Shown: positions 1 through 52,698 of the stretch, piece after piece
Position numbering within the stretch: the stretch's first letter is position 1
Layout: each line of letters opens with the position of its first letter
IMG/VR virus record: IMGVR_UViG_3300017647_000006
Span: 1-52,698 of that record
Source of the DNA: a virus
Lineage: Duplodnaviria > Caudoviricetes
Strand: one strand, 5' to 3'
Length of the DNA stretch: 52,698 nucleotides
The notes under the pieces: generated by a model
What the model was told of the DNA's origin: nothing
The model's database searches: none
Seen by the model: the letters and a program-made list of their open reading frames with translations, nothing else
Position numbers and translations under genes: made by a program

Positions 1-617
1 ACGGCGACGACCCAAGGGTTCGCTTCCCATGAGCCGGGGCCGTTGATGCTGTTCCAGAGCCGGTGATAAGCCGCGACGGCAGACAGTTCGCCCTCATCCC
101 AATCCGCATCCGGCAGGCCGAAGAAGCGGCCGAATTGCCCGATGCCCTCTGCGAGCGCGTCGGCCTCGCTGCAATCCTGCAACCGCTCGACGCGGACCTC
201 GGTCACAGTGAGGGTGAGGCGCGACGCCCATCGCGGCATGTGCATGCCGGCGCGGCGGCGACCCACGCGCGATCCGTCGGCTTCGGTCCAATTGAAGGTG
301 GCGTCGTCAGCCTTGTATCGCAGCGGCTCGTCACCGCCCATCTCGGACGGGGCGAGGTCGTCATAGGCTGGCGTCGTGAACCACTCTTCGCGGACATAGA
401 GGCGATCGCCGGGCCGAAAGCGAATACGCTCAAGAAAAAAATCACGCTCCCATTGTCGTGAAGTAGGGACGCCGGCGGATACGTTGCTGCACCAGTCGTC
501 GTATTCGTAGTAAGCGTCCACGGCCTTTTCGGGGATCGCCCGCCGAGTCTGCGTCTTGCGACCGTCGAGCAGCGCGCGCACCATGGCGGCGCTGAATATC
601 ACGCCTTTATCGGCCAT
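1..617 (-). CDS. Conserved phage protein, ASCH/PUA-like (partial, runs off the window start)
   Basis: Not in the ORF track. Read manually from ATG 617: MADKGVIFSAAMVRALLDGRKTQTRR...PGDRLYVRE...HMPRWASRLTLTVTEVRVERLQD, a common phage family signature. Confidence 0.75.
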   Translation of the reverse strand, partial: MADKGVIFSAAMVRALLDGRKTQTRRAIPEKAVDAYYEYDDWCSNVSAGVPTSRQWERDFFLERIRFRPGDRLYVREEWFTTPAYDDLAPSEMGGDEPLRYKADDATFNWTEADGSRVGRRRAGMHMPRWASRLTLTVTEVRVERLQDCSEADALAEGIGQFGRFFGLPDADWDEGELSAVAAYHRLWNSINGPGSWEANPWVVA

Positions 618-1266
618 AATTGTTCCTGCCGTTCTTCACATTGCTGACGGTCGACTGGGAGAGGTTCATGTCAGCCGCGATGGATGATTGAGGCTCGCCA
701 GCGGCCAGGCGCGCAAGAATGTCTGCGACCTCTCGCGGCGTTAGGTGGCGCCGACGTCGACGGTTGGTTGTAGGTTCGTATCGCGCATTATTTCGCAGGC
801 GGTCGCACTCGCGGCAGCGGCGCTTGCCTTCGCGAATAGCGACATTGTCGCCTGCAAGGGGATGGCCGGCCGGGCACTGCGTACGCGCCGCCGCTCTCGC
901 AGTGATCGTCTCGCCTCGGAGTAGATTCTCGCGATGAGTTACGGCTTCGAGATGATCTGGGTTGACGCATGCTCGATTGCGACAGAGGTGGTCGACCTCT
1001 AGGCCGTCTGGCACCGGCCGCCCGATGATCCGCAGGGCTGCTCGATGCGCCATCTCGCCGCTCCCGAAGCGGCCATAGCCCTTCTTGTTTCGAGCGCCTG
1101 TCCACTCCCAGCAGTCATCATCACGAACCGACACCCTAGTCGCGAAGCGCTGGCCCTCTGGTCCATGCGCGCTAAAAATGATGCCACGGTCAGGCGAGAG
1201 GATAGAGCAGCCGTTGATCGCGTTCACGGTCGCGTCTGCCCATTCAATCGGCGTGTTGTCAGCCAT
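607..1266 (-). CDS. HNH homing endonuclease with C-terminal HTH and chimeric N-terminus
   Basis: CWEWTG...GYG...AHR...VDHLCRNRACVNPDHL HNH_3-type motif, CPAGH...CREC zinc knuckle, QSSIAADMNLSQSTVSNV HTH. Starts MADNTPIEWADATVN, which resembles a DUF5131/gp37-68 start. Confidence 0.85.
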   Translation of the reverse strand: MADNTPIEWADATVNAINGCSILSPDRGIIFSAHGPEGQRFATRVSVRDDDCWEWTGARNKKGYGRFGSGEMAHRAALRIIGRPVPDGLEVDHLCRNRACVNPDHLEAVTHRENLLRGETITARAAARTQCPAGHPLAGDNVAIREGKRRCRECDRLRNNARYEPTTNRRRRRHLTPREVADILARLAAGEPQSSIAADMNLSQSTVSNVKNGRNNYGR

Positions 1267-1492
1267 CGGCCTTGTCCTCTTCGTGCAGCCGCGCCCTGAG
1301 GTCGTCGGCAATGATGCGATAGAGCCGTGCGGCCCAACGAGATTTCGAGCGATCGGCGCGGGCGTCGAGCCACGCCGGCAGGTTCAGCAGCGAGGCAATC
1401 GTGCTGGCGAGCGCAGGGCTCGTGCAGTCCGCGACATGGGTGTTGCCGCGCAGGATTTGCTTGCCGGATGCGCGGTAAAACCGGGCCATCAC
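1259..1492 (-). CDS. Hypothetical phage protein
   Basis: ORF tightly coupled to its neighbours in the leftward operon. Confidence 0.55.
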   Translation of the reverse strand: MMARFYRASGKQILRGNTHVADCTSPALASTIASLLNLPAWLDARADRSKSRWAARLYRIIADDLRARLHEEDKADG

Positions 1493-1737
1493 GCCCTCCC
1501 TTCCATCGCCGAAAGCTCGCGATCGACAAGGATGACAGCGTTAGAGGCGAGGTCAGCGGGGCTGGATAGCTCGGGCCATGGCACGCCGCGCGAGGCCCGA
1601 CGCTTGAACTCGGGGTCTACGACGGTCCACCCGCGCACGAGCAGACCTTCCTCGGTCAGGACCAGCTCGATAGTCCGCCGTCCCTGCGATGCTTCACGCG
1701 CGAGGCGGGCGGCGGCGCGGAGGTTGGCGGTGGTCAT
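1489..1737 (-). CDS. Hypothetical phage protein
   Basis: 4-nt stop/start overlaps with both neighbours. Confidence 0.6.
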   Translation of the reverse strand: MTTANLRAAARLAREASQGRRTIELVLTEEGLLVRGWTVVDPEFKRRASRGVPWPELSSPADLASNAVILVDRELSAMEGRA

Positions 1738-2027
1738 TCCGTCACCTCTTGGGCATCGCCGCTTTCGTCGACGACAAACACCGCGTGGCAGCGGGTCGAA
1801 ACGAACGGCATGAACTCGTCATCGCTGGTCAGCGCGCGGGTTCGGGCCTCAATGATATGGAAGCGGTCGCCCGGATTGACGTGACACTCGGCCCATTCAA
1901 TCGCATCTTCGCGCGAGCCGGTTTCGTGCAAATCGTAGAGGCCTTCGTCCGCAATGGATTCGTCCGAGCCGACCCACCAACTCCAATCGCTGACCGGCGC
2001 GCCCTTTGCTTTCTGATCGACCATCAC
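1734..2027 (-). CDS. Hypothetical acidic phage protein
   Basis: Overlap-coupled ORF, 97 aa. Confidence 0.6.
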   Translation of the reverse strand: MMVDQKAKGAPVSDWSWWVGSDESIADEGLYDLHETGSREDAIEWAECHVNPGDRFHIIEARTRALTSDDEFMPFVSTRCHAVFVVDESGDAQEVTE

Positions 2028-2284
2028 GCCGCCTCCTTCACCGCATCGTCAACGAACCGCGCGGCAGGCTCAGCAACCTTCGGCTTGGCCTTCTCGATAG
2101 CGTCCAGCCTTTCCAGCACCGACCGCAGCTTCGGGCTGACCGCGAGCAGCCCGACGTCGAGCTTGGCGCTGTGGTCCTTCATCAGGTTGGCGGCGATGTC
2201 CTTGAGCGCCTCTCGCAGCGCCTCTTCTTCGGTCGGGAACAGCTTGCCGTCGTGCTTAAATGCCGTGACTTTGGTTACGCACAT
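2024..2284 (-). CDS. Hypothetical phage protein
   Basis: Overlap-coupled ORF ending KEAA, a junction type that recurs in this genome. Confidence 0.6.
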   Translation of the reverse strand: MCVTKVTAFKHDGKLFPTEEEALREALKDIAANLMKDHSAKLDVGLLAVSPKLRSVLERLDAIEKAKPKVAEPAARFVDDAVKEAA

Positions 2285-2532
2285 GGCGCCTTCTCCTTTT
2301 CGCCCAGCACGCGCTCGACCACCGCAATCGCGGCGCCGACAGTCTGGGCTTCCTCGATGTCGCCGTCAGGGATCGCGATGGAGAACTCGTCTTCGAGCTC
2401 CATCGCCAGTTCGATGCCGTCCAGGCTGTCCGCCTTCATGCTCACGAACGTCCGATCATCGGGCAATTCGTCGATCGGCTGGCATAGCTGGCGGGCGATG
2501 ACCTGGCGGACCCGGGTGGCGGTGTCGGTCAT
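2275..2532 (-). CDS. acpP: Acyl carrier protein (phosphopantetheine-binding domain)
   Basis: 85 aa and acidic. ADSLDGIELAMELEDEFSIAIPD...QTVGAAI matches the ACP consensus DSLD.VEL.M.LEEEF.I.IPD, with the Ppant serine intact. Confidence 0.88.
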   Translation of the reverse strand: MTDTATRVRQVIARQLCQPIDELPDDRTFVSMKADSLDGIELAMELEDEFSIAIPDGDIEEAQTVGAAIAVVERVLGEKEKAPCA

Positions 2533-2897
2533 TTGCGACCCTTCGTCGCCGGACGATCGCCAGAGATCTTCGCGCTGGTCGACTTGCCGACCTTCGCAGG
2601 GATGGCCGTGCGGGGCTTGCCAGTCGCCTTCCCAACCTTGGGCGCCGCCTTGGCCTTTGCCGCCTTCTGCTCGCGGTCGCGCTTACGCTTGTTGCGCAGG
2701 AACTCGGCGTCGGGGCGCAGGGCCGCGACCTCGGCTCTCAGCTTCTCGATCAGATCATTCGCCCCAGCGACCGCCGCGTTGGCGATTTCAAGGTCGCGCT
2801 TGCAGGTCGAAAGGTCCGTCCGGGCTTCATCGCGATCGCGAACCACCTTCGCGTGCTCTTCGGCCGTCACCAGACCGACCATTTTCAATATTCCCAT
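2529..2897 (-). CDS. Hypothetical coiled-coil protein with basic tail
   Basis: Heptad pattern followed by a K/A-rich C-terminus. In operon. Confidence 0.6.
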   Translation of the reverse strand: MGILKMVGLVTAEEHAKVVRDRDEARTDLSTCKRDLEIANAAVAGANDLIEKLRAEVAALRPDAEFLRNKRKRDREQKAAKAKAAPKVGKATGKPRTAIPAKVGKSTSAKISGDRPATKGRK

Positions 2898-2921
2898 TGC
2901 TCTTCTCCTTGGAAATGCCGG

Positions 2922-4013
2922 TTATCCGCCGGCGAGCGGGTTGAGCCGCGCAGTTGCTTCCTGCTCGGCGTCGTTGACCTCAGCGATCGCCTCGTCCGGC
3001 ATCGCCTTGCGGTGCTTGTCGAAAAGATTGATCGCGGCCTTGAGGTCGATGACGGTGGTCGCCGCCTTCACCGCGGCAATGTGAGCATCGACCACTGCGC
3101 GCCACGGCGGCGTATTGTCGGCCTCGTCCGCAGCGGGCTTTGCGTCACCCTTGCCGCTGTCCGCCTTTGCCGGCGGTGCCGCCTTCTTCTGCGCGTCGGC
3201 AATCTTGCGCAGATCCTCGGTCACGTCGTCGGTTCCCGGCTTGGGGAACGCTTCTTCGGCCGTCGTTTCGCCGTTCCTGATAGACTGGTAAACGATTTGA
3301 AGGTTGGCGAGCTCGACCGGGGTCCAATTGGCGCTCGGCCCGTAGCGGTCTTCGAGACGGTCGAGGCTGATGCCGATCCGAGAATAGTGCTCGATCGCGC
3401 CCGCGATGCGCGTCGGCAGCGGCTGGTCGCCCTCGCCCTTCTCAAGCACTTCCCGGCAGCGCGATTCCGCCGCCACCTTGAGATAGGGCGGCAGGACGCG
3501 GAAGATGCACTCGCGCAGGCGGCGGGCGCCGTTGTTTGCGTTGTTCTCGTAAATGTCGCGGTTATCGGTGAGCGCCTTCTTGCCGTGCCGCGTGTCGCGC
3601 GTGTGCGGGACAATGAAGGTCTGCCGGGACTTCGTGTTGGTCTCCAAGTCCCATGCAAAGGCGAGCATTTCGGTATGGCCGGCGACGTCGTCGCGGGCCA
3701 GTTCCATGATGCCATAGTCAATGTTGCCCCAGCACCGCGCCAACTCGGTCGCCAACTGGATCGTCGGGCCGGTCACAATCTCGCCGCCGCGCTTGAAACT
3801 GAAGAATGAGCGCGAGGCGACGGCCATCTGGCTGCAACTGGCCAGCGCGTGCGCCATCGCCCGCCCCTCGTCGCGCGGTGCGCGTTGAGCGACGAGCACC
3901 ATTGCTTGAACCTCGGCGATCGCTCGCGACTGCTCGATGTTCGTCGCCTGGCTGGCGCCGGGGATGCGGTTGGCCTGCTGACGGATCTGCTCGGGGGTAA
4001 CGATATCGTTCAC
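2922..4013 (-). CDS. Putative single-strand annealing/recombination protein
   Basis: 363 aa immediately downstream of a RecE-like nuclease, with a conserved-looking N-terminal core (GPTIQLATELARCWGNIDYG) and a low-complexity C-terminal linker. Function inferred from position. Confidence 0.55.
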   Translation of the reverse strand: MNDIVTPEQIRQQANRIPGASQATNIEQSRAIAEVQAMVLVAQRAPRDEGRAMAHALASCSQMAVASRSFFSFKRGGEIVTGPTIQLATELARCWGNIDYGIMELARDDVAGHTEMLAFAWDLETNTKSRQTFIVPHTRDTRHGKKALTDNRDIYENNANNGARRLRECIFRVLPPYLKVAAESRCREVLEKGEGDQPLPTRIAGAIEHYSRIGISLDRLEDRYGPSANWTPVELANLQIVYQSIRNGETTAEEAFPKPGTDDVTEDLRKIADAQKKAAPPAKADSGKGDAKPAADEADNTPPWRAVVDAHIAAVKAATTVIDLKAAINLFDKHRKAMPDEAIAEVNDAEQEATARLNPLAGG

Positions 4014-5024
4014 TTATTGCTCCCATGAAAGCTCGCCAGAATCGACGCGCTGGTTGATTTCGGCGTGCTTCCAGCGCGCCATGTGAAGGTGGAGGATCGG
4101 GTTTTCGGGCCGCGAATAGGCAGGCCAGAACCCCGATTTCAGGCACTCGGCAAAGGTGTTGAGCGCGCGCCTGTTGAGCATGCGGCCCATCTGGATCGCC
4201 TCGTCGTCGAGCTGGTAAATCTGGACGAGATGCGGCGGCTCTTTCTCGACCGCGATCAGCACGAAACGCCGTTTCCGGTCGGGCTCGCCAAAGACCAGGT
4301 CGACGCAATCGATGTAATGCGCCGCGGACTGAAAATAGCCGAGATTGGTCGCCTGCTTCTCGAGGGCGATCGGATGCGCCGATATCGTCGTCTTGATGTC
4401 GGGAACGATATCCATCGTCTCGGGCAGCACGTCGGGCCGCGCCCGCATGAAAACGCCGGTGATGGGATCCTTCGCGATGACGGTCATTTCGGGCGTGCCA
4501 CTGATGAGCAAAGCCTTGGCGAGCTCGTCCTTCTCGACCTGGGCCGCCATCGCCTCGATCATTCGATATTGCGGGAATGTGAGGACCGGGATGCCGTCGG
4601 CTTCGGCCTCGGCCTTCTCGTCCTTTGCGTAGGCCCATTTTTTCAGTCGCCCGTCGTAGCCGTCGGGGAGGATGAAATAGTTCTTAGGGAACAGGCCCTG
4701 CAGCAGAAGCAGGTCATGGACGCCCTTGCCGATGTTGAAATGCGACTTCTGCTCGCGCTGCGGCCTGTTGGGGTTGAGCGGCGACTGATACCAGTAGTGG
4801 AAGGGCGTCTGCCCCTCGATCGTCTTCAATCCGGTCGAGCTTATCGAGGGCGAGGCGCATATTTCGACCGCGTGATAACGCTCGCCGTCAATATCGGGGT
4901 AGGCGCCAGGCTCAGCGATCAAAGGCTGGTCATCGTCAACCTTCGGCTGCGGCTTGGCGCGCTCGTACGTCGGTTCCTCGCTGGGGGGCGGGCCGGAATA
5001 GTCCTTGGCGAATGGGTTATCCAT
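4014..5024 (-). CDS. PD-(D/E)XK exonuclease (RecE/ExoVIII-like, DUF3799 type)
   Basis: ISSTGLK, G..VHDLLL, RARPD, PDIKTT, GYFQSAAHY and FVLIAVEKEPP motifs. Confidence 0.85.
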   Translation of the reverse strand: MDNPFAKDYSGPPPSEEPTYERAKPQPKVDDDQPLIAEPGAYPDIDGERYHAVEICASPSISSTGLKTIEGQTPFHYWYQSPLNPNRPQREQKSHFNIGKGVHDLLLLQGLFPKNYFILPDGYDGRLKKWAYAKDEKAEAEADGIPVLTFPQYRMIEAMAAQVEKDELAKALLISGTPEMTVIAKDPITGVFMRARPDVLPETMDIVPDIKTTISAHPIALEKQATNLGYFQSAAHYIDCVDLVFGEPDRKRRFVLIAVEKEPPHLVQIYQLDDEAIQMGRMLNRRALNTFAECLKSGFWPAYSRPENPILHLHMARWKHAEINQRVDSGELSWEQ

Positions 5025-5034
5025 CGTCAGACCC

Positions 5035-5394
5035 TCAGAACGGCTTATAGTCGTCGTCGTCATCGTCGACGGCCGGCGAAGGTGCAGGAGTTTCGGGCTC
5101 GGCGTCGGGCTGGGGCAGCAGCGCGGCGGGCACTGTGACCCGGACTGAAGGAGGCAGTTGCCAGTCCTGCGTCGGCGCACGCGATGCAGCGATTTCAGCG
5201 CTGCACGGCGTGAACTGATAGATCGACGCGCCGCCGATCATGACGGGGTCCAAGAGGGTCGAGCGAAAAATAGGCTCGATCTGCAACATCTTGGTGCCGA
5301 AGCGTTCCATCTCTTCGACGCGCCCGATCATCGTGCGGTGGCCCATGACTTCGACGATTGCGTATTCGCCCGCGGGGAGTTGCGCTTCCGACAT
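5035..5394 (-). CDS. Conserved hypothetical phage protein
   Basis: AIVEVMGHRTMIGRVEE..RFGTKMLQI motif and acidic tail. Start taken at ATG 5394. Confidence 0.65.
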   Translation of the reverse strand: MSEAQLPAGEYAIVEVMGHRTMIGRVEEMERFGTKMLQIEPIFRSTLLDPVMIGGASIYQFTPCSAEIAASRAPTQDWQLPPSVRVTVPAALLPQPDAEPETPAPSPAVDDDDDDYKPF

Positions 5395-5396
5395 GG

Positions 5397-6539
5397 TCAG
5401 AACTCCATCCGCACGGCGGGAATCTCGCCGGCTATGATCGCCAAGACGATCTTCTGAGCGGTTTCCTCGTCCGCTCCGCACGTCATGATCGCCTTCTTGG
5501 CGGCCGTCTTGATGCGGGTGCGGTGGGCCTGGTCGGCTTCTCGGCGGGCTTTCTCGGCTGCCTCTTGCTCCGCAGCTTCTTTGCGCGCCTTTTCTTCGGC
5601 AGCGACGCGATCGCGTTCGGCCTGCGCCGCGCGCTCCGCTTCCTCAGCGCGGGCGCGTTCGGCCGCGATGGCTTCTTCATGCTCCCGCTGGATGCGCTGG
5701 CGCTCGGCTTCCGCCGCCTCTTCGGCTTCCCGGCGAGCGCGCTCTTCAGCCTCCTTCTTGGCAGCGGCGATGCGCTCACGCTCGGCTTCTTCGGCCGCCT
5801 TGCGCCGTTCCGCCTCGATGCGCTCCTGCTCGGCCCGGCGCGCGGCTTCTTCCTCGGCCTCGCGCTTCTGGCGCTCCGCTTCCTCGCGCTCGGCCGCTTC
5901 CTTCTGCAAGCGTTCCAGCTCGCGGCGGTCTTCCTCGGCCTTCTCCGCGGCTTTGAGCGCTGCGAACAGGTGCGCGACCGTTTCGGACTTCGCCTTCTCG
6001 GCCTCTTCCGTGCGGTCGCGGAAAAGATCGGGATCGATCGCGATGTTATGGACGATCGTGCCGCGCTCGCGGATGCTGTCGGACGTTTCGCCCATCTCGA
6101 CGTAGCGCGCGGAATTGAACAGTTTCAGGATGCGCTCGACTTCGGCCTCGCGCGCTTTCTCGGCCTCTTCCCATTCGGTGAGCGGCTTGCGGACCTCGAC
6201 AGCGAGGGCGTCCAGTTGCTCGCGGATCTCGGAGCCGGCGGCGTTGGCCTGCTTGACCATGTCGCGCCATTCCTCGGTCATTTTGAGGCGCGCCTTGTCG
6301 ATCTTGGACTTCTCCGAGCGGATCTTTGCGGCATAGGACCGCAGCGCCTCACGCCCCTTGTGCGTGTTGACGTCGACGTCGCGCGGGGCGTCCGCCGCCA
6401 GCCTCTCGTACCAAGCGTTGTATTTCTCGCGATCGAGCAGGACGATGCCGGGCTGCTTTTCGACCGTGGCGGCAAGAGCGGTCATATCTTCGATCGGGAC
6501 GAGCTCGGTCGACGGCTCGAGTACTTCGGCTTCAGACAT
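5397..6539 (-). CDS. Long E/A/R-rich coiled-coil phage protein (TolA-like annotation class)
   Basis: 380 aa, DVNTHKGREALRSYA motif, long charged helical region, C-terminal AIIAGEIPAVRMEF. Confidence 0.75.
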   Translation of the reverse strand: MSEAEVLEPSTELVPIEDMTALAATVEKQPGIVLLDREKYNAWYERLAADAPRDVDVNTHKGREALRSYAAKIRSEKSKIDKARLKMTEEWRDMVKQANAAGSEIREQLDALAVEVRKPLTEWEEAEKAREAEVERILKLFNSARYVEMGETSDSIRERGTIVHNIAIDPDLFRDRTEEAEKAKSETVAHLFAALKAAEKAEEDRRELERLQKEAAEREEAERQKREAEEEAARRAEQERIEAERRKAAEEAERERIAAAKKEAEERARREAEEAAEAERQRIQREHEEAIAAERARAEEAERAAQAERDRVAAEEKARKEAAEQEAAEKARREADQAHRTRIKTAAKKAIMTCGADEETAQKIVLAIIAGEIPAVRMEF

Positions 6540-6675
6540 TCAGGATCTCCGTGAGGCGGGCGAGGATTTCGGCGGGCATGGGCATGCCGGCGCGCACCCA
6601 AAAAGGATGCGCGCCGACCAGGGCGACGGCTGCGACCCAGAGCGCCCTGATGTGAAAGGGAGTGCGGGAAAGGTC

Positions 6676-6798
6676 GGCCGGGGGCAGGATTCGAACCTGC
6701 GACACGTCGCGCGCAACGTCCGTGATACAATCGGGGGCGACCCGATCGCAGCGCACGGCTCCCTGATGAGGGCGCGCTACCTCTGCGCTACCCCGGCC
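6676..6798 (-). ncRNA. tRNA-like RNA with non-canonical anticodon/variable region
   Basis: Minus strand: GGCCGGGG/CCCCGGCC acceptor helix, TA, D arm GCGC-AGAGGTA-GCGC, T arm GCAGG-TTCGAAT-CCTGC. Three hairpins lie between the D and T arms instead of a standard anticodon arm. No encoded CCA. Confidence 0.75.
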
Positions 6799-6815
6799 AT
6801 GATTTGACGTCGCCG

Positions 6816-7544
6816 TCACCGCGCATCTCCTTCGTGGGCGAGGGCGCGTCGAAGGATCCTCACCGCGTCGTCGCACTTTTCGTTTTGACGGTGCAGGTTC
6901 CGTTCAAGGATCGTGAGTGCGCGCTGCATTTCGCTGCGCAGCCGCTCGGTTTCATCAACCTCCTGTGCGGGGGTGGCGGAGAGGGCGCGGCGAAGGATAT
7001 TCGCGACGTGTTTTAACGCGTTGTCGGCAGAAAATGCGGCGTCACCGGAAACCTCGCTTTCCCACCAGACGGTTTTCCACGATCCCCAAGGTTCGAAAAA
7101 CTTGTCGATGAAGGCAAGTGCCTCGCGCGTCTCATCCCCCGCACTAGCCGGGTGGCTCGATGCGGCGAGGGCTGCGAAATGTGCCGCTGCCGCTTCGTTG
7201 ATCGCGGCATTCAGGAAAACCAGCGCGTCGCGGGTCGGTGTCCCGGCTGGATCGGCGCTATAGGGCGCGAGAAGCGCAGCCGCCGCGCGGACAGCCTCCT
7301 TGCGCTCGCCTTCGGCCATAACGGCAGTCGGGACATTCAGGGTCGCCGCGCTGCTTGCCGTGCTGCTGGAACGGGCTAAGACAAGCTGTTCGGCGAGCGC
7401 GCAGCGAAGTCGATCTACGGCCTGCGCCCATTCGCGATGGGTGCGACCATTCGGCCCTGCGATCCGGTCTACCTCATCCCAGATTTCGCTGGGGATTGCT
7501 TCAATCGCCTGCGTCACCTGCACAGGCCCAGCAGTGTCGGTCAT
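6816..7544 (-). CDS. Hypothetical phage protein
   Basis: 242 aa ORF coupled to the upstream ORF, mosaic low-complexity style. Confidence 0.6.
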   Translation of the reverse strand: MTDTAGPVQVTQAIEAIPSEIWDEVDRIAGPNGRTHREWAQAVDRLRCALAEQLVLARSSSTASSAATLNVPTAVMAEGERKEAVRAAAALLAPYSADPAGTPTRDALVFLNAAINEAAAAHFAALAASSHPASAGDETREALAFIDKFFEPWGSWKTVWWESEVSGDAAFSADNALKHVANILRRALSATPAQEVDETERLRSEMQRALTILERNLHRQNEKCDDAVRILRRALAHEGDAR

Positions 7545-7891
7545 TTGCCTGCCGCCTTGTTAAGCGCGGCATCTGCGAGCTGGGCGGCGTCCGCCTCGAT
7601 CTCCGTGGCCATGTTGATCATGGCTTTGCCAGTCGCGCGCAGGATCTCTGGAGTTAGCGAGACCACAAGGCCGAACGGCGCGCGAGGGAGCGACATCAGG
7701 ACGCAGCCAACGTCGCGGCTGAGGGTGCCGTCCAGCTTACGCGCGCTATGCCGGGTGACGAAGAAGGCGCCGCAGGGCATGAAGATTTGGCCCTGATATT
7801 CAACCGGCTGCTGAGCCGCGTTGACATCGAAGTTTTCGGGATCCCTTGCGTCGATGATCGTCGCGTCTGGATGAGTGCTATACCGGCTCAT
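7541..7891 (-). CDS. Hypothetical phage protein
   Basis: 4-nt overlaps with both neighbours. Confidence 0.65.
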   Translation of the reverse strand: MSRYSTHPDATIIDARDPENFDVNAAQQPVEYQGQIFMPCGAFFVTRHSARKLDGTLSRDVGCVLMSLPRAPFGLVVSLTPEILRATGKAMINMATEIEADAAQLADAALNKAAGK

Positions 7892-8181
7892 GCTGCCGCC
7901 CTTTCGCTGGCAACCGCAGCCTCATAGGCGCGACGAAACCGGCGATGAGCGTCCGCCCGCGCCTCTTCGCGCGTCCGACCGGCGAGCGTCGCGAGATGGA
8001 TTTGTCGATCTCTTATCGAGCAGCCCGCCGACAGGGCGTGAGCGGCTTCGTCGATCGCCCTCAGTTCATCATCGAGGTTCCAGATCGCGAGTTGTGCCGG
8101 GCTGGCCAGCACGCGGTTGGCGAGAGCGTCAAGCCGCTCTTCGCGTTCGTGGTGGCTGCGGTCTTGGGGGTAAAAGGACAT
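7888..8181 (-). CDS. First gene of the leftward early operon, hypothetical
   Basis: GGAG RBS upstream, directly downstream of the predicted PL. Confidence 0.6.
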   Translation of the reverse strand: MSFYPQDRSHHEREERLDALANRVLASPAQLAIWNLDDELRAIDEAAHALSAGCSIRDRQIHLATLAGRTREEARADAHRRFRRAYEAAVASERAAA

Positions 8182-8207
8182 ATCGGCTCCGTCGTGGTGA
8201 CGGGGCT

Positions 8208-8249
8208 TTGTTACAAACCGATTGTATATCTGTCAACAACTAGTTTGTA
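8208..8249 (-). promoter_or_regulatory. PL-like promoter with two repressor operators
   Basis: Minus-strand TTGACA (8236-8231), 17 nt, TAACAA (8213-8208). Overlapped by TACAA-N5-TTGTA (8212-8226) and AACAA-N5-TTGTA (8235-8249). Confidence 0.7.
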
Positions 8250-8358
8250 GACGACTACAACCATGCTACACCCTCCCCACGGCATGGGCCGGGAAGGAGA
8301 ATTTTATGGGTATGATGCCGGAGATTATATTGCTGGCCGTCGCCGTGCTGATGTTGGC

Positions 8359-8823
8359 TCAGGCGATCGCGTCAATGCGGGCGGCGCAGCGCCTTTTGAT
8401 CTTGGGATCGCTTTTGAGAGATATGGTGAAGAACACATCGAAAGATGAAGCGGGCAATTCTGCCAATATCAGTGGCGACGACGGCGACCGGATCGACCGA
8501 CCCTGAGGCTCGGCCCCAATTTGGATTTCCTCGCCATATTCGTCTTGCTCGATGATCGGTCGGCAGAACTGATTTTTGCTCCACCATTTGAGCGCTGCCT
8601 TTTCGACCTTCCAGTTGTCTTTGTTCGGCCCATCGATGCAAAACTGGATGCGCCGGCGTCTCTGCGGCCCTTCGATTTTCGCAACAATGTGGGGCGCGTT
8701 TCCTTGCGCGGTCCGGTGGCTAATCCGCAAATTCAGCCACACTGCCATCAGGGTCAACGTGCCGATCACGGCAGTCCAGAGCGCGAGCGGGTCTCGAATG
8801 ATCTCCGCGACGGCCTCTTTCAC
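8359..8823 (-). CDS. Hypothetical membrane-anchored protein
   Basis: N-terminal hydrophobic helix (LALWTAVIGTLTLMAVWL), 154 aa. Confidence 0.55.
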   Translation of the reverse strand: MKEAVAEIIRDPLALWTAVIGTLTLMAVWLNLRISHRTAQGNAPHIVAKIEGPQRRRRIQFCIDGPNKDNWKVEKAALKWWSKNQFCRPIIEQDEYGEEIQIGAEPQGRSIRSPSSPLILAELPASSFDVFFTISLKSDPKIKRRCAARIDAIA

Positions 8824-9014
8824 CCCTTCGCCTCTTTTTCCAACGCCACCGCCGCCCCTTCAAGCAACCCCTGCGCCAACACCGCTTCCTCACGTGTCAG
8901 GGTAACGGTCGGTGCCGTCATATCCGCGTCGAGCTGGGCCGCGATCTTCGCGGCTATCTCGCGGGCGGCGGCGATCAGCGGGCGGTTAAGGGCGGGGGCG
9001 GCGGGCACTGTCAC
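8820..9014 (-). CDS. Small hypothetical protein
   Basis: Overlap-coupled to both neighbours. Confidence 0.5.
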   Translation of the reverse strand: MTVPAAPALNRPLIAAAREIAAKIAAQLDADMTAPTVTLTREEAVLAQGLLEGAAVALEKEAKG

Positions 9015-9835
9015 TGCACCGAAAAATCGAAGATGCGCGCGGTCATCGCACCGCCCGCCCCACCGCCGGTCAGTGAAAAGATGAACCCATATTCGCCCGG
9101 CTCCAGCGGCTCGGTCGGCGTCACTTTGAAAACGCCTGTCCGAACTTCGGTCGAGGTGAAGGCAACGCGGTCCTTGTCCATCACGCCGACTTTGGAGCCG
9201 CCGATATTGGTGCTGCCGACGCGCGCCTCCCTGCGCTCATCCTTGCGCTTCAATTCGACAAGGCTGAACTCAGAAGGCGACATGACGATCGTGTTCGCGC
9301 CGCTGGCCCAGACATTGGAACCGGAACTCTCGCTCGGATCGTCGAAGAAGAAGTAGAAGGTCGGCGAGCGTCCCGTTTTCACAGGCGCGGTTTCGCCGGG
9401 GATCACAGCTTTGATGCTCGCTGATGCAATGCCGCCTGTCAGCGCGTAGCCCCAGATGCCGCCGGTCTTGGCCTGCGTCGTGACTGATGGATTCATCTTC
9501 TCCATCTTCGCTGCGACGCCCTGGCCGACCAGCACGTAGACCCCGGCAGGATGCGCGACCATCGGATCGGGAGAGTCCGGCATCATCTGTGGCTTGCTTC
9601 CGGCGCTCACCATCGCGGCGATGACGGCCGACGAAACACCCTGTTGCTTGAGGGTGATCATCTCGTCCACCGACAGGTCGAACGAGACGCCATCGGCCTC
9701 GATCTTGGCGATGACAGCTTCGTCGCCAAGGCCTGCGCTGTTGAGGTTCAAGACCTCCTGTTTGGAAAGCGGCTCCGCGAACACCGCGCACGGCACTGCG
9801 GCGAGTGCCAGACTAATTCCGAGAAGATATCGCAT
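9011..9835 (-). CDS. Exported protein (signal peptide), immunity-region accessory gene
   Basis: MRYLLGISLALAAVPCAVFA signal peptide, small helical domain, then a beta-rich domain. Confidence 0.7.
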   Translation of the reverse strand: MRYLLGISLALAAVPCAVFAEPLSKQEVLNLNSAGLGDEAVIAKIEADGVSFDLSVDEMITLKQQGVSSAVIAAMVSAGSKPQMMPDSPDPMVAHPAGVYVLVGQGVAAKMEKMNPSVTTQAKTGGIWGYALTGGIASASIKAVIPGETAPVKTGRSPTFYFFFDDPSESSGSNVWASGANTIVMSPSEFSLVELKRKDERREARVGSTNIGGSKVGVMDKDRVAFTSTEVRTGVFKVTPTEPLEPGEYGFIFSLTGGGAGGAMTARIFDFSVQ

Positions 9836-10235
9836 TGATGATTGCCCCCACAGCTATGCAAAAAACGCCGATGCCGAGCGCCGTCAGACTGCCCGCCACA
9901 GCCACGCCCTTCTGAAACATGAGATCGAGATTAGCGACTTCTGATTGTCCGCCCGGCCCGAGGATCGTGGACGGCGTATAGGCCTCCACGGTCGACTTCA
10001 TGGAAATCGCGAGCGCGAGCGCGACCGCCCCGCATGTTGCGATTGTCCAGCCGGTCGCCGTCCAGGCGCCGCCCGCCTTCGGTTGCTGCCCCACCGGAAT
10101 TTCGGCTGTCGCCTGCGGTGCAGCCTCACCATGCGCGGGCGGCTTGCCCTGTTCTTCGGGCGTCCTGAATGCAATCCAGATTATGAAGCCGAGCGCACCG
10201 AATATGACGGTCGCAATCCAAAGCTGGTCGCTCAT
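9813..10235 (-). CDS. Membrane protein downstream of the repressor
   Basis: Three hydrophobic segments. GGAGG RBS before ATG 10235. Confidence 0.65.
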   Translation of the reverse strand: MSDQLWIATVIFGALGFIIWIAFRTPEEQGKPPAHGEAAPQATAEIPVGQQPKAGGAWTATGWTIATCGAVALALAISMKSTVEAYTPSTILGPGGQSEVANLDLMFQKGVAVAGSLTALGIGVFCIAVGAIINAISSRN

Positions 10236-10257
10236 TCCCCCTCCCCCAAGTGATGCC

Positions 10258-10944
10258 TTACTGAACCCGTCTCCCGAACCAGACGACGCGACCAACTATC
10301 CTCACGTCATCCAGCAACCTGATTTGAGGCTCATAAAGGTCATTCGCCGAAACCAGCCGAATTTGCTGGGGATCGCTATCGGGAACCTTTTCGATGAACT
10401 TCACGACATGCCCGTCCCCATCCCAAATGCAAAACGCTCCCGGCTGCGCGAGCGACTTGCGCCGAGTATCAACCAATATCTGATCGCCACCGCGGAAGTC
10501 CGGCTCCATCGAATTGCCCTCAGCGACCATCGCCAGCAGAGCCTCCGGATCGGCGCGCAGCTCGCGGATCACAAGGTCGCGCGAGAATGACACCTTGCCC
10601 GGGTCGTCATCGCCCGTCCCGCCCGATCCGAGGCCTACCCAAGTCGGCAGTCGTTGAATGTCGACGCTCGTGTCTTCCAGGCCGGTGTGAAGATGGACGT
10701 CAAGCGCCGTCTCGCTGTTCCCTGCCTCAAAAGCCATCGGAATGTAGCGCGTCCATGCCGGTGCGCGCTTCGTCTTTCCCTGCTCCCACTTAGACACGAC
10801 TTGTTGGCTGACTCGCGTCGGATCGCCTTGATAGCTTGCCTGTCCATTGATGCGCTTAGCAAGGTCCGCTGCCGACCATCCGCGCTTTTCGCGTTCGGCC
10901 TTCGTCCACAGTCCGGCCTTGCCGGGATCATCGGGCATCTCCAT
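10258..10944 (-). CDS. cI: CI-like repressor (XRE HTH + S24 peptidase)
   Basis: REKRGWSAADLAKRI...VSQQVVSKWEQG HTH, EGNSMEP catalytic Ser and VVKFI Lys. Divergent from a cro-like gene. Confidence 0.9.
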   Translation of the reverse strand: MEMPDDPGKAGLWTKAEREKRGWSAADLAKRINGQASYQGDPTRVSQQVVSKWEQGKTKRAPAWTRYIPMAFEAGNSETALDVHLHTGLEDTSVDIQRLPTWVGLGSGGTGDDDPGKVSFSRDLVIRELRADPEALLAMVAEGNSMEPDFRGGDQILVDTRRKSLAQPGAFCIWDGDGHVVKFIEKVPDSDPQQIRLVSANDLYEPQIRLLDDVRIVGRVVWFGRRVQ

Positions 10945-10956
10945 GTCGGCTGTGGC

Positions 10957-11017
10957 TACAAACTTATTGATTGTAGCGCCGCTACAAAAGGGTTGTAATT
11001 GTAACGCTTCGATTGTA
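10957..11017. promoter_or_regulatory. OR-like operator cluster between cI and cro
   Basis: TACAA-ACTTA-TTGAT (10957-10971), TACAA-AAGGG-TTGTA (10983-10997) and degenerate AACGC-TTCGA-TTGTA (11003-11017). Same motif as at PL. Confidence 0.7.
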
Positions 11018-11029
11018 AGCGTTGCGCTC

Positions 11030-11284
11030 ATGACCCAGACCCCTCTTCAACGCGCACTCGCCCTGCCCCGCTTTGACGGGAAGCAAAGCCGTCTCGCCGA
11101 CGCGATCGGCACCAGTCAGCAAAACATTTCGAACTGGATTGCCCGAGGTTCGCAGCTTCCCGCGGAATTCGTCCTCAAGGCCGAAGCCGAAACTGGCATC
11201 CCACGCCATGTCTGGCGGCCTGACATATACCCGCCCGAGGAATACGCAGCTCTCGCCAAAGCCGACGCTTCGGAGGCCGCATGA
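11030..11284 (+). CDS. cro: Cro-like (YdaS family) HTH regulator
   Basis: QSRLADAIGTSQQNISNW...IPRHVWRPDIY. Confidence 0.85.
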   Translation: MTQTPLQRALALPRFDGKQSRLADAIGTSQQNISNWIARGSQLPAEFVLKAEAETGIPRHVWRPDIYPPEEYAALAKADASEAA

Positions 11285-11784
11285 ACGCCCGCGACCTCGC
11301 CCGCTGTTCGGTCTACTTCATCCAGAACGCGCGTTCGGGCCATGTGAAGATTGGCTTTTCGACGGACGTTCGTTCGCGCCTTTCGGCATTGCAAACCTCG
11401 CAGGCCGATACCCTTGTCTTGATCCGGCTCATCGACGGCGGACCGGCTACCGAGCGCTGGTTGCATCGTCGTTTTGACCATCTGTCCCTTCGGGGCGAAT
11501 GGTTCGCGTTCGACAGCGAAATGCTCACAATCATCCCACCCGATGAGGTCGTTACCCCGATTAGGGTGACGCAACGGCGTGATGTCAGTCTCACTCTTCG
11601 GGAGCGGATTAGGGATAATCTCGCGCTTGCAAAAGACATGGGGCTGTCGAGCCGCGATGTTGTGACACTGCTTGCCACAACCCTTTCCGTCGATGAGGCG
11701 GAACGGGTCATCACCTACATCGAGGCTGGAATTTCGGCTGATCTGGCTCATGAGCGCGAAGCCCGCGCCGGACAGGCGGCCTGA
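11281..11784 (+). CDS. GIY-YIG family (T5orf172/MUG113-like) protein
   Basis: VYFIQ...VKIGFS...RLSALQT...ERWLHRRF...RGEWF. Confidence 0.8.
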   Translation: MNARDLARCSVYFIQNARSGHVKIGFSTDVRSRLSALQTSQADTLVLIRLIDGGPATERWLHRRFDHLSLRGEWFAFDSEMLTIIPPDEVVTPIRVTQRRDVSLTLRERIRDNLALAKDMGLSSRDVVTLLATTLSVDEAERVITYIEAGISADLAHEREARAGQAA

Positions 11785-11787
11785 TCG

Positions 11788-12015
11788 ATGTCGGCGCGCG
11801 CCATCGCCCTTCTGGCCGCTTCATTGCTAGCAGGATGCCACGACATTGATCGTGGGGAATGCCTTGCTGGGCATAAGGTGGCCGCTTGGAGGCAGCTTGT
11901 CCCGATGCGCGTCGGCAACGTGACGATCTTCAACACGATACACCATCCCGAGCGTTTTGCCTGCGACCAGTGGGAATACCCAGGCGGTCGCTCAGTCGAA
12001 GGCGCACCGCAATGA
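11788..12015 (+). CDS. Small putative lipoprotein
   Basis: Hydrophobic leader with LAGC lipobox. Confidence 0.5.
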   Translation: MSARAIALLAASLLAGCHDIDRGECLAGHKVAAWRQLVPMRVGNVTIFNTIHHPERFACDQWEYPGGRSVEGAPQ

Positions 12016-12267
12016 CGCCCGGCAGCAACCCCCTTCCCCCTCTCGCCGGCCCTGAAACGGCGAGCGCCCCGCTGGTCAATCCCCCCCCGACCAGCGGGGA
12101 TAGCCCTTCGCAGGCCATCGCCCGAGCGCTGAACCAGCCCGTCCGCGTCTACGCGATCGACGAGGAAGAGGGCCGCGCACTGCTCGTGGAGCCGCTGCAC
12201 TTTCACCGCGTCATGCGTCGTCACGGCCGGGATGTGGTCTGCAAATCTCATGTCCATGGAGGGATTG

Positions 12268-12732
12268 ATGCCTGAATTGTTCCAGCCTGTCGTTCCGAAT
12301 GGAGGTCCGTTAACCGAAGCCGCGTTCCATAGCGCCTTGTGCGCCGGACTGGCGCGGGTGGCGGCCTCGATCGGGCGCGGCAACCTCGCCGACAAGTCGG
12401 GCCGCACCACGCGGGCGCTTGATAAGGTATTCGCCGGCAGCATCCCGAACGGCAAAGGCTTGCTCGATTTTCTGCTCGCCGATCCTTCGGCACTGGACGA
12501 ATTGCTCGCCCGCTACGGCTACCAGCTCGCCCCACTCGGACGGGAAGCTGTGCTGGACTTCGAGATCATCGCAGACGCCGCCGCGCTCACCGCCGAGCAC
12601 ACCGAGGCCATGCGCGACGGGAAGCGCGATCACCGCGAGACGATCCGCATTGCCGACAAGGCCCGCCCGGTTGTGGCGCGGTATCAGGGGATCATCGCGG
12701 AAGCCGACCGGTTCAAGGGGGTCGGCCAGTGA
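12268..12732 (+). CDS. Putative CII-like regulator
   Basis: Position after cro, helical HTH-like N-terminal half, DGKRDHRE motif like those in phage CII-type proteins. Confidence 0.45.
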   Translation: MPELFQPVVPNGGPLTEAAFHSALCAGLARVAASIGRGNLADKSGRTTRALDKVFAGSIPNGKGLLDFLLADPSALDELLARYGYQLAPLGREAVLDFEIIADAAALTAEHTEAMRDGKRDHRETIRIADKARPVVARYQGIIAEADRFKGVGQ

Positions 12733-12880
12733 ACGCCATCCTCGCCGTCGCCATCTTCTCTGCTGGCGGCTTTGTCGGCCTGTTCGTGGGCTGCGCTCTA
12801 GCGATGAGTGCAGGCTCTGACCTTCTGGACGAACTGGAAGCGGCAGAGGCTGGGATTGATCGGCTGCGGGGGCGGGCGGG

Positions 12881-13474
12881 ATGACGTGGCCCTTCGCGAG
12901 CCTGACCCCGCTGTCCTATGACGTGATCCTCGCCGATCCGGCGACCGGATTCGAGACCTATTCGGACGCGGGCCAAGGCAAGAGCCCATCCGCGCACTAT
13001 CCGACCATGACGTGGGCCGAATTGGAAGCTCTGCCCGTCCAGCAGCTCGCTCGCGGCGATGCCCTGCTGATGCTCTGGGCCTGCTGGCCGACATTGCGCC
13101 AGTCGATGACCCTCATGGACGCTTGGGGCTTTCGCTATGTCACCGGTGGCGCGTGGCATAAGCGCACGAAGCACGGAAAGTCGGCTTTCGGCTGCGGCTA
13201 TGTCCTTCGCAGCGCGACTGAACCATATCTGATCGGCACGTTGGGCAGCCCCAAGACGGCCAACAATATTCGCAACGTCATCGAGACCAATGACCTCGAC
13301 GTGATCGACGCGATTCGCCGCGAGCATAGCCGGAAGCCCGACGAACAATACGACGTCTGCGAGCGGATCATGCCGCGCGCGACACGCTGGGCCGAACTCT
13401 TCGCCCGCCAGTCCCGCCCCGGCTGGGATTGTTGGGGCAACGAAACCACGAAATTCGACGCGGTGGCCGCATGA
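12881..13474 (+). CDS. MT-A70 family adenine methyltransferase
   Basis: YDVILADP..., HYPTM, LMLWA, WGFRYVT...WHK, RREHSRKP, ELFARQSRPGWDCWGNE. The catalytic DPPW-type motif reads DPAT. Confidence 0.85.
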   Translation: MTWPFASLTPLSYDVILADPATGFETYSDAGQGKSPSAHYPTMTWAELEALPVQQLARGDALLMLWACWPTLRQSMTLMDAWGFRYVTGGAWHKRTKHGKSAFGCGYVLRSATEPYLIGTLGSPKTANNIRNVIETNDLDVIDAIRREHSRKPDEQYDVCERIMPRATRWAELFARQSRPGWDCWGNETTKFDAVAA

Positions 13475-14097
13475 CGTGGACCTCGACCATCGCGCTATCG
13501 CTTGCATCCTCGCTTGCTGCGTCGGGAGCGACAGCCCTTTATTTCCGGTCCCGCCTGAGCGCGGCGAAAGCGTCGGCTAGCCTGTTCAAGGCGCTCATGC
13601 ACGACGCCCAGACCCGCGCGCTCCGGGCAGAAGCCCAGCTCGACATCATCCATCACAAGCACGTCCAGGCCGGTAAGGCCGCCCATAGCGCAACACGCGC
13701 CCTCCGGGCTGCCACGACCGAAGCGCTGCGCAGAGCAGCGCCGAACCCGCCGCGCCCGCGCGATGTCATCGAGGCTAAGGTTAAGGCCCGCCGCGCTGCG
13801 CGGAAGGCTGAGAGCAATCCACCGGACGCCGGGCGGGGAGTTAGCCCGGCATCCTCTGCGCGGGAGGGTGAGAGCCTTCCCGCGCCTTTGTCAGATTCCT
13901 GCCGGGGCTCAGCGGCCCGGAAAAAGGATGGTTCGGGAACGGCACCCGAGCATGCCGACAGGACGCGGGCCCGCACACTCCCGCGGGCCACCCAGCGGAG
14001 CAAGGGCGGGAATACGCCCGCCCCCCTCTGCCGGCAAAACCGCGCGGTTGAAACCTCCCCCGCTGAAACAACCATGAAAGGAGCCTCACATGGCTAA
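13471..14097 (+). CDS. Hypothetical protein, N-terminal hydrophobic
   Basis: ATGA overlap with the MT-A70 stop. Low-complexity C-terminal half. Confidence 0.45.
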   Translation: MTWTSTIALSLASSLAASGATALYFRSRLSAAKASASLFKALMHDAQTRALRAEAQLDIIHHKHVQAGKAAHSATRALRAATTEALRRAAPNPPRPRDVIEAKVKARRAARKAESNPPDAGRGVSPASSAREGESLPAPLSDSCRGSAARKKDGSGTAPEHADRTRARTLPRATQRSKGGNTPAPLCRQNRAVETSPAETTMKGASHG

Positions 14098-14470
14098 AAA
14101 CGACGACGGCCCGCAAAACGGCGGGGAGATCCCGGAGCCCGATTTCGATCGCGCGCTGAGGGTTATCACCAACGACCTGAACCCTCTTCTCGAAAAGGGC
14201 GCCAAGGTCCGCGGCGATCAGGCCGCGGCGTGGAAGGTGATCGAGGACGATTGCCACTGCAACAAGAAGGCGGCGAAGGATTTTCACAAGCTGCTGCGCA
14301 TGGATCCCGAACTGCGCGACGACTATTTCCGCACGTTGAGCGGCCTGCTCGAGCGGTCGGGCATCGGTATCTCCCGCGATCTGGTCGACCAGGCCGAAGG
14401 CGGCGAGGCCAAGCCGATCATTCCGGTGGTCGAAAAGGCGCGGCCCGAGCTCGCGACGCTGACGCACTAA
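14090..14470 (+). CDS. Small helical protein, possibly GapR/DUF2312-like DNA-binding
   Basis: Strong RBS. KAAKDFHKLLRMDPELRDD pattern resembles GapR-like proteins. Confidence 0.4.
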   Translation: MAKNDDGPQNGGEIPEPDFDRALRVITNDLNPLLEKGAKVRGDQAAAWKVIEDDCHCNKKAAKDFHKLLRMDPELRDDYFRTLSGLLERSGIGISRDLVDQAEGGEAKPIIPVVEKARPELATLTH

Positions 14471-15021
14471 TGCGCATCATCGGCTGCGATCTATCGAAGA
14501 GCATGTCAGGGCTCGCCGGCTGGGATGGTAAAACATCTCAGCCGGTAGTCGTGTCCAAGCCGCTCGGCTCTAAATTCACCGACCTCGGAACGGCTTTCGG
14601 TCGGTTGCACGAGCAGTTGAGCGACCTCAATTGCATCATAGGTGGCGCTCACGTCATCTATTGCGAAGAGCCGCTGCAGCCCCAAGCCGTTACCAAGCAA
14701 ACGACGTTCGAGACCCTGCTCATCACCTATGGCCTGTTCGCGCACGCGCAGAGCTTCGCGGCAGCTAAGGGCATCCGGTTCATTGCCGTCCATCAAGCCA
14801 CATGGCGTCGGCATTTTCTCGGCGCCATGAAGCGCGGCAAGAAATCGGTGGAACTGAAGGAATACGCCAAGGAGCGGTGCGGCCAGATCGGCATCAGCGT
14901 CAAAAATGGCGACGAAGCTGAGGCTGTGGGCGTGCTCGATTACGCCTGCGACCGCGAAGGCATCCGTCCGCCGTGGTCGGCCAACGAGGTTCTGCGGCCG
15001 CCGTTGGGAGGAATCGCATGA
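14470..15021 (+). CDS. RuvC-like Holliday junction resolvase
   Basis: MRIIGCDLSKSMSGLA, IYCEEP, TWRRHFLG, GDEAEAVGV RNase H-fold pattern. Confidence 0.75.
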   Translation: MRIIGCDLSKSMSGLAGWDGKTSQPVVVSKPLGSKFTDLGTAFGRLHEQLSDLNCIIGGAHVIYCEEPLQPQAVTKQTTFETLLITYGLFAHAQSFAAAKGIRFIAVHQATWRRHFLGAMKRGKKSVELKEYAKERCGQIGISVKNGDEAEAVGVLDYACDREGIRPPWSANEVLRPPLGGIA

Positions 15022-16784
15022 AACTACACCCCCTTTTCATTGACGGTTTCGCGGGCGGAGGCGGTGCTAGCACCGGTATCGGCCAGGCGCTCGGTCGTGA
15101 TGTCGACATCGCCATCAATCATAGCCCGACGGCGATCGCGATCCACAAGGCAAATCATCCCGAGACTGAGCATCATTGCACCGATATCCGCTCGCCCTTC
15201 CTGCCGCGCACCGCGACCCGCGGCCGCCCGGTCGGCGGCGCGTGGTTCTCGCCCGATTGCAAGGAATACAGCAAGGCGAAGGGCGGTCCGGTCAAGGATC
15301 GCTCCATACGGGCGCTTTGCTGGGAGGTCATCCACTGGCTCGAAGAGACGCTTCCGGCAGTCGGATATCTCGAGAACGTCGAAGAGTTCGAATATGCCGC
15401 GCCGCTGGACGGCAACGGCGTGCCGATGCCCGACAAGAAGGGCCGAGAGTTTAAGCGCTTCGTCCGCTCGATCCGCAGGCTCGGTTATCGCGTGCAATGG
15501 CGCGTGCTCAGGGCATGCGACTATGGCGCCCCGACCTCGCGCAAGCGCCTCTACATGATCTTCCGCCGCGACGGTAACGCGATCGTTTGGCCGAAGCCTA
15601 CCCATGCTTCACCGACCGATCGCCGCGTCATCGCGGGCAGGTTGCTGCCATATCGCACCGCGGCCGAGTGCATCGATTGGACGATCGATTGCCCCTCAAT
15701 CTTTGAGCGCGACCGCGAGCTTGCCGAAGCGACCAAGCGCCGGATTGCGCACGGCGTCATGCGCTATGTCGTGCAGGCGCAGCGCCCCTTCCTTGTGCCG
15801 GTGACCCATCAGGGTAGCGTTCGCGTGCACGACAGCGCCGAGCCCTTCCGGACGATCACTGGCGCCCATCGAGGCGAGATCGCGGTATCAGACGTCGAGC
15901 TGGCGTCGTTCGTCTCATACGGCCAGCAAGGCGGCCTCAATCGCCCGATCGTCAAGCCTATGCACGCTGTCACGGCGTCGAAAAAGGACACAAACGGCGT
16001 CGTAGGCGCCACGCTCGTGAAGATGGGCAATGGCGAGCGCGATGGACAGGCCCCGCGCGCCCTCGACCCTCGCAAGCCCTACGGGACGGTCACTGCCAAG
16101 GGGTCACAGGCCGCTGCGGTCACCGCGTTCCTGTCGAGCTTCTACGGCAGCGACAAGGCCGCGGCTGGGGGCGATCCGGAATTGCCGCTGCGCACCGCGC
16201 GCGCGGGCGGACAGCATCACGCCGTCGTCGCCGCCCATATCGAGCAGGCGAATACTGGCATGGTCGGTCACACGCCCCGTAAGCCTCTCTCGACGATCGT
16301 CGGCAAGGGATGCACCCAGCGCATCGTTGAAACGACAATGATCGAAGAGGGCGCGTTGCCGCCCGAAATGATGGCGCGCGCAGTTCGCACGGCCGCCTTT
16401 CTGGTCAAGTACTACGGCACGGACGGCGAGAATGAGACGGCGCAGATCCAGCCAGTCGACCGCCCGCTCGACGTCGTCACCGTCAAGGCGCGCTTTGCCG
16501 TCGTCACGGTCACGATCGACGCCACGACCTATGTCATCGTCGATATCGGCCTGCGCATGCTGAAACCCCGCGAGCTCGCCCGCGCGCAGGGCTTCCCGGA
16601 CGATTATGTTCTTGATCCCGTCGTCCGCAAATTCGTGCGCGGCAAGTGGGTCGAGAAGCGCCTCACAATTGCCGAGCAGATCAGTGCGATCGGCAACAGC
16701 GTTTGTCCACCCGTCGCCCGGGCGCTCGTGGCCGCGAACCAGCCGGACCTCTGCAACTGGCAGCCGGAGGCGCTGGCAGCATGA
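15018..16784 (+). CDS. DNA (cytosine-5) methyltransferase
   Basis: DGFAGGGG, SPDC, ENVEEF, DYGAPTSRKR, RELARAQGFP and IGNSVCPP motifs, with a long repetitive variable region. Confidence 0.92.
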   Translation: MKLHPLFIDGFAGGGGASTGIGQALGRDVDIAINHSPTAIAIHKANHPETEHHCTDIRSPFLPRTATRGRPVGGAWFSPDCKEYSKAKGGPVKDRSIRALCWEVIHWLEETLPAVGYLENVEEFEYAAPLDGNGVPMPDKKGREFKRFVRSIRRLGYRVQWRVLRACDYGAPTSRKRLYMIFRRDGNAIVWPKPTHASPTDRRVIAGRLLPYRTAAECIDWTIDCPSIFERDRELAEATKRRIAHGVMRYVVQAQRPFLVPVTHQGSVRVHDSAEPFRTITGAHRGEIAVSDVELASFVSYGQQGGLNRPIVKPMHAVTASKKDTNGVVGATLVKMGNGERDGQAPRALDPRKPYGTVTAKGSQAAAVTAFLSSFYGSDKAAAGGDPELPLRTARAGGQHHAVVAAHIEQANTGMVGHTPRKPLSTIVGKGCTQRIVETTMIEEGALPPEMMARAVRTAAFLVKYYGTDGENETAQIQPVDRPLDVVTVKARFAVVTVTIDATTYVIVDIGLRMLKPRELARAQGFPDDYVLDPVVRKFVRGKWVEKRLTIAEQISAIGNSVCPPVARALVAANQPDLCNWQPEALAA

Positions 16785-16952
16785 AACCCGAAGCCCTCAA
16801 ACTACAACGCACGATCGCGCTCCGCGAGGTCGCCCGCTGTCGCGCGGCGGCTGATGGTCACCCCATGTCGGACGAACGGATAGCAAAGGCCGTCGCGCCG
16901 ATCGTGAGGGCTTCTGTCGAACAGGTTTCCAAATGGATGAAGGAGGCGGCCA

Positions 16953-17255
16953 ATGTCGGATGATTGGCAGGTTGGGGATTTGGCGCTGTGCGTCGCTATC
17001 GCGCACCCGATGTTCGAATTGCCTTCGAGCATCCTGCGTATCGGCGCGATCTACACGGTGGCGCGCATCGGTCGCCCCATCGGATGGGCAGGCGGTGAGC
17101 GCGCGCTCGGCTTCTCCGATGTGTCACCGCGAAACGCTGGATGCGGTTTTCCCGAAACGCTGTTCCGCAAGATCGACGATCACGAACCCGACGACTTCGA
17201 CCGCGAAGTCATCGAGCAGATGAACGTCGCTCCTGTCGGGGAGCCTGTGGCATGA
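16953..17255 (+). CDS. Hypothetical phage protein
   Basis: WQVGDLALCV...FRKI pattern, coupled ORF. Confidence 0.6.
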   Translation: MSDDWQVGDLALCVAIAHPMFELPSSILRIGAIYTVARIGRPIGWAGGERALGFSDVSPRNAGCGFPETLFRKIDDHEPDDFDREVIEQMNVAPVGEPVA

Positions 17256-17569
17256 CGAAGATGCAAGCCCTCGACCAATTGAAGCGCGGCGCGAAAGAAC
17301 GCCCCTGGACGCCCGAGCACGACGCCACGCTGGTCGCGATGAAGGCGGCGGGCATGACCGTTGCCGCCATCGGTGAACGCCTCGGACGGACGCCACAGGC
17401 CGTCAGCAGCCGTATCTACAATCTAGGTGCGGACGAGCGGCCTATCGACACGGCTCGCGACTTCCTTGGCGAGAAGATCGAACTCTATCTGGCAACGATA
17501 TTCCGGCTCAACCAGTCGGCTTTCACCGATGTCCGCGACCTCAAGGCGAGGGCCTACGGATGGCGCTGA
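17252..17569 (+). CDS. HTH protein, GcrA/Myb-like N-terminal domain
   Basis: WTPEHDATLVAMKAAGMTVAAIGERLGRTPQAVSSRIYNLG. Confidence 0.6.
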   Translation: MTKMQALDQLKRGAKERPWTPEHDATLVAMKAAGMTVAAIGERLGRTPQAVSSRIYNLGADERPIDTARDFLGEKIELYLATIFRLNQSAFTDVRDLKARAYGWR

Positions 17570-18141
17570 AACCGATCCCCGCCGACTTCGATCCCTCCAT
17601 GCCGATCCGCAAGGCAATGGAGCGCTATGGCATCGCCAAAGGCACCGTCCTGCGCTGGCGCAAGAAGCGCGGTGCCGTTCCGAAGCCCCAGCCCGACGCA
17701 TGGTCTGAACGCGAACTCTATCTGTTGCGGACGAACTTCAACTCCATGACTTATGCTCAGCTATGCGAGGTTCTGCCGGGGCGCACGCAACTCGCAATCA
17801 AGACCCGCGCCAATGCGATGGGCCTCAAGAAGGCGTCTGGAAACTTCGCTCGTGATCGTGGCCCGCGCTTTGACGGACAGGGCGCAAAAGGCATCGCCGA
17901 CATGGCCGCCCGGCATCTTCGCCGAGACGGCCCGGTCTATCGCTGTGACGCAGAAGGGAAGGCAAACCCCAAGGGCAAATTCTGGCGCTACGGTAACATC
18001 ACCCTCACCGAAGCGGATATGCTCGCCAAGGCTGAGCGCAAGGGCTGGCGGGCGGATAGCTGGAAGCAAATTCCCGACCGCACCGTGACTATCGGTGAGG
18101 CTGCCAATCGCGTTGTCGACAAGCTCCGGGGGACGATGTGA
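17560..18141 (+). CDS. Tandem HTH/Myb-like DNA-binding protein
   Basis: ERYGIAKGTVLRWRK and WSERELYLL...PGRTQLAIKTRA. Confidence 0.6.
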   Translation: MALKPIPADFDPSMPIRKAMERYGIAKGTVLRWRKKRGAVPKPQPDAWSERELYLLRTNFNSMTYAQLCEVLPGRTQLAIKTRANAMGLKKASGNFARDRGPRFDGQGAKGIADMAARHLRRDGPVYRCDAEGKANPKGKFWRYGNITLTEADMLAKAERKGWRADSWKQIPDRTVTIGEAANRVVDKLRGTM

Positions 18142-19583
18142 CCCCTGAGATCCATCTCCCCCGTAATGTCGAAGCCGAAGCCGCGCTCATCGGCGCGATG
18201 CTGATTGAGAACAAGATCATCGACAGCCTGCCTTCCGCGCTGTCGGTCGCCCATTTCTATGAACCGCTCCACGGCCGCCTCTTCGAGCGCATCGTCTCGC
18301 TGTTCAACGAAGGCAAGGGCGTCACCGCGGTCACGCTCAAGCCCTTCTTCGAGAATGACGAAGCGATGAAGGAGGTCGGCGGCATCGGCTATCTCGCGCA
18401 GCTCACCGGGAGCGGCGCAGGACTGATTGGGGCAAAGGACTTCGCCAAGCAGATCATCGACCTCGCCATACTGCGCGAAGTCATATCGGTAAGCCGCACG
18501 CTGATCGAAAGCGCAACCGACACGTCGGAATCGATCGACCCGGAAAGCCTTCTCGACGAGGCGCAAAGCGCGCTTGAGAAGATCAACGGGACCGAGGCAG
18601 ACAGCAAGATGGCATTCAGTGCCGATGCCTGCGTCGACGAGGTCATTGCCGAATGGGACCAGCCCTCCGCCGGCGTCGCCTGTGGCTGCATCCCCGAACT
18701 GGATAGAGCGCTTGGCAAGATCCGGCCCACAGAACTTGTCATCGTCGCAGGTCGTCCTGGCTCGGGAAAAACCGCTCTCGCCGTCTCCTATGCGAATGGC
18801 GTTGCCCGTAACGCGCTCGACCCCGAAGATGCCGGCGGCGGAGGCGTTCTCTTCATCAGTCACGAAATGTCGGCCCTTGAACTCGGCGGGCGACTGATCG
18901 CCGACACGGCTGCCTATTCCAATCCGATCGACTATTCGAAAATCGCGAATGGCTGGCTGAACGCCGAAGAGCGGGAGCGGATCACCAAGCTGCGCAACCA
19001 GATGCGCAAACTTCCGCTCGAGGTCATCCAGACACCGACGCTTACCATCCCCCGGCTCCGCGGTCTGGTACGGCGTTGGAAGCGGATCTTCGAGAAGCGC
19101 GGCGTCCCGATGCGCCTTTTGGTCGTCGACTATCTCCAGCTCATGTCGGGATCGAAGAAGGGGCGAGACGAAAACCGCACCGCCGAGATCAGCGAGATCA
19201 GCCGGGGCCTCAAGCAAATAGCGATGGACGAGCAATTGGGTGTCTTGGCCCTGTCCCAGCTAAGTCGGGCCGTCGAGCAGCGCGAAGACAAGCGCCCTCG
19301 CCTCTCCGACCTTCGCGAATCCGGTTCGATCGAGCAGGACGCGAACAAGGTCGTCGGCCTCTACAGCGCGCTCTATTATCATGAGCAGACGAAGCCATCG
19401 CCCGGCTCCCCGAATTTCGAAACCAAGCTGTTCGAATGGGAGGCCGATCGGGCCGCCATCAAAGACCAGATCGAGATGATCATTCTGAAACGCCGCAATG
19501 GCGCCTCAGGGATCACGGTCAACGGCTCATTTCTCCGAGAATACCAGGCCGTCCGCGGCCTCAACTCCAACCAGACGAGGTAA
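18138..19583 (+). CDS. dnaB: Replicative DNA helicase
   Basis: PRNVEAEAALIG, AGRPGSGKT Walker A, VVDYLQLM, LSQLSRAVEQREDKRPRLSDLRESGSIEQDA. Confidence 0.95.
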   Translation: MTPEIHLPRNVEAEAALIGAMLIENKIIDSLPSALSVAHFYEPLHGRLFERIVSLFNEGKGVTAVTLKPFFENDEAMKEVGGIGYLAQLTGSGAGLIGAKDFAKQIIDLAILREVISVSRTLIESATDTSESIDPESLLDEAQSALEKINGTEADSKMAFSADACVDEVIAEWDQPSAGVACGCIPELDRALGKIRPTELVIVAGRPGSGKTALAVSYANGVARNALDPEDAGGGGVLFISHEMSALELGGRLIADTAAYSNPIDYSKIANGWLNAEERERITKLRNQMRKLPLEVIQTPTLTIPRLRGLVRRWKRIFEKRGVPMRLLVVDYLQLMSGSKKGRDENRTAEISEISRGLKQIAMDEQLGVLALSQLSRAVEQREDKRPRLSDLRESGSIEQDANKVVGLYSALYYHEQTKPSPGSPNFETKLFEWEADRAAIKDQIEMIILKRRNGASGITVNGSFLREYQAVRGLNSNQTR

Positions 19584-19588
19584 TCAGC

Positions 19589-20425
19589 GTGGCACGCATC
19601 AGGTCCATCCATCCCGGGTTTTTCACCGACGAAGACCTCGTCTCGGTCAGCATGGCCGCGCGCCTTTGCGTGATAGGTCTCGGGGTTGAGGCGGACGACA
19701 AAGGCATATTCGAGTGGAAGCCGCTCATGCTCAAGATGCGGCTTTTCCCCGCCGACAATATCGACATGAGCGAAGTCCTTTCCGAATTGGAGGGCGCTAA
19801 CATCGTCCGAAAGTTCGAAATCGAAGGCCGTCACTACGGCGCAATTCGGAATTTCAGGAAGTTCCAGAAGCCTAAAACCCCCAATGACGTGCACCCAAGC
19901 ACCCCTGATATCCGAAAATATGTCGGCTTAACCGATGACGTTTCGGAAAAGTCTGGCGGTAAGCGAGGTAAATTTCCCCAAAAAGGGGAAAAGTCATTTC
20001 AGATGGAGGATGGAGGAGGGAAGATGGAGGATGTAGAGGAGTCTGATCCTCCTCCTCAGCCTAAAATTCCGCGCGAGCGAAACTCTGAGAAGTCCGCTCG
20101 GGGGAGCGGGAAGGAATATGCTTTTGCGGGGAGCGTGATCCGCCTGGTCCCTGCCGACCTTGATCGCTGGAAGAAGACCTACCACGCCATCCCCGACATC
20201 GAGGCCGAGCTCTCGGCGCTCGACGACTGGCTGCGGGGAAAGCCTGACAAGCAGGCCGACTGGTTCCACATCGCCAGCGGATCGCTCGGACGGAAACATC
20301 AGGAGCATCTTGCGAAAGCCAAGCCGGAGCCAGCCGCGGAATATGTTCCCAAGCGCCAGCACAGCGCGGAGGATCTTCTGGCGGCGAAGCAACGTCTGAT
20401 CGACCGCGGGGAATTCGCGGTATGA
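19589..20425 (+). CDS. Phage replication initiator-like protein
   Basis: GTG start, ARIRSIHPGFFTDE...ARL..IGL...ADDKG N-terminal winged-helix type domain, next to dnaB. Confidence 0.7.
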   Translation: MARIRSIHPGFFTDEDLVSVSMAARLCVIGLGVEADDKGIFEWKPLMLKMRLFPADNIDMSEVLSELEGANIVRKFEIEGRHYGAIRNFRKFQKPKTPNDVHPSTPDIRKYVGLTDDVSEKSGGKRGKFPQKGEKSFQMEDGGGKMEDVEESDPPPQPKIPRERNSEKSARGSGKEYAFAGSVIRLVPADLDRWKKTYHAIPDIEAELSALDDWLRGKPDKQADWFHIASGSLGRKHQEHLAKAKPEPAAEYVPKRQHSAEDLLAAKQRLIDRGEFAV

Positions 20426-20652
20426 CCCGCCCCAGCGGCTACCCCACCTCGGCAGCGGGGATCGGCAAATTCGCCGACCAGATGCGTGACCCGGATCCAG
20501 CCAATGGACGCTCAGCAGCCCGCGAGATGCGCGAGAGATCAGGCGGCAAGCTCGTGGTTTTCTACACCGATCACCTGTCATGGCCGATGGCGACGCGGGT
20601 CAACCAGCTTGCCGATGAGATTTACGGGCCGATGAAAGGAAAAGGACAATGA
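20422..20652 (+). CDS. Hypothetical protein
   Basis: Overlap-coupled ORF. Confidence 0.55.
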   Translation: MTRPSGYPTSAAGIGKFADQMRDPDPANGRSAAREMRERSGGKLVVFYTDHLSWPMATRVNQLADEIYGPMKGKGQ

Positions 20653-21440
20653 AAGCAATTCGCTGGAGCAATAACGACCGCTATTTCGGGCGCTTCACCT
20701 ATGCCCATGAACCGCGCCGCAAGCAGATTGTCGTGATGCTCGGATCGGGCGACGGCGACGATTATCCGGGCTGCCGCTTGCGCCTCGCGCTCGGCTCGCA
20801 CACGCTCATCATCGCCCTGCCCGCGATCATCAAGCCATTTCGGCGCTGGGTCGACACGTCGCATTATGAATGGTCGAAGGGCGAAGGTAGCGGATATTGG
20901 GACCAGCACGAGCGCGAGTACGGCTTTTCGGCATCCGAAGGCGCGGTCCACTGGCACTACGGCGAGCAGACGGACGAATGGCCCGGCTGCAAGTCGAAGG
21001 TCTGGTTCTTCCCGTGGCGCGAACATCGGATGGTCCGTTACAGCCTCTACGACCTTGAGGGCGAGCATTTCGCGGACCTTCCCATAGGCCGGTTCACCCG
21101 GAACAGGTCGGACGCCAAAGCCGCCCTCAAGGGTGCCTGCCCCGCCGCTCGATACGAGTTCGAGGACTTCGACGGCGAGCGCATCGTCGCGACCTGTCGC
21201 ATGGAGGAAATGGAATGGAAGCGCGGCAAAGGCGTCTTCCGGCTGCTCTACCTTGGCCGCAACAGGGTCGACCGATCGCTGGACCTTCGCTTCTCGTCTG
21301 AGGTCGGAAGGCGCAAGGGATCGTGGAAGGGCGGCACGGTCGGCCACGGCATCACGATGCTGCCCGGCGAGACGCACGAAGCTGCGTTCCGGCGCTATTG
21401 CAAGCAAGAGGGGCTGACGTTCGTCGGCGGCGTGAACTGA
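20649..21440 (+). CDS. Hypothetical aromatic-rich phage protein
   Basis: 263 aa, RBS and ATGA coupling. Confidence 0.7.
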   Translation: MKAIRWSNNDRYFGRFTYAHEPRRKQIVVMLGSGDGDDYPGCRLRLALGSHTLIIALPAIIKPFRRWVDTSHYEWSKGEGSGYWDQHEREYGFSASEGAVHWHYGEQTDEWPGCKSKVWFFPWREHRMVRYSLYDLEGEHFADLPIGRFTRNRSDAKAALKGACPAARYEFEDFDGERIVATCRMEEMEWKRGKGVFRLLYLGRNRVDRSLDLRFSSEVGRRKGSWKGGTVGHGITMLPGETHEAAFRRYCKQEGLTFVGGVN

Positions 21441-21635
21441 TGCAGCCAGCCCCCCACATGACGACCAAGGATTGCGAATGCGGCGCGCGAATGACGGGCG
21501 CTGGGAGGGTGAAGGGGTGACGGGCCGCCCCCGAAAGCGCTGGATCATCACCCGCTGGGCATTCTTCCGCGACCTTCGATGGATCGTCGGCAAAGGCTGG
21601 ACCGCTCGCTATCAGATTGAGGACACGAAGGCATA

Positions 21636-22364
21636 ATGGACCACGACCCCGACATCCCCAGCCCCCGCGAGCGCGAGATCGAGCAGGCGGCCGACAAGCT
21701 CGCCCGGGCCATGATGGACGAAGATCCTGTCGCCGCGGTGGAAGCCCTGAAGGCGAAAGAGGACGCGCGCCGAACGAAACTCCTGCGGCAGGCCCGTCTC
21801 GACGCCAAGGAGGAATCCGAGCGAAAGGCGGCTGAGCTGGAAATCCGCTCCGGCGTGTTTGTGAACGTCGGCGATGCTGTCGTCCCACCCACCCCGGAAT
21901 GGCTAGCCAAGCATGAGACAAGGTCCGTCACGGTGCAGGCCGATGGTCAGGGACACCATGCCCGATCGGTCAAGACGGTGCGCCGCGTGATCGTAACGCC
22001 GGTCAAGCGCGCCTTCGAGGCCGGGAAGATCGACGAGCGCCAGCTACGGGCTTGCACCTGGTATGCCGACCGATACGAGGAAACCGGGCTGGACGGGCGC
22101 ATCTCGTCTGCGCAGACGGTCGATAGGATCAGGGCAGGCATTCCAGCGGGCCTGATGTTCGGCGACTATCAGCTTGAGGCGATCGACGATATGCGTAAGG
22201 CGCGAGGCGTGATCCCGGCGAAATATCGACGGTTTTTCGACATCGTTGTGCTCCAAGAGATCGGGGTAAAGCGAGCCGAGAGGATGGCCAAATGCCGCCG
22301 CAACAGCGGGATGCTCACCCTTCGAACGTGCGCGGATGCGGTCGCGGACTGGCTTGAGCTGTGA
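21636..22364 (+). CDS. Putative late-gene regulator (Q-like position)
   Basis: Last early gene, C-terminal sigma-4/HTH-like helices, followed by a promoter and terminator. Confidence 0.5.
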   Translation: MDHDPDIPSPREREIEQAADKLARAMMDEDPVAAVEALKAKEDARRTKLLRQARLDAKEESERKAAELEIRSGVFVNVGDAVVPPTPEWLAKHETRSVTVQADGQGHHARSVKTVRRVIVTPVKRAFEAGKIDERQLRACTWYADRYEETGLDGRISSAQTVDRIRAGIPAGLMFGDYQLEAIDDMRKARGVIPAKYRRFFDIVVLQEIGVKRAERMAKCRRNSGMLTLRTCADAVADWLEL

Positions 22365-22413
22365 GCATTTCCCCATCTTTGGTGCTCAGCCCCATTCGTC
22401 CGCAATGATCTCG

Positions 22414-22446
22414 TTGACAACCTTGGCCCGACTTCTGTATCAGATT
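22414..22446 (+). promoter_or_regulatory. Candidate late promoter (pR'-like)
   Basis: Perfect TTGACA at 22414-22419 with TATCAGATT around the -10 position. Confidence 0.5.
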
Positions 22447-22476
22447 GCCTGTCTCAAAGCTGCGACTGCAGCACAA

Positions 22477-22503
22477 AGGGTCGGCCAAGCGCCGGCCTTT
22501 TTT
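22477..22503 (+). terminator. Intrinsic terminator (tR'-like)
   Basis: GGTCGGC-CAAGC-GCCGGCC hairpin followed by T6. Confidence 0.7.
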
Positions 22504-22522
22504 GTATCTGGCGAGGTGACGC

Positions 22523-22873
22523 ATGGGCAGACTAAAGACCCTGCGCCCCAGCGTCCGCTCCCTGCCCTCGACGATCGCCTATGCCCCAAAGGACGAACAG
22601 GAGCGCGACCGCTTCCGGGGCAAGCAGCACTGGCGCAAGTGGTACAGCACCGCACGGTGGCGCAAGCTCCGTTGGGCAGTCCTCGTGCGGGACCGCTTCA
22701 CCTGCCAGCGGTGCGGGAAGCTGGAAGGGAATACATCCATGCTGGTGGCGAACCACAAGCGCCCCCACCGCGGCGACGAGAGACTGTTCTGGTCCATTGA
22801 GAATTTGGAGTGCGCCTGCCGACCCTGTCACGATGGGCTGATCCAGAGAGAGGAACGCGCGAGCGGGTTTTGA
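22523..22873 (+). CDS. Packaging-associated HNH endonuclease (HK97 gp74-like)
   Basis: WYSTARWRKLR...RDRFTCQRC...NHKRPHRGD...NLECACRPCH, upstream of terS. Confidence 0.88.
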   Translation: MGRLKTLRPSVRSLPSTIAYAPKDEQERDRFRGKQHWRKWYSTARWRKLRWAVLVRDRFTCQRCGKLEGNTSMLVANHKRPHRGDERLFWSIENLECACRPCHDGLIQREERASGF

Positions 22874-22939
22874 CCCGCGATCGACGCGCGGCAATCCTCG
22901 AAAAACCGCAGAAAACCGTCACTTTTCAGCCCCCGCGCA

Positions 22940-23025
22940 ACAAAATGGGGGGGGCGAGCAAGAATATTTCAAGGCGTTTCCGTCCCTCACCGGTGCCGCC
23001 CTCACAAAGAGATTTTTTATTCGAT
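22940..23025. other. Candidate cos region
   Basis: Intergenic between HNH and terS, with a G-run, GC-rich core and T-run. This is the usual location in HK97-like phages. Exact cut site not determinable. Confidence 0.4.
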
Positions 23026-23052
23026 CCGGGAATTTCCGGGAGACATTCGCAA

Positions 23053-23478
23053 ATGGCAAAGAAACCTCAGGCGCCGAGATCGGGCGGTCGCCCCGAATAT
23101 CGGCCGACAATCGAGGCCCGCCAAACGGTCGAGCAGATGCGGTTTGTCGGAGAATCGGAAGACGTCATTGCGCGGGCGCTCGGTATTTCGACGCCGACCC
23201 TACGGAAGCATTTCAAGGAAGAATTGGCGGACGGCCATGCGCAGCGCCGTAAGGAAGTGATTGGCCTGCTGTTCGCTGCCGCCCGCGACAAGAACGTCTC
23301 GGCGATGAAAAAGCTCGAAGAGATGGGGCGGGTTGCGGGTGCGGCCGAGGCGGTGAAGCGTCGCGAAACTGCGCCGCCGAAACTCGGCAAGAAGGAGCAG
23401 CAACAGGAAGCGGCGGAACAGGTGGGCGGCAAGTTCGCCCCTCCGTCTGGCCCGAAGCTGGTTGTCAATAACCGCTGA
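23053..23478 (+). CDS. terS: Terminase small subunit
   Basis: [31 protein letters not shown] motif, coupled to terL. Confidence 0.8.
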
Positions 23479-25184
23479 TGCAGTGGTCAACCGCCTGCAC
23501 TGACTGGGAGCAGCGGATTGTTGAACGGCGATCACTAATACCGTTCGACCCGCTTTTCCCGGATGAGGCGGAGGCGGCGCTCGCGGTGTTCAAATCGCTG
23601 CGCATGGTGGGGGTGAGCGGCAATCCGACCTTTGGGGAGGCTTGCGAGCAGTTCGTCTTTGATTTCGTTGCGGCGATCTTCGGGGCCTATGACGCGGAGA
23701 GCGGCAAGCGCCTGATCAGCGAGTTCATGCTCCTGATCAGCAAGAAGAACGGCAAGTCGACGATCGCGGCCGGGATCATGCTGACCGCGCTGATCCGGAA
23801 CTGGCGCGAGCTGGCTGAACTGATCATCCTGGCGCCGACGCAAAAGGTCGCAGGCAACAGCTTCAAGCCTGCCGCGGCAATGGTGCGAGCAGATCCGGAG
23901 CTGTCCGACCTCTTGCAGGTGATCGACCATCAGCGGACGATCCGGCATCGCATCACGCGGGCGGAGTTGAAGGTGGTCGCCGCCGACACGAATACCGCGG
24001 CCGGGTCGCAGGCCGGGTTCGTGCTCGTCGACGAGCTATGGCTGTTCGGAAAGCGCGCGAACGCCGATGACGTTCTGGAGGAGGCGACGGGCGGCCTCGC
24101 CTCTCGCCCCGAGGGTTTCGTCGTCTACCTGACGACGCATAGCAACGAACCGCCGGCGGGTGTTTTCAAGGACAAGCTGGACCATTTCCGCGATGTGCGG
24201 GACGGCAAAGTCAACGACCCGCAAAGTCTTGGGATGCTTTACGAGTGGCCCGAGGCGATGCTGGAATCGGAAGCCTATCTGAAGCCGGAAAACTTCTACG
24301 TGACGAACCCGAACATCGGGCGGTCGGTTACGAAGGAGTTCATCCAGCGGAAAATTGGCAAGGCGGCCAACGACGACGAAGCGGAGATCGACGAAGACAC
24401 CGGCGAGAAAGAGACGAAACAGATCGTCCTCGCCAAATATCTGAACGTCGAAATCGGGCTGAACCTTCGGCGCGATCGCTGGGCCGGGGCGCGATATTGG
24501 CAAAAGGCGGCCGATCCGACGCTGAAAAGCCTTGATGACCTGATCGACCGATCCGAGGTCATCGTCGTCGGGATAGATGGCGGCGGGCTGGACGACCTGC
24601 TCGGCGTGACCGCGATCGGTCGCGAGAAGAAAACCGCTCGGTGGCTGTCGTGGTCTCACGCATGGGCGCAACCGGACGTGATGGCGCGCCGCGGTGAAGT
24701 CGCGACGAAGCTGCGCGGGTTTCAGAAAGATGGCGATCTGACCATCTGCGACGACCCGACGCAGGACATCATCGAGGTTGCGCAGGTGGTCGAGCAGATA
24801 CACGACGCGGGATTGCTGCCCGAGGTCGCGGGTGTCGGGGTGGACGCGGCCGGGATAGCGGCGATCGTCGAAGAGTTATCGAAGCTCGAGCTGGGCGAAC
24901 AGTGCATCGTCGCCGTCCAGCAAGGCTACAAGCTGAACGGCGCGATTGCCGGGTCCGAACGGAAGTTGAAGGACGGCACGCTCGTCCACGCCGACCAACC
25001 CTTGATGGATTGGTGCGTCGGCAACGCGAAGGTGGAGATGCGCGGAAGCGCGATGCTCATCACGAAACAGGCTGCGGGCCGGGCGAAGATCGACCCGCTC
25101 TCGGCGAAATTCAACGCCGTCATGCTGATGGCGCGCAATCCGGTGGCTCGAACGGCCCCAACCTATGAAATCCTAATTGTATAG
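23478..25184 (+). CDS. terL: Terminase large subunit
   Basis: SKKNGKS Walker A, VLVDE Walker [10 protein letters not shown] nuclease motif, KIDP. Confidence 0.95.
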
Positions 25185-25194
25185 GAGAAACCCG

Positions 25195-25812
25195 ATGCAG
25201 AACCGGGCCTATTCGTTCATCGAAATCAAATCGATCAACGAGAAAGATCGCATCATCGAAGGAATTGCGAGCACCCCGTCGCCCGACCGCATGGGTGACA
25301 TCGTGAACCCCTTGGGCGCGAAATTCTCGCTGCCGCTACCGCTGCTCTGGCAGCACAATCACGACGAGCCAATTGGTCACGTTATCGAGGCGAGCCCAAA
25401 CGAGAAGGGCATCCCCTTCAAGGCGAAGATCGCCCAGACGGACGAACCGGGTAAGCTGAAAGACCTGCTCGATTTCGCATGGCAGAGCATCAAGATGAAG
25501 CTCGTCGCCGCGGTGTCGATCGGCTTTCGTCCGCTCGAATATGCCTTCATCGAAAACGGCGGCATCCGGTTCGATGAATGGGACTGGTTCGAGCTCAGCG
25601 CCGTGACGATTCCGGCGCAGGCCGACGCCACGATCAACGCCGTGAAATCTATCGACGCTGGGCTCCGCAAAGCAGCCGGCGTTCCCGACCCCGAAATTCC
25701 GCAACGCGAAGCGCCCGCCTCCTCTGGCAAATCTGTGCGCGTCGTGAAGCTGAACCCGCCAGCCGACGCATCGGTGGCACCCTTCGTTGTGCGCGAGATT
25801 AAGCGCACCTGA
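25195..25812 (+). CDS. HK97-family prohead protease
   Basis: IEGIAST...DRMGDIV, LLWQHNHDEPIG, VSIGF, ELSAVTIPA. Confidence 0.92.
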   Translation: MQNRAYSFIEIKSINEKDRIIEGIASTPSPDRMGDIVNPLGAKFSLPLPLLWQHNHDEPIGHVIEASPNEKGIPFKAKIAQTDEPGKLKDLLDFAWQSIKMKLVAAVSIGFRPLEYAFIENGGIRFDEWDWFELSAVTIPAQADATINAVKSIDAGLRKAAGVPDPEIPQREAPASSGKSVRVVKLNPPADASVAPFVVREIKRT

Positions 25813-25887
25813 CCCAAACGGATTGCCACGCTGTGAAGCGTCGCGTCCCGGTCCCCGGCTTCGGTCGGGGCGAGATGGAGACTATCC

Positions 25888-27300
25888 ATGAACCTCGCTG
25901 AACAGATTCGCGCCTTCGAAGAGAAGCGCGCGGCCCTCGTTGCTGCCAATGAGGCGATCATCGCCAAGGCGGCGGAAGAAGGCTCGACGCTCGACGCCGA
26001 GCAGGAAGAAGAGTTCGACAACAACCAGGCCGACATCGAGGCCGTCGACAAGCATCTGAAGCGCCTGAAGGCGATGGAGGCGACGGCGAAGGCCAAGGTC
26101 GAGGACGACAAGAAGAAGGCCGTCCCCGCGGCTGGCCAGAACTTCGACGATGCCAGCGCCTCGCGCGCCGGTCATCGCATCGAGGTCAAGACCCAGCCCA
26201 AGCTGGCTCCCGGCCTTGAGTTCGCCCGCCTCGCCAAGGTGAAGGCGGTTGCTCGTCTCGACAATGAGCGCCCGCTCGACGTGGCGAAGGCCATGTATGG
26301 CGAGGACAGCAACGTCTTTGGGCTCGTTAAGGGCGCGGTCGTGGCTGGCTCGACGGCCTCTGGCAATTGGGCGGCCGCGCTGGTCGGCGATGAAACCGGC
26401 GCTTTTGCCGATTTCGTCGAATATCTGCGTCCCGCGACTATCCTTGGTCGCTTCGGGCAGAACGGCGTTCCCAGCCTGCGCACGGTTCCCTTCCGTGAGC
26501 CGCTGATTTCCCAGACGGGCGGCGGTGCCGCTTATTGGGTCGGCGAAGGCAAGCCGAAGCCGCTGACCGCGTTCAACTTCTCGCGCACCACTCTGGAGCC
26601 GCTGAAGATCGCGAATATCGCGGTGCTGACCGAGGAAAACGTCCGCAGCTCGAACCCGAGTTCGGAAGCCATCGTTCGCGATGCGCTGCGGGACGCGGTT
26701 GCGGCGGGCATCGACACGGCGTTCATCGATCCGGCGAATAACGGTTCGCCGAACGTCAAGCCGGCGTCGATCACCTACGGCGCCGAGTCGATCGCTTCGG
26801 AAAGCTACACGGATGCGGACGATATTCGTCTCGACGTCCGTTCGGTTTTCCAGAAGTTCATCGATGCGGACAACCCGCCGAACTCGGGCGTCTGGATCAT
26901 GTCGGCGACCAACGCTCTCGCGCTGTCGCTGATCCTGAATCCGCTCGGTCAGCGCGAGTTCCCCGACATCAGCATGAATGGCGGCACCTTCGAGGGTCTG
27001 CCGGTCATCGTGTCGGAGTACGCGGGCACGACCGTCGCGCTTGTGAACGCCAGCGACATCTACTTCGGCGACGAAGGCGGTGTGATGGTCGACATGAGCC
27101 GCGAAGCGTCGCTCGAGATGCTGGACACTGGGCTTCAGCAGGACGCCACGGCCGGAACGGGCGCTTCGCTCGTCTCGCTGTGGCAGAGCAACCTCGTCGC
27201 GCTGCGCGCCGAGCGCGAGCTCAACTGGATGCGTCGCCGCGCAAGCGCCGTCGCCTACCTGACCGGCGTGGCTTGGGGTGGCTCGGTCAACCCGAGCTGA
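25888..27300 (+). CDS. Major capsid protein (HK97 fold with delta domain)
   Basis: N-terminal coiled coil, AYWVGEG..KP, GLPVIVS, LVALRAE. Confidence 0.93.
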   Translation: MNLAEQIRAFEEKRAALVAANEAIIAKAAEEGSTLDAEQEEEFDNNQADIEAVDKHLKRLKAMEATAKAKVEDDKKKAVPAAGQNFDDASASRAGHRIEVKTQPKLAPGLEFARLAKVKAVARLDNERPLDVAKAMYGEDSNVFGLVKGAVVAGSTASGNWAAALVGDETGAFADFVEYLRPATILGRFGQNGVPSLRTVPFREPLISQTGGGAAYWVGEGKPKPLTAFNFSRTTLEPLKIANIAVLTEENVRSSNPSSEAIVRDALRDAVAAGIDTAFIDPANNGSPNVKPASITYGAESIASESYTDADDIRLDVRSVFQKFIDADNPPNSGVWIMSATNALALSLILNPLGQREFPDISMNGGTFEGLPVIVSEYAGTTVALVNASDIYFGDEGGVMVDMSREASLEMLDTGLQQDATAGTGASLVSLWQSNLVALRAERELNWMRRRASAVAYLTGVAWGGSVNPS

Positions 27301-27306
27301 TGATGA

Positions 27307-27336
27307 GAGAGGCGGGGCTTCGGCCTCGCCTCTTTT
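27307..27336 (+). terminator. Intrinsic terminator after capsid gene
   Basis: GAGGCGGGGC-TTCG-GCCTCGCCTC followed by TTTT. Confidence 0.8.
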
Positions 27337-27354
27337 CCTGTTTGGAGAACCGAT

Positions 27355-27693
27355 ATGGTCGACATGATCGCCACGAAGCGCCTGAAATACGGCAATCGCC
27401 GCTTGCTGCCCGGTGACCCGTTCTCCGCTCGCCATGATCGCGATGCGCGCTTGCTGATCGGCATCGGCAAGGCCCGCTATGCAACGCGGATGATGGTGGC
27501 GGATGATGAGCCGGCGGTTCGCTATGAACCTGTCGATCCGCGCCGGAACACGATCGACGACACGCATCGGCCTGTCGAACCTGCCGACGACCGTCCGGCC
27601 CTGCGCGCCGAATATGAGGCGAAGTTCGGCAAGAAGCCATTCGCTGGTTGGTCGGCCGAAACGCTGCGTGAAAAGCTCGCAGCCGAACAATGA
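27355..27693 (+). CDS. Hypothetical head-region protein
   Basis: GGAGA RBS, C-terminal LRAEY...GKKP..GWSAETLREK helix-extension-helix-like motif. Confidence 0.7.
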   Translation: MVDMIATKRLKYGNRRLLPGDPFSARHDRDARLLIGIGKARYATRMMVADDEPAVRYEPVDPRRNTIDDTHRPVEPADDRPALRAEYEAKFGKKPFAGWSAETLREKLAAEQ

Positions 27694-27851
27694 ACGAAAT
27701 CCTCGCCATGCTGATCGCCGCCCTCATTGGCGCGGCGCTGATCCTCTCGGGCATCTATCTGCTTGTCGGCATGGCATGGACCCTGATCGCGGGCGGTCTC
27801 GCCTGCTTCGCCTTCGCTGGCATCATCCGTAGGGGCGTCTATCGTGCTTGA
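27690..27851 (+). CDS. Small membrane protein preceding portal
   Basis: Not in the ORF track. 53 aa: MNEILAMLIAALIGAALILSGIYLLVGMAWTLIAGGLACFAFAGIIRRGVYRA. Confidence 0.65.
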   Translation: MNEILAMLIAALIGAALILSGIYLLVGMAWTLIAGGLACFAFAGIIRRGVYRA

Positions 27852-29223
27852 GCGAGCATTGACCGTCCTGTCTGCCGGCCTCGCACCGCGGACGAAAGCG
27901 AACCTGTCACCGCCGGATAACCGGGGCTGGTATCGCATTCTTGAGAGTTTTTCAGGGGCTTGGCAGCGCAACGTCGAAGTCGATCAGACGGCGGTGCTGG
28001 CGAACCACGCGATCTTTTCTTGCACGACGCTGGTTGCGCGCGACATCGCCAAGCTGCGCGTCAAACTGGTCGAGCGCGACAAGGATGGCATTTGGACGGA
28101 AACCGACCGCCCATCGCCTCTTGCGCCGGTCCTGCGGAAGCCCAATCATTTCCAGACCCGGAATCAATTCTGGGAATCGTGGATGCTGTCGAAGCTGTCG
28201 CGCGGCAACACCTATGTCCTCAAAAAGCGCGACAATCGCAACGTCGTGACCGCGCTCTATGTGCTCGACCCGAACCGCGTGAAGCCCATGATCGCGCCGG
28301 ACGGGACGGTTTATTACCAGCTTTCGTGCGACAACATCGCCGGGATCGAGGAAAGCCAAATCCTCGTGCCTGCCAGCGAAATCATCCATGATCGCTTCAA
28401 CACGCTCTTTCATCCGCTGGTCGGGCTGTCGCCGATTTTTGCGAGCGGACTGGCCGCGACGCAAGGCCTGAAAATTCAGGAAAGCAGCGCCAACTTCTTC
28501 GCCAATTCGTCGAAGCCAGGCGGCCTTCTTGTCGCGCCTGGCCGAATTGACCCTGACAACGCGGCCCGCCTCAAAGAGACTTGGGAAACCAAATACAGCG
28601 GCGCGAACGCGGGCAAAATCGCCGTCCTTGGCGATGGAATGCAATACACGGCGCTGACCGTGAACCCCGTAGACTCCCAGATGGTCGAGCAACTCAAATG
28701 GACCGCTGAGCAGATTTGCGGGACGTTCCATGTCCCCGCCTACAAAATCGGGATCGGCGCGATGCCGACCTTCAACAACATCTCCGCGTTGAACACCGAA
28801 TATTACGCGCAGGGCCTTCAGTCGCACCTAGAGGACATCGAAAGCCTGCTCGACGAAGGGTTGGGCATGAAGGCCAACATCGGGACCGAGTTCGATCTGG
28901 ATACCTTGCTGCGGATGGACCCGGCAACCCAGATGGACACGCTCGAAAAGTCCAAGGGCAAGCTGACAGTCAACGAACAGCGCGCCAAGCTGGACAAGAA
29001 GCCGGTCAAGGGCGGCGACACGGTCTATCTGCAAGAGCAGGATCACAGCCTCGAATGGCTCGCCAAGCGCGACGCACAGCCGATCGAAGCGCCTGCCCCA
29101 TCGCCTGCCCCTGCCAACGATGACGACGACCCTGAAGCGCAGGAGGCGAAGGCGATCATTGCTGGCGCCGAATTGCGGAAGGCGCTGTTTATTCGTCCTT
29201 CGCGGGCGGAGGTTCGGACTTGA
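27844..29223 (+). CDS. Portal protein (HK97 family)
   Basis: LRKPNHFQT, RGNTY, IIHDR...GLSPI, FHVP, LTVNEQR, PVKGGD. Confidence 0.93.
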   Translation: MLERALTVLSAGLAPRTKANLSPPDNRGWYRILESFSGAWQRNVEVDQTAVLANHAIFSCTTLVARDIAKLRVKLVERDKDGIWTETDRPSPLAPVLRKPNHFQTRNQFWESWMLSKLSRGNTYVLKKRDNRNVVTALYVLDPNRVKPMIAPDGTVYYQLSCDNIAGIEESQILVPASEIIHDRFNTLFHPLVGLSPIFASGLAATQGLKIQESSANFFANSSKPGGLLVAPGRIDPDNAARLKETWETKYSGANAGKIAVLGDGMQYTALTVNPVDSQMVEQLKWTAEQICGTFHVPAYKIGIGAMPTFNNISALNTEYYAQGLQSHLEDIESLLDEGLGMKANIGTEFDLDTLLRMDPATQMDTLEKSKGKLTVNEQRAKLDKKPVKGGDTVYLQEQDHSLEWLAKRDAQPIEAPAPSPAPANDDDDPEAQEAKAIIAGAELRKALFIRPSRAEVRT

Positions 29224-29353
29224 TACCCTGTTCGATGAGTCGTCGGATAGCATCCGAGCGCGACCAGATTTTGTGCTTGGCACGCCATTCGTCGAGAGCG
29301 TCGATTTCGCTCTGACTGATCACGAGTTGGATTCGCACGTCTTTCCGCTCCAT
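29189..29353 (-). CDS. Ribbon-helix-helix (CopG/Arc-like) regulator
   Basis: Not in the ORF track. 54 aa: MERKDVRIQLVISQSEIDALDEWRAKHKIWSRSDAIRRLIEQGIKSEPPPAKDE, with an alternating beta strand, a helix and an SRSDAIRRLI helix. Confidence 0.8.
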   Translation of the reverse strand: MERKDVRIQLVISQSEIDALDEWRAKHKIWSRSDAIRRLIEQGIKSEPPPAKDE

Positions 29354-29380
29354 TTTCGCGCCGTCTCACGATGGCGGTTG

Positions 29381-29480
29381 AGTTACAAGAGCAAGTTACA
29401 CAACTTTGCTTGACGCATCAACATGGTGAAGTTACACACCATGAGGCAGGCACAACCCGCCTGCGGTGCCGAGCAAAGGA
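29381..29480 (+). promoter_or_regulatory. Divergent promoter/operator region of the inserted cassette
   Basis: AGTTACA x3 (29381, 29394, 29430), TTGACG at 29410, inverted repeat CATGGTG (29422-29428)/CACCATG (29437-29443), RBS AAGGA at 29476. Confidence 0.6.
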
Positions 29481-29489
29481 TTTACGCAA

Positions 29490-30242
29490 ATGGCAAAGAA
29501 AGCGGTTGAACAGGAAATCATGGTCCCGGAACTTCGCCGGGGGATCGTGAAGTTGCGGATCATTGGTGAGACGCCGATGTTCCAAAACAGGATGGCGGCG
29601 AAGGCGAAGCAACAGCTTCTGGTCGGAGGTCGAAAGAAGACGGCGGCCGATCGGGCGCAGATCAAGCATCACCCGGTGGCCGAGTTCCGCGACAGCCTTG
29701 AGCGGATGCGCGACGGGCCGACCGCGCTGGGGTTGCGCGTCGTGGCCATGAAGGCGGCAATGTGCACGGCGGCGCTGGAGACGTCGGGCATCACGAAGAC
29801 GTCGGCGCAGCGCCTGCTGTTCATGCCCGGCGACCTGTCGGCGCTCTATGGGGTGCCGCAGCTTCGCATGGACGTGGTGCGGTCGGCGGACATCAACCGG
29901 ACGCCGGACGTGCGGACGCGGGCTTTCCTGCCCAAGTGGGGCGCCGAAATCGAAATCCATCACGTCCTGCCGCAGTTGCCGGTGGCGAGCGTTGTGACGC
30001 TGGCCTGCAATGCTGGTGTGCTCGTCGGTCTTGGTGACTTCCGGCAGGAGAAGGGCAAGGGCGCGTTCGGTTCGTTCCGGGTCATCACGCCGGACATGCA
30101 GGATGACGAATGGGACGATCTGGTCGCCAATCATGGGCGTGACGCTCAGTTGGCTGCGATCGACAGCCCGGAATATGCGGATGAGGACACCGCCGAATTG
30201 ATGGAATATTTCTTCGGCGAAGAGAAGCGGAGGGCCGCATAA
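29490..30242 (+). CDS. Stand-alone RAMP/Cas7-like RNA-binding protein
   Basis: 250 aa. N-terminal strand VKLRIIGETPM, MKAAM helix, thumb-like hairpin RMDVVR...DVRTRA, and C-terminal glycine-rich loop AGVLVGLGDFRQEKGKGAFGSFRV, in the order seen in RAMP/Cas7-group proteins. Recognised by eye. Confidence 0.7.
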   Translation: MAKKAVEQEIMVPELRRGIVKLRIIGETPMFQNRMAAKAKQQLLVGGRKKTAADRAQIKHHPVAEFRDSLERMRDGPTALGLRVVAMKAAMCTAALETSGITKTSAQRLLFMPGDLSALYGVPQLRMDVVRSADINRTPDVRTRAFLPKWGAEIEIHHVLPQLPVASVVTLACNAGVLVGLGDFRQEKGKGAFGSFRVITPDMQDDEWDDLVANHGRDAQLAAIDSPEYADEDTAELMEYFFGEEKRRAA

Positions 30243-30737
30243 ATGGCGCGTTTCACGAAGGCTCTGCGTCAGCAGATTATTCGCGAGTTCGCCGAGGCGC
30301 ACGGCGGGGTGTTTGACCCCGCCGCGTTCCTGTCGGCGGTCCATGATGAGGGTGAAGGCCACCCCGCCTATGAGTGGTTCGAGTGGAGCGACGACAAGGC
30401 CGCTCTGGAGTATAGGCTCGATCAGGCCCGCGACTTTGCGCGCGGCTTGGTCGTCCGGTTCGAGGTTCAAGAGGTTCATCGCGGCAAGATGCGGATCGCC
30501 GAGCGCAGCGCGCCGCTCGTGATGAGTCCGCTCGGCACGCGGAGGGATGGCGGCGGCTATGTCGTCACCGACCCGAACGACCCCGCGCATATGGAAGAAT
30601 TGCGCCGACAGGCCGCTGGCTCGCTGCGCTGGTATATCTCGCGCTATGAAGCGGTGCTGGCTGATGTTGGAGCGATGCAGCAATTCGAGCGCACGCTTGG
30701 GATGCTGGAAGTCGTGGAGCATCGCGAGGCTGCATAG
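30243..30737 (+). CDS. Partner protein of unknown function in the RAMP cassette
   Basis: 164 aa, starts directly after the RAMP-like stop. HPAYEWFEWSDDKAA.EYRLDQAR motif. Its stop codon overlaps the first array motif. Confidence 0.75.
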   Translation: MARFTKALRQQIIREFAEAHGGVFDPAAFLSAVHDEGEGHPAYEWFEWSDDKAALEYRLDQARDFARGLVVRFEVQEVHRGKMRIAERSAPLVMSPLGTRRDGGGYVVTDPNDPAHMEELRRQAAGSLRWYISRYEAVLADVGAMQQFERTLGMLEVVEHREAA

Positions 30738-31142
30738 GCAGGCAAGGCTCGGCGTGACGTGGCGAGTAATGGCGCGATGCGGCGAGGCGAGGTTTGGCAG
30801 GCGCGAAATGGCCCGGCGTGGTCGGGTAGCGATTGGCTCGGTCAGGACCGGCAGGCGAGTTACGGCATGGCGCGGCCCGGCGGGGAGCGGCTTGGCAGGC
30901 GTGAAGCGGCGAGCCAAGGCGAGGTTTGGTCGGGAGCGCGCGGTCAGGCAAGGCAGGCGCGGCGTGGCTTGGATCGACTGGGCATGGCACGGTTTGATAT
31001 GGCGCGGTTAGGCAGGCGTGGATGGGTTCGGCACGGCTAGGCCAGCGGTGGCGCGGACCGGATTGGCATGGCAGGTATGGTCAGGAACGGCACGGCTTGA
31101 TGAGGCACGTTTAGGCGGGGTCAGGCCTGGTATGGCCGGCAC
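30737..31142 (+). repeat. GGY-NN pentamer array in seven GGCA-delimited units (putative guide ncRNA)
   Basis: Manual parse: 73 pentamers, 72 starting with G and 52 with GGC/GGT, last two bases variable. GGCA tetramers at 30737, 30796, 30850, 30894, 30952, 31011 and 31070, and GGCC at 31134. Confidence 0.9.
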
Positions 31143-31321
31143 ACAAAGGGCGATCCTCCGGGGGCGGGCTTTTCATTGGATGACCTCATGGCCCGAACCG
31201 TTCGTCGAACGGCAATGAGCCATCGCTCACGGCGCGACGGCTTAGGTGCGCCGCAGATGTACCGGAAACCGAAATCAGCGGGCGGCCAATGAGCCGCCAC
31301 CCTTTATCATAAGGAGGCCGC

Positions 31322-32326
31322 ATGAACGCGACCGCTATCAGGGCCATGATGGGCGAACTAGCTCCCGTCATCCGCGAATATGTGGCCGCCGAGATTGCCG
31401 ACGTGCGCGCGGAGAATGCGGCGTTGAAGGCCGTGAACGCGGAACAGGCAAAGCGCCTCGCCGCATTGGAAGCCCGCGAGATGCCGAGCGTCGAAGGTCT
31501 CGCCAGCGTCGAAACCGTGCGCGGGATGATCGAAGCCGCCCTGCCCGATGTAGCATCGGAAATGCAGCCGCTCATCGCCCGCATGGATGCGATCGTCGAG
31601 ACCGGCGAGGAACGCGATGCCCGCTTGGTAGCCGTCGAGCAGCGTGAGATGCCGAGCCTTGAGGGCTACGTGACCGCCGAGGAAGCCAAGTCGATCGCCT
31701 CCGAGACTGTATCGGCCGCCATTGCCGAAATCCCGGCGCCACAGGACGGAAAGAGCATCGAGCCGGAAGAAGTACAGGCGATGGTCGACAAGGCCGTGGC
31801 GGCGCTCCCTGTGCCTGAGGCCCCCGAACCCATCGCGCCCGACATGGAAGCGATCGGCAAGATGATCGCGGACGGTATCGCCAAGGCCATCAGCGAATTG
31901 CCGCCCGCGGAGAAGGGCGAGCCCGGTGTCGGCTTGGCCGGCGCCATGATCGACCGCGACGGCAACCTGGTCGTGACGACCAGCGACGGGCGGACGCACA
32001 ATCTGGGCCTTGTCGTCGGCAAGGATGGCGCACCGGGTGAGACCTTCACGCTCGACGACTTCGACATTGAGCAGACCGATGAACGCACGCTGGAATTCAA
32101 GTTCCTGCGCGGCGACACGATGCACACGTTCGAGCTGGAATTTCCGGTGCCGATCTTCCGTGGCGCGTGGAAGGAAGGTCGAACCTACTCGAAGGGTGAC
32201 ATGGTTGTCTGGGGCGGCAGCTTGTGGGCGGCCACGAAGCAAACCGGCGCCAAGCCCGATTCGCCCGATAGTGGCTGGATGATCGCCGCTCGCAAGGGCC
32301 GCGATGGCAAGAGCGCGAAGGACTGA
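31322..32326 (+). CDS. Head-region structural protein with coiled coil and internal repeats
   Basis: AAGGAGG RBS, REMPSVEG/REMPSLEG repeat, GKDG motifs, C-terminal FRGAWKEG..Y.KGD.V.WGGSLW. Confidence 0.75.
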   Translation: MNATAIRAMMGELAPVIREYVAAEIADVRAENAALKAVNAEQAKRLAALEAREMPSVEGLASVETVRGMIEAALPDVASEMQPLIARMDAIVETGEERDARLVAVEQREMPSLEGYVTAEEAKSIASETVSAAIAEIPAPQDGKSIEPEEVQAMVDKAVAALPVPEAPEPIAPDMEAIGKMIADGIAKAISELPPAEKGEPGVGLAGAMIDRDGNLVVTTSDGRTHNLGLVVGKDGAPGETFTLDDFDIEQTDERTLEFKFLRGDTMHTFELEFPVPIFRGAWKEGRTYSKGDMVVWGGSLWAATKQTGAKPDSPDSGWMIAARKGRDGKSAKD

Positions 32327-32327
32327 C

Positions 32328-32879
32328 ATGCGCCGCCTCGAAATCGGCCCCGGCGCCGAACGTCTGCCCGGGTTCGAGACCTTCAACATCGCGCCCGGCC
32401 CGTTCACCGATCATGTCGGGGATGCGCGCCGTCTGCCTTTCAAGGATGGCACTTTCGCCGAGGTCTATTCGTCGCACTGCATCGAACATATCGAATGGTT
32501 TGACGTCGAGGCGACGATTGCCGAATGGGTGCGGGTAATCGCACCGGGTGGCTGGCTTGAGGTTCACACGGTTGATTCCACCTCGCTCATGCGTGCGATG
32601 CTCGAATGGGAGGAAACGGGCGAGACCAGCCGCTCGGCGGGGGCGTGGAAGCGCGAGCTGCACAAGGGCCACCCCTTCGTCGCCGCGGCGGGGCGCATCC
32701 TTTGCTACGCCAAGAAAGACGACCGGGGCGCGAACATGCACCGGGCGATCCTGACGCCGCGATATCTGCGCGAATGCTTCGAGCGGGCCGGGCTGGTCGA
32801 TCTGGAGACGGTCGCCGAGCCGCGCGGGTCAAAGAAGCATCGGAGCATCAACATGGGGCTGCGAGGGCGGAAGTGCTGA
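32328..32879 (+). CDS. Class I SAM-dependent methyltransferase domain protein
   Basis: RLEIGPG, GDARRLPF, VYSSHCIEH, RVIAPGG. Confidence 0.85.
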   Translation: MRRLEIGPGAERLPGFETFNIAPGPFTDHVGDARRLPFKDGTFAEVYSSHCIEHIEWFDVEATIAEWVRVIAPGGWLEVHTVDSTSLMRAMLEWEETGETSRSAGAWKRELHKGHPFVAAAGRILCYAKKDDRGANMHRAILTPRYLRECFERAGLVDLETVAEPRGSKKHRSINMGLRGRKC

Positions 32880-33715
32880 GCATCCGGACTCTGTCCGACA
32901 TGGCGCGGATCATCACCGCGAACCTGCATCGGATTGATCGAAGCGCCTTCGACTGCATCGTCGGCGTTCCCCGCTCGGGCATGATCCCGGCGAGCATAAT
33001 CGCGACGCAGCTTCAAATGCCGCTCGCTGACGTTGAGGGATATGGGCGGGGCATCGTGCATGGACGCTCAGGGCGCTCTGTCGAGGCTGGCAGGCGCATC
33101 CTGCTGGTCGATGATAGTTGCAATAAGGGAGGCGCGTTCAAGCGCGCTGTGAGCCTTCTGCCGAAGGGAACAAAGGCAACCCGGCTGGCGATCTTCGGCC
33201 CCTACCAGGTCGAGCCGGAATCGGTCTGCGATATGTGGTTCGAGGTCGTCCACGGCCCGCGGATATTCGCGTGGAACTGGACGAAGCACATTCGCTTGCC
33301 TCGCTGGGGCTTCGACATGGACGGCGTTCTCTGCCGCGACAATACGAAGGCCGAGAATGACGATGGCCCGCGCTACGCCGAGTTTCTGGCGACTGCCGAA
33401 CCGCTGTTCATTCCGCAGCGCGCGATCGGGCACATTATCACCGGGCGGGCGGAGAAATATCGGCCCCAGACCGAGGCGTGGCTCGCGCGGCACGGGATAC
33501 AGTTCGAGAGCCTGACCATGACCCCTTGGGCGACCAAGGGCGAGCGGATGGAGGCGATGCGGGCGACAGGTGGCCGCGGCGCGTGGAAGGCTGGGCACGC
33601 GGAAAGGCTGGGAGTCGAGATGTTCATCGAAAGCTGCCCGAAACAGGCGGGCATCATCGCGCGCGAGGCGGGTATTCCGGTTTTCTGCACAGCGACACAG
33701 GAGCTGGCGGCATGA
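32873..33715 (+). CDS. Phosphoribosyltransferase + HAD-like phosphatase fusion
   Basis: VGVPRSG and ILLVDDSCNKGG (PRT), then FDMDGVL, IITGR and FIES (HAD-like). Confidence 0.8.
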   Translation: MLSIRTLSDMARIITANLHRIDRSAFDCIVGVPRSGMIPASIIATQLQMPLADVEGYGRGIVHGRSGRSVEAGRRILLVDDSCNKGGAFKRAVSLLPKGTKATRLAIFGPYQVEPESVCDMWFEVVHGPRIFAWNWTKHIRLPRWGFDMDGVLCRDNTKAENDDGPRYAEFLATAEPLFIPQRAIGHIITGRAEKYRPQTEAWLARHGIQFESLTMTPWATKGERMEAMRATGGRGAWKAGHAERLGVEMFIESCPKQAGIIAREAGIPVFCTATQELAA

Positions 33716-34446
33716 TCCTCTCTCTCGTCATGCCATTCTATCTGAACAGCGGTATGCTCGCGCTGCAATATGCCGAGATGACCCGCTGGTCGGACAAGGC
33801 CAAGGCGCAGATCGAGGTGGTGATCGTCGACGATGGATCGCCCGAGCCCGCGGTTGACGTTGAACGACCAGAGGGCCTGCCGGACCTGCGGATTTATCGG
33901 GTTCTGGAGGATCGGCCTTGGTTCCAGAACGGCGCGCGGAATATCGCGGCGCATGAGGCGAAGGGAACATGGCTGATATCGACCGACATCGATCATGTGC
34001 TGACGGCGGAGAATGCGGACGCGCTGCTGAAGCGGATGCACCGGCTCGATCCCGAAACGGCCTATATGCTGCACCGCGTGGAAGCCGACACCGGGCTGCC
34101 GACATTGAACGCCAAGGGAAAACCGAAGCCGCACCCCAACAGCTTCGTGCTCACCCGCGACATGTATTGGCGGCTCGGGGGCTACGACGAGTGGTTCACA
34201 GGAATCTACGGGACCGATTCAATGTGGAGGGCCCGTCTCTATGCCGTCGCCAAGCAGGGTTTTCTCAAGCACGTCGCGCTGACCCGATATTGGCGCGGCC
34301 TTGTGCCAGACGCTTCGACCACGACGCTGCCGCGAAAGGAAGGGCGCGTTCCCGGCGAGAAAGAGGCCATCGCTTTGGCGAAGAAGGCGGCGGGCAAGGA
34401 GGATGAAATCCTGTCCTTGTCGGCTGAATACGAAAGGGCGCTGTGA
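33712..34446 (+). CDS. Glycosyltransferase family 2
   Basis: SLVMPFY, VIVDDGS, ARNIA, TDID (DxD), LGGYDEWF..YGTD. Confidence 0.88.
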   Translation: MILSLVMPFYLNSGMLALQYAEMTRWSDKAKAQIEVVIVDDGSPEPAVDVERPEGLPDLRIYRVLEDRPWFQNGARNIAAHEAKGTWLISTDIDHVLTAENADALLKRMHRLDPETAYMLHRVEADTGLPTLNAKGKPKPHPNSFVLTRDMYWRLGGYDEWFTGIYGTDSMWRARLYAVAKQGFLKHVALTRYWRGLVPDASTTTLPRKEGRVPGEKEAIALAKKAAGKEDEILSLSAEYERAL

Positions 34447-34991
34447 TGGAGCGTTGGCTGCCGGTCGTTGGCTATGAAGGCCATTACGAGGTGTCGGACC
34501 TTGGGCGAGTTCGGAGCGTCGCCCGCGTAATCACACGAGTGATGCCCGATGGATTGGTCCAGCACCAGCGCCGACCTGAAAAGATCATGGGGCAGTCAAC
34601 GCATGGTGACCGATGGTATGCCCGCGTCACGCTTTGCGTCGATTACCAAAGAAAGACGATTTCCGTTCACACTCTGGTATTGGAGGCCTTCGTCGGTCCG
34701 GCGCCGGATGGGATGGAGTGCAGGCATCTCGATGGAAACCAGAGGAATAATCGGCTCGGAAATCTCGCATGGGGCACGCCCGATCAGAACCAGGCAGACA
34801 AAGTTCGGCATGGGACAATTCTGAAGGGCGAGCGGGTCGTTCAATCGGTCCTGACTGCCAGTGATGTCGTTCAGATTCGGCGGCGCTACGCAAATGGGGA
34901 GCGTCAGTATCGGCTCGCCCGTGAACTCGGCGTCAGCAAGGCGACAATTTGCCGCGCGATACATGGCCGTTGCTGGGCTCACGTCGCATGA
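34446..34991 (+). CDS. NUMOD4-HNH homing endonuclease
   Basis: ERWLPVVGYEGHYEVSDLGRVRS (NUMOD4), VHTLVLEAF...CRHLDGN..NNRLGNLAWGT, C-terminal HTH. Confidence 0.9.
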   Translation: MERWLPVVGYEGHYEVSDLGRVRSVARVITRVMPDGLVQHQRRPEKIMGQSTHGDRWYARVTLCVDYQRKTISVHTLVLEAFVGPAPDGMECRHLDGNQRNNRLGNLAWGTPDQNQADKVRHGTILKGERVVQSVLTASDVVQIRRRYANGERQYRLARELGVSKATICRAIHGRCWAHVA

Positions 34992-35701
34992 TTTCGATCA
35001 TCTTCTGGCTGTGGCGCCAAGAGAAAACCCGCACTCTCTACACCGCAAATCATGTGAACGTCGCCGCAGCCATGGTGCGCCGCAACCTGTCGATGCCGCA
35101 CCGCATCGCCTGCGTGACCGATATGCCGGAAGGGATAGACCGGAGCGTGGAGATCATCACCCCGCCGGGGGATTTTCTCGATATCTCCAACCCGCGTTGG
35201 ACCAACGGCCGGCCCCAGTGTTACCGGCGCCTGTCGATGTTCCGCCGCGATGCCGGGGAGATTTTCGGCGAGCGGTTCGTTTCTATGGATTTAGATTGTG
35301 TCGTCGGCGGCCCGCTCGATCCGCTGTTTGATCGGCCCGAGGATCTTGTACTGTTCAAGGGCACGCTGCGGGGGCGTCCGTATAACGGATCGATGATGAT
35401 GATCCGGGCGGGCTGCCGACCCGATGTTTACGAGGATTTCAACCAGGAGGCCGCGCTGGAATCGGGGCGCCTCTTCTGCGGGTCCGATCAAGCGTGGCTG
35501 ATGCACAAGCTCGGGCCGAACGAACCTGTCTGGGACGATGCAGACGGGGTTTACTGGTTCGGGGGCGCTTATCGAACGCGCCGGGATAAGGTGCCGCCGC
35601 GGGTTCTCTTCTTCCCCGGCAATCTGAAGCCTTGGGATGTCAAGAAAATCGACCCGTTCGCGCGCGAGCATTATCATCTGGATTTGATGGAGGCGGCATG
35701 A
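34988..35701 (+). CDS. GT-A fold glycosyltransferase
   Basis: ACVTD, SMDLDCVV (DxD), YNGSMM, GSDQAW, FFPG..KPW. Confidence 0.8.
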   Translation: MISIIFWLWRQEKTRTLYTANHVNVAAAMVRRNLSMPHRIACVTDMPEGIDRSVEIITPPGDFLDISNPRWTNGRPQCYRRLSMFRRDAGEIFGERFVSMDLDCVVGGPLDPLFDRPEDLVLFKGTLRGRPYNGSMMMIRAGCRPDVYEDFNQEAALESGRLFCGSDQAWLMHKLGPNEPVWDDADGVYWFGGAYRTRRDKVPPRVLFFPGNLKPWDVKKIDPFAREHYHLDLMEAA

Positions 35702-35976
35702 GCGTCAGTCTGGCAGACGTCAAAAAGCATTTGCACGTCCTCCACAACGACGATGACGATCAGCTTAACGACCTGATCGTCCAGTCACTTTCCGCCCTGC
35801 TGCGCTTCGTCGGCGAGGGATACGATGTCTATGCCGACGAATTGAACGCAGCGCAGATCATCTGGATCAGGTGGCGCTACTATTCCGACGAGGATGTTGA
35901 ACTGGACCCGATCCACAACCTGCCGCGCGCCTTCGTCGCCCTCGCCGGCCCCTTTCGGACCCCGACTGTCGCATGA
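35698..35976 (+). CDS. Head-tail connector (gp6-like)
   Basis: VSLADVKKHLHV...DDD motif and position. Confidence 0.8.
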   Translation: MSVSLADVKKHLHVLHNDDDDQLNDLIVQSLSALLRFVGEGYDVYADELNAAQIIWIRWRYYSDEDVELDPIHNLPRAFVALAGPFRTPTVA

Positions 35977-36302
35977 AACCGTTCGTTCTGGACCAGAAGG
36001 TCACCTTGCAGCGCTTCACCGCGACGCAGGATGAATATGGCGAAGAGGTCCAGACGTGGGCCAATCTTGGCGACGAGCGGGCGAAGAAGTTTCAGGGCCG
36101 GGGTGACGAGCGACGGGCCGCCGCCCGCGAACAAGGGACAAAGGTCGCCACCTTCATGATGCACTCGAACAGCCGGACGCGCGGCCTGATGGTTCGGGAT
36201 CGCATCGTTCACGATGGAGCGAATTGGGACATAACCGATGTTTCGGATGGTTCGCCGCAACGCGGGTTCCTCGAAGTAACGGCAACGAGGGTCGTTGAGT
36301 AA
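35973..36302 (+). CDS. Head closure/head-tail adaptor
   Basis: LDQKVTLQR...DEYGE...W...DRIVHDG..WDI. Confidence 0.85.
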   Translation: MKPFVLDQKVTLQRFTATQDEYGEEVQTWANLGDERAKKFQGRGDERRAAAREQGTKVATFMMHSNSRTRGLMVRDRIVHDGANWDITDVSDGSPQRGFLEVTATRVVE

Positions 36303-36766
36303 TGGCACGGCAGACCTTCAGGACGGAAGGCTTCCGCGAACTCGAAAGGGCGCTCGCCGAGGACCTGCCGAGGGCCACCGCGCGCAACGTCCTTCGCCGC
36401 ACCGCCACGAAGTCGATGGAGCGCATCCGCACGAAGATGGAGCAACTGGCGCCGAAGGACGAAGGCGACCTCGCCGGAAGCATGAAAACCCAGAACGTCA
36501 CGGCCAAGCGCGCGCGGGGTTCGGTACGGTTCGAACGATCGACCGGGGTGCAGGTGATGACCGGTCCCGCTCCTGAAGGGAAATTGAACCGCTCGAACGC
36601 GGGCTGGCAGGAAGAAGGGACTGTGGAGATGTCTCCGAACCCCTACGCCCGCCCCGCGGCCGACAGTGAGGGTGAGGCGGTCGTTCGCGAAGTCCGCGAC
36701 ACGCTTGCAGACGAAGTGAAAAAGGCGAAGGCGCGCATCGCGCGGAAGCTGGCAAGGGGTCGGTAA
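36302..36766 (+). CDS. HK97 gp10-like tail component
   Basis: GFRELERAL, AP...GDL, EEGT..M.PNPYARPA. Confidence 0.8.
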   Translation: MARQTFRTEGFRELERALAEDLPRATARNVLRRTATKSMERIRTKMEQLAPKDEGDLAGSMKTQNVTAKRARGSVRFERSTGVQVMTGPAPEGKLNRSNAGWQEEGTVEMSPNPYARPAADSEGEAVVREVRDTLADEVKKAKARIARKLARGR

Positions 36767-36767
36767 G

Positions 36768-37172
36768 ATGGCTGACCTTGCAACTGCCTTTCGCAATCGC
36801 CTCATCGCCGATTCCGCCGTCGCCGCCGTCGTCTCGACCCGCATTTATTGGGGCGTCGTTCCGCAAGGCGCTGCCCTGCCCTACGTCCGGTTGCATATCA
36901 TCAGCGACCCGCGACCCGAGCACCTGAAGGGCTATCAGGGATCGCGACGGACGCGCATTCAGGCCAGTTGCTTCGCCTCGTCGTTTGGAGTGGCAAAGCA
37001 GCTCGGAACGAAGATTGTTCAGGCAGTCAGCGCCCCTTGGTCGGCAACAGGGGGCCGGGTCGGCCGCGTCAAATGCGAAGGCCCGCGCGAAGGTCAAGGC
37101 ACCGACACGCCGAATGGATTCATCCATCACCAGATCGTGGAAGCGATGATGGAGCACACCTTTCAAGATTGA
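36768..37172 (+). CDS. Tail terminator (DUF3168-like)
   Basis: RIY....PQ....PYV, RIQ motif, position. Confidence 0.8.
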   Translation: MADLATAFRNRLIADSAVAAVVSTRIYWGVVPQGAALPYVRLHIISDPRPEHLKGYQGSRRTRIQASCFASSFGVAKQLGTKIVQAVSAPWSATGGRVGRVKCEGPREGQGTDTPNGFIHHQIVEAMMEHTFQD

Positions 37173-37292
37173 GATTCGCGCCAGCTTGGACCGGCTGGCC
37201 GTGCATCACTTAGGTCCGTTCGTTCAACCCGAGATTCCGCGTCGTGATGACGCCGAGTCCCAGACCCTTCGGGGCAAGATGGAATTTTTATC

Positions 37293-37748
37293 ATGGCAGA
37301 AACGGCTGAAGCCTCGGTGGGCTACTTCGGCGAGTTCCACCTGTCGTCCGATGCGACGGCGGGCAATCTTTACGAACTGGTGCAGGTCAAGGAATTCGAT
37401 GTCCCGACTGGTGGCACCCGCGAACAGGTCGAGGCGACGCACCTGAAATCGCCCGACTGGCGTCGCGAATATCTGAGCGGCTTCTATGAGGACAGCGACT
37501 TTGAAGTCCTGCTGAACTTCCGCCCGCTCAGCGACACCGACGTGATGCTCGAAGGCGCGCTGAAGGACGGCGATGTTCGCGCGTTCAAAGCGGTCCTGCC
37601 CGAAAACGGCGAGCCCGTCGCGCAGATCGAAGGCACCTGCAAGTGCACCGGCTATTCGCGCGGTCGGGTTACTCCTGACGGCGTGATGGAAGCGACCGCG
37701 ACCTTCCGGATCGTCACGGTTGAGGACATCGAGGCATACGTCTCGTGA
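37293..37748 (+). CDS. Major tail tube protein
   Basis: VEATHLKSPD..REYLSG motif, acidic, position. Confidence 0.85.
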   Translation: MAETAEASVGYFGEFHLSSDATAGNLYELVQVKEFDVPTGGTREQVEATHLKSPDWRREYLSGFYEDSDFEVLLNFRPLSDTDVMLEGALKDGDVRAFKAVLPENGEPVAQIEGTCKCTGYSRGRVTPDGVMEATATFRIVTVEDIEAYVS

Positions 37749-38170
37749 CGGCCAACCCGATGAAGGGCGAAACGCTCCTGAAGCTGAGCGACGGGCGAGA
37801 ATTCACGCTCGTCTCCGGCTTCAGGGCTTTCGTCATTGCCGAGCGGACATATGGCGCGCCGATCGAGAAGATCCAGGCCGATGCGCAGGCGGGATTTCTC
37901 AGCGCGGGCGCGACGATCTTCCATGCGATGCTGGCCGTGAAGCACCCCGAAATCACGCTCGAAGACGCCGGGGAAATCCTGTTCGCCGAACAGGCGGCGG
38001 TGATGGAGGCAGTGGGGCAAGCGGTTGAGAACGGCGCCCCGACAAGGAAATCGGGGGATAGGAAGCCGGGAAACGCCGCGACGGCTGGGACGACTTCTGG
38101 TCGCAATGGTGTGAAGCGGGGCTCCCTCAAGACGAATTCTGGGACCAAACGCCCCGCACGTTCGAGATAG
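37745..38170 (+). CDS. Tail assembly chaperone (G)
   Basis: ANPMKGE start, between tail tube and tape measure, contains slippery G GGA AAC. Confidence 0.8.
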   Translation: MTANPMKGETLLKLSDGREFTLVSGFRAFVIAERTYGAPIEKIQADAQAGFLSAGATIFHAMLAVKHPEITLEDAGEILFAEQAAVMEAVGQAVENGAPTRKSGDRKPGNAATAGTTSGRNGVKRGSLKTNSGTKRPARSR

Positions 38171-38358
38171 CCGTATCCGCGGCGTTTCGGCGCGACCGGA
38201 ACATGGCGATTTCGACCGGTTACTACGCGGCGGTTTTCTCGGGCCAGAAGCGCCTCAAGTCGCTCTCCGAATATCTCCAGACCGATGAGGAGCGCCGCAA
38301 AGACGGCGTTCGGAAGATGATCGCATTGGCCAAGTCCAAAGTAAAAAAGAAGGGGTGA
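38068..38358 (+). CDS. Tail assembly chaperone -1 frameshift extension (GT)
   Basis: GGGAAAC at 38068-38074. The -1 frame is open to TGA 38358: KRRDGWDDFWSQWCEAGLPQDEFWDQTPRTF... Confidence 0.8.
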   Translation, partial: GKRRDGWDDFWSQWCEAGLPQDEFWDQTPRTFEIAVSAAFRRDRNMAISTGYYAAVFSGQKRLKSLSEYLQTDEERRKDGVRKMIALAKSKVKKKG

Positions 38359-38361
38359 GCG

Positions 38362-41300
38362 ATGGCTGGCATGGCTGATGTTATCTCCAGACTGGCGGTT
38401 TTTCTCGAGTTAAATACTGTCGCGTTTGAGAAGGGCACCGATCTCGCCGGCAAGAGCCTCAAGCGGATGGAGCGCGATTTCGAGCGCTCGGGAAAGAAGC
38501 TGCAGGAGCTCGGCAAGAAGCTGACGCTCGCCATCTCGGCCCCGGTCGCGGCGGCCGGGGTGGCGGTCGTCAAGATGGCGGGCGACTTTGAAAAGTCGAT
38601 GATCCAGCTCGGCATCTCGTCACAGGCGAGCGCCGATCAACTCAAGCAGATGTCCGACCTCGCCCTGAAGCTGGGCAAGGATACGATCTTCGGCGCGTCT
38701 GATGCCGCGAACGCGATGGACGAGCTCGCGAAAAGCGGTCTCAGCGCGACGGAAATCCTGAACGGGGCAGCGGAGGCGACGGTTTACCTCGCCACCGCGA
38801 CGGGATCGGAACTCTCGCCCGCCGCCAATGCGATCACCGACTCCATGAAGCAATTCGGGCTGACCACGGCTCAATTGCCCACGGCGATCAACCAGATCAC
38901 GGGCGCGGTGAACGAGTCCAAGCTGGACTTCGCCGACTATGCGCTCGCGATCGGTCAGGCTGGCGGCGTTGCCGGCGGTCTCGGGGTCGACTTCACCGAC
39001 TTCAACACGGTTCTTGCCGCAACGTCATCGCTGTTCGCGTCGGGCTCGGACGCCGGCACGTCGTTCAAGACGTTCCTGACCTCGCTTTCCGGCAACAGCA
39101 AGCAGGCTCAAAAGGCGATCGCTGCCTTTGGTCTCCAGTTCTATGAGGCCAACGGCAATCTTCGCTCGATGGCCGAAATTGCCGAGGAATTGCGCCAGAA
39201 GCTCGGCGGCCTCAGTGATCAGGCCAAGACCGATGTCCTGAAGCGGATATTCGGCACCGACGCGATGCGAACCGCCATCGGCTTGATGAACCAAGGCGCC
39301 GATGGGCTGGACCGCGTTGCGGAAGCCATCCGCAAGACCGACGCTGCAGCTCAGTCGGCCGAGCGGATGAAGGGCTTTTATGGCCAGCTTGAAAACCTCA
39401 AGGGCGCGATTGAAACGCTCGCCATCCGCGTCGGGCAGTCGGGGGTTCTCGAAGCGGTAACGGCGCTGGTCACGAAGATCGGCGACCTCATTGACTGGAT
39501 GTCGGGGGCCAGCCCAACGGTCCTTAGGTTCTCTGCGCTGATTGCTGGCATTGCCGCTGTCGTTGGGCCGACCATTTATGCGATCGGATTGGTCCGCGCC
39601 TCATTGGCGCCGCTATTCGTGCTTCTGACGGCCCGCATCATCCCCGCCTTTACCGCTTTCGCGTGGCAACTGGCTGCGATCGCCACGACGGCCGGACCCG
39701 CTGCCGCCGCAATGCGCTTGCTCGCCGTGGCGCTGCGAGGCTTGCTGATTGCGACGGGTGTCGGGGCCGCGATCGCGGTGGTCGTCGCTGTTCTCGATCG
39801 CCTCATCTTCGGATCGGACAAAGCGCGCGAGGCAACCGAAAAACTGAATCGGCAGTATGGAGAATCCCAGACCCAACTCGACGGCATGATCGCCAAGCTG
39901 CGAGCCGCTGGCGTATCGACCGATGACCTTGCCCGAATAAGTGAAATTGCGGCGGGCCGAGTAGACAAGCTGGCCAAAAAATATCAGCGAGCGTCTGTCG
40001 AAGCGCACAAAATGGCCACCGAAATTTCCAAGGCCACAATTGCGTTGCTGGCACAGGCAGCCGCGGCTGGCGCAGCCGGAAAAGCGGATGCCGATCGGGC
40101 CAGCCTTGAGTTGCAGGCAGAGAGGCGCAACCAAAGGCGGCGCGAAGGCTTTGTCGGCCTCTTCGGGGGGAGCGGTGACCCGGATCGCGCATCGGCAGAC
40201 CGGATTGCCGCCTTGGAGAAGCGCATCGAAGATGGAAGGGCAGAACAGAACCGCGCAAACGCCATCCAGGAGGCCGCGTTAATTGCGTTTAATCGCAAGA
40301 TTTCGCTTGCGGATAGCCCGAGCCCCGCCAGCGGCTCACCTGTCAGCGGCACAGGCTTCGGCGACGGCGAAGGCTCGAGCACCAAGCGGGGACCAAGGGA
40401 TCGTACCGACGAACTGGCCGCCCGCGCCGCGCAGGATCGTTATAACCTCGAAATCGAGCAGCTGCGCGCACAGGCTGCGCTCACGACCGACGTTGAGGCC
40501 CGCGCCGAGTTTGAGCGCCAGATCCTCGGGAAGGAGCGCGAGACGCGCTACGCCGAGCTAGACGCCGCGGTAAAGTCAGGAGAACTCACGAAGGCACAAG
40601 CCGACGCGCAGCGCGAAATACTGCGCGCGCTCTATGGGCGGGCCAATGCCGAACGTGATGCCGAAAGCATCGAAGCGGCCACGAACAAGTCGCTCTATGA
40701 CCAGAAGCTGGAGCAGGAACTCAGGCTTCAGCTGTTCGAGGACGCCAATGATTTGGCGGAAGAGCGTCACCGCGCCGACATCGATGCGCTGCGCAACCAG
40801 TTCGACCTTGCCGACACCGACGCGGAACGAAAGGATATCGCGCTTCGGATACTCGACGCCGAGGACGCCTACCTGCGGTCGAAGCTGGAATCGGTCATCG
40901 CGAACAAGGACCTTGCCAAGGCGGTTCGCGATCAGGCCGAGATTGCGCTCAACGCGCTGAATGCCTCGGCCGGGGCTCGTCGAGAGGTCGTGTCGCGCCA
41001 GAACGAAACGGCATCCGAGCGGTATCTCCGAGACCTCAACAAGACACCGGCCCAGATCAACGAGGCGATCGAGGCGATCAAGATCGACGGGCTTCAGGCG
41101 CTCAACAACCAGATCGCCGACGCCATCGTCAACTTCAAGTCGATGGGCGATGTCTTCGCGAACGTCATCAAGCAGATGATCGCCGACCTGATCCGGCTAC
41201 AACTGCAAAAGTCTCTGATCGCGCCGCTCGCCAAGTTTCTCGGCTTGGGGGATAGCTCGACCCCCGGCCTTGGATCGCTGGGCAGCTCCATCGCGAAGAT

Positions 41301-41616
41301 CGGCAACGCGCTCGGCGGCATCAAGGGCATCGGCAAGAACGCGAACGGGACGAGCTTCTGGCGAGGCGGGCCGACGCTGGTCGGCGAGCGTGGACCCGAG
41401 CTGGTCGACCTGCCTCGCGGTGCGCGCGTGACGCCGAATAGCGACCTCGGGGGGCTCGGGGGGCTCGGGGGCGGCAAGGTCGAGATTGTCCCGTCGCCTT
41501 ACTTCGATGTCGTCGTCGATGGCCGCGTGCTGCGCGCGGCTCCCGGCATCGCTCAGGCCGGCGCCCAAGTCGGGCTGGCCCGCATGCAATATGCTCAATC
41601 TCGTCGGTGGCGATAA
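38362..41616 (+). CDS. Tape measure protein
   Basis: 1084 aa, Ala-rich, TP901-type core (GSDAGTSFKT, IFGTDA), C-terminal GGPTLVGERGPEL. Confidence 0.93.
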   Translation: MAGMADVISRLAVFLELNTVAFEKGTDLAGKSLKRMERDFERSGKKLQELGKKLTLAISAPVAAAGVAVVKMAGDFEKSMIQLGISSQASADQLKQMSDLALKLGKDTIFGASDAANAMDELAKSGLSATEILNGAAEATVYLATATGSELSPAANAITDSMKQFGLTTAQLPTAINQITGAVNESKLDFADYALAIGQAGGVAGGLGVDFTDFNTVLAATSSLFASGSDAGTSFKTFLTSLSGNSKQAQKAIAAFGLQFYEANGNLRSMAEIAEELRQKLGGLSDQAKTDVLKRIFGTDAMRTAIGLMNQGADGLDRVAEAIRKTDAAAQSAERMKGFYGQLENLKGAIETLAIRVGQSGVLEAVTALVTKIGDLIDWMSGASPTVLRFSALIAGIAAVVGPTIYAIGLVRASLAPLFVLLTARIIPAFTAFAWQLAAIATTAGPAAAAMRLLAVALRGLLIATGVGAAIAVVVAVLDRLIFGSDKAREATEKLNRQYGESQTQLDGMIAKLRAAGVSTDDLARISEIAAGRVDKLAKKYQRASVEAHKMATEISKATIALLAQAAAAGAAGKADADRASLELQAERRNQRRREGFVGLFGGSGDPDRASADRIAALEKRIEDGRAEQNRANAIQEAALIAFNRKISLADSPSPASGSPVSGTGFGDGEGSSTKRGPRDRTDELAARAAQDRYNLEIEQLRAQAALTTDVEARAEFERQILGKERETRYAELDAAVKSGELTKAQADAQREILRALYGRANAERDAESIEAATNKSLYDQKLEQELRLQLFEDANDLAEERHRADIDALRNQFDLADTDAERKDIALRILDAEDAYLRSKLESVIANKDLAKAVRDQAEIALNALNASAGARREVVSRQNETASERYLRDLNKTPAQINEAIEAIKIDGLQALNNQIADAIVNFKSMGDVFANVIKQMIADLIRLQLQKSLIAPLAKFLGLGDSSTPGLGSLGSSIAKIGNALGGIKGIGKNANGTSFWRGGPTLVGERGPELVDLPRGARVTPNSDLGGLGGLGGGKVEIVPSPYFDVVVDGRVLRAAPGIAQAGAQVGLARMQYAQSRRWR

Positions 41617-41619
41617 ACG

Positions 41620-42213
41620 ATGATCGAACTTCCTACCGACCCGGCGCCGAACGGCGTCCAACCGACCCTGCTCGATTTCGGGATGAACCTTCGCCCTTCG
41701 ACGGGGGCCGCGGTTCTTCGGGTTGACCGCAAAGGCTCGCGCTATCGCCTTCAGGTTTCGCTCCCGCCGATGCTGCCGAGCGTGTCGCGGATATTCGTCT
41801 CCCGGTTGCTCAAGGCCAAGCGCGAGGGGCTACGCATAGAGTATCCGCTGATCGACGTGCCGCAGGGCGCTCCGGGAAGCCCTGTCGTGGACGGCGCGGG
41901 GCAGACAGGCACCTCGCTCGCCATTCGCGGCCTGACGCCCGGATACGCGGCCAAGGAAGGCTATTGGCTGTCGATCGAGGATGAGAACGGCCAGCACTAC
42001 CTCCACAACGTCAGCGAGACGGCGCGGGCGGATGGAAGCGGTGAGGCCACGCTGAACATCACACCCGAACTTCGCGCCCCCTTTCTGGACGGGGCGACGG
42101 TCCACCTCGCGAAGCCGATGGTCGAAGGATTTGTCGACGGCAATGAATGGTCGTGGACGATCCCGGCCAACAAGCTGGTCGCGATCGAGTTTACCTTGGA
42201 GGAAGCGGCGTGA
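41620..42213 (+). CDS. Distal tail protein-like
   Basis: Directly after the tape measure gene, beta-rich, ends FTLEEAA. Confidence 0.7.
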   Translation: MIELPTDPAPNGVQPTLLDFGMNLRPSTGAAVLRVDRKGSRYRLQVSLPPMLPSVSRIFVSRLLKAKREGLRIEYPLIDVPQGAPGSPVVDGAGQTGTSLAIRGLTPGYAAKEGYWLSIEDENGQHYLHNVSETARADGSGEATLNITPELRAPFLDGATVHLAKPMVEGFVDGNEWSWTIPANKLVAIEFTLEEAA

Positions 42214-42812
42214 GGCGGGTCGGTCTGATCGGTCTCTGCAAGATCGAACTCCCCGGCAGCTATGGCAACGTCCTGCTCTGCGATGGCGGGTTCGTCACGT
42301 TCAACGGCGAAACCTATCGCTCGAAGGATGCTGTTTTCGGGACGATCGGCAGTATTCAGGCGATGGCGGAAGGGGTCGGCAACGAGGTTCCGGCGCTGGA
42401 AATGACGCTCCTGCCTCCCGGTGACACAACGCCGGGGGAAATGTCGCAGCCCGGCTTTCAAACCTCGCGCGTCCGCTTCTGGATTGGCGAATATGACGTG
42501 GATACCGGGACGCTCGACGGAACGCCCGATATCGTTTTCGACGGCCAGCTCGACCGCACGATGCTGACTGTCGGGGCCTCGCGGGAACTTGCTGTTTCCG
42601 TCGTCTCGCTCGCCGAACGGTTGTTCGAACTCAACATCGGCAACTCGCTCAGCCCGAACTTCCACAAGTCGGTTTGGCCCGGTGAGCTTGGCCACGACAA
42701 CGCCTCGGGCCTGTCGATCCCGGTTGCTTGGGGTGTCGAAAGCCCGCGGTCCACTCCGGGAACGACGAGCCCCTATCACTCGCCCCGCGACTTCCGGGAG
42801 CATCTGATATGA
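42210..42812 (+). CDS. Minor tail protein
   Basis: GTG start overlapping the previous stop, FNGETY and FDGQLD motifs, position. Confidence 0.7.
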   Translation: MRRVGLIGLCKIELPGSYGNVLLCDGGFVTFNGETYRSKDAVFGTIGSIQAMAEGVGNEVPALEMTLLPPGDTTPGEMSQPGFQTSRVRFWIGEYDVDTGTLDGTPDIVFDGQLDRTMLTVGASRELAVSVVSLAERLFELNIGNSLSPNFHKSVWPGELGHDNASGLSIPVAWGVESPRSTPGTTSPYHSPRDFREHLI

Positions 42813-43273
42813 GGACGCTCGAGGAACGCCGCGAAGCATTGAAGCGGCGCGGAAAACTGCCCGAACTCGAACGCCGGAAAGAGGCGACACAGGCGACGCT
42901 CGACAAGTTCAAGGGCCAGCCCTTCGATTGGGGCGAGGGTCGGCATTGCGTCCGCCTCGCCCATTATCATTTGCGCCAGATGGGGCGGAAGCCGCCGACC
43001 CTGCCGCGCATCCGTTCGGCGCTGGCGGCCAAGAAGGCCTTGAAAGAACGCGGCTGGGAATCGGTCGGCGACATGCTGGACAGCATCCTTGTGCGCATCC
43101 CGCCTGCAATGATGCTGACGGGGGATATTTGCATCACGCCGGGCGACCAAGGACTGGACTCGGTGCTGATCTTTGTCGGCCCGAGAAAGCTGCTCGGGTG
43201 GCTCCCCGATGGGAGCGCGGTCGTGATCTATGATGCTGGGGTCGAAGATCTGACGGGGGCTTGGCGAGTATGA
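42809..43273 (+). CDS. NlpC/P60-like tail-associated protein
   Basis: PFDWG..RHCV motif, GDI, terminal AWRV. Confidence 0.7.
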   Translation: MRTLEERREALKRRGKLPELERRKEATQATLDKFKGQPFDWGEGRHCVRLAHYHLRQMGRKPPTLPRIRSALAAKKALKERGWESVGDMLDSILVRIPPAMMLTGDICITPGDQGLDSVLIFVGPRKLLGWLPDGSAVVIYDAGVEDLTGAWRV

Positions 43274-45435
43274 GCAAGCCGCTGAACATCCTCGGAAAAG
43301 TGGCTGGGATTGTCGCATTAATACCTGGCCCTTGGCAGGTTCCTGCCGCGATTATCGCCGCCACCGCGACGATCGGATCGCAGGTTCTCGCAAAACCGCC
43401 GCCAGCCCGAGGCTCGGTCACGCAGCTCATCGTTGAGGCCAACGCGCCGCAGCCCTATGTCATGGGAGGCTGTCACTTCGCCGGCGTCCTTCGCCATAGG
43501 GCGGGGTACGGCGGCAAGGTCGACAAGGTTCAGAACCCCTATCTGTTCGACGCGGTGGTCTATTCGGGCGGCGGGCCAGTCCAGAGCATCTCGCCACGGG
43601 TCGACTTCGCTGCGGTGTCCAGCTGGTACACGGGATTTCTCTACACCGACACGCAACTGGGAGCCTGCCCGGAGAGCAGCGCGCTATCGCCGCAATGGGC
43701 GGGAACGCCGGGATGGAGCGCGAGCCACAAGCTATCTGGACAGGCGGCGATCGGCTGGTCCTACCGGTTCGACAAGAAGGGCAAGAAGTTCGCGAACGGC
43801 CTGCCGGTCACCGGCGCCTATCTCGAAGGGGTCAAGGTCTATGACCCGCGACTGGACAGCACGTTTCCGGGCGGCTCGGGCAGTTGCAGGCTCGGCAATG
43901 AAGCGACCTATGTCTATTCGGAGAACCCCGCCCTCCATGCCGGTACCTATGCCTATGGGCGCTACCAGAACGGCAAGCGAACCTTCGGCATCGGACTGCC
44001 CGCGGACGGCATAGACTGGGCGGTCGTCGCGGCCTGGGCGAATGTCTGCGAAGCGAACGGCTGGACGATTTCCGGGGTCTGTTTCGAACCCGGTGACCGC
44101 GCGCAGAACCTGATAGACATTTGCGCGGCGGGCTCGGGCGAGCCTGTGCCGGGCGGCATCCTGTCCTTCCGCTATGACGCGCCCGCGGTGGCGCTCGACA
44201 CCATCACCGAAGAGGACATCGCCGACGGAAACATGAGCGTGGTCGCGATGCAGTCCTATCGCGACCGGCTCAACACGATCATCCCGAAATATCGGAGCCC
44301 CAGCCACAACTGGGAATTGACGCAGGCCGACGCGGTGACGGTGTCGGAATATGTGACCGAGGACGGCGAAGAACGCTCGGCGGAATGGCCGTTCAACTTC
44401 GTGAAGGACGTCGACCAGGCTGCTCAGCTGGCAGCCTATCGCTTGGTCAACGGGCGCGAACTGCATCCGATCGAACTGCCGTGCATGCCGCGGCTTCGCG
44501 CCTATCGCCCCGGCGAATGCCTGCATCTCGATCTTCCGCAGCTCGGGCTCGATACTGACGCGATTATTCTCAACCGGGAAATCGATCCGGCCACGATGAC
44601 GGTCAAGCTGACGCTGATCGGCGAGACGCCGGCGAAGCACGCCTATGCCCTCGGTGAGACGGGCGTTGCGCCTCCGACGCCCGCGCTGGGGCAGACGCCG
44701 CAAGAGCGCGACGAAACCTCGGCCGGCGCGCGCCGCGGTGCCGCCTATCGTTTTGCGACCAAGACGGTGAACTATCCGCTGTCGAGCGACGAGGACAGCA
44801 TCTCTATTGAGGCCTTCTCTGGCGTGCTGACAAACGCGGTTCCGCTTTCGCTGCCTGCCGACACGATCCCGTACCTCGATTCGCTGACGACGTACGGCGT
44901 TTTCTGGGATCTGGACGCTGAAGAGTATTTGGCGACCGAATGGCCCTCCGAAGACGAGATGAGCTCATCGGATTATGTTTTCCTCGGATATCAGAACACC
45001 GCCGGCGAAGGTGGTGTGTATCCGGACCCCGACCCGCCGCCGCCCGGCCGCTGCGTCGCTGATGACACGCCGATCCTGCTTGCCGATGGCACGTCGATCC
45101 CGGCTGGCGATCTGGTTCCCGGAACGGTCCTGCGAACCCGCCACGAAACGACGATGGCATGGGGCAATTGGCCGGTGCTGGCGATTTCCTTCTCGGATGA
45201 GCCGGTATTCGCGTGCGAACTCGACGGCGATGAAGGACCGGTTACCATCCGCGCAACGGCGGATCATCGGTTCCTGGTCAACAATCGCTGGGTCAGGGCG
45301 AGGGAAATCGGCGTTCCCGATGGAACGGCGCGGGTCGCCAAGATCACTGTCGCCGACGCGCACACCTACATTTCGAATGGCGTGATCAGCCACAACGCGA
45401 AAGCATACGACCCCGACGACGGCGGCATTGTTTAG
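43270..45435 (+). CDS. Tail tip/host-specificity protein (J-like) with C-terminal Hint domain
   Basis: GVKVYDPR, YSENPAL and LRAYRPGE tail-tip motifs. C-terminal CVADDTPILLADG...TADH...NGVISHN. Confidence 0.85.
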   Translation: MSKPLNILGKVAGIVALIPGPWQVPAAIIAATATIGSQVLAKPPPARGSVTQLIVEANAPQPYVMGGCHFAGVLRHRAGYGGKVDKVQNPYLFDAVVYSGGGPVQSISPRVDFAAVSSWYTGFLYTDTQLGACPESSALSPQWAGTPGWSASHKLSGQAAIGWSYRFDKKGKKFANGLPVTGAYLEGVKVYDPRLDSTFPGGSGSCRLGNEATYVYSENPALHAGTYAYGRYQNGKRTFGIGLPADGIDWAVVAAWANVCEANGWTISGVCFEPGDRAQNLIDICAAGSGEPVPGGILSFRYDAPAVALDTITEEDIADGNMSVVAMQSYRDRLNTIIPKYRSPSHNWELTQADAVTVSEYVTEDGEERSAEWPFNFVKDVDQAAQLAAYRLVNGRELHPIELPCMPRLRAYRPGECLHLDLPQLGLDTDAIILNREIDPATMTVKLTLIGETPAKHAYALGETGVAPPTPALGQTPQERDETSAGARRGAAYRFATKTVNYPLSSDEDSISIEAFSGVLTNAVPLSLPADTIPYLDSLTTYGVFWDLDAEEYLATEWPSEDEMSSSDYVFLGYQNTAGEGGVYPDPDPPPPGRCVADDTPILLADGTSIPAGDLVPGTVLRTRHETTMAWGNWPVLAISFSDEPVFACELDGDEGPVTIRATADHRFLVNNRWVRAREIGVPDGTARVAKITVADAHTYISNGVISHNAKAYDPDDGGIV

Positions 45436-45444
45436 GAGCATGAA

Positions 45445-45867
45445 ATGACAGCTTGGGATGACTGGCTGCGGAAGCTCTCCGCGGACGGCAAGGGTGGGCT
45501 CGGCCTTCAGGGCAAGCCGCAGGTGCGCGCGATCGACCGCGGGTTGCCCTATGTCTACGTGCTCGCGGTAGGCATGGACGTGAGCGCTGACACCTTCGAT
45601 GCGTCCATCCGCGCGGCTCCCGATGCGGCAGGGGCGACCCTCGCCGATTTCGATGTGACGGTCGGCTCCTACGCCGATGGGGTCACGACGATCACGCTCG
45701 AACTGACCGATACCCAAACTGCGGCCCTTCCTTCGGACGGCGACGCGGACGGGCTTGAGGAAATGGTTTTCGACATTCTCTGGACGCCCAGCGGCGGAAC
45801 CCAGCAGCGGTTCATGGCTGGCATAATTCAGGTTTCTGGGAAGGTGACCGATGGCAGCGGATCTTAA
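45445..45867 (+). CDS. Tail/baseplate adaptor-like protein
   Basis: Beta-rich 140 aa, ITLELTDTQTAALP...FDIL, before the tail spike. Confidence 0.6.
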   Translation: MTAWDDWLRKLSADGKGGLGLQGKPQVRAIDRGLPYVYVLAVGMDVSADTFDASIRAAPDAAGATLADFDVTVGSYADGVTTITLELTDTQTAALPSDGDADGLEEMVFDILWTPSGGTQQRFMAGIIQVSGKVTDGSGS

Positions 45868-47908
45868 TATCGTCGTCAATGGGGCTCCGGTCCCGGTTTA
45901 TCTTGGCGAGAATACGGCGATTTCGGCAATAAAGGCCAGCCAAGCTGCTCAATCGGCCGATGCCGCCGCTGCGAGCGAAGCTGTCGCACTGGCCGCCGCC
46001 GGTCCGAACTATGCCGATACCTCCGACGGCCTCGCTGCGACTAGCGAAGGAGAAACGTTCGCGGTCGAGGATGGCGGGATCGTCACGGTTTATCGCCACG
46101 ACTCCGGGCCTGTTGCTACCGAACTGCGTGTGTTGCCCACCACTGCAGCCCTCGCTTCCACCGACAGCGACAAGGGCGCGGCGCTGGTGGATGCTACCCA
46201 AAATGCTACCGGCGCGGCCACCCGGAACGTCCGCGGAAAGCTTGCGGAAATATGGTCGCCGGCTGATTTCGCGGGCACCGACACCGAGAAACTACAAGCG
46301 TTCTTCGACTACATCGGCGCGAACAACGTCCCGCAAGCCGAGTTGACCGGGGTCTACGAGATCGATGCCCCGGTCACCATCTCGGGTGGCGCCACCAAGT
46401 CCCTGCGCTGCAATCTTGAGATTACCGCGACAGCCGAGATGGACGAGATGATCGTGATCGATGGGATCGACTTCCTCACGATCAATGGGCGCATAAAACT
46501 GCAGGGGACCGGAACGTCGTCGATCGCCTCACGCACAGTGCAACAGGCCATCCGCCTGCACGGCGCAGGTCGGTGTCATATCGACGTGTTGGAAGTGATC
46601 TATTTCCAGAAGTGGGGCATCCTGTCGCCGCGAGACGATGACGAGCAGAACAGCAGCGGCCTCACGGTCGGGAAGATGCGGGCTCAGTTCATCGGCACCT
46701 ACGGAACCAGCGGCGCCACCACTATTACGTCACCTTTCACGTCGAATACACAGAGCGGATCGTCGCAGAGCCTGGGCCAGACTTCGGTGCTTGGCGGCGT
46801 CTCGGTAATCCCCGACGCGCTCGACCCCGATACGCAAGATTTCGTCATCATCAATGACGAGCCCTATCTCGTGACGGCGGTGGACCGCGATGCGCAGACC
46901 GTCACCGTCTATCCGTGGGTACCCAACACGGTCACGTCCGGAGACATGCGGTTCGTCTATGGGTCGCCTGTGGGCCTTTTCAGCTTGAACAGCAACGTGA
47001 CCCGTATCGGTCATCTTACCGCCCTGCAATGCGCTATCGGATGGCACGACAAGTCGCCCTATCCCGGCCTGTTGGACATGGCGATCATTCAGGCCTGCAC
47101 CTTCGGCCTGACGCTCGGCAACGGCACGAATAGCTCTTCGTGGTCGCCGAAGATCATGGGCTATTACGCCGAGCTCAATGAGTTTGATATCGTGCAGACC
47201 TCCAACGTCCTGCACAATGCGTTCCTCGCCGGGCAATATCTTCTTCCGCTGGACAAGTGGTTCAAGCTCGCGCCAAAAACAGCAACCGGCACGGCAGCTT
47301 CGGCATACAAGAGCTACGGCCCAATCTTCTTTACTAATGACGGTGTGCCTCAGTGGAAATACCCGACGCCGGGCGGAAACTTGGGGGCTAGCGCGGCAAC
47401 GCTGAAGTTGGGTGAGTGCGCCAGTCATGATGCGGTGTTCCGAGACAACACCAAGACGATCACGCTTGAGGGCGACACTGCACTTAACGCAGGAACCGGC
47501 GCGACCTATGTCCGCATCGTCCTGCTGGGTTCAGGCTCGAACAAGAACCCGACTGGCAACATCACTCTTCAAGCCGCGACGGTGGGTGGCGTGACCGGCA
47601 AAATCAACGGTGCGGCAAGTGAAGTGTTCGCATCGACCGCGGGGCCATTTGTCCTGCATTGCTATTGGCAGGTAGCGACGAACAACTGGATCGTGACGCA
47701 GGAGGTCATTCCTGCCGCCCCGCTCGCGACCTACACGGCGACGAACGTGACGACGGATCGGAGCTTTGACGCAAACGCGGGCGCACTGACGGCTAGTGCT
47801 GGATATGTGCAGACCGAGGCTCAGCAGGTTTCCAACGCGGTGGCCGAATTGGCCGATGTGCTCGGGACGCTGATCGCAGACCTTCGCGCGCGCGGTATCG
47901 TCCTGTGA
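45851..47908 (+). CDS. Tail spike/fibre (receptor-binding, probable beta-helix)
   Basis: 685 aa, T/S/G/N-rich. GAALV...RNV..KLAE.WSPADF...DTEKLQAFFD is a typical tailspike entry motif. Confidence 0.75.
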   Translation: MAADLNIVVNGAPVPVYLGENTAISAIKASQAAQSADAAAASEAVALAAAGPNYADTSDGLAATSEGETFAVEDGGIVTVYRHDSGPVATELRVLPTTAALASTDSDKGAALVDATQNATGAATRNVRGKLAEIWSPADFAGTDTEKLQAFFDYIGANNVPQAELTGVYEIDAPVTISGGATKSLRCNLEITATAEMDEMIVIDGIDFLTINGRIKLQGTGTSSIASRTVQQAIRLHGAGRCHIDVLEVIYFQKWGILSPRDDDEQNSSGLTVGKMRAQFIGTYGTSGATTITSPFTSNTQSGSSQSLGQTSVLGGVSVIPDALDPDTQDFVIINDEPYLVTAVDRDAQTVTVYPWVPNTVTSGDMRFVYGSPVGLFSLNSNVTRIGHLTALQCAIGWHDKSPYPGLLDMAIIQACTFGLTLGNGTNSSSWSPKIMGYYAELNEFDIVQTSNVLHNAFLAGQYLLPLDKWFKLAPKTATGTAASAYKSYGPIFFTNDGVPQWKYPTPGGNLGASAATLKLGECASHDAVFRDNTKTITLEGDTALNAGTGATYVRIVLLGSGSNKNPTGNITLQAATVGGVTGKINGAASEVFASTAGPFVLHCYWQVATNNWIVTQEVIPAAPLATYTATNVTTDRSFDANAGALTASAGYVQTEAQQVSNAVAELADVLGTLIADLRARGIVL

Positions 47909-47965
47909 CGGAGGCGCGGACCCCGGAATCCCCGATAATGATGCCGATGCAGCAGGGAGGCGACC

Positions 47966-48265
47966 ATGGCCGATGACGGCAACACCGCGCAGACCCGCGT
48001 CATCGCGAACCAGATGTTCGACATATGGGAGGCGCGGCAGGGGAAGAAGCGCGCCAGTTGGCCAGCATGGGCCGGGCTCGGGCTGTCCTGCATCGGCATC
48101 GTCTTCGCAGCTGGTTCGCTGCGCAGCGACGTAGCAACGGCGAATACCCGCATCGACAAGCTCGAACAGCGGGCGGACGCGCAGGACCGCACAGCAACGC
48201 AGGTGAATGACCGGCTAGCCCGCATCGAGACGAAGCTCGACCTTGCATTGGAGAAACGGCGATGA
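47966..48265 (+). CDS. Single-TM coiled-coil protein (lysis-cassette associated)
   Basis: One hydrophobic helix, then LARIETKLD, coupled to the endolysin. Confidence 0.6.
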   Translation: MADDGNTAQTRVIANQMFDIWEARQGKKRASWPAWAGLGLSCIGIVFAAGSLRSDVATANTRIDKLEQRADAQDRTATQVNDRLARIETKLDLALEKRR

Positions 48266-48840
48266 ATATCAAAGGGCTCCAAAAGGCGCTCGACGTCACG
48301 GCAGACGGCATCCCCGGCCCTGCCACCTATACGGCGCTCTTTCGCAAATGCGGGGCGACGATCGATCGCGCGCAGGAAATGGCTATCGCCGCGACCCGCT
48401 GGTTCCCCGAATATGGCGTGATGGACAGCCCGCTTCGGCTGGCGCACTTCCTCGCCCAGCTCATCCATGAAAGCGGCTCTTTCCGATACATGGAGGAAAT
48501 CGCGAGCGGGCAGGCTTACGAGGGCCGAAAAGACCTCGGCAACGTCAACCCGGGCGATGGAAAGCTGTTCAAGGGCCGAGGGCCGATCCAGATAACCGGG
48601 CGAGCCAACTATCGCCGCTATGGCAAGAAGATCGGGATCGACCTCGAGCGCCACCCCGAGATTGCCGCGCTTCCCTCTATCGGTCTGCATCTGGCCCTCG
48701 AATATTGGAAGGCGAACGGCCTCAACACGCTCGCCGACGCCGATAACGTGCTCGGCATTACGAAGCTCATCAATGGCGGCACTAACGGGCTCGCTGACCG
48801 CAAGGCCCATCTGGCGAAGGTTAAGGGGTGGCTGGCATGA
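48262..48840 (+). CDS. Endolysin, glycoside hydrolase family 19, with short PG-binding segment
   Basis: AHFLAQLIHESG, FKGRGPIQITGRANY, TKLINGGTNGLADR. N-terminal LQKALDVTADGIPGPAT. Confidence 0.92.
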   Translation: MNIKGLQKALDVTADGIPGPATYTALFRKCGATIDRAQEMAIAATRWFPEYGVMDSPLRLAHFLAQLIHESGSFRYMEEIASGQAYEGRKDLGNVNPGDGKLFKGRGPIQITGRANYRRYGKKIGIDLERHPEIAALPSIGLHLALEYWKANGLNTLADADNVLGITKLINGGTNGLADRKAHLAKVKGWLA

Positions 48841-48893
48841 AATACCTGATCGACAACGCGGGCCAATGGTGGCGCATGTGGTCGGTGCGGCTA
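48837..48893 (+). pseudogene. Truncated 5' remnant of a holin-like gene
   Basis: MKYLIDNAGQWWRMWSVRL parallels MRPVENWRAAWRFYSVRL at 49550 and is cut off at the HNH stop. Confidence 0.65.
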
Positions 48894-49436
48894 CCCCGAG
48901 CCGTGGTTTGGATGGAAGCCCATCTCAATCTCAGCCGCCTTGCGAGCCGCCACCGCATCGCTGAACGACCTGAACCTGCCGAGCTTAATGTCGGCGCCGT
49001 TCAACTGGATCACCGCGCGCCAAAGCTTCGTTTGCCCTTCTCGGTAAACGCCCGTCACGCCACTCTTGTTGTTGACGCGCCTCTTTTGATTGGAGGCGTT
49101 TCCGGCAAAATCGACATCACGCAGATTTTCGAATCTGTTGTCCCCACGGTCGTGATTGATGTGATCGACAAACTCAGGGTCTTTGCCGGTCATCATTTTC
49201 CACGCCAGCCGATGCGCAAGATAATGTCGGTTGTTGATAGTGATAACGAGATAGCGGTGGCGCGGGTAAATCATCCCGGCTGGCGTTCCGGGATAGCGCC
49301 TGTTCCACACAGAAGCTGCGCGGCCGGTCTTGAACATGGAGGCATTTCGCCGCCGCCACGTAAATTCTCCGGTTTCGGGGTTGTAGTCCAAAATATTGCG
49401 GAGAAACTCCGCGTCGGGCAATGGTTTTGCAGCCAT
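48891..49436 (-). CDS. HNH-AP2 homing endonuclease
   Basis: LDYNPETGEFTW, YLAHRLAW, VDHINHDRGDNRFENLR, NNKSGVTGV...WRA.I......KLGRF....DAVAARKAAE. Confidence 0.9.
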   Translation of the reverse strand: MAAKPLPDAEFLRNILDYNPETGEFTWRRRNASMFKTGRAASVWNRRYPGTPAGMIYPRHRYLVITINNRHYLAHRLAWKMMTGKDPEFVDHINHDRGDNRFENLRDVDFAGNASNQKRRVNNKSGVTGVYREGQTKLWRAVIQLNGADIKLGRFRSFSDAVAARKAAEIEMGFHPNHGSG

Positions 49437-49549
49437 GGTGCGCTCCTATCGCATTGTGGTCAGGGACGGGGCAGCGGGCCAACGCTGTTCCCGTCCCGTT
49501 CCTATCATTTTGCCCCTCTCATTTCAACGGTGGAATGGGGCACAAGATC

Positions 49550-49789
49550 ATGAGACCAGTAGAAAATTGGCGCGCAGCCTGGCGTTTCTACAGTGTCCGC
49601 CTCGCTGCCCTTGCTGGTGTCGTGGCGGGCTATCTCGCCGCCAACCCCGACCAGACCCAAGCATTGCTCGACGTGCTTCCTGATGGCCCCCTGCGCGTTC
49701 TCGCGAGCATCGGAATCGGTGTGTTCGTGTTCGGGCTGGCGACGGGAACGCGGCTTGCTCGGCAGGGCAAGGCCGAGGGAGGGGAGTGA
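49550..49789 (+). CDS. Holin-like membrane protein
   Basis: 79 aa, two hydrophobic helices, charged C-terminus, between endolysin and spanins. Confidence 0.7.
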   Translation: MRPVENWRAAWRFYSVRLAALAGVVAGYLAANPDQTQALLDVLPDGPLRVLASIGIGVFVFGLATGTRLARQGKAEGGE

Positions 49790-50121
49790 TGATCGCCTTC
49801 CTCATCCCCCTCGCAACCCGCATTGTCGGCGAACGCTTCGCCAAGCTCGCGGCGTGGGGGATTGTCGCGCTGATCGCCGCTGCCATCATCGGCGGCGTGG
49901 TCTGGTGGTTCACCGATACCGTCGACGATGCTCGCAGCGATGGCGTGAAGGCGGGCGTCACCGCCGAGCGCGTCGAAGCCCAAGGAAAGGCACTTGAGAA
50001 TGTCCAGACTGCCAACGAAACGCGCGCCGCTGTTCGCGATCAGCGTAGCCGTGCTGCTTATGACGAGTGCCTGCGGTCAGCGCGAAACCCTGCGAATTGC
50101 GAGCGATTTCTGCCTGAATGA
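49786..50121 (+). CDS. Inner-membrane spanin (Rz-like)
   Basis: N-terminal TM helix, helical periplasmic domain with Cys pair. Confidence 0.65.
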   Translation: MMIAFLIPLATRIVGERFAKLAAWGIVALIAAAIIGGVVWWFTDTVDDARSDGVKAGVTAERVEAQGKALENVQTANETRAAVRDQRSRAAYDECLRSARNPANCERFLPE

Positions 50122-50254
50122 TCGCGAGGTCAAATATTCGGTAGCCGCCGAGCCCGGGCAGGATGACCCGGGTAACCAGTTCGACACCGACGAGACGGTC
50201 AAGGACTTGATCGAGCATAATGCCGTCTGGCGGCGGCTGTGCGGGAAAGAATGA
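50000..50254 (+). CDS. Outer-membrane spanin lipoprotein (Rz1-like)
   Basis: Overlaps the Rz-like gene in another frame, lipobox LMTSAC, terminal WRRLCG. Confidence 0.7.
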   Translation: MSRLPTKRAPLFAISVAVLLMTSACGQRETLRIASDFCLNDREVKYSVAAEPGQDDPGNQFDTDETVKDLIEHNAVWRRLCGKE

Positions 50255-50470
50255 CTGGCGGCCGCGACCCTCAGTCGAGTGCTATCGCCGCGACCTGAGG
50301 CTCCTGCTTCTCACGACAGGAGCCGACCAGCCGCCAGCATCATATGTAAACGGGACCGCGCTGGCGAACGGAACTGTCCTCAATTTGGTTATTGTTGTAT
50401 GGGGGGATTGCGCGGCGAGTTAGGACAGGGGGTTCCCGGTCGGCTCGCCGCCATATCGCGTAGCGGTGCA

Positions 50471-50686
50471 TCACTCCCCGTTCAGGATCGCAAGGACTGC
50501 GCGCCCCTTGTCGGTTAAACGCGACGCCGCGACAAGGCCGAGGTCGAACAGTCGGTAGCGCGTTCGCCGGTCCCAGCGCACCCCTGCTAAGATTCCCCAG
50601 CCGTTGCCCGCGCCGACATGAGTGATCGCCCGCCTCTGCGCCTCTGTGAGGCGCCCTGCGATTGTCTCAGTCGGCACATCATGCAT
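50471..50686 (-). CDS. Small winged-helix-like hypothetical protein
   Basis: LTEAQRRAI...LFDLGLV...RLTDKGR. Confidence 0.55.
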   Translation of the reverse strand: MHDVPTETIAGRLTEAQRRAITHVGAGNGWGILAGVRWDRRTRYRLFDLGLVAASRLTDKGRAVLAILNGE

Positions 50687-51098
50687 CGGTCCCTCCTATG
50701 TTGGCGTTCACGTCTTTGTGAGCGAGGGCTTTGCGCGCAGCCTTTGGGATAGCCGCCCTGATATCCTCATCGTCAAAGCGGCAATCGCTGACATTGAAGC
50801 CGCACTCCCCCTTGAGCATCGCCCGCTCGCGAGCGTCGGATTCCGCTTTAGATAGCTTCCCAGCCGGAAGGTAAAGCGCGTTCGAATCCATGATCGGCCC
50901 GTTCGCGATGCGCTTTAGAACGTCGGGCGTGAATTTCTCCGGGTCGCCCTGAAAGTCATGCCGCACGATCGCGCGGCGCCCCATCTCCCCGGCTTCGCTC
51001 GCGCACTGGCGGCACCAATGGACCGCGCCCCACATTCGGATGACGCCGCCGGTCTCGAGGCAGTTGTTGCAGCGCCGGTTCCAGTCGTCATCGGTCAT
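50679..51098 (-). CDS. Hypothetical protein with CxxC pairs
   Basis: CNNC...CRQC, overlap-coupled. Confidence 0.55.
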   Translation of the reverse strand: MTDDDWNRRCNNCLETGGVIRMWGAVHWCRQCASEAGEMGRRAIVRHDFQGDPEKFTPDVLKRIANGPIMDSNALYLPAGKLSKAESDARERAMLKGECGFNVSDCRFDDEDIRAAIPKAARKALAHKDVNANIGGTDA

Positions 51099-51574
51099 CG
51101 CCCTCCCTTCTCGCGTTTGCGGCGCGCGCGGTGTGCACTGTCCCATTCCTTCGACACCATGCCCATACGGTCAGCATCCTCCGGCCAGAGCCCGTTTCCG
51201 CAGTGTGGGCAGGCCGGGACGTGCTTTCGATTGCGCCACAGTTTGTCGATTTTCTTCGCCGCGATCGAGATGAGCGAGAAGGCGCGGGCTTCCTTCGCTT
51301 CGTCGAGCAGGCGCTTGGCCTCCTTCGCCGCCCGGTCGAATTGCTCGACGATTTCCATGAACGCATCGAATGCTTCCACGTCGGTCTCGCAATCCTTGCA
51401 CCAGATACGGCGCTCGCGCGGGTCATAAACGACTTGGCGATGACGACAGGCCGTGAAGGGGCGGCGCGTCATGCCGCGCGCTACGCGGAGGTCGCCAATG
51501 TCGACCACCTTCGGACCGGACAGATATTCCTGCGGTTCGATCGGTGGCGTGCGGGGCGGCGAGTCGTCCATCAT
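51095..51574 (-). CDS. Conserved phage zinc-binding protein
   Basis: CRH...CKDC...CPHC. Confidence 0.7.
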   Translation of the reverse strand: MMDDSPPRTPPIEPQEYLSGPKVVDIGDLRVARGMTRRPFTACRHRQVVYDPRERRIWCKDCETDVEAFDAFMEIVEQFDRAAKEAKRLLDEAKEARAFSLISIAAKKIDKLWRNRKHVPACPHCGNGLWPEDADRMGMVSKEWDSAHRARRKREKGGR

Positions 51575-52203
51575 TTATCCCATCCCATGATCCGGTTGAT
51601 CTCGGCCTCGTCGAGAAAGCCGCCCTCGTGCCGCTTGCGCGCGACCTTGACGACAAAATCCCAGAACCGCTCAAGTTGCCGATGCCGCTTCATCGTCCAG
51701 CCTTCACGCTTCCCGCGGCGGAAATGAGCGTGATAGAGGCGGCGGAGGCGAGAACGCGGCGGGACGTACTTTCGCCAGTGCTCGCCGCATAGATATTGAT
51801 CGGTTGCGAGTCCTGCGTCCCCCGCCTCCCGCGTGCGCTTGCATCCCTCTATCGCGCAGGGGTTGCGGTCAGCGTGCCGCTCGCACCGGATTTGCGACCA
51901 ATCCTTGCTGCCGTACATCGTGACGCCGAAGCCGCCCCGCGTGCCGCAGACGCCGCATCCGGGCGCTGGGACGACCTCAAACTGGTGCGCGACCATGTGC
52001 CAGCCTGGTTGAGAGAGCCATCCTTCCAAACTCGCTCGCGTTAACGCCCAAAATGACACGGCTAGCGGGTTGGGAGTGAGGCGGTAACATATCTCGAGTG
52101 GCGGAATTGGTTCGCCCGCCTTGAAGCCCGCCGACCGGATGCGGCTATCCAGATAGCGGCCGGAGCGATGGCGGATGACAAAGCCCTTGCCGTGCGAAAT
52201 CAT
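51571..52203 (-). CDS. Cys-rich hypothetical phage protein
   Basis: CGVC, CERH, CAIEGC, CGEH, overlap-coupled. Confidence 0.6.
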   Translation of the reverse strand: MISHGKGFVIRHRSGRYLDSRIRSAGFKAGEPIPPLEICYRLTPNPLAVSFWALTRASLEGWLSQPGWHMVAHQFEVVPAPGCGVCGTRGGFGVTMYGSKDWSQIRCERHADRNPCAIEGCKRTREAGDAGLATDQYLCGEHWRKYVPPRSRLRRLYHAHFRRGKREGWTMKRHRQLERFWDFVVKVARKRHEGGFLDEAEINRIMGWDK

Positions 52204-52442
52204 CGCCCCCTCGCCTTCCATTCCGCCGCGTGCCTCGGGCACAGGTCCTTGTCGGGGGCAGGAACGTGCGTGCAGCGGTCGCAGATCGGCGCGTCGCAAG
52301 TGCCCGACTTCTTGGTCTTCACCTTCCAGTCGCACAGAAGCCCGGCGGGGCGGCCGCAGCTCACGCACTTGCGCTTACGCTGGCGAGGTCCGCAGACGAT
52401 GGCGGATCCTCCGCCCGGCAGGTCGACGCGCTGGCAAACCAT
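52200..52442 (-). CDS. Small Cys-rich zinc-finger protein
   Basis: CVSC...LCDW...TCDAPICDRC...LCPRH. Confidence 0.65.
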   Translation of the reverse strand: MVCQRVDLPGGGSAIVCGPRQRKRKCVSCGRPAGLLCDWKVKTKKSGTCDAPICDRCTHVPAPDKDLCPRHAAEWKARGR

Positions 52443-52576
52443 CAGCGCCGACGCTCCGGTGTTGCTCCGGTGAAAGGCCCGGAAAGGCGGGTGATGTTCC
52501 GCGCTTGTTCTCGCGCACATTCAACGCATCCGCACCTGTCGGACGGAAATCTGCGGCTTTTAAGTCCGTCCCCTCT

Positions 52577-52622
52577 CTTCGGGAGGCAGGGGCCGGAGGT
52601 TCGAATCCTCTCTCCCCGACCA
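52577..52622 (+). mobile_element. att core: 3' half of tRNA-Pro(CGG)
   Basis: CTTCGGGAGGCAGGGGCCGGAGGTTCGAATCCTCTCTCCCCGACCA gives the anticodon loop, T arm, 3' acceptor strand and CCA. The 5' half is absent upstream. Confidence 0.85.
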
Positions 52623-52698
52623 GTTCCTTTCGCAATCACTGCTCTTGTAACCTGCGCGCGGAACACCTAGATTGGTGTCACGCCGTTCTGGTTTACCC

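What the first reader, a model, noticed from the sequence alone, without database searches (positions are those of the whole stretch)
29189..31142. Candidate phage RNA-guided system: solo Cas7/RAMP-like gene, partner gene and GGY-NN array, with its own regulator
Seen: a self-contained cassette interrupts the head operon after the portal. It holds a divergent RHH gene (29189-29353), a 250-aa ORF (29490-30242), a coupled 164-aa ORF (30243-30737), and a 406-nt periodic non-coding array starting at the last stop codon. Knowledge: the 250-aa protein has the motif order of RAMP/Cas7 proteins, including the C-terminal glycine-rich loop (GLGDFRQEKGKGAFGSF). Cas7 proteins polymerise along guide RNA with a fixed nucleotide step. 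No cas1/2/3/5/6/8/10 or repeat-spacer CRISPR array is present. Inference: the protein oligomerises on the array RNA, one subunit per 5-nt GGY-NN step, holding GGY and displaying NN for target recognition. That would be a minimal non-CRISPR guide system, plausibly aimed at competing phages or used for transcriptional silencing. From memory this resembles recently reported viral RAMP + GGY/NN repeat (VIPR-type) systems. I cannot verify that match here.
Basis: partly seen in the sequence, partly recalled or inferred. Interest (0 to 1): 0.97.

Follow-up and report, generated by a model that had tools for sequence, protein, structure and literature searches.

The report
Phage VIPR system with staggered guides
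This phage carries a genuine example of the recently described VIPR RNA-guided DNA-silencing systems, a Cas7-like protein with a partner gene and seven five-letter-repeat guide RNAs, and one guide spells the active-site codons of integrase genes of other mobile elements.

Summary
It describes a known kind, not a new one.

**What is there**
- Window 29189-31142 holds an RHH gene, a 250-aa gene, a coupled 164-aa gene and a 400-nt GGY-NN tract.
- The tract has by far the strongest 5-nt G periodicity in the 52.7-kb record.

**Why it is a VIPR system**
- The 250-aa protein folds confidently (pLDDT 96.3). Its structural matches are subunits of type III/VII CRISPR effector complexes.
- Its family profile hits only the solved "SUSP1 Vipr protein" (36pp, E 2e-8).
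- Of 80 viral loci with a homologue, 65 carry a GGYNN run beside it on the same strand.
- This matches the VIPR systems of three 2026 bioRxiv preprints (10.64898/2026.04.26.720920, .720927, 2026.10.15.759431).

- The tract is seven guides of 8-12 pentamers joined by 4-nt GGCA steps, not one register. This is the "staggered array" of the first preprint's fig. S18 legend.
- Under the published one-base-skip rule, guide 7 matches tyrosine-integrase genes exactly (24/24) at the catalytic-tyrosine motif, in seven metagenome contigs.
- It matches 22/24 in five of 201 sphingomonad genomes.
- The cassette is a 2.1-kb insertion absent from 80 of 80 portal relatives.

**Open points**
- The other six guides have no convincing target.
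- The partner protein has no recognisable fold.

This scan has noted VIPR loci on other DNA many times.

The parts
29189..29353 (-). 54-aa ribbon-helix-helix gene, divergent from vipr. Probable local regulator. Its 3' end overlaps the last codons of the portal ORF (27844-29223).
   Evidence: Pfam RHH_1 E 2e-4; PHROG transcriptional-repressor family phrog_4738 E 5e-6. Found beside vipr only in L001 at tblastn E <= 1e-5 (83% identity). A weaker 34% match in L010 appears at E <= 1e-3.
29354..29489 (.). Divergent intergenic region with three copies of an (A/G)AGTTACA word: 29380-29387, 29393-29402 and 29429-29438. Two copies flank a TTGCTTGAC block. Inferred operator and promoter region.
   Evidence: Direct repeats. 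The TTGCTTGAC block and TTACACA / ATACACA words are kept in L001. The consensus scan called no sigma-70 promoter. The operator role is inference.
29490..30242 (+). vipr: 250-aa RAMP (Cas7-like) protein. G-loop at residues 180-196, thumb arginine R144, extra C-terminal helices 206-249.
   Evidence: AF2 pLDDT 96.3, pTM 0.89. Foldseek PDB: 46 matches at E <= 1e-3, and those listed are chains of type III/VII CRISPR effector complexes. Profile hit to 36pp 'SUSP1 Vipr protein', E 2.1e-8. 1722 cluster representatives at E <= 1e-3.
30243..30737 (+). vap-like accessory gene (164 aa), start coupled to the vipr stop. Function unknown.
   Evidence: Found next to vipr in 72 of 97 related loci (tblastn E <= 1e-5). 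AF2 pLDDT 93.3. No Pfam, PDB-sequence, PDB-fold or BFVD-fold match.
30737..31137 (+). Staggered vrRNA array: seven GGYNN units joined by 4-nt GGCA steps, each a one-base register shift.
   Evidence: The same GGCA-delimited layout is seen in L002/L003, L005 and L011. Spacings between GGCAGGY words are 4 mod 5 in 101 of 114 cases across the loci.
30741..30795 (+). Guide unit 1 (11 pentamers)
   Evidence: Its one-base-skip pattern has no exact match in viral contigs.
30800..30849 (+). Guide unit 2 (10 pentamers)
   Evidence: No exact match in viral contigs.
30854..30893 (+). Guide unit 3 (8 pentamers)
   Evidence: Not searched outside the session's loci, because 16 read bases are too few for a collection scan.
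30898..30951 (+). Guide unit 4 (8-9 pentamers, then a degenerate stretch GTCA-GGCAA before the next GGCA)
   Evidence: One exact match in viral contigs (L117) lies at chance level and out of codon phase.
30956..31010 (+). Guide unit 5 (11 pentamers)
   Evidence: No exact match in viral contigs.
31015..31069 (+). Guide unit 6 (11 pentamers)
   Evidence: No exact match in viral contigs. 0 of 201 sphingomonad-family genomes match at <= 2 mismatches.
31074..31133 (+). Guide unit 7 (12 pentamers). Its NN letters spell codon positions 1-2 of I-Q-T-T-F-D-T-Y-G-H-L-M, the catalytic-tyrosine motif of tyrosine integrases.
   Evidence: Seven exact 24/24 matches in metagenome contigs, all in integrase reading frames. 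Pfam PF00589 on 3 of 3 tested. Five of 201 sphingomonad-family genomes match 22/24 and one matches 21/24, against a control of 1 of 201.

Best explanation
The cassette is a VIPR (Viral Interference Programmable Repeat) system carried as an insertion in the head-gene region of a phage. The host is probably a sphingomonad.

**How it most likely works**
- The operon vipr-vap-array is transcribed rightwards from the divergent region. The neighbouring RHH protein probably controls that region (inferred).
- The array RNA is cut, or ends, at the GGCA/GGC junctions. This gives seven guides of about 44-64 nt (inferred from the staggered layout and the preprint's fig. S18 legend).
- One Vipr protomer binds each pentamer. 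The G-loop and thumb hold G-G-Y and expose the two N bases (shown for SUSP1 Vipr by cryo-EM; inferred here from conserved residues).
- The filament binds double-stranded DNA in which each NN pairs and one base per unit is skipped. In coding targets the skipped base is the codon wobble base. Binding silences transcription (shown for SUSP1; inferred here).
- At least guide 7 is aimed at the catalytic-tyrosine box of tyrosine-integrase genes of other integrated elements. Silencing them would keep a resident prophage-like island or satellite from excising during infection.
- The role of the 164-aa partner is unknown.
For: **Protein**
- The AF2 model has pLDDT 96.3.
- Foldseek against the PDB gives 46 matches at E <= 1e-3. 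The listed ones are chains of Csm, Cmr, type III-D, type VII and Cas7-11 complexes. The best has E 6.9e-6 and probability 1.00.
- The 97-sequence family profile has one significant PDB match: 36pp_D 'SUSP1 Vipr protein', E 2.1e-8. The next best has E 0.83.
- In that alignment, SUSP1 R138, D177, W178 and R179 align with window R144, D183, F184 and R185. The cryo-EM preprint says these residues hold G1, G2 and Y3 (section read).
- In the family, R185 is invariant, and R144 and D183 are at least 90% conserved.

**Array**
- It has the strongest 5-nt periodicity in the record.
- Positions 1-3 are conserved and positions 4-5 are near maximal entropy.

**Association with vipr**
- 65 of 80 viral loci with a homologue have a run of at least four GGYNN within 1 kb on the gene's strand.
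- There are 347 guide-like runs of at least 8 pentamers on the + strand against 8 on the - strand, in 98 sources.
- vap lies beside vipr in 72 of 97 loci.
- A 93%-identical Vipr (L002) has an array with quite different NN but the same GGC/GGCA scaffold.

**Target of guide 7**
- There are seven exact matches in metagenome contigs, all in frame with integrase genes.
- The skipped bases differ among the seven loci at 10 of 11 positions.
- PF00589 was found in 3 of 3 tested.
- Matches at <= 2 mismatches occur in 5 of 201 genomes of the family of a Sphingomonas MAG. None occurs in 0 of 401 genomes of an Alphaproteobacteria class sample.
- The built-in controls gave 1 of 201 at <= 3 mismatches and 0 of 401.

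**No self-target**
- The best one-base-skip match inside the window is 63-78% of read bases for every guide.

**Phage setting**
- Terminase, protease, capsid and portal lie upstream.
- None of 80 portal relatives has the cassette.
Against: - Nothing here shows that the array is transcribed, processed or bound.
- The one RNA library holding this sequence gives two 151-nt contigs, at 29399-29549 and 30436-30586. It cannot exclude DNA carry-over.
- Foldseek TM-scores are low (0.31-0.46).
- The profile match to SUSP1 Vipr spans only 53 profile positions.
- 22 of 72 pentamers are not exact GGY.
- No promoter or intrinsic terminator was called. The 3' flank folds no better than shuffles (z 0.09).
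- Only one of seven guides has a convincing target.
- The seven exact matches lie in an integrase family whose few named members are Actinomycetota MAGs. The terminase instead points to sphingomonads: 88% identity to a Sphingopyxis prophage.
- The best sphingomonad matches are 22/24, in integrases only 32% identical to the exact-match family.
- The seven exact hits are homologous genes, so they count as one independent event.
Confidence: 0.9

Rival explanations
1. It is a VIPR member, but the guides regulate host genes or the phage's own genes, or act as decoys, rather than silencing rival mobile elements. On this reading the integrase match of guide 7 is a by-product of a very conserved motif.
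For: Six of seven guides have no target in what was searched. The exact matches of guide 7 sit in a family named only from Actinomycetota MAGs, which is not the inferred host clade. The October preprint reports decoy-directed vrRNAs in satellites (abstract).
Against: No guide matches the phage's own 52.7 kb at 80% or more under the one-base-skip rule. Guide 7 reads 12 consecutive codons in phase, with variation at the skipped bases. It also finds integrases of integrated phage-like elements in the inferred host family more often than its control does.
Confidence: 0.07
2. The tract is protein-coding or a mere G-rich low-complexity spacer, and the Cas7-like gene is unrelated to it.
For: ORFs of 93-154 aa can be drawn across the tract. 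In Mycobacterium phage Donkeykong the equivalent tract is annotated as a CDS, gp48.
Against: A period of 5 with one-base register shifts cannot keep a reading frame. Only the scaffold letters are conserved, and close relatives differ at the N positions. The tract follows vipr or vap on the same strand in most loci.
Confidence: 0.02
3. It is a decayed remnant of a class 1 CRISPR-Cas locus that has lost its array and the other cas genes.
For: The nearest solved folds other than Vipr are Csm3/Cmr4-type subunits.
Against: There is no Cas1, no CRISPR repeat family and no CRISPR-like repeat in the record. The family has 1722 cluster representatives with a conserved partner and pentamer arrays. The only sequence-level PDB relative is a Vipr.
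Confidence: 0.01

Closest known systems
VIPR systems with staggered vrRNA arrays (bioRxiv 10.64898/2026.04.26.720920, Results and fig. S18 legend)
   Same: A lone RAMP gene, an accessory gene and GGY/NN pentamer guides, phage-borne and without a CRISPR array. Neighbouring guides overlap by one base: each unit here ends GGCA-G, and that G starts the next unit.
   Different: The figure and tables could not be seen, so it is unknown whether this clade or type is the one shown. Differences here are a divergent RHH gene, a 250-aa Vipr with extra C-terminal helices (SUSP1 Vipr chain: 202 residues), and no conserved structured tail after each guide.
Type II VIPR of Escherichia phage SUSP1 (same preprint; cryo-EM in 10.64898/2026.04.26.720927; PDB 36pp)
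   Same: The G-loop and thumb residues that hold GGY are conserved. Guides have 8-12 units, against the published 9-16. A guide reads codon positions 1-2 of a recombinase gene, as SUSP1 vrRNA4 does on a satellite excision recombinase (10.64898/2026.10.15.759431, section read).
   Different: Sequence similarity is detectable only by profile and only around the G-loop. SUSP1 guides are separate RNAs of about 100 nt, each with a pseudoknot tail. The guides here abut directly. The partner gene shows no detectable likeness to anything named, so its equivalence to vap1 is untested.
Class 1 CRISPR backbone subunits (Csm3 / Cmr4 / Cas7)
   Same: RRM core with thumb and glycine-rich loop, and best structural matches. 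Oligomerisation along a guide with periodic flipped bases is established knowledge for Cas7 and is described for Vipr.
   Different: There is no repeat-spacer array, no Cas6-type handle, and no large or small subunit or adaptation genes. The step is 5 nt with three bases hidden, not 6 nt with one flipped.

Membership tests
VIPR system | Vipr protein: RAMP fold with RRM core, thumb and glycine-rich loop | tested here: met
   AF2 pLDDT 96.3. 46 Foldseek PDB matches at E <= 1e-3, and the listed ones come from type III/VII CRISPR effector entries. That the matched chains are the Cas7-type subunits is my inference from their 190-235-residue lengths. The G-loop is at residues 180-196.
VIPR system | Sequence relationship to an established Vipr | tested here: met
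   The profile of 97 homologues hits 36pp_D 'SUSP1 Vipr protein' at E 2.1e-8. It is the only match below E 0.8.
VIPR system | Residues that bind G1, G2 and Y3 (SUSP1 R138, D177, W178, R179) | tested here: met
   They align to R144, D183, F184 and R185, which are invariant or at least 90% conserved in the family. Roles come from the cryo-EM preprint. H17 aligns only in a non-significant stretch, to N33. The preprint's T175 reads V in my count of the printed alignment.
VIPR system | Adjacent vrRNA of tandem YNNGG / GGYNN units (published: 9-16 units; caller threshold at least 4) | tested here: met
   Seven units of 8-12 pentamers. 50 of 72 pentamers are exact GGY, and the N positions are near maximal entropy. 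Homologous loci carry them too.
VIPR system | Accessory vap gene beside vipr | tested here: inconclusive
   A conserved partner is present in 72 of 97 loci. It matches no named family or fold. Which of vap1-6 it is, if any, cannot be told without the preprint's data files.
VIPR system | Targets obey the one-base-skip rule, with the skipped base at the codon wobble position | tested here: met
   This holds for guide 7 only: 24/24 matches in integrase genes, in codon phase, in seven contigs. The other skip rules were not scanned in the large collection. The remaining six guides have no assigned target.
VIPR system | vrRNA is expressed and co-purifies with Vipr, and the complex binds DNA and silences | not testable with these tools
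   Only two RNA-library contigs over the vipr 5' end and vap were found.
VIPR system | Assignment to one of types I-VII | not testable with these tools
Class 1 CRISPR-Cas | Repeat-spacer array and adaptation or other effector genes | tested here: not met
   No Cas1, no Rfam CRISPR repeat and no CRISPR-like tandem repeat. PADLOC gave nothing for the three cassette proteins beyond a weak Cas6 row at E 0.068.

The most novel reading that the evidence does not exclude
Guide 7 may be a broad-spectrum anti-integrase guide.
- It reads only the first two bases of the 12 codons around the catalytic tyrosine. One 60-nt RNA can therefore recognise integrase genes that are only 32% identical overall: 24/24 in one family and 22/24 in tRNA-Gln-linked phage-like islands of sphingomonads.
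- This would let a probably non-integrating phage lock many unrelated resident elements in the chromosome.
- The whole system would travel as a self-regulated 2.1-kb cassette (RHH gene, vipr, vap, array) that inserts between a portal gene and its conserved partner gene.
Probability: 0.3. Interest if true: 0.5.

Novelty: new member of a known kind. Interest (0 to 1): 0.3.

Why it matters
- It adds a clean, well-delimited VIPR example from an uncultured phage, probably of a sphingomonad, with a staggered seven-guide array.
- It gives the staggered array an exact boundary rule: GGCA, then GGC, with unit length 5n+4.
- It provides a second, independent case of a VIPR guide aimed at a recombinase gene, here at the catalytic-tyrosine codons.
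- The accessory protein folds confidently but resembles nothing solved, so it is a candidate for structural and functional work.
- It does not open a new class. The system, its code and recombinase targeting are in 2026 preprints, and this scan has met such loci many times.

Tried and rejected
**Repeats, RNA families and signals**
- Tandem Repeats Finder on the tract and on the whole window found nothing at the tract.
- Rfam found no match in 29000-31600 at E <= 1, so no hammerhead ribozyme either. The only match in the whole window is a tRNA-like hit elsewhere.
- The promoter and terminator scan made no calls.
- The fold of 31120-31200 is no better than shuffles. Hairpin-plus-T-run ends of relatives' arrays were read by eye and were not folded.

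**Partner protein**
- No Pfam, PADLOC, PDB-sequence, PDB-fold or BFVD-fold match.
- The protein atlas returned only unnamed viral clusters.
- Complex prediction on Vipr + partner gave no verdict (score 0.00, controls not run). This is neither for nor against binding.

**Guide targets**
- Exact one-base-skip patterns of guides 1, 5, 6, 2 and 7 have 0 matches in viral contigs.
- Guide 4 (18 read bases) has one match, L117. By my rough estimate of collection size this is about what chance gives. It falls in a 52% GC virus, and the read bases sit at codon positions 2-3 of the long ORF. Rejected.
- Guide 6 matches 0 of 201 sphingomonad-family genomes at <= 2 mismatches.
- Guide 7 matches 0 of 4 genomes that carry close Vipr homologues at <= 3 mismatches.
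- Guides 1-6 do not converge on the regions that hold guide-7 targets. The best score is 16/22.
- Guide 3 was not scanned.

**All-against-all guide search**
- 322 guides from the loci were scored against 1.49 Mb of loci and window. The one-base-skip rule did no better than the 0-, 2- and 3-base rules.
- Counts at >= 0.85 were 32 for the one-base rule against 10, 24 and 29 for the others. The 3-base hits were array-to-array homology.
- The best one-base-skip hit was an L087 guide on the vipr 3' end of L083 (17/18). By my estimate this is at chance level.
- The same 322 guides against the integrase loci gave only one hit at >= 0.9 (15/16), also at chance level.

**Reads**
- One soil RNA library holds a small share of the words. 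The array and most of vipr have no cover there, and this shows nothing either way.

**Counting fault**
- The run totals printed are inflated by overlapping starts. Only its per-locus presence counts are used.

**Not done**
- Cas families other than Cas1 were not searched.
- No tree placing the protein among VIPR types was built.
- The preprints' supplementary tables and data were unread because they are closed. They may already list this clade, its type or its targets.

Full report
**What is in the sequence**

- A 54-aa ribbon-helix-helix gene lies on the minus strand at 29189-29353 (Pfam RHH_1, E 2e-4).
- A 250-aa ORF lies at 29490-30242.
- A 164-aa ORF lies at 30243-30737. Its ATG directly follows the upstream TAA.
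- A G-rich tract starts inside the TAG stop of the 164-aa gene and ends near 31137.

The tract has a strong 5-nt period.
- It holds 61 GGY in 405 nt, spaced 5, 10 or 15 nt apart in 50 of 60 intervals.
- G autocorrelation at lag 5 is 0.535.
- In a two-strand scan of the whole record, the twelve best 400-nt windows all overlap the tract. The best window elsewhere reaches 0.148.
- Split into 72 pentamers, position 1 is G in 71, position 2 is G in 59 and position 3 is a pyrimidine in 58.
- Positions 4 and 5 have 1.94 and 1.89 bits of entropy.
- Tandem Repeats Finder misses the tract.

**The tract is seven units, not one**

- A 4-nt GGCA step recurs at 30737, 30796, 30850, 30894, 30952, 31011 and 31070. 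Each step shifts the register by one base.
- The units between steps hold 11, 10, 8, about 9, 11, 11 and 12 pentamers.
- Read in phase, every unit ends GGCAG, and that last G is the first G of the next unit.
- The same layout is seen in related loci L002/L003, L005 and L011.
- Across the loci, 101 of 114 spacings between GGCAGGY words are 4 mod 5, mostly 39-64 nt. Only 14 of 98 sources have three or more such spacings.
- This is what the first VIPR preprint's fig. S18 legend calls a staggered array, with vrRNAs at 1-nt overlapping positions.

**The 250-aa protein**

- Pfam finds nothing. PHROGs gives an unnamed family, phrog_4652.
- The family is large. There are 1282 homologues at E <= 1e-3 in one search and 1722 representatives of 50% clusters in another.
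- With a 97-sequence alignment, AlphaFold2 gives pLDDT 96.3 and pTM 0.89.
- Foldseek against the PDB gives 46 matches at E <= 1e-3. The listed ones are all chains of Csm, Cmr, type III-D, type VII or Cas7-11 complexes. Probability is about 1.0, but TM-scores are only 0.31-0.46.
- The family profile has a single significant sequence match in the PDB, chain 36pp_D 'SUSP1 Vipr protein' (E 2.1e-8). The match covers the thumb base and the glycine-rich loop.
- The cryo-EM preprint (section read) says SUSP1 R138, D177, W178 and R179 hold the GGY bases. These align with R144, D183, F184 and R185 here.
- R185 is invariant in the family, and R144 and D183 are at least 90% conserved.

**Association with arrays and a partner gene**

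- Eighty IMG/VR loci encode homologues at 38-93% identity.
- The strongest lag-5 G signal of each locus was tabulated against the gene's position.
- 65 of the 80 loci have a strict run of at least four GGYNN within 1 kb on the gene's strand. Only one such run lies on the opposite strand.
- With 17 further loci from named genomes, mostly Alphaproteobacteria, a caller for runs of at least 8 pentamers finds 347 on the plus strand and 8 on the minus strand. Runs occur in 83 of 98 sources.
- The 164-aa gene is recognisable beside vipr in 72 of 97 loci. The array can follow it, lie between the two genes or lie upstream.
- A Vipr that is 93% identical (L002) has an array with the same scaffold but unrelated N letters. 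That is the behaviour of a guide.

**What is known**

Three bioRxiv preprints of 2026 describe this class.
- 10.64898/2026.04.26.720920 covers the discovery, the GGY/NN vrRNAs, the one-base-skip code, seven types and staggered arrays. I read the Results, Discussion, four Methods sections and the supplementary legends.
- 10.64898/2026.04.26.720927 gives the cryo-EM structures. I read two Results sections.
- 10.64898/2026.10.15.759431 shows SUSP1 VIPR silencing a satellite's excision recombinase. I read two Results sections and one Methods section.
- The cassette meets every defining feature that can be tested by computation.

**What the guides point at**

- Under the published rule (each NN read, one base skipped), no guide matches the phage's own 52.7 kb at 80% or more. 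The best scores are 63-78%.
- Guide 7 has seven exact 24/24 matches in the metagenome collection and none in IMG/VR.
- All seven lie in reading frames encoding ...MGHS(K/R)IQTTFDTYGHLMPG... The read bases fall on codon positions 1-2, and the skipped bases vary at 10 of 11 positions.
- Two of the seven frames are short: 55 and 63 codons are open.
- Three of three tested products match Pfam Phage_integrase, with the hit at the C-terminal end of the domain where the catalytic tyrosine lies.
- With 24 read bases, one chance match is expected per 2.8e14 positions. The seven hits are homologous genes, so they count as one event.
- Of the 120 closest homologues of one such integrase, 21 carry a fully compatible peptide, 28 differ at one residue, 70 at two and 1 at three.

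**Host and likely natural targets**

- The terminase is 88% identical to one in a Sphingopyxis genome. The next named relatives are Sphingobium and Novosphingobium.
- A sample of 201 genomes of the family of a Sphingomonas MAG gives six genomes with a guide-7 match at <= 3 mismatches. Five of them match 22/24. The reversed-pattern control finds one.
- A 401-genome sample of the class gives none at <= 2 mismatches.
- The sphingomonad hits encode IQITVDTYGHLI in integrases. These abut a tRNA-Gln gene in 4 of 6 loci and lie in regions of 54-59% GC.
- In L114 the integrase is followed by an excisionase-like gene, a DnaC-like loader and a replication initiator. This is an integrated phage-like element.
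- The window itself has no PF00589 integrase in six frames. The record is linear and is estimated 80% complete.
- One tension remains. The few named members of the exact-match integrase family are Actinomycetota MAGs. That family is only 32% identical to the sphingomonad integrases.
- The other six guides have no convincing target.

**Setting**

- Upstream lie terminase, protease, major capsid and portal genes.
- The gene after the cassette (31322-32326) matches the C-terminal part of long portal profiles.
- In 80 viral loci with a related portal (57-75% identity), none has vipr, the partner or the RHH gene.
- 73 of the 80 have the downstream gene. Its match starts within 755 nt of the end of the portal match in 72 of those 73. 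Here the distance is 2099 nt.
- The portal ORF's last codons run into the RHH gene's 3' end.
- Similarity with L001, the one locus sharing this position and the RHH gene, begins at the RHH stop codon.
- The cassette is therefore an insertion of about 2.1 kb.
- The RHH gene and three AGTTACA words in the divergent region suggest local control. This is inference.

**Verdict**

This is a real VIPR system and a new member of a known kind. Earlier notes of this scan report many such loci on other DNA (504 notes hold the search words). They pointed me to the two further preprints and agree on the staggered layout.

Noticed in passing
window 20649-21440 (+): A 263-aa ORF matches Pfam PF25187 'CBASS inhibitor Acb3' over its whole length (E 1.3e-80). 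It is a likely anti-defence gene of this phage.
   Followed up: no
window 12881-13474, 14973-16784 and 18138-19583 (+): An MT-A70 adenine methylase, a C-5 cytosine methylase and a DnaB-type helicase.
   Followed up: no
window 31322-32326 (+): A 334-aa ORF matches the C-terminal part of long 'portal protein' profiles (phrog_2271 positions 771-857 of 859; phrog_1289). The portal ORF itself matches positions 30-410. This ORF directly follows the portal in 73 of 80 related loci. In some phages the two appear to be one gene.
   Followed up: partly
window 32304-35701 (+): Methyltransferase- and glycosyltransferase-like ORFs with weak PHROG matches lie between the head genes and the neck gene at 36302-36766. 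This is a second block of non-structural genes inside the morphogenesis region.
   Followed up: no
window 6676-6797 (-): An Rfam tRNA match (42.8 bits, gathering score 29) is spread over 122 nt, while ARAGORN calls no tRNA in the window. It may be an interrupted or degenerate tRNA.
   Followed up: no
L198 (Mycobacterium phage Donkeykong, NC_051648) 1008-1353: The CDS annotated gp48 'hypothetical protein' is a GGCNN staggered array whose runs end GGCAG. It lies directly upstream of gp49, a 31%-identical homologue of the window's Vipr. The same protein hit occurs in 25 Mycobacterium, 5 Gordonia and 1 Pseudomonas phage records.
   Followed up: partly
L114 9822-17231 (unnamed sphingomonad-family genome): A tRNA-Gln-linked element carries an integrase, an excisionase-like gene, a DnaC-like loader, a replication initiator and a serine invertase. 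Its integrase carries the 22/24 match to guide 7.
   Followed up: partly
L087 3777-3826 against L083 3723: A guide-like run of a Microvirga prophage matches the 3' end of the vipr gene of a Hoeflea MAG at 17 of 18 read bases under the one-base-skip rule. Given the number of guides tried, this is about chance level by my estimate. The October preprint reports vipr-directed guides.
   Followed up: no
window 29399-29549 and 30436-30586: Two 151-nt contigs of a soil metatranscriptome library are identical to the vipr 5' region and to part of the partner gene. DNA carry-over cannot be excluded.
   Followed up: no

Follow-up and report, generated by a model that had tools for sequence, protein, structure and literature searches.

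The stretch of DNA analysed here (the window, 52,698 nucleotides, IMG/VR record IMGVR_UViG_3300017647_000006) comes from an HK97-like temperate siphophage; the virus record is about 80% complete and carries genes for a cI-like repressor, terminase, protease, capsid, portal and tail proteins. The portal gene and the head gene that follows it flank a small cassette that consists, in order, of a divergent RHH gene, vipr, vap and an array of pentamers. Of 80 related portal loci, 69 gave matches to the two flanking genes, and 67 of these have 90-723 nt between the matched stretches. The 250-aa gene of the cassette is absent from all 80; the cassette is therefore an insertion. As expected of a VIPR system, the locus is a minimal pair of vipr and vap in a virus, with noncoding DNA at its flanks. 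The RHH gene (29189..29353, minus strand) encodes 54 amino acids with a match to Pfam RHH_1 (E 2e-4, over the cut-off) and is a probable regulator of the cassette; a copy that is 83% identical stands upstream of vipr in one other locus (L001), the sole case among 80 vipr loci. A promoter-like stretch follows on the plus strand (29393..29438), with TTGACG-17 nt-TACAC at 29410 and a 10-nt direct repeat at 29393 and 29429 whose two copies are possible RHH operators. The vipr gene (29490..30242, plus strand, extendable to a GTG at 29466) encodes a 250-aa RAMP-fold protein, and vap (30243..30737, plus strand) encodes a 164-aa accessory protein that matches the functionally unannotated family phrog_15946 at E 8e-6. 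The last base of the vap stop codon is the first base of the first array junction, and vipr, vap and the array are probably carried on one transcript. No Cas6-like gene, ribozyme or Rfam family was found at the locus, and none of the 59 + 4 window proteins scanned belongs to a cas family.

The model of the 250-aa protein (pLDDT 85.5) has Csm3/Cas7 as its best Foldseek match (E 1.7e-5), and VIA aligned 148 of its residues at Z 8.6 and an rmsd of 3.9, with CRISPR-associated entries filling the top 44 of 50 rows. No Pfam family was assigned to the sequence, and a sequence search of the PDB gave no match. As modelled, Vipr is a RAMP-fold protein with an RRM core, thumb and G-loop that is encoded outside a CRISPR locus, which is how the VIPR family is recognised. 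A word-seeded search found 1282 relatives and a profile search 2567 representatives. An HMM of 82 family sequences finds the Vipr of SUSP1 (YP_009199429.1) among 199 ORFs at E 5.7e-14, the next match standing at E 0.4, and a narrower profile of 107 sequences finds it at E 3.8e-5; this protein of the SUSP1 record has nine of the ten residues numbered in the VIPR structure paper. The two Vipr proteins share 32 identical residues over 165 aligned. At the GGY-binding positions, SUSP1 R138, D177 and R179 align to R144, D183 and R185, all three of which are invariant in 107 homologs, and W178 aligns to F184. The SUSP1 DNA contact K33 aligns to L43 and R39 to K49, and the G1 contact H17 and DNA contact K82 fall in unaligned columns.

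Vap has homologs by tblastn in 66 of 80 related loci, with an invariant H40. Its model is confident. Foldseek returned no fold match at E 0.001, the best VIA match was to helical hairpins at Z 5.9, the ESM Atlas gives only unnamed clusters, and neither a Pfam family nor an evident nuclease motif was found in the protein. With SUSP1 Vap1 there is no clear similarity (1.7 bits).

Several further features of the window were recorded. A hairpin in the vipr leader (29445-29470) contains a junction-like GCAGGC and its complement, with a similar one in L001; its folding z-score is not significant, and it could be an autoregulatory Vipr site. The one Rfam match over the window and nine loci is tRNA-like (6676-6797, minus strand, 42.8 bits, 122 nt); ARAGORN made no call there, and the stretch is possibly an interrupted tRNA or the remnant of an attachment site. 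Inside the head-tail module, 32304-35701 holds a methyltransferase-like gene, an HNH gene and several unannotated ORFs, and an acyl-carrier-like protein is encoded at 2278-2532 on the minus strand. Searches for the host by terminase, capsid and exonuclease gave matches below 60% identity and were uninformative.

Grammar of the array

The original prediction, made from the letters alone, described seven units opened by GGCA at 30737, 30796, 30850, 30894, 30952, 31011 and 31070, with a closing GGCC at 31134. These positions are exact, the unit lengths of 59, 54, 44, 58, 59, 59 and 64 nt are correct, and all seven strings of variable dinucleotides (NN) were reproduced. Each unit thus spans 44-64 nt of GGY/NN pentamers, and the phase is reset by a 4-nt GGCA, each of the seven steps being a -1 shift; the junction reads GGCAGGY in seven cases out of seven. 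The strict 5-nt phase that had been described holds across the array but breaks once, inside Unit 4, at a single 4-nt step (gcGC, the GC that the prediction had set in brackets). All but one of the 73 full pentamers have G in first position (72); GG opens 60 of them and GGY 52, and all 16 NN types are used. The NN letters are 52% A+T (77/148) in a window of 62.6% G+C, in agreement with the AT-rich NN that had been reported. Units contain 8-12 pentamers, or 9-13 when the overlapping junction repeat is counted, and a VIPR guide is recognised by about 9-16 GGY/NN repeats with variable NN.

The periodicity is confined to this region. The GG lag-5 score of the array is 46. In 2000 dinucleotide shuffles it is 14.6 +/- 3.3 and never exceeds 27, and no other 400-nt stretch of either strand scores above 13. 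Tandem Repeats Finder did not report the array. The assembly of a run designated X3 has a contig across 29200-31356 with zero letter differences from the window, an agreement that is not independent because X3 may be the source of the window DNA; contigs of the RNA run X7 cover 29399-29549 and 30436-30586, outside the array, all runs having been examined as contigs, which hold no RNA-end information, and small-share runs counting as no evidence. Translation under codon-level selection had been named as evidence that would overturn the guide reading, and the array is noncoding: stops occur in all six frames, 1-6 in each, and the three codon positions hardly differ in G+C (0.67-0.70), in contrast to 0.67/0.43/0.80 in vipr.

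At its 3' end the array runs through the closing GGCC step and a last pentamer into an imperfect G+C hairpin with a T run (31134..31172, plus strand), which is terminator-like by its sequence. Its folding z-score is +1.6, and no tail is repeated per unit. Over the units, the leader and the 3' end, no stable fold was found (z -0.7 to +1.6), and a promoter and terminator scan made no call, the stretch at 29393..29438 and the 31134..31172 hairpin included. A run of five consecutive GG-NNN pentamers at the 3' end of the major capsid gene (27265-27289) is probably a codon effect.

Genes addressed by the units

To decode the units, each NN string was read as positions 1 and 2 of successive codons, and the integrase and protease motifs were put to the test. 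The proposal that each unit is a guide with a skipped base between dinucleotides is borne out for six of the seven units, which match convergent coding sites at a skip of one base; in all six the skipped base falls on the codon wobble position.

Unit 5 (30952..31010, plus strand, 11 NN) has its target in the N-terminal part of the portal gene in related phages, and its exact 20-base matches lie at one site of portal-type ORFs in 14 cases of 14 (L102 among them is annotated). Unit 6 (31011..31069, plus strand, 11 NN) matches a second site in such genes, at best 20/22. In 160 loci chosen by portal or Vipr likeness, Unit 5 has 28 sites and Unit 6 has 52 at 80% or better, and the ten best of each, which were inspected, are portal. 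The original prediction had called for gapped patterns to be compared with shuffled strings; at skips 0, 2 and 3 these two units have no site at 80%, and shuffling (30 shuffles each) yields few or none, with maxima of 3 and 1 sites. Units 1, 2, 3, 4 and 7 gave no signal over shuffles in these 160 loci.

Unit 7 (31070..31133, plus strand, 12 NN) reads, at 24/24, the run of codons that surrounds the catalytic tyrosine in tyrosine integrases. Exact 24-base matches number 11 in GTDB, where fewer than 0.01 are expected, and 7 in metagenomes; all 18 are in frame at IQTTFDTYGHL in a single integrase family, with Pfam PF00589 in the eight ORFs of eight tested. Allowing three mismatches, the unit was found at 21/24 in 2 of 50 related phage records (control 0) and in 8 of 301 genomes, where the reversed control found none; the eight include the centre genome and the unpublished G064 and G237. 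The same search of 9 + 1 small records found nothing, and a 20-base scan of IMG/VR gave no match.

Unit 2 (30796..30849, plus strand, 10 NN) matches the antisense strand of the terminase large subunit gene of putative tailless satellites of 10-12 kb, 18/20. Seven of its nine exact 18-base matches are to terminase large subunit antisense in records of 4-12 kb, and the other two are to a homing-endonuclease-like gene (19/20). Unit 3 (30850..30893, plus strand, 8 NN) spells codons of the HK97-type prohead protease, 16/16, this gene accounting for 119 among the 121 matches listed. The matches of these two units in the large collection mark candidate targets. In the six small elements found through Unit 2, Unit 3 scores 16/16 in two and 14/16 in four, and this convergence of both units on the same six elements supports the skip-1 targets.

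Unit 4 (30894..30951, plus strand, 11 NN, interrupted once by the 4-nt step) matches, at 22/22, the N-terminus of the tape measure in a satellite-like record of 15.4 kb (L368). A scan with the first 16 bases of this unit gave 30 matches, of which the one in L368 extends over the six unsearched bases to the full 22; none of the other 29 extends fully, the best (L362) reaching 4/6 of these bases, and 50 further related records had no match. Within L368, the 22/22 of Unit 4 and a 19/24 of Unit 7 in the integrase gene each exceed all of 200 shuffles. The target reads straight through the internal 4-nt step, in this one record, so that the step is either a recent one-base loss or a sign that a phase slip alone makes no boundary.

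For Unit 1 (30737..30795, plus strand, 11 NN) there are three unrelated 18-base matches, none in 50 related records, and no convincing target was found among them. An 18/22 site in an ORF of L368 (3102-4067) beats 200 shuffles and is unsupported by homologs: the guide calls for other residues than the Phe present in 118 of 120 and the Val present in all 120. It is a weak candidate only. The background of such scans can be read from the 16-base search with Unit 4, whose 30 matches are mostly scattered, and the 18-base search with Unit 1, which gave three. Where named, the genomes with perfect Unit 7 matches are of actinobacterial type, and 12 of the 14 Unit 5 matches lie in loci of 47-49% G+C; the matches therefore identify gene families, not the true target genomes, and actinobacteria are unlikely to be the host of this phage.

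The six whole records retrieved through Unit 2 (L320-L325) are related, 10-12 kb long and 60-63% G+C, with HNH-terminase first. In the four that were annotated (33 ORFs), integrase, terminase, capsid and portal genes are present in every one and primase, HNH, protease and adaptor genes in some, and no tail gene was found among the ORFs tested, three of the four records having been scanned in part. From this gene content we predict that they are capsid-forming tailless satellites, and that they behave as such. The cf-PICI elements, as described in the text of bioRxiv 10.1101/2022.09.08.507074, are similar in their 10-12 kb, their integrase, primase, HNH, terminase, capsid, protease, portal and head-tail adaptor genes and their lack of a tail; the difference is that cf-PICI gene order is given there as capsid-protease-portal, whereas our records start with HNH-terminase. 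L368 (G010:C1:1-15443) is a provirus record with integrase, excisionase, HK97-type protease, tail chaperones, tape measure and neck genes and no match to capsid, terminase or portal. Its protease matches that of the window phage at 40%, and it has further genes in common with this phage family, one of them at 62% over 88 aa with the window's 31322 gene. The record is possibly a tail- or head-modifying satellite and could instead be a decayed prophage; searches of the satellite literature did not place a 15-kb element with a tape measure. A protein identical to part of its ORF 3102-4067 occurs on a record from Sphingopyxis, which hints at a sphingomonad host.

Judged by their matches, six of the seven addresses aim at genes of rival phages and of phage parasites, and at the level of sequence they form a map with two fronts, the portal of the phage's own family and satellites. 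No self-target was found. The original prediction reported no self match by eye in the PL, OR or cassette promoter regions, and at skips 0-3, with 100 shuffles per test, nothing rises above the controls (lowest p 0.05 of 28 tests), so the phage's own regulatory regions are not matched. The best skip-1 self scores of Units 1 to 7, in a record about 80% complete, are 16/22, 14/20, 12/16, 15/22, 16/22, 15/22 and 15/24; no self target reaches 80%, as is usual for VIPR. In its own portal gene, the sites homologous to the targets of Unit 5 (28009..28041, plus strand) and Unit 6 (28714..28746, plus strand) score 16/22 and 14/22, and scores as low occur in 37 of 80 relatives for Unit 5 and in 5 of 80 for Unit 6. 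Ranked by divergence, the two stretches stand 16th and 34th of 388, in a gene whose C-terminal half is divergent anyway, which is suggestive only of a portal that may have drifted at the targeted sites for self-escape.

Mode of action and alternative readings

Much of what follows has precedent. The VIPR family is defined in 10.64898/2026.04.26.720920, which, in the parts of it used here, lists staggered arrays with 1-nt overlaps as an architecture not confirmed by small-RNA sequencing. According to the texts on the SUSP1 and P. fulva systems, one Vipr subunit sits on each pentamer with GGY buried, NN paired and every third target base flipped, transcription is silenced, and satellites are fended off through their recombinase. 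The VIPR family, the skip code and the staggered architecture are thus already known from 2026 preprints; the original prediction had not identified the family. The staggered arrays of the Fig. S18 legend in 10.64898/2026.04.26.720920 agree with our locus, by legend text alone, in a phage vipr and vap with GGY/NN repeats, a skipped wobble base, no self targets and a 1-nt overlap of consecutive vrRNAs, which here occurs at each of the seven GGCA steps, where GGCAG shares its last G with the next GGY. The type II system of SUSP1, as its texts describe it (10.64898/2026.04.26.720920, 10.64898/2026.04.26.720927, 10.64898/2026.10.15.759431), has a homologous Vipr with the GGY residues kept and guides aimed at satellites and at a recombinase active site. 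It differs in that its Vipr has 195 aa, whereas ours has 250 aa with a helical C-terminal extension, and each of its vrRNAs ends in its own conserved, structured 3' tail of about 40 nt (a repeat seen in the sequence), whereas the units of the window abut tail-less. The modelled RAMP fold with G-loop and the guide-RNA filament recall the Class 1 CRISPR-Cas backbone (Cas7/Csm3); no direct repeats with contiguous spacers and no cas operon were found, specificity being interleaved in 5-nt repeats, and at skip 0 there is neither a self match nor any site for Units 5 and 6. We are highly confident in reading the region as a staggered guide array that belongs to a phage-borne VIPR system.

By homology, Vipr subunits would coat the RNA, one per pentamer, with GGY buried and NN presented to double-stranded DNA, so that every third target base is skipped in guide-DNA pairing. 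At the invariant GGCA step the phase moves by one base, and one guide ends there. The addresses spell the first two codon positions in genes that are conserved and essential in competitors: the portal of related phages (Units 5 and 6), the terminase and protease of capsid-forming satellites (Units 2 and 3), the tape measure of an element that is satellite-like and has genes in common with the phage family (Unit 4) and integrase active sites (Unit 7). The likely outcome is transcriptional silencing of the targets, which we infer because neither a nuclease fold nor a nuclease family was found for Vap.

The junctions behave as the boundaries that had been proposed: adjacent units match different genes, target flanks equal the neighbouring NN in 2 of 11 cases, which is near chance, and they equal the junction letters in 1 of 6, also near chance. 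At the level of sequence, the tail-less units delimited by junctions are thus separate guides, each with an address of 8-12 codons. The units may be processed at GGCA. Alternatively, the array may stay uncut: individual filaments of Vipr would then assemble along a single long RNA, each bounded by junctions, with the one-base phase shift serving as insulation only. The lack at the locus of a Cas6-like gene, ribozyme, Rfam family, per-unit tail or stable fold speaks for an uncut array, and so does the small-RNA sequencing reported in the text of 10.64898/2026.04.26.720920, which confirms ribozyme and single-guide architectures only and not staggered ones; against it, the Fig. S18 legend of the same preprint, by its wording alone, speaks of individual processed vrRNAs, and the junction is fixed within each clade (GGCA in close relatives, GGCG-GTC in distant ones), which suggests sequence-specific recognition. 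On balance, we regard an array that is never cut as possible, if rather doubtful.

It is less probable still, and in our judgement unlikely, that the guides lead to destruction of the target or to a block of its replication or packaging with Vap as effector, and not to silencing of transcription. The conservation of vap beside vipr and the invariant H40 would fit such a role, as would the predicted enzymes that VIPR types III-V carry according to the text of 10.64898/2026.04.26.720920; however, no Pfam family, fold match or evident nuclease motif was found in Vap, and the characterised phage-borne VIPR systems, as their texts have it, silence. Finally, that the array reflects slippage of a GGCNN satellite or translation of a low-complexity peptide, with matches due to the chance of codon-shaped patterns, is very improbable and largely refuted: short ORFs do overlap the array, codon-like patterns match conserved proteins more easily and the units of relatives lack a local signal, but the six-frame stops and flat codon-position G+C speak against it, order-shuffled skip-1 controls fail where the real units succeed, and the matches converge on single sites of phage and satellite genes.

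Returning to the staggered guide array, we tentatively propose, as a conjecture more likely wrong than right, a variant of VIPR that lacks tails and whose Vipr filament, with its extra C-terminal helices or with Vap, would itself read the clade-specific junction (GGCA, or GGCG-GTC in distant relatives) and cut or insulate the array. Such a system would be a self-contained multi-guide one that needs no Cas6, ribozyme or tail; whole units would be gained and lost, the slip in Unit 4 would be read through, the two fronts would be sibling phages and at least two classes of satellite, the 15-kb element with a tape measure being one, and the phage's own portal would have drifted at the sites of both Unit 5 and Unit 6 to escape self-silencing.

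In the text of 10.64898/2026.04.26.720920, target predictions are given only for types III and V and, within type II, for the clades of SUSP1 and P. fulva, whereas it is staggered units that are decoded here. The string 'GGCA' is absent from its main text and 'GGCAGG' from its supplement text; its figures and data may include the clade, the type and the junction. What is new, as read from sequence, is target-level evidence that tail-less units are separate guides, together with the two-front target map, in which one phage aims at portal genes of its own family as well as at satellites. The natural guide-target pairs of Units 3, 4, 5 and 7 are ready for studying the maturation of staggered arrays, and if the proposed working is true, a compact array of seven guides with 4-nt separators would be an attractive format for multiplex silencing.

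Related vipr loci and their arrays

Arrays of this kind recur beside related vipr genes. In 80 viral loci with a vipr homolog, GG-lag-5 chains were found in 54 and at least one phase-resetting 4-mer in 49. The junction follows the clade: loci at 63-93% identity mostly have GGCA, L010 excepted, and GGCG then GTC predominates at 43-54%. Comparing arrays of related phages for unit gain or loss, as had been suggested, was informative: L007 and L008 have 6 of 9 parsed units in common, with 8-11 identical NN pairs, and the rest differ, which means that whole units are gained or lost. By inspection, L001 and L002, at 91-93% identity, have no unit in common with the window. The 120 units of relatives, searched against a 5.1-Mb local set, revealed no preference for any skip, with 12 at skip 1 compared with 9-13 at other skips and in shuffles; that set was built around the window's guides and so has little power for the units of relatives. 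By eye, the hairpin-T runs that close the arrays of relatives are clearer.

L011, L013-L015, L017, L019-L021 and L023 share a conserved leader, about 150 nt upstream of vipr, that looks structured. In several of these loci its complementary stretches contain GGCAGG together with the complement of GGCAGG, and none of the six scanned has an Rfam match. This leader presumably resembles the c4-type antisense leaders of phages. Very long staggered arrays occur at L010:3948-5358 (more than 20 units), L059:3483-4841 (about 20) and L005:7252-7775; their scaffold is nearly pure GGC, their NN are biased, and no targets were found for them locally. L060 and L061 have ten short pentamer chains over 2 kb, some 850-2900 nt downstream of vipr, in a layout unlike the staggered one. 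Distant homologs of vipr and vap (about 30%) are present in 33 annotated phage records, all named hypothetical, which include Mycobacterium and Gordonia phages and Pseudomonas phage LESphi2. Closer homologs (51-56%) lie on a Paracoccus plasmid (L372, NZ_CP040759.1) and a Sulfitobacter plasmid (L373, NZ_CP136687.1), where an array with GGCG-GTC-type junctions stands between vipr and vap, and these two plasmids are convenient cultured sources.
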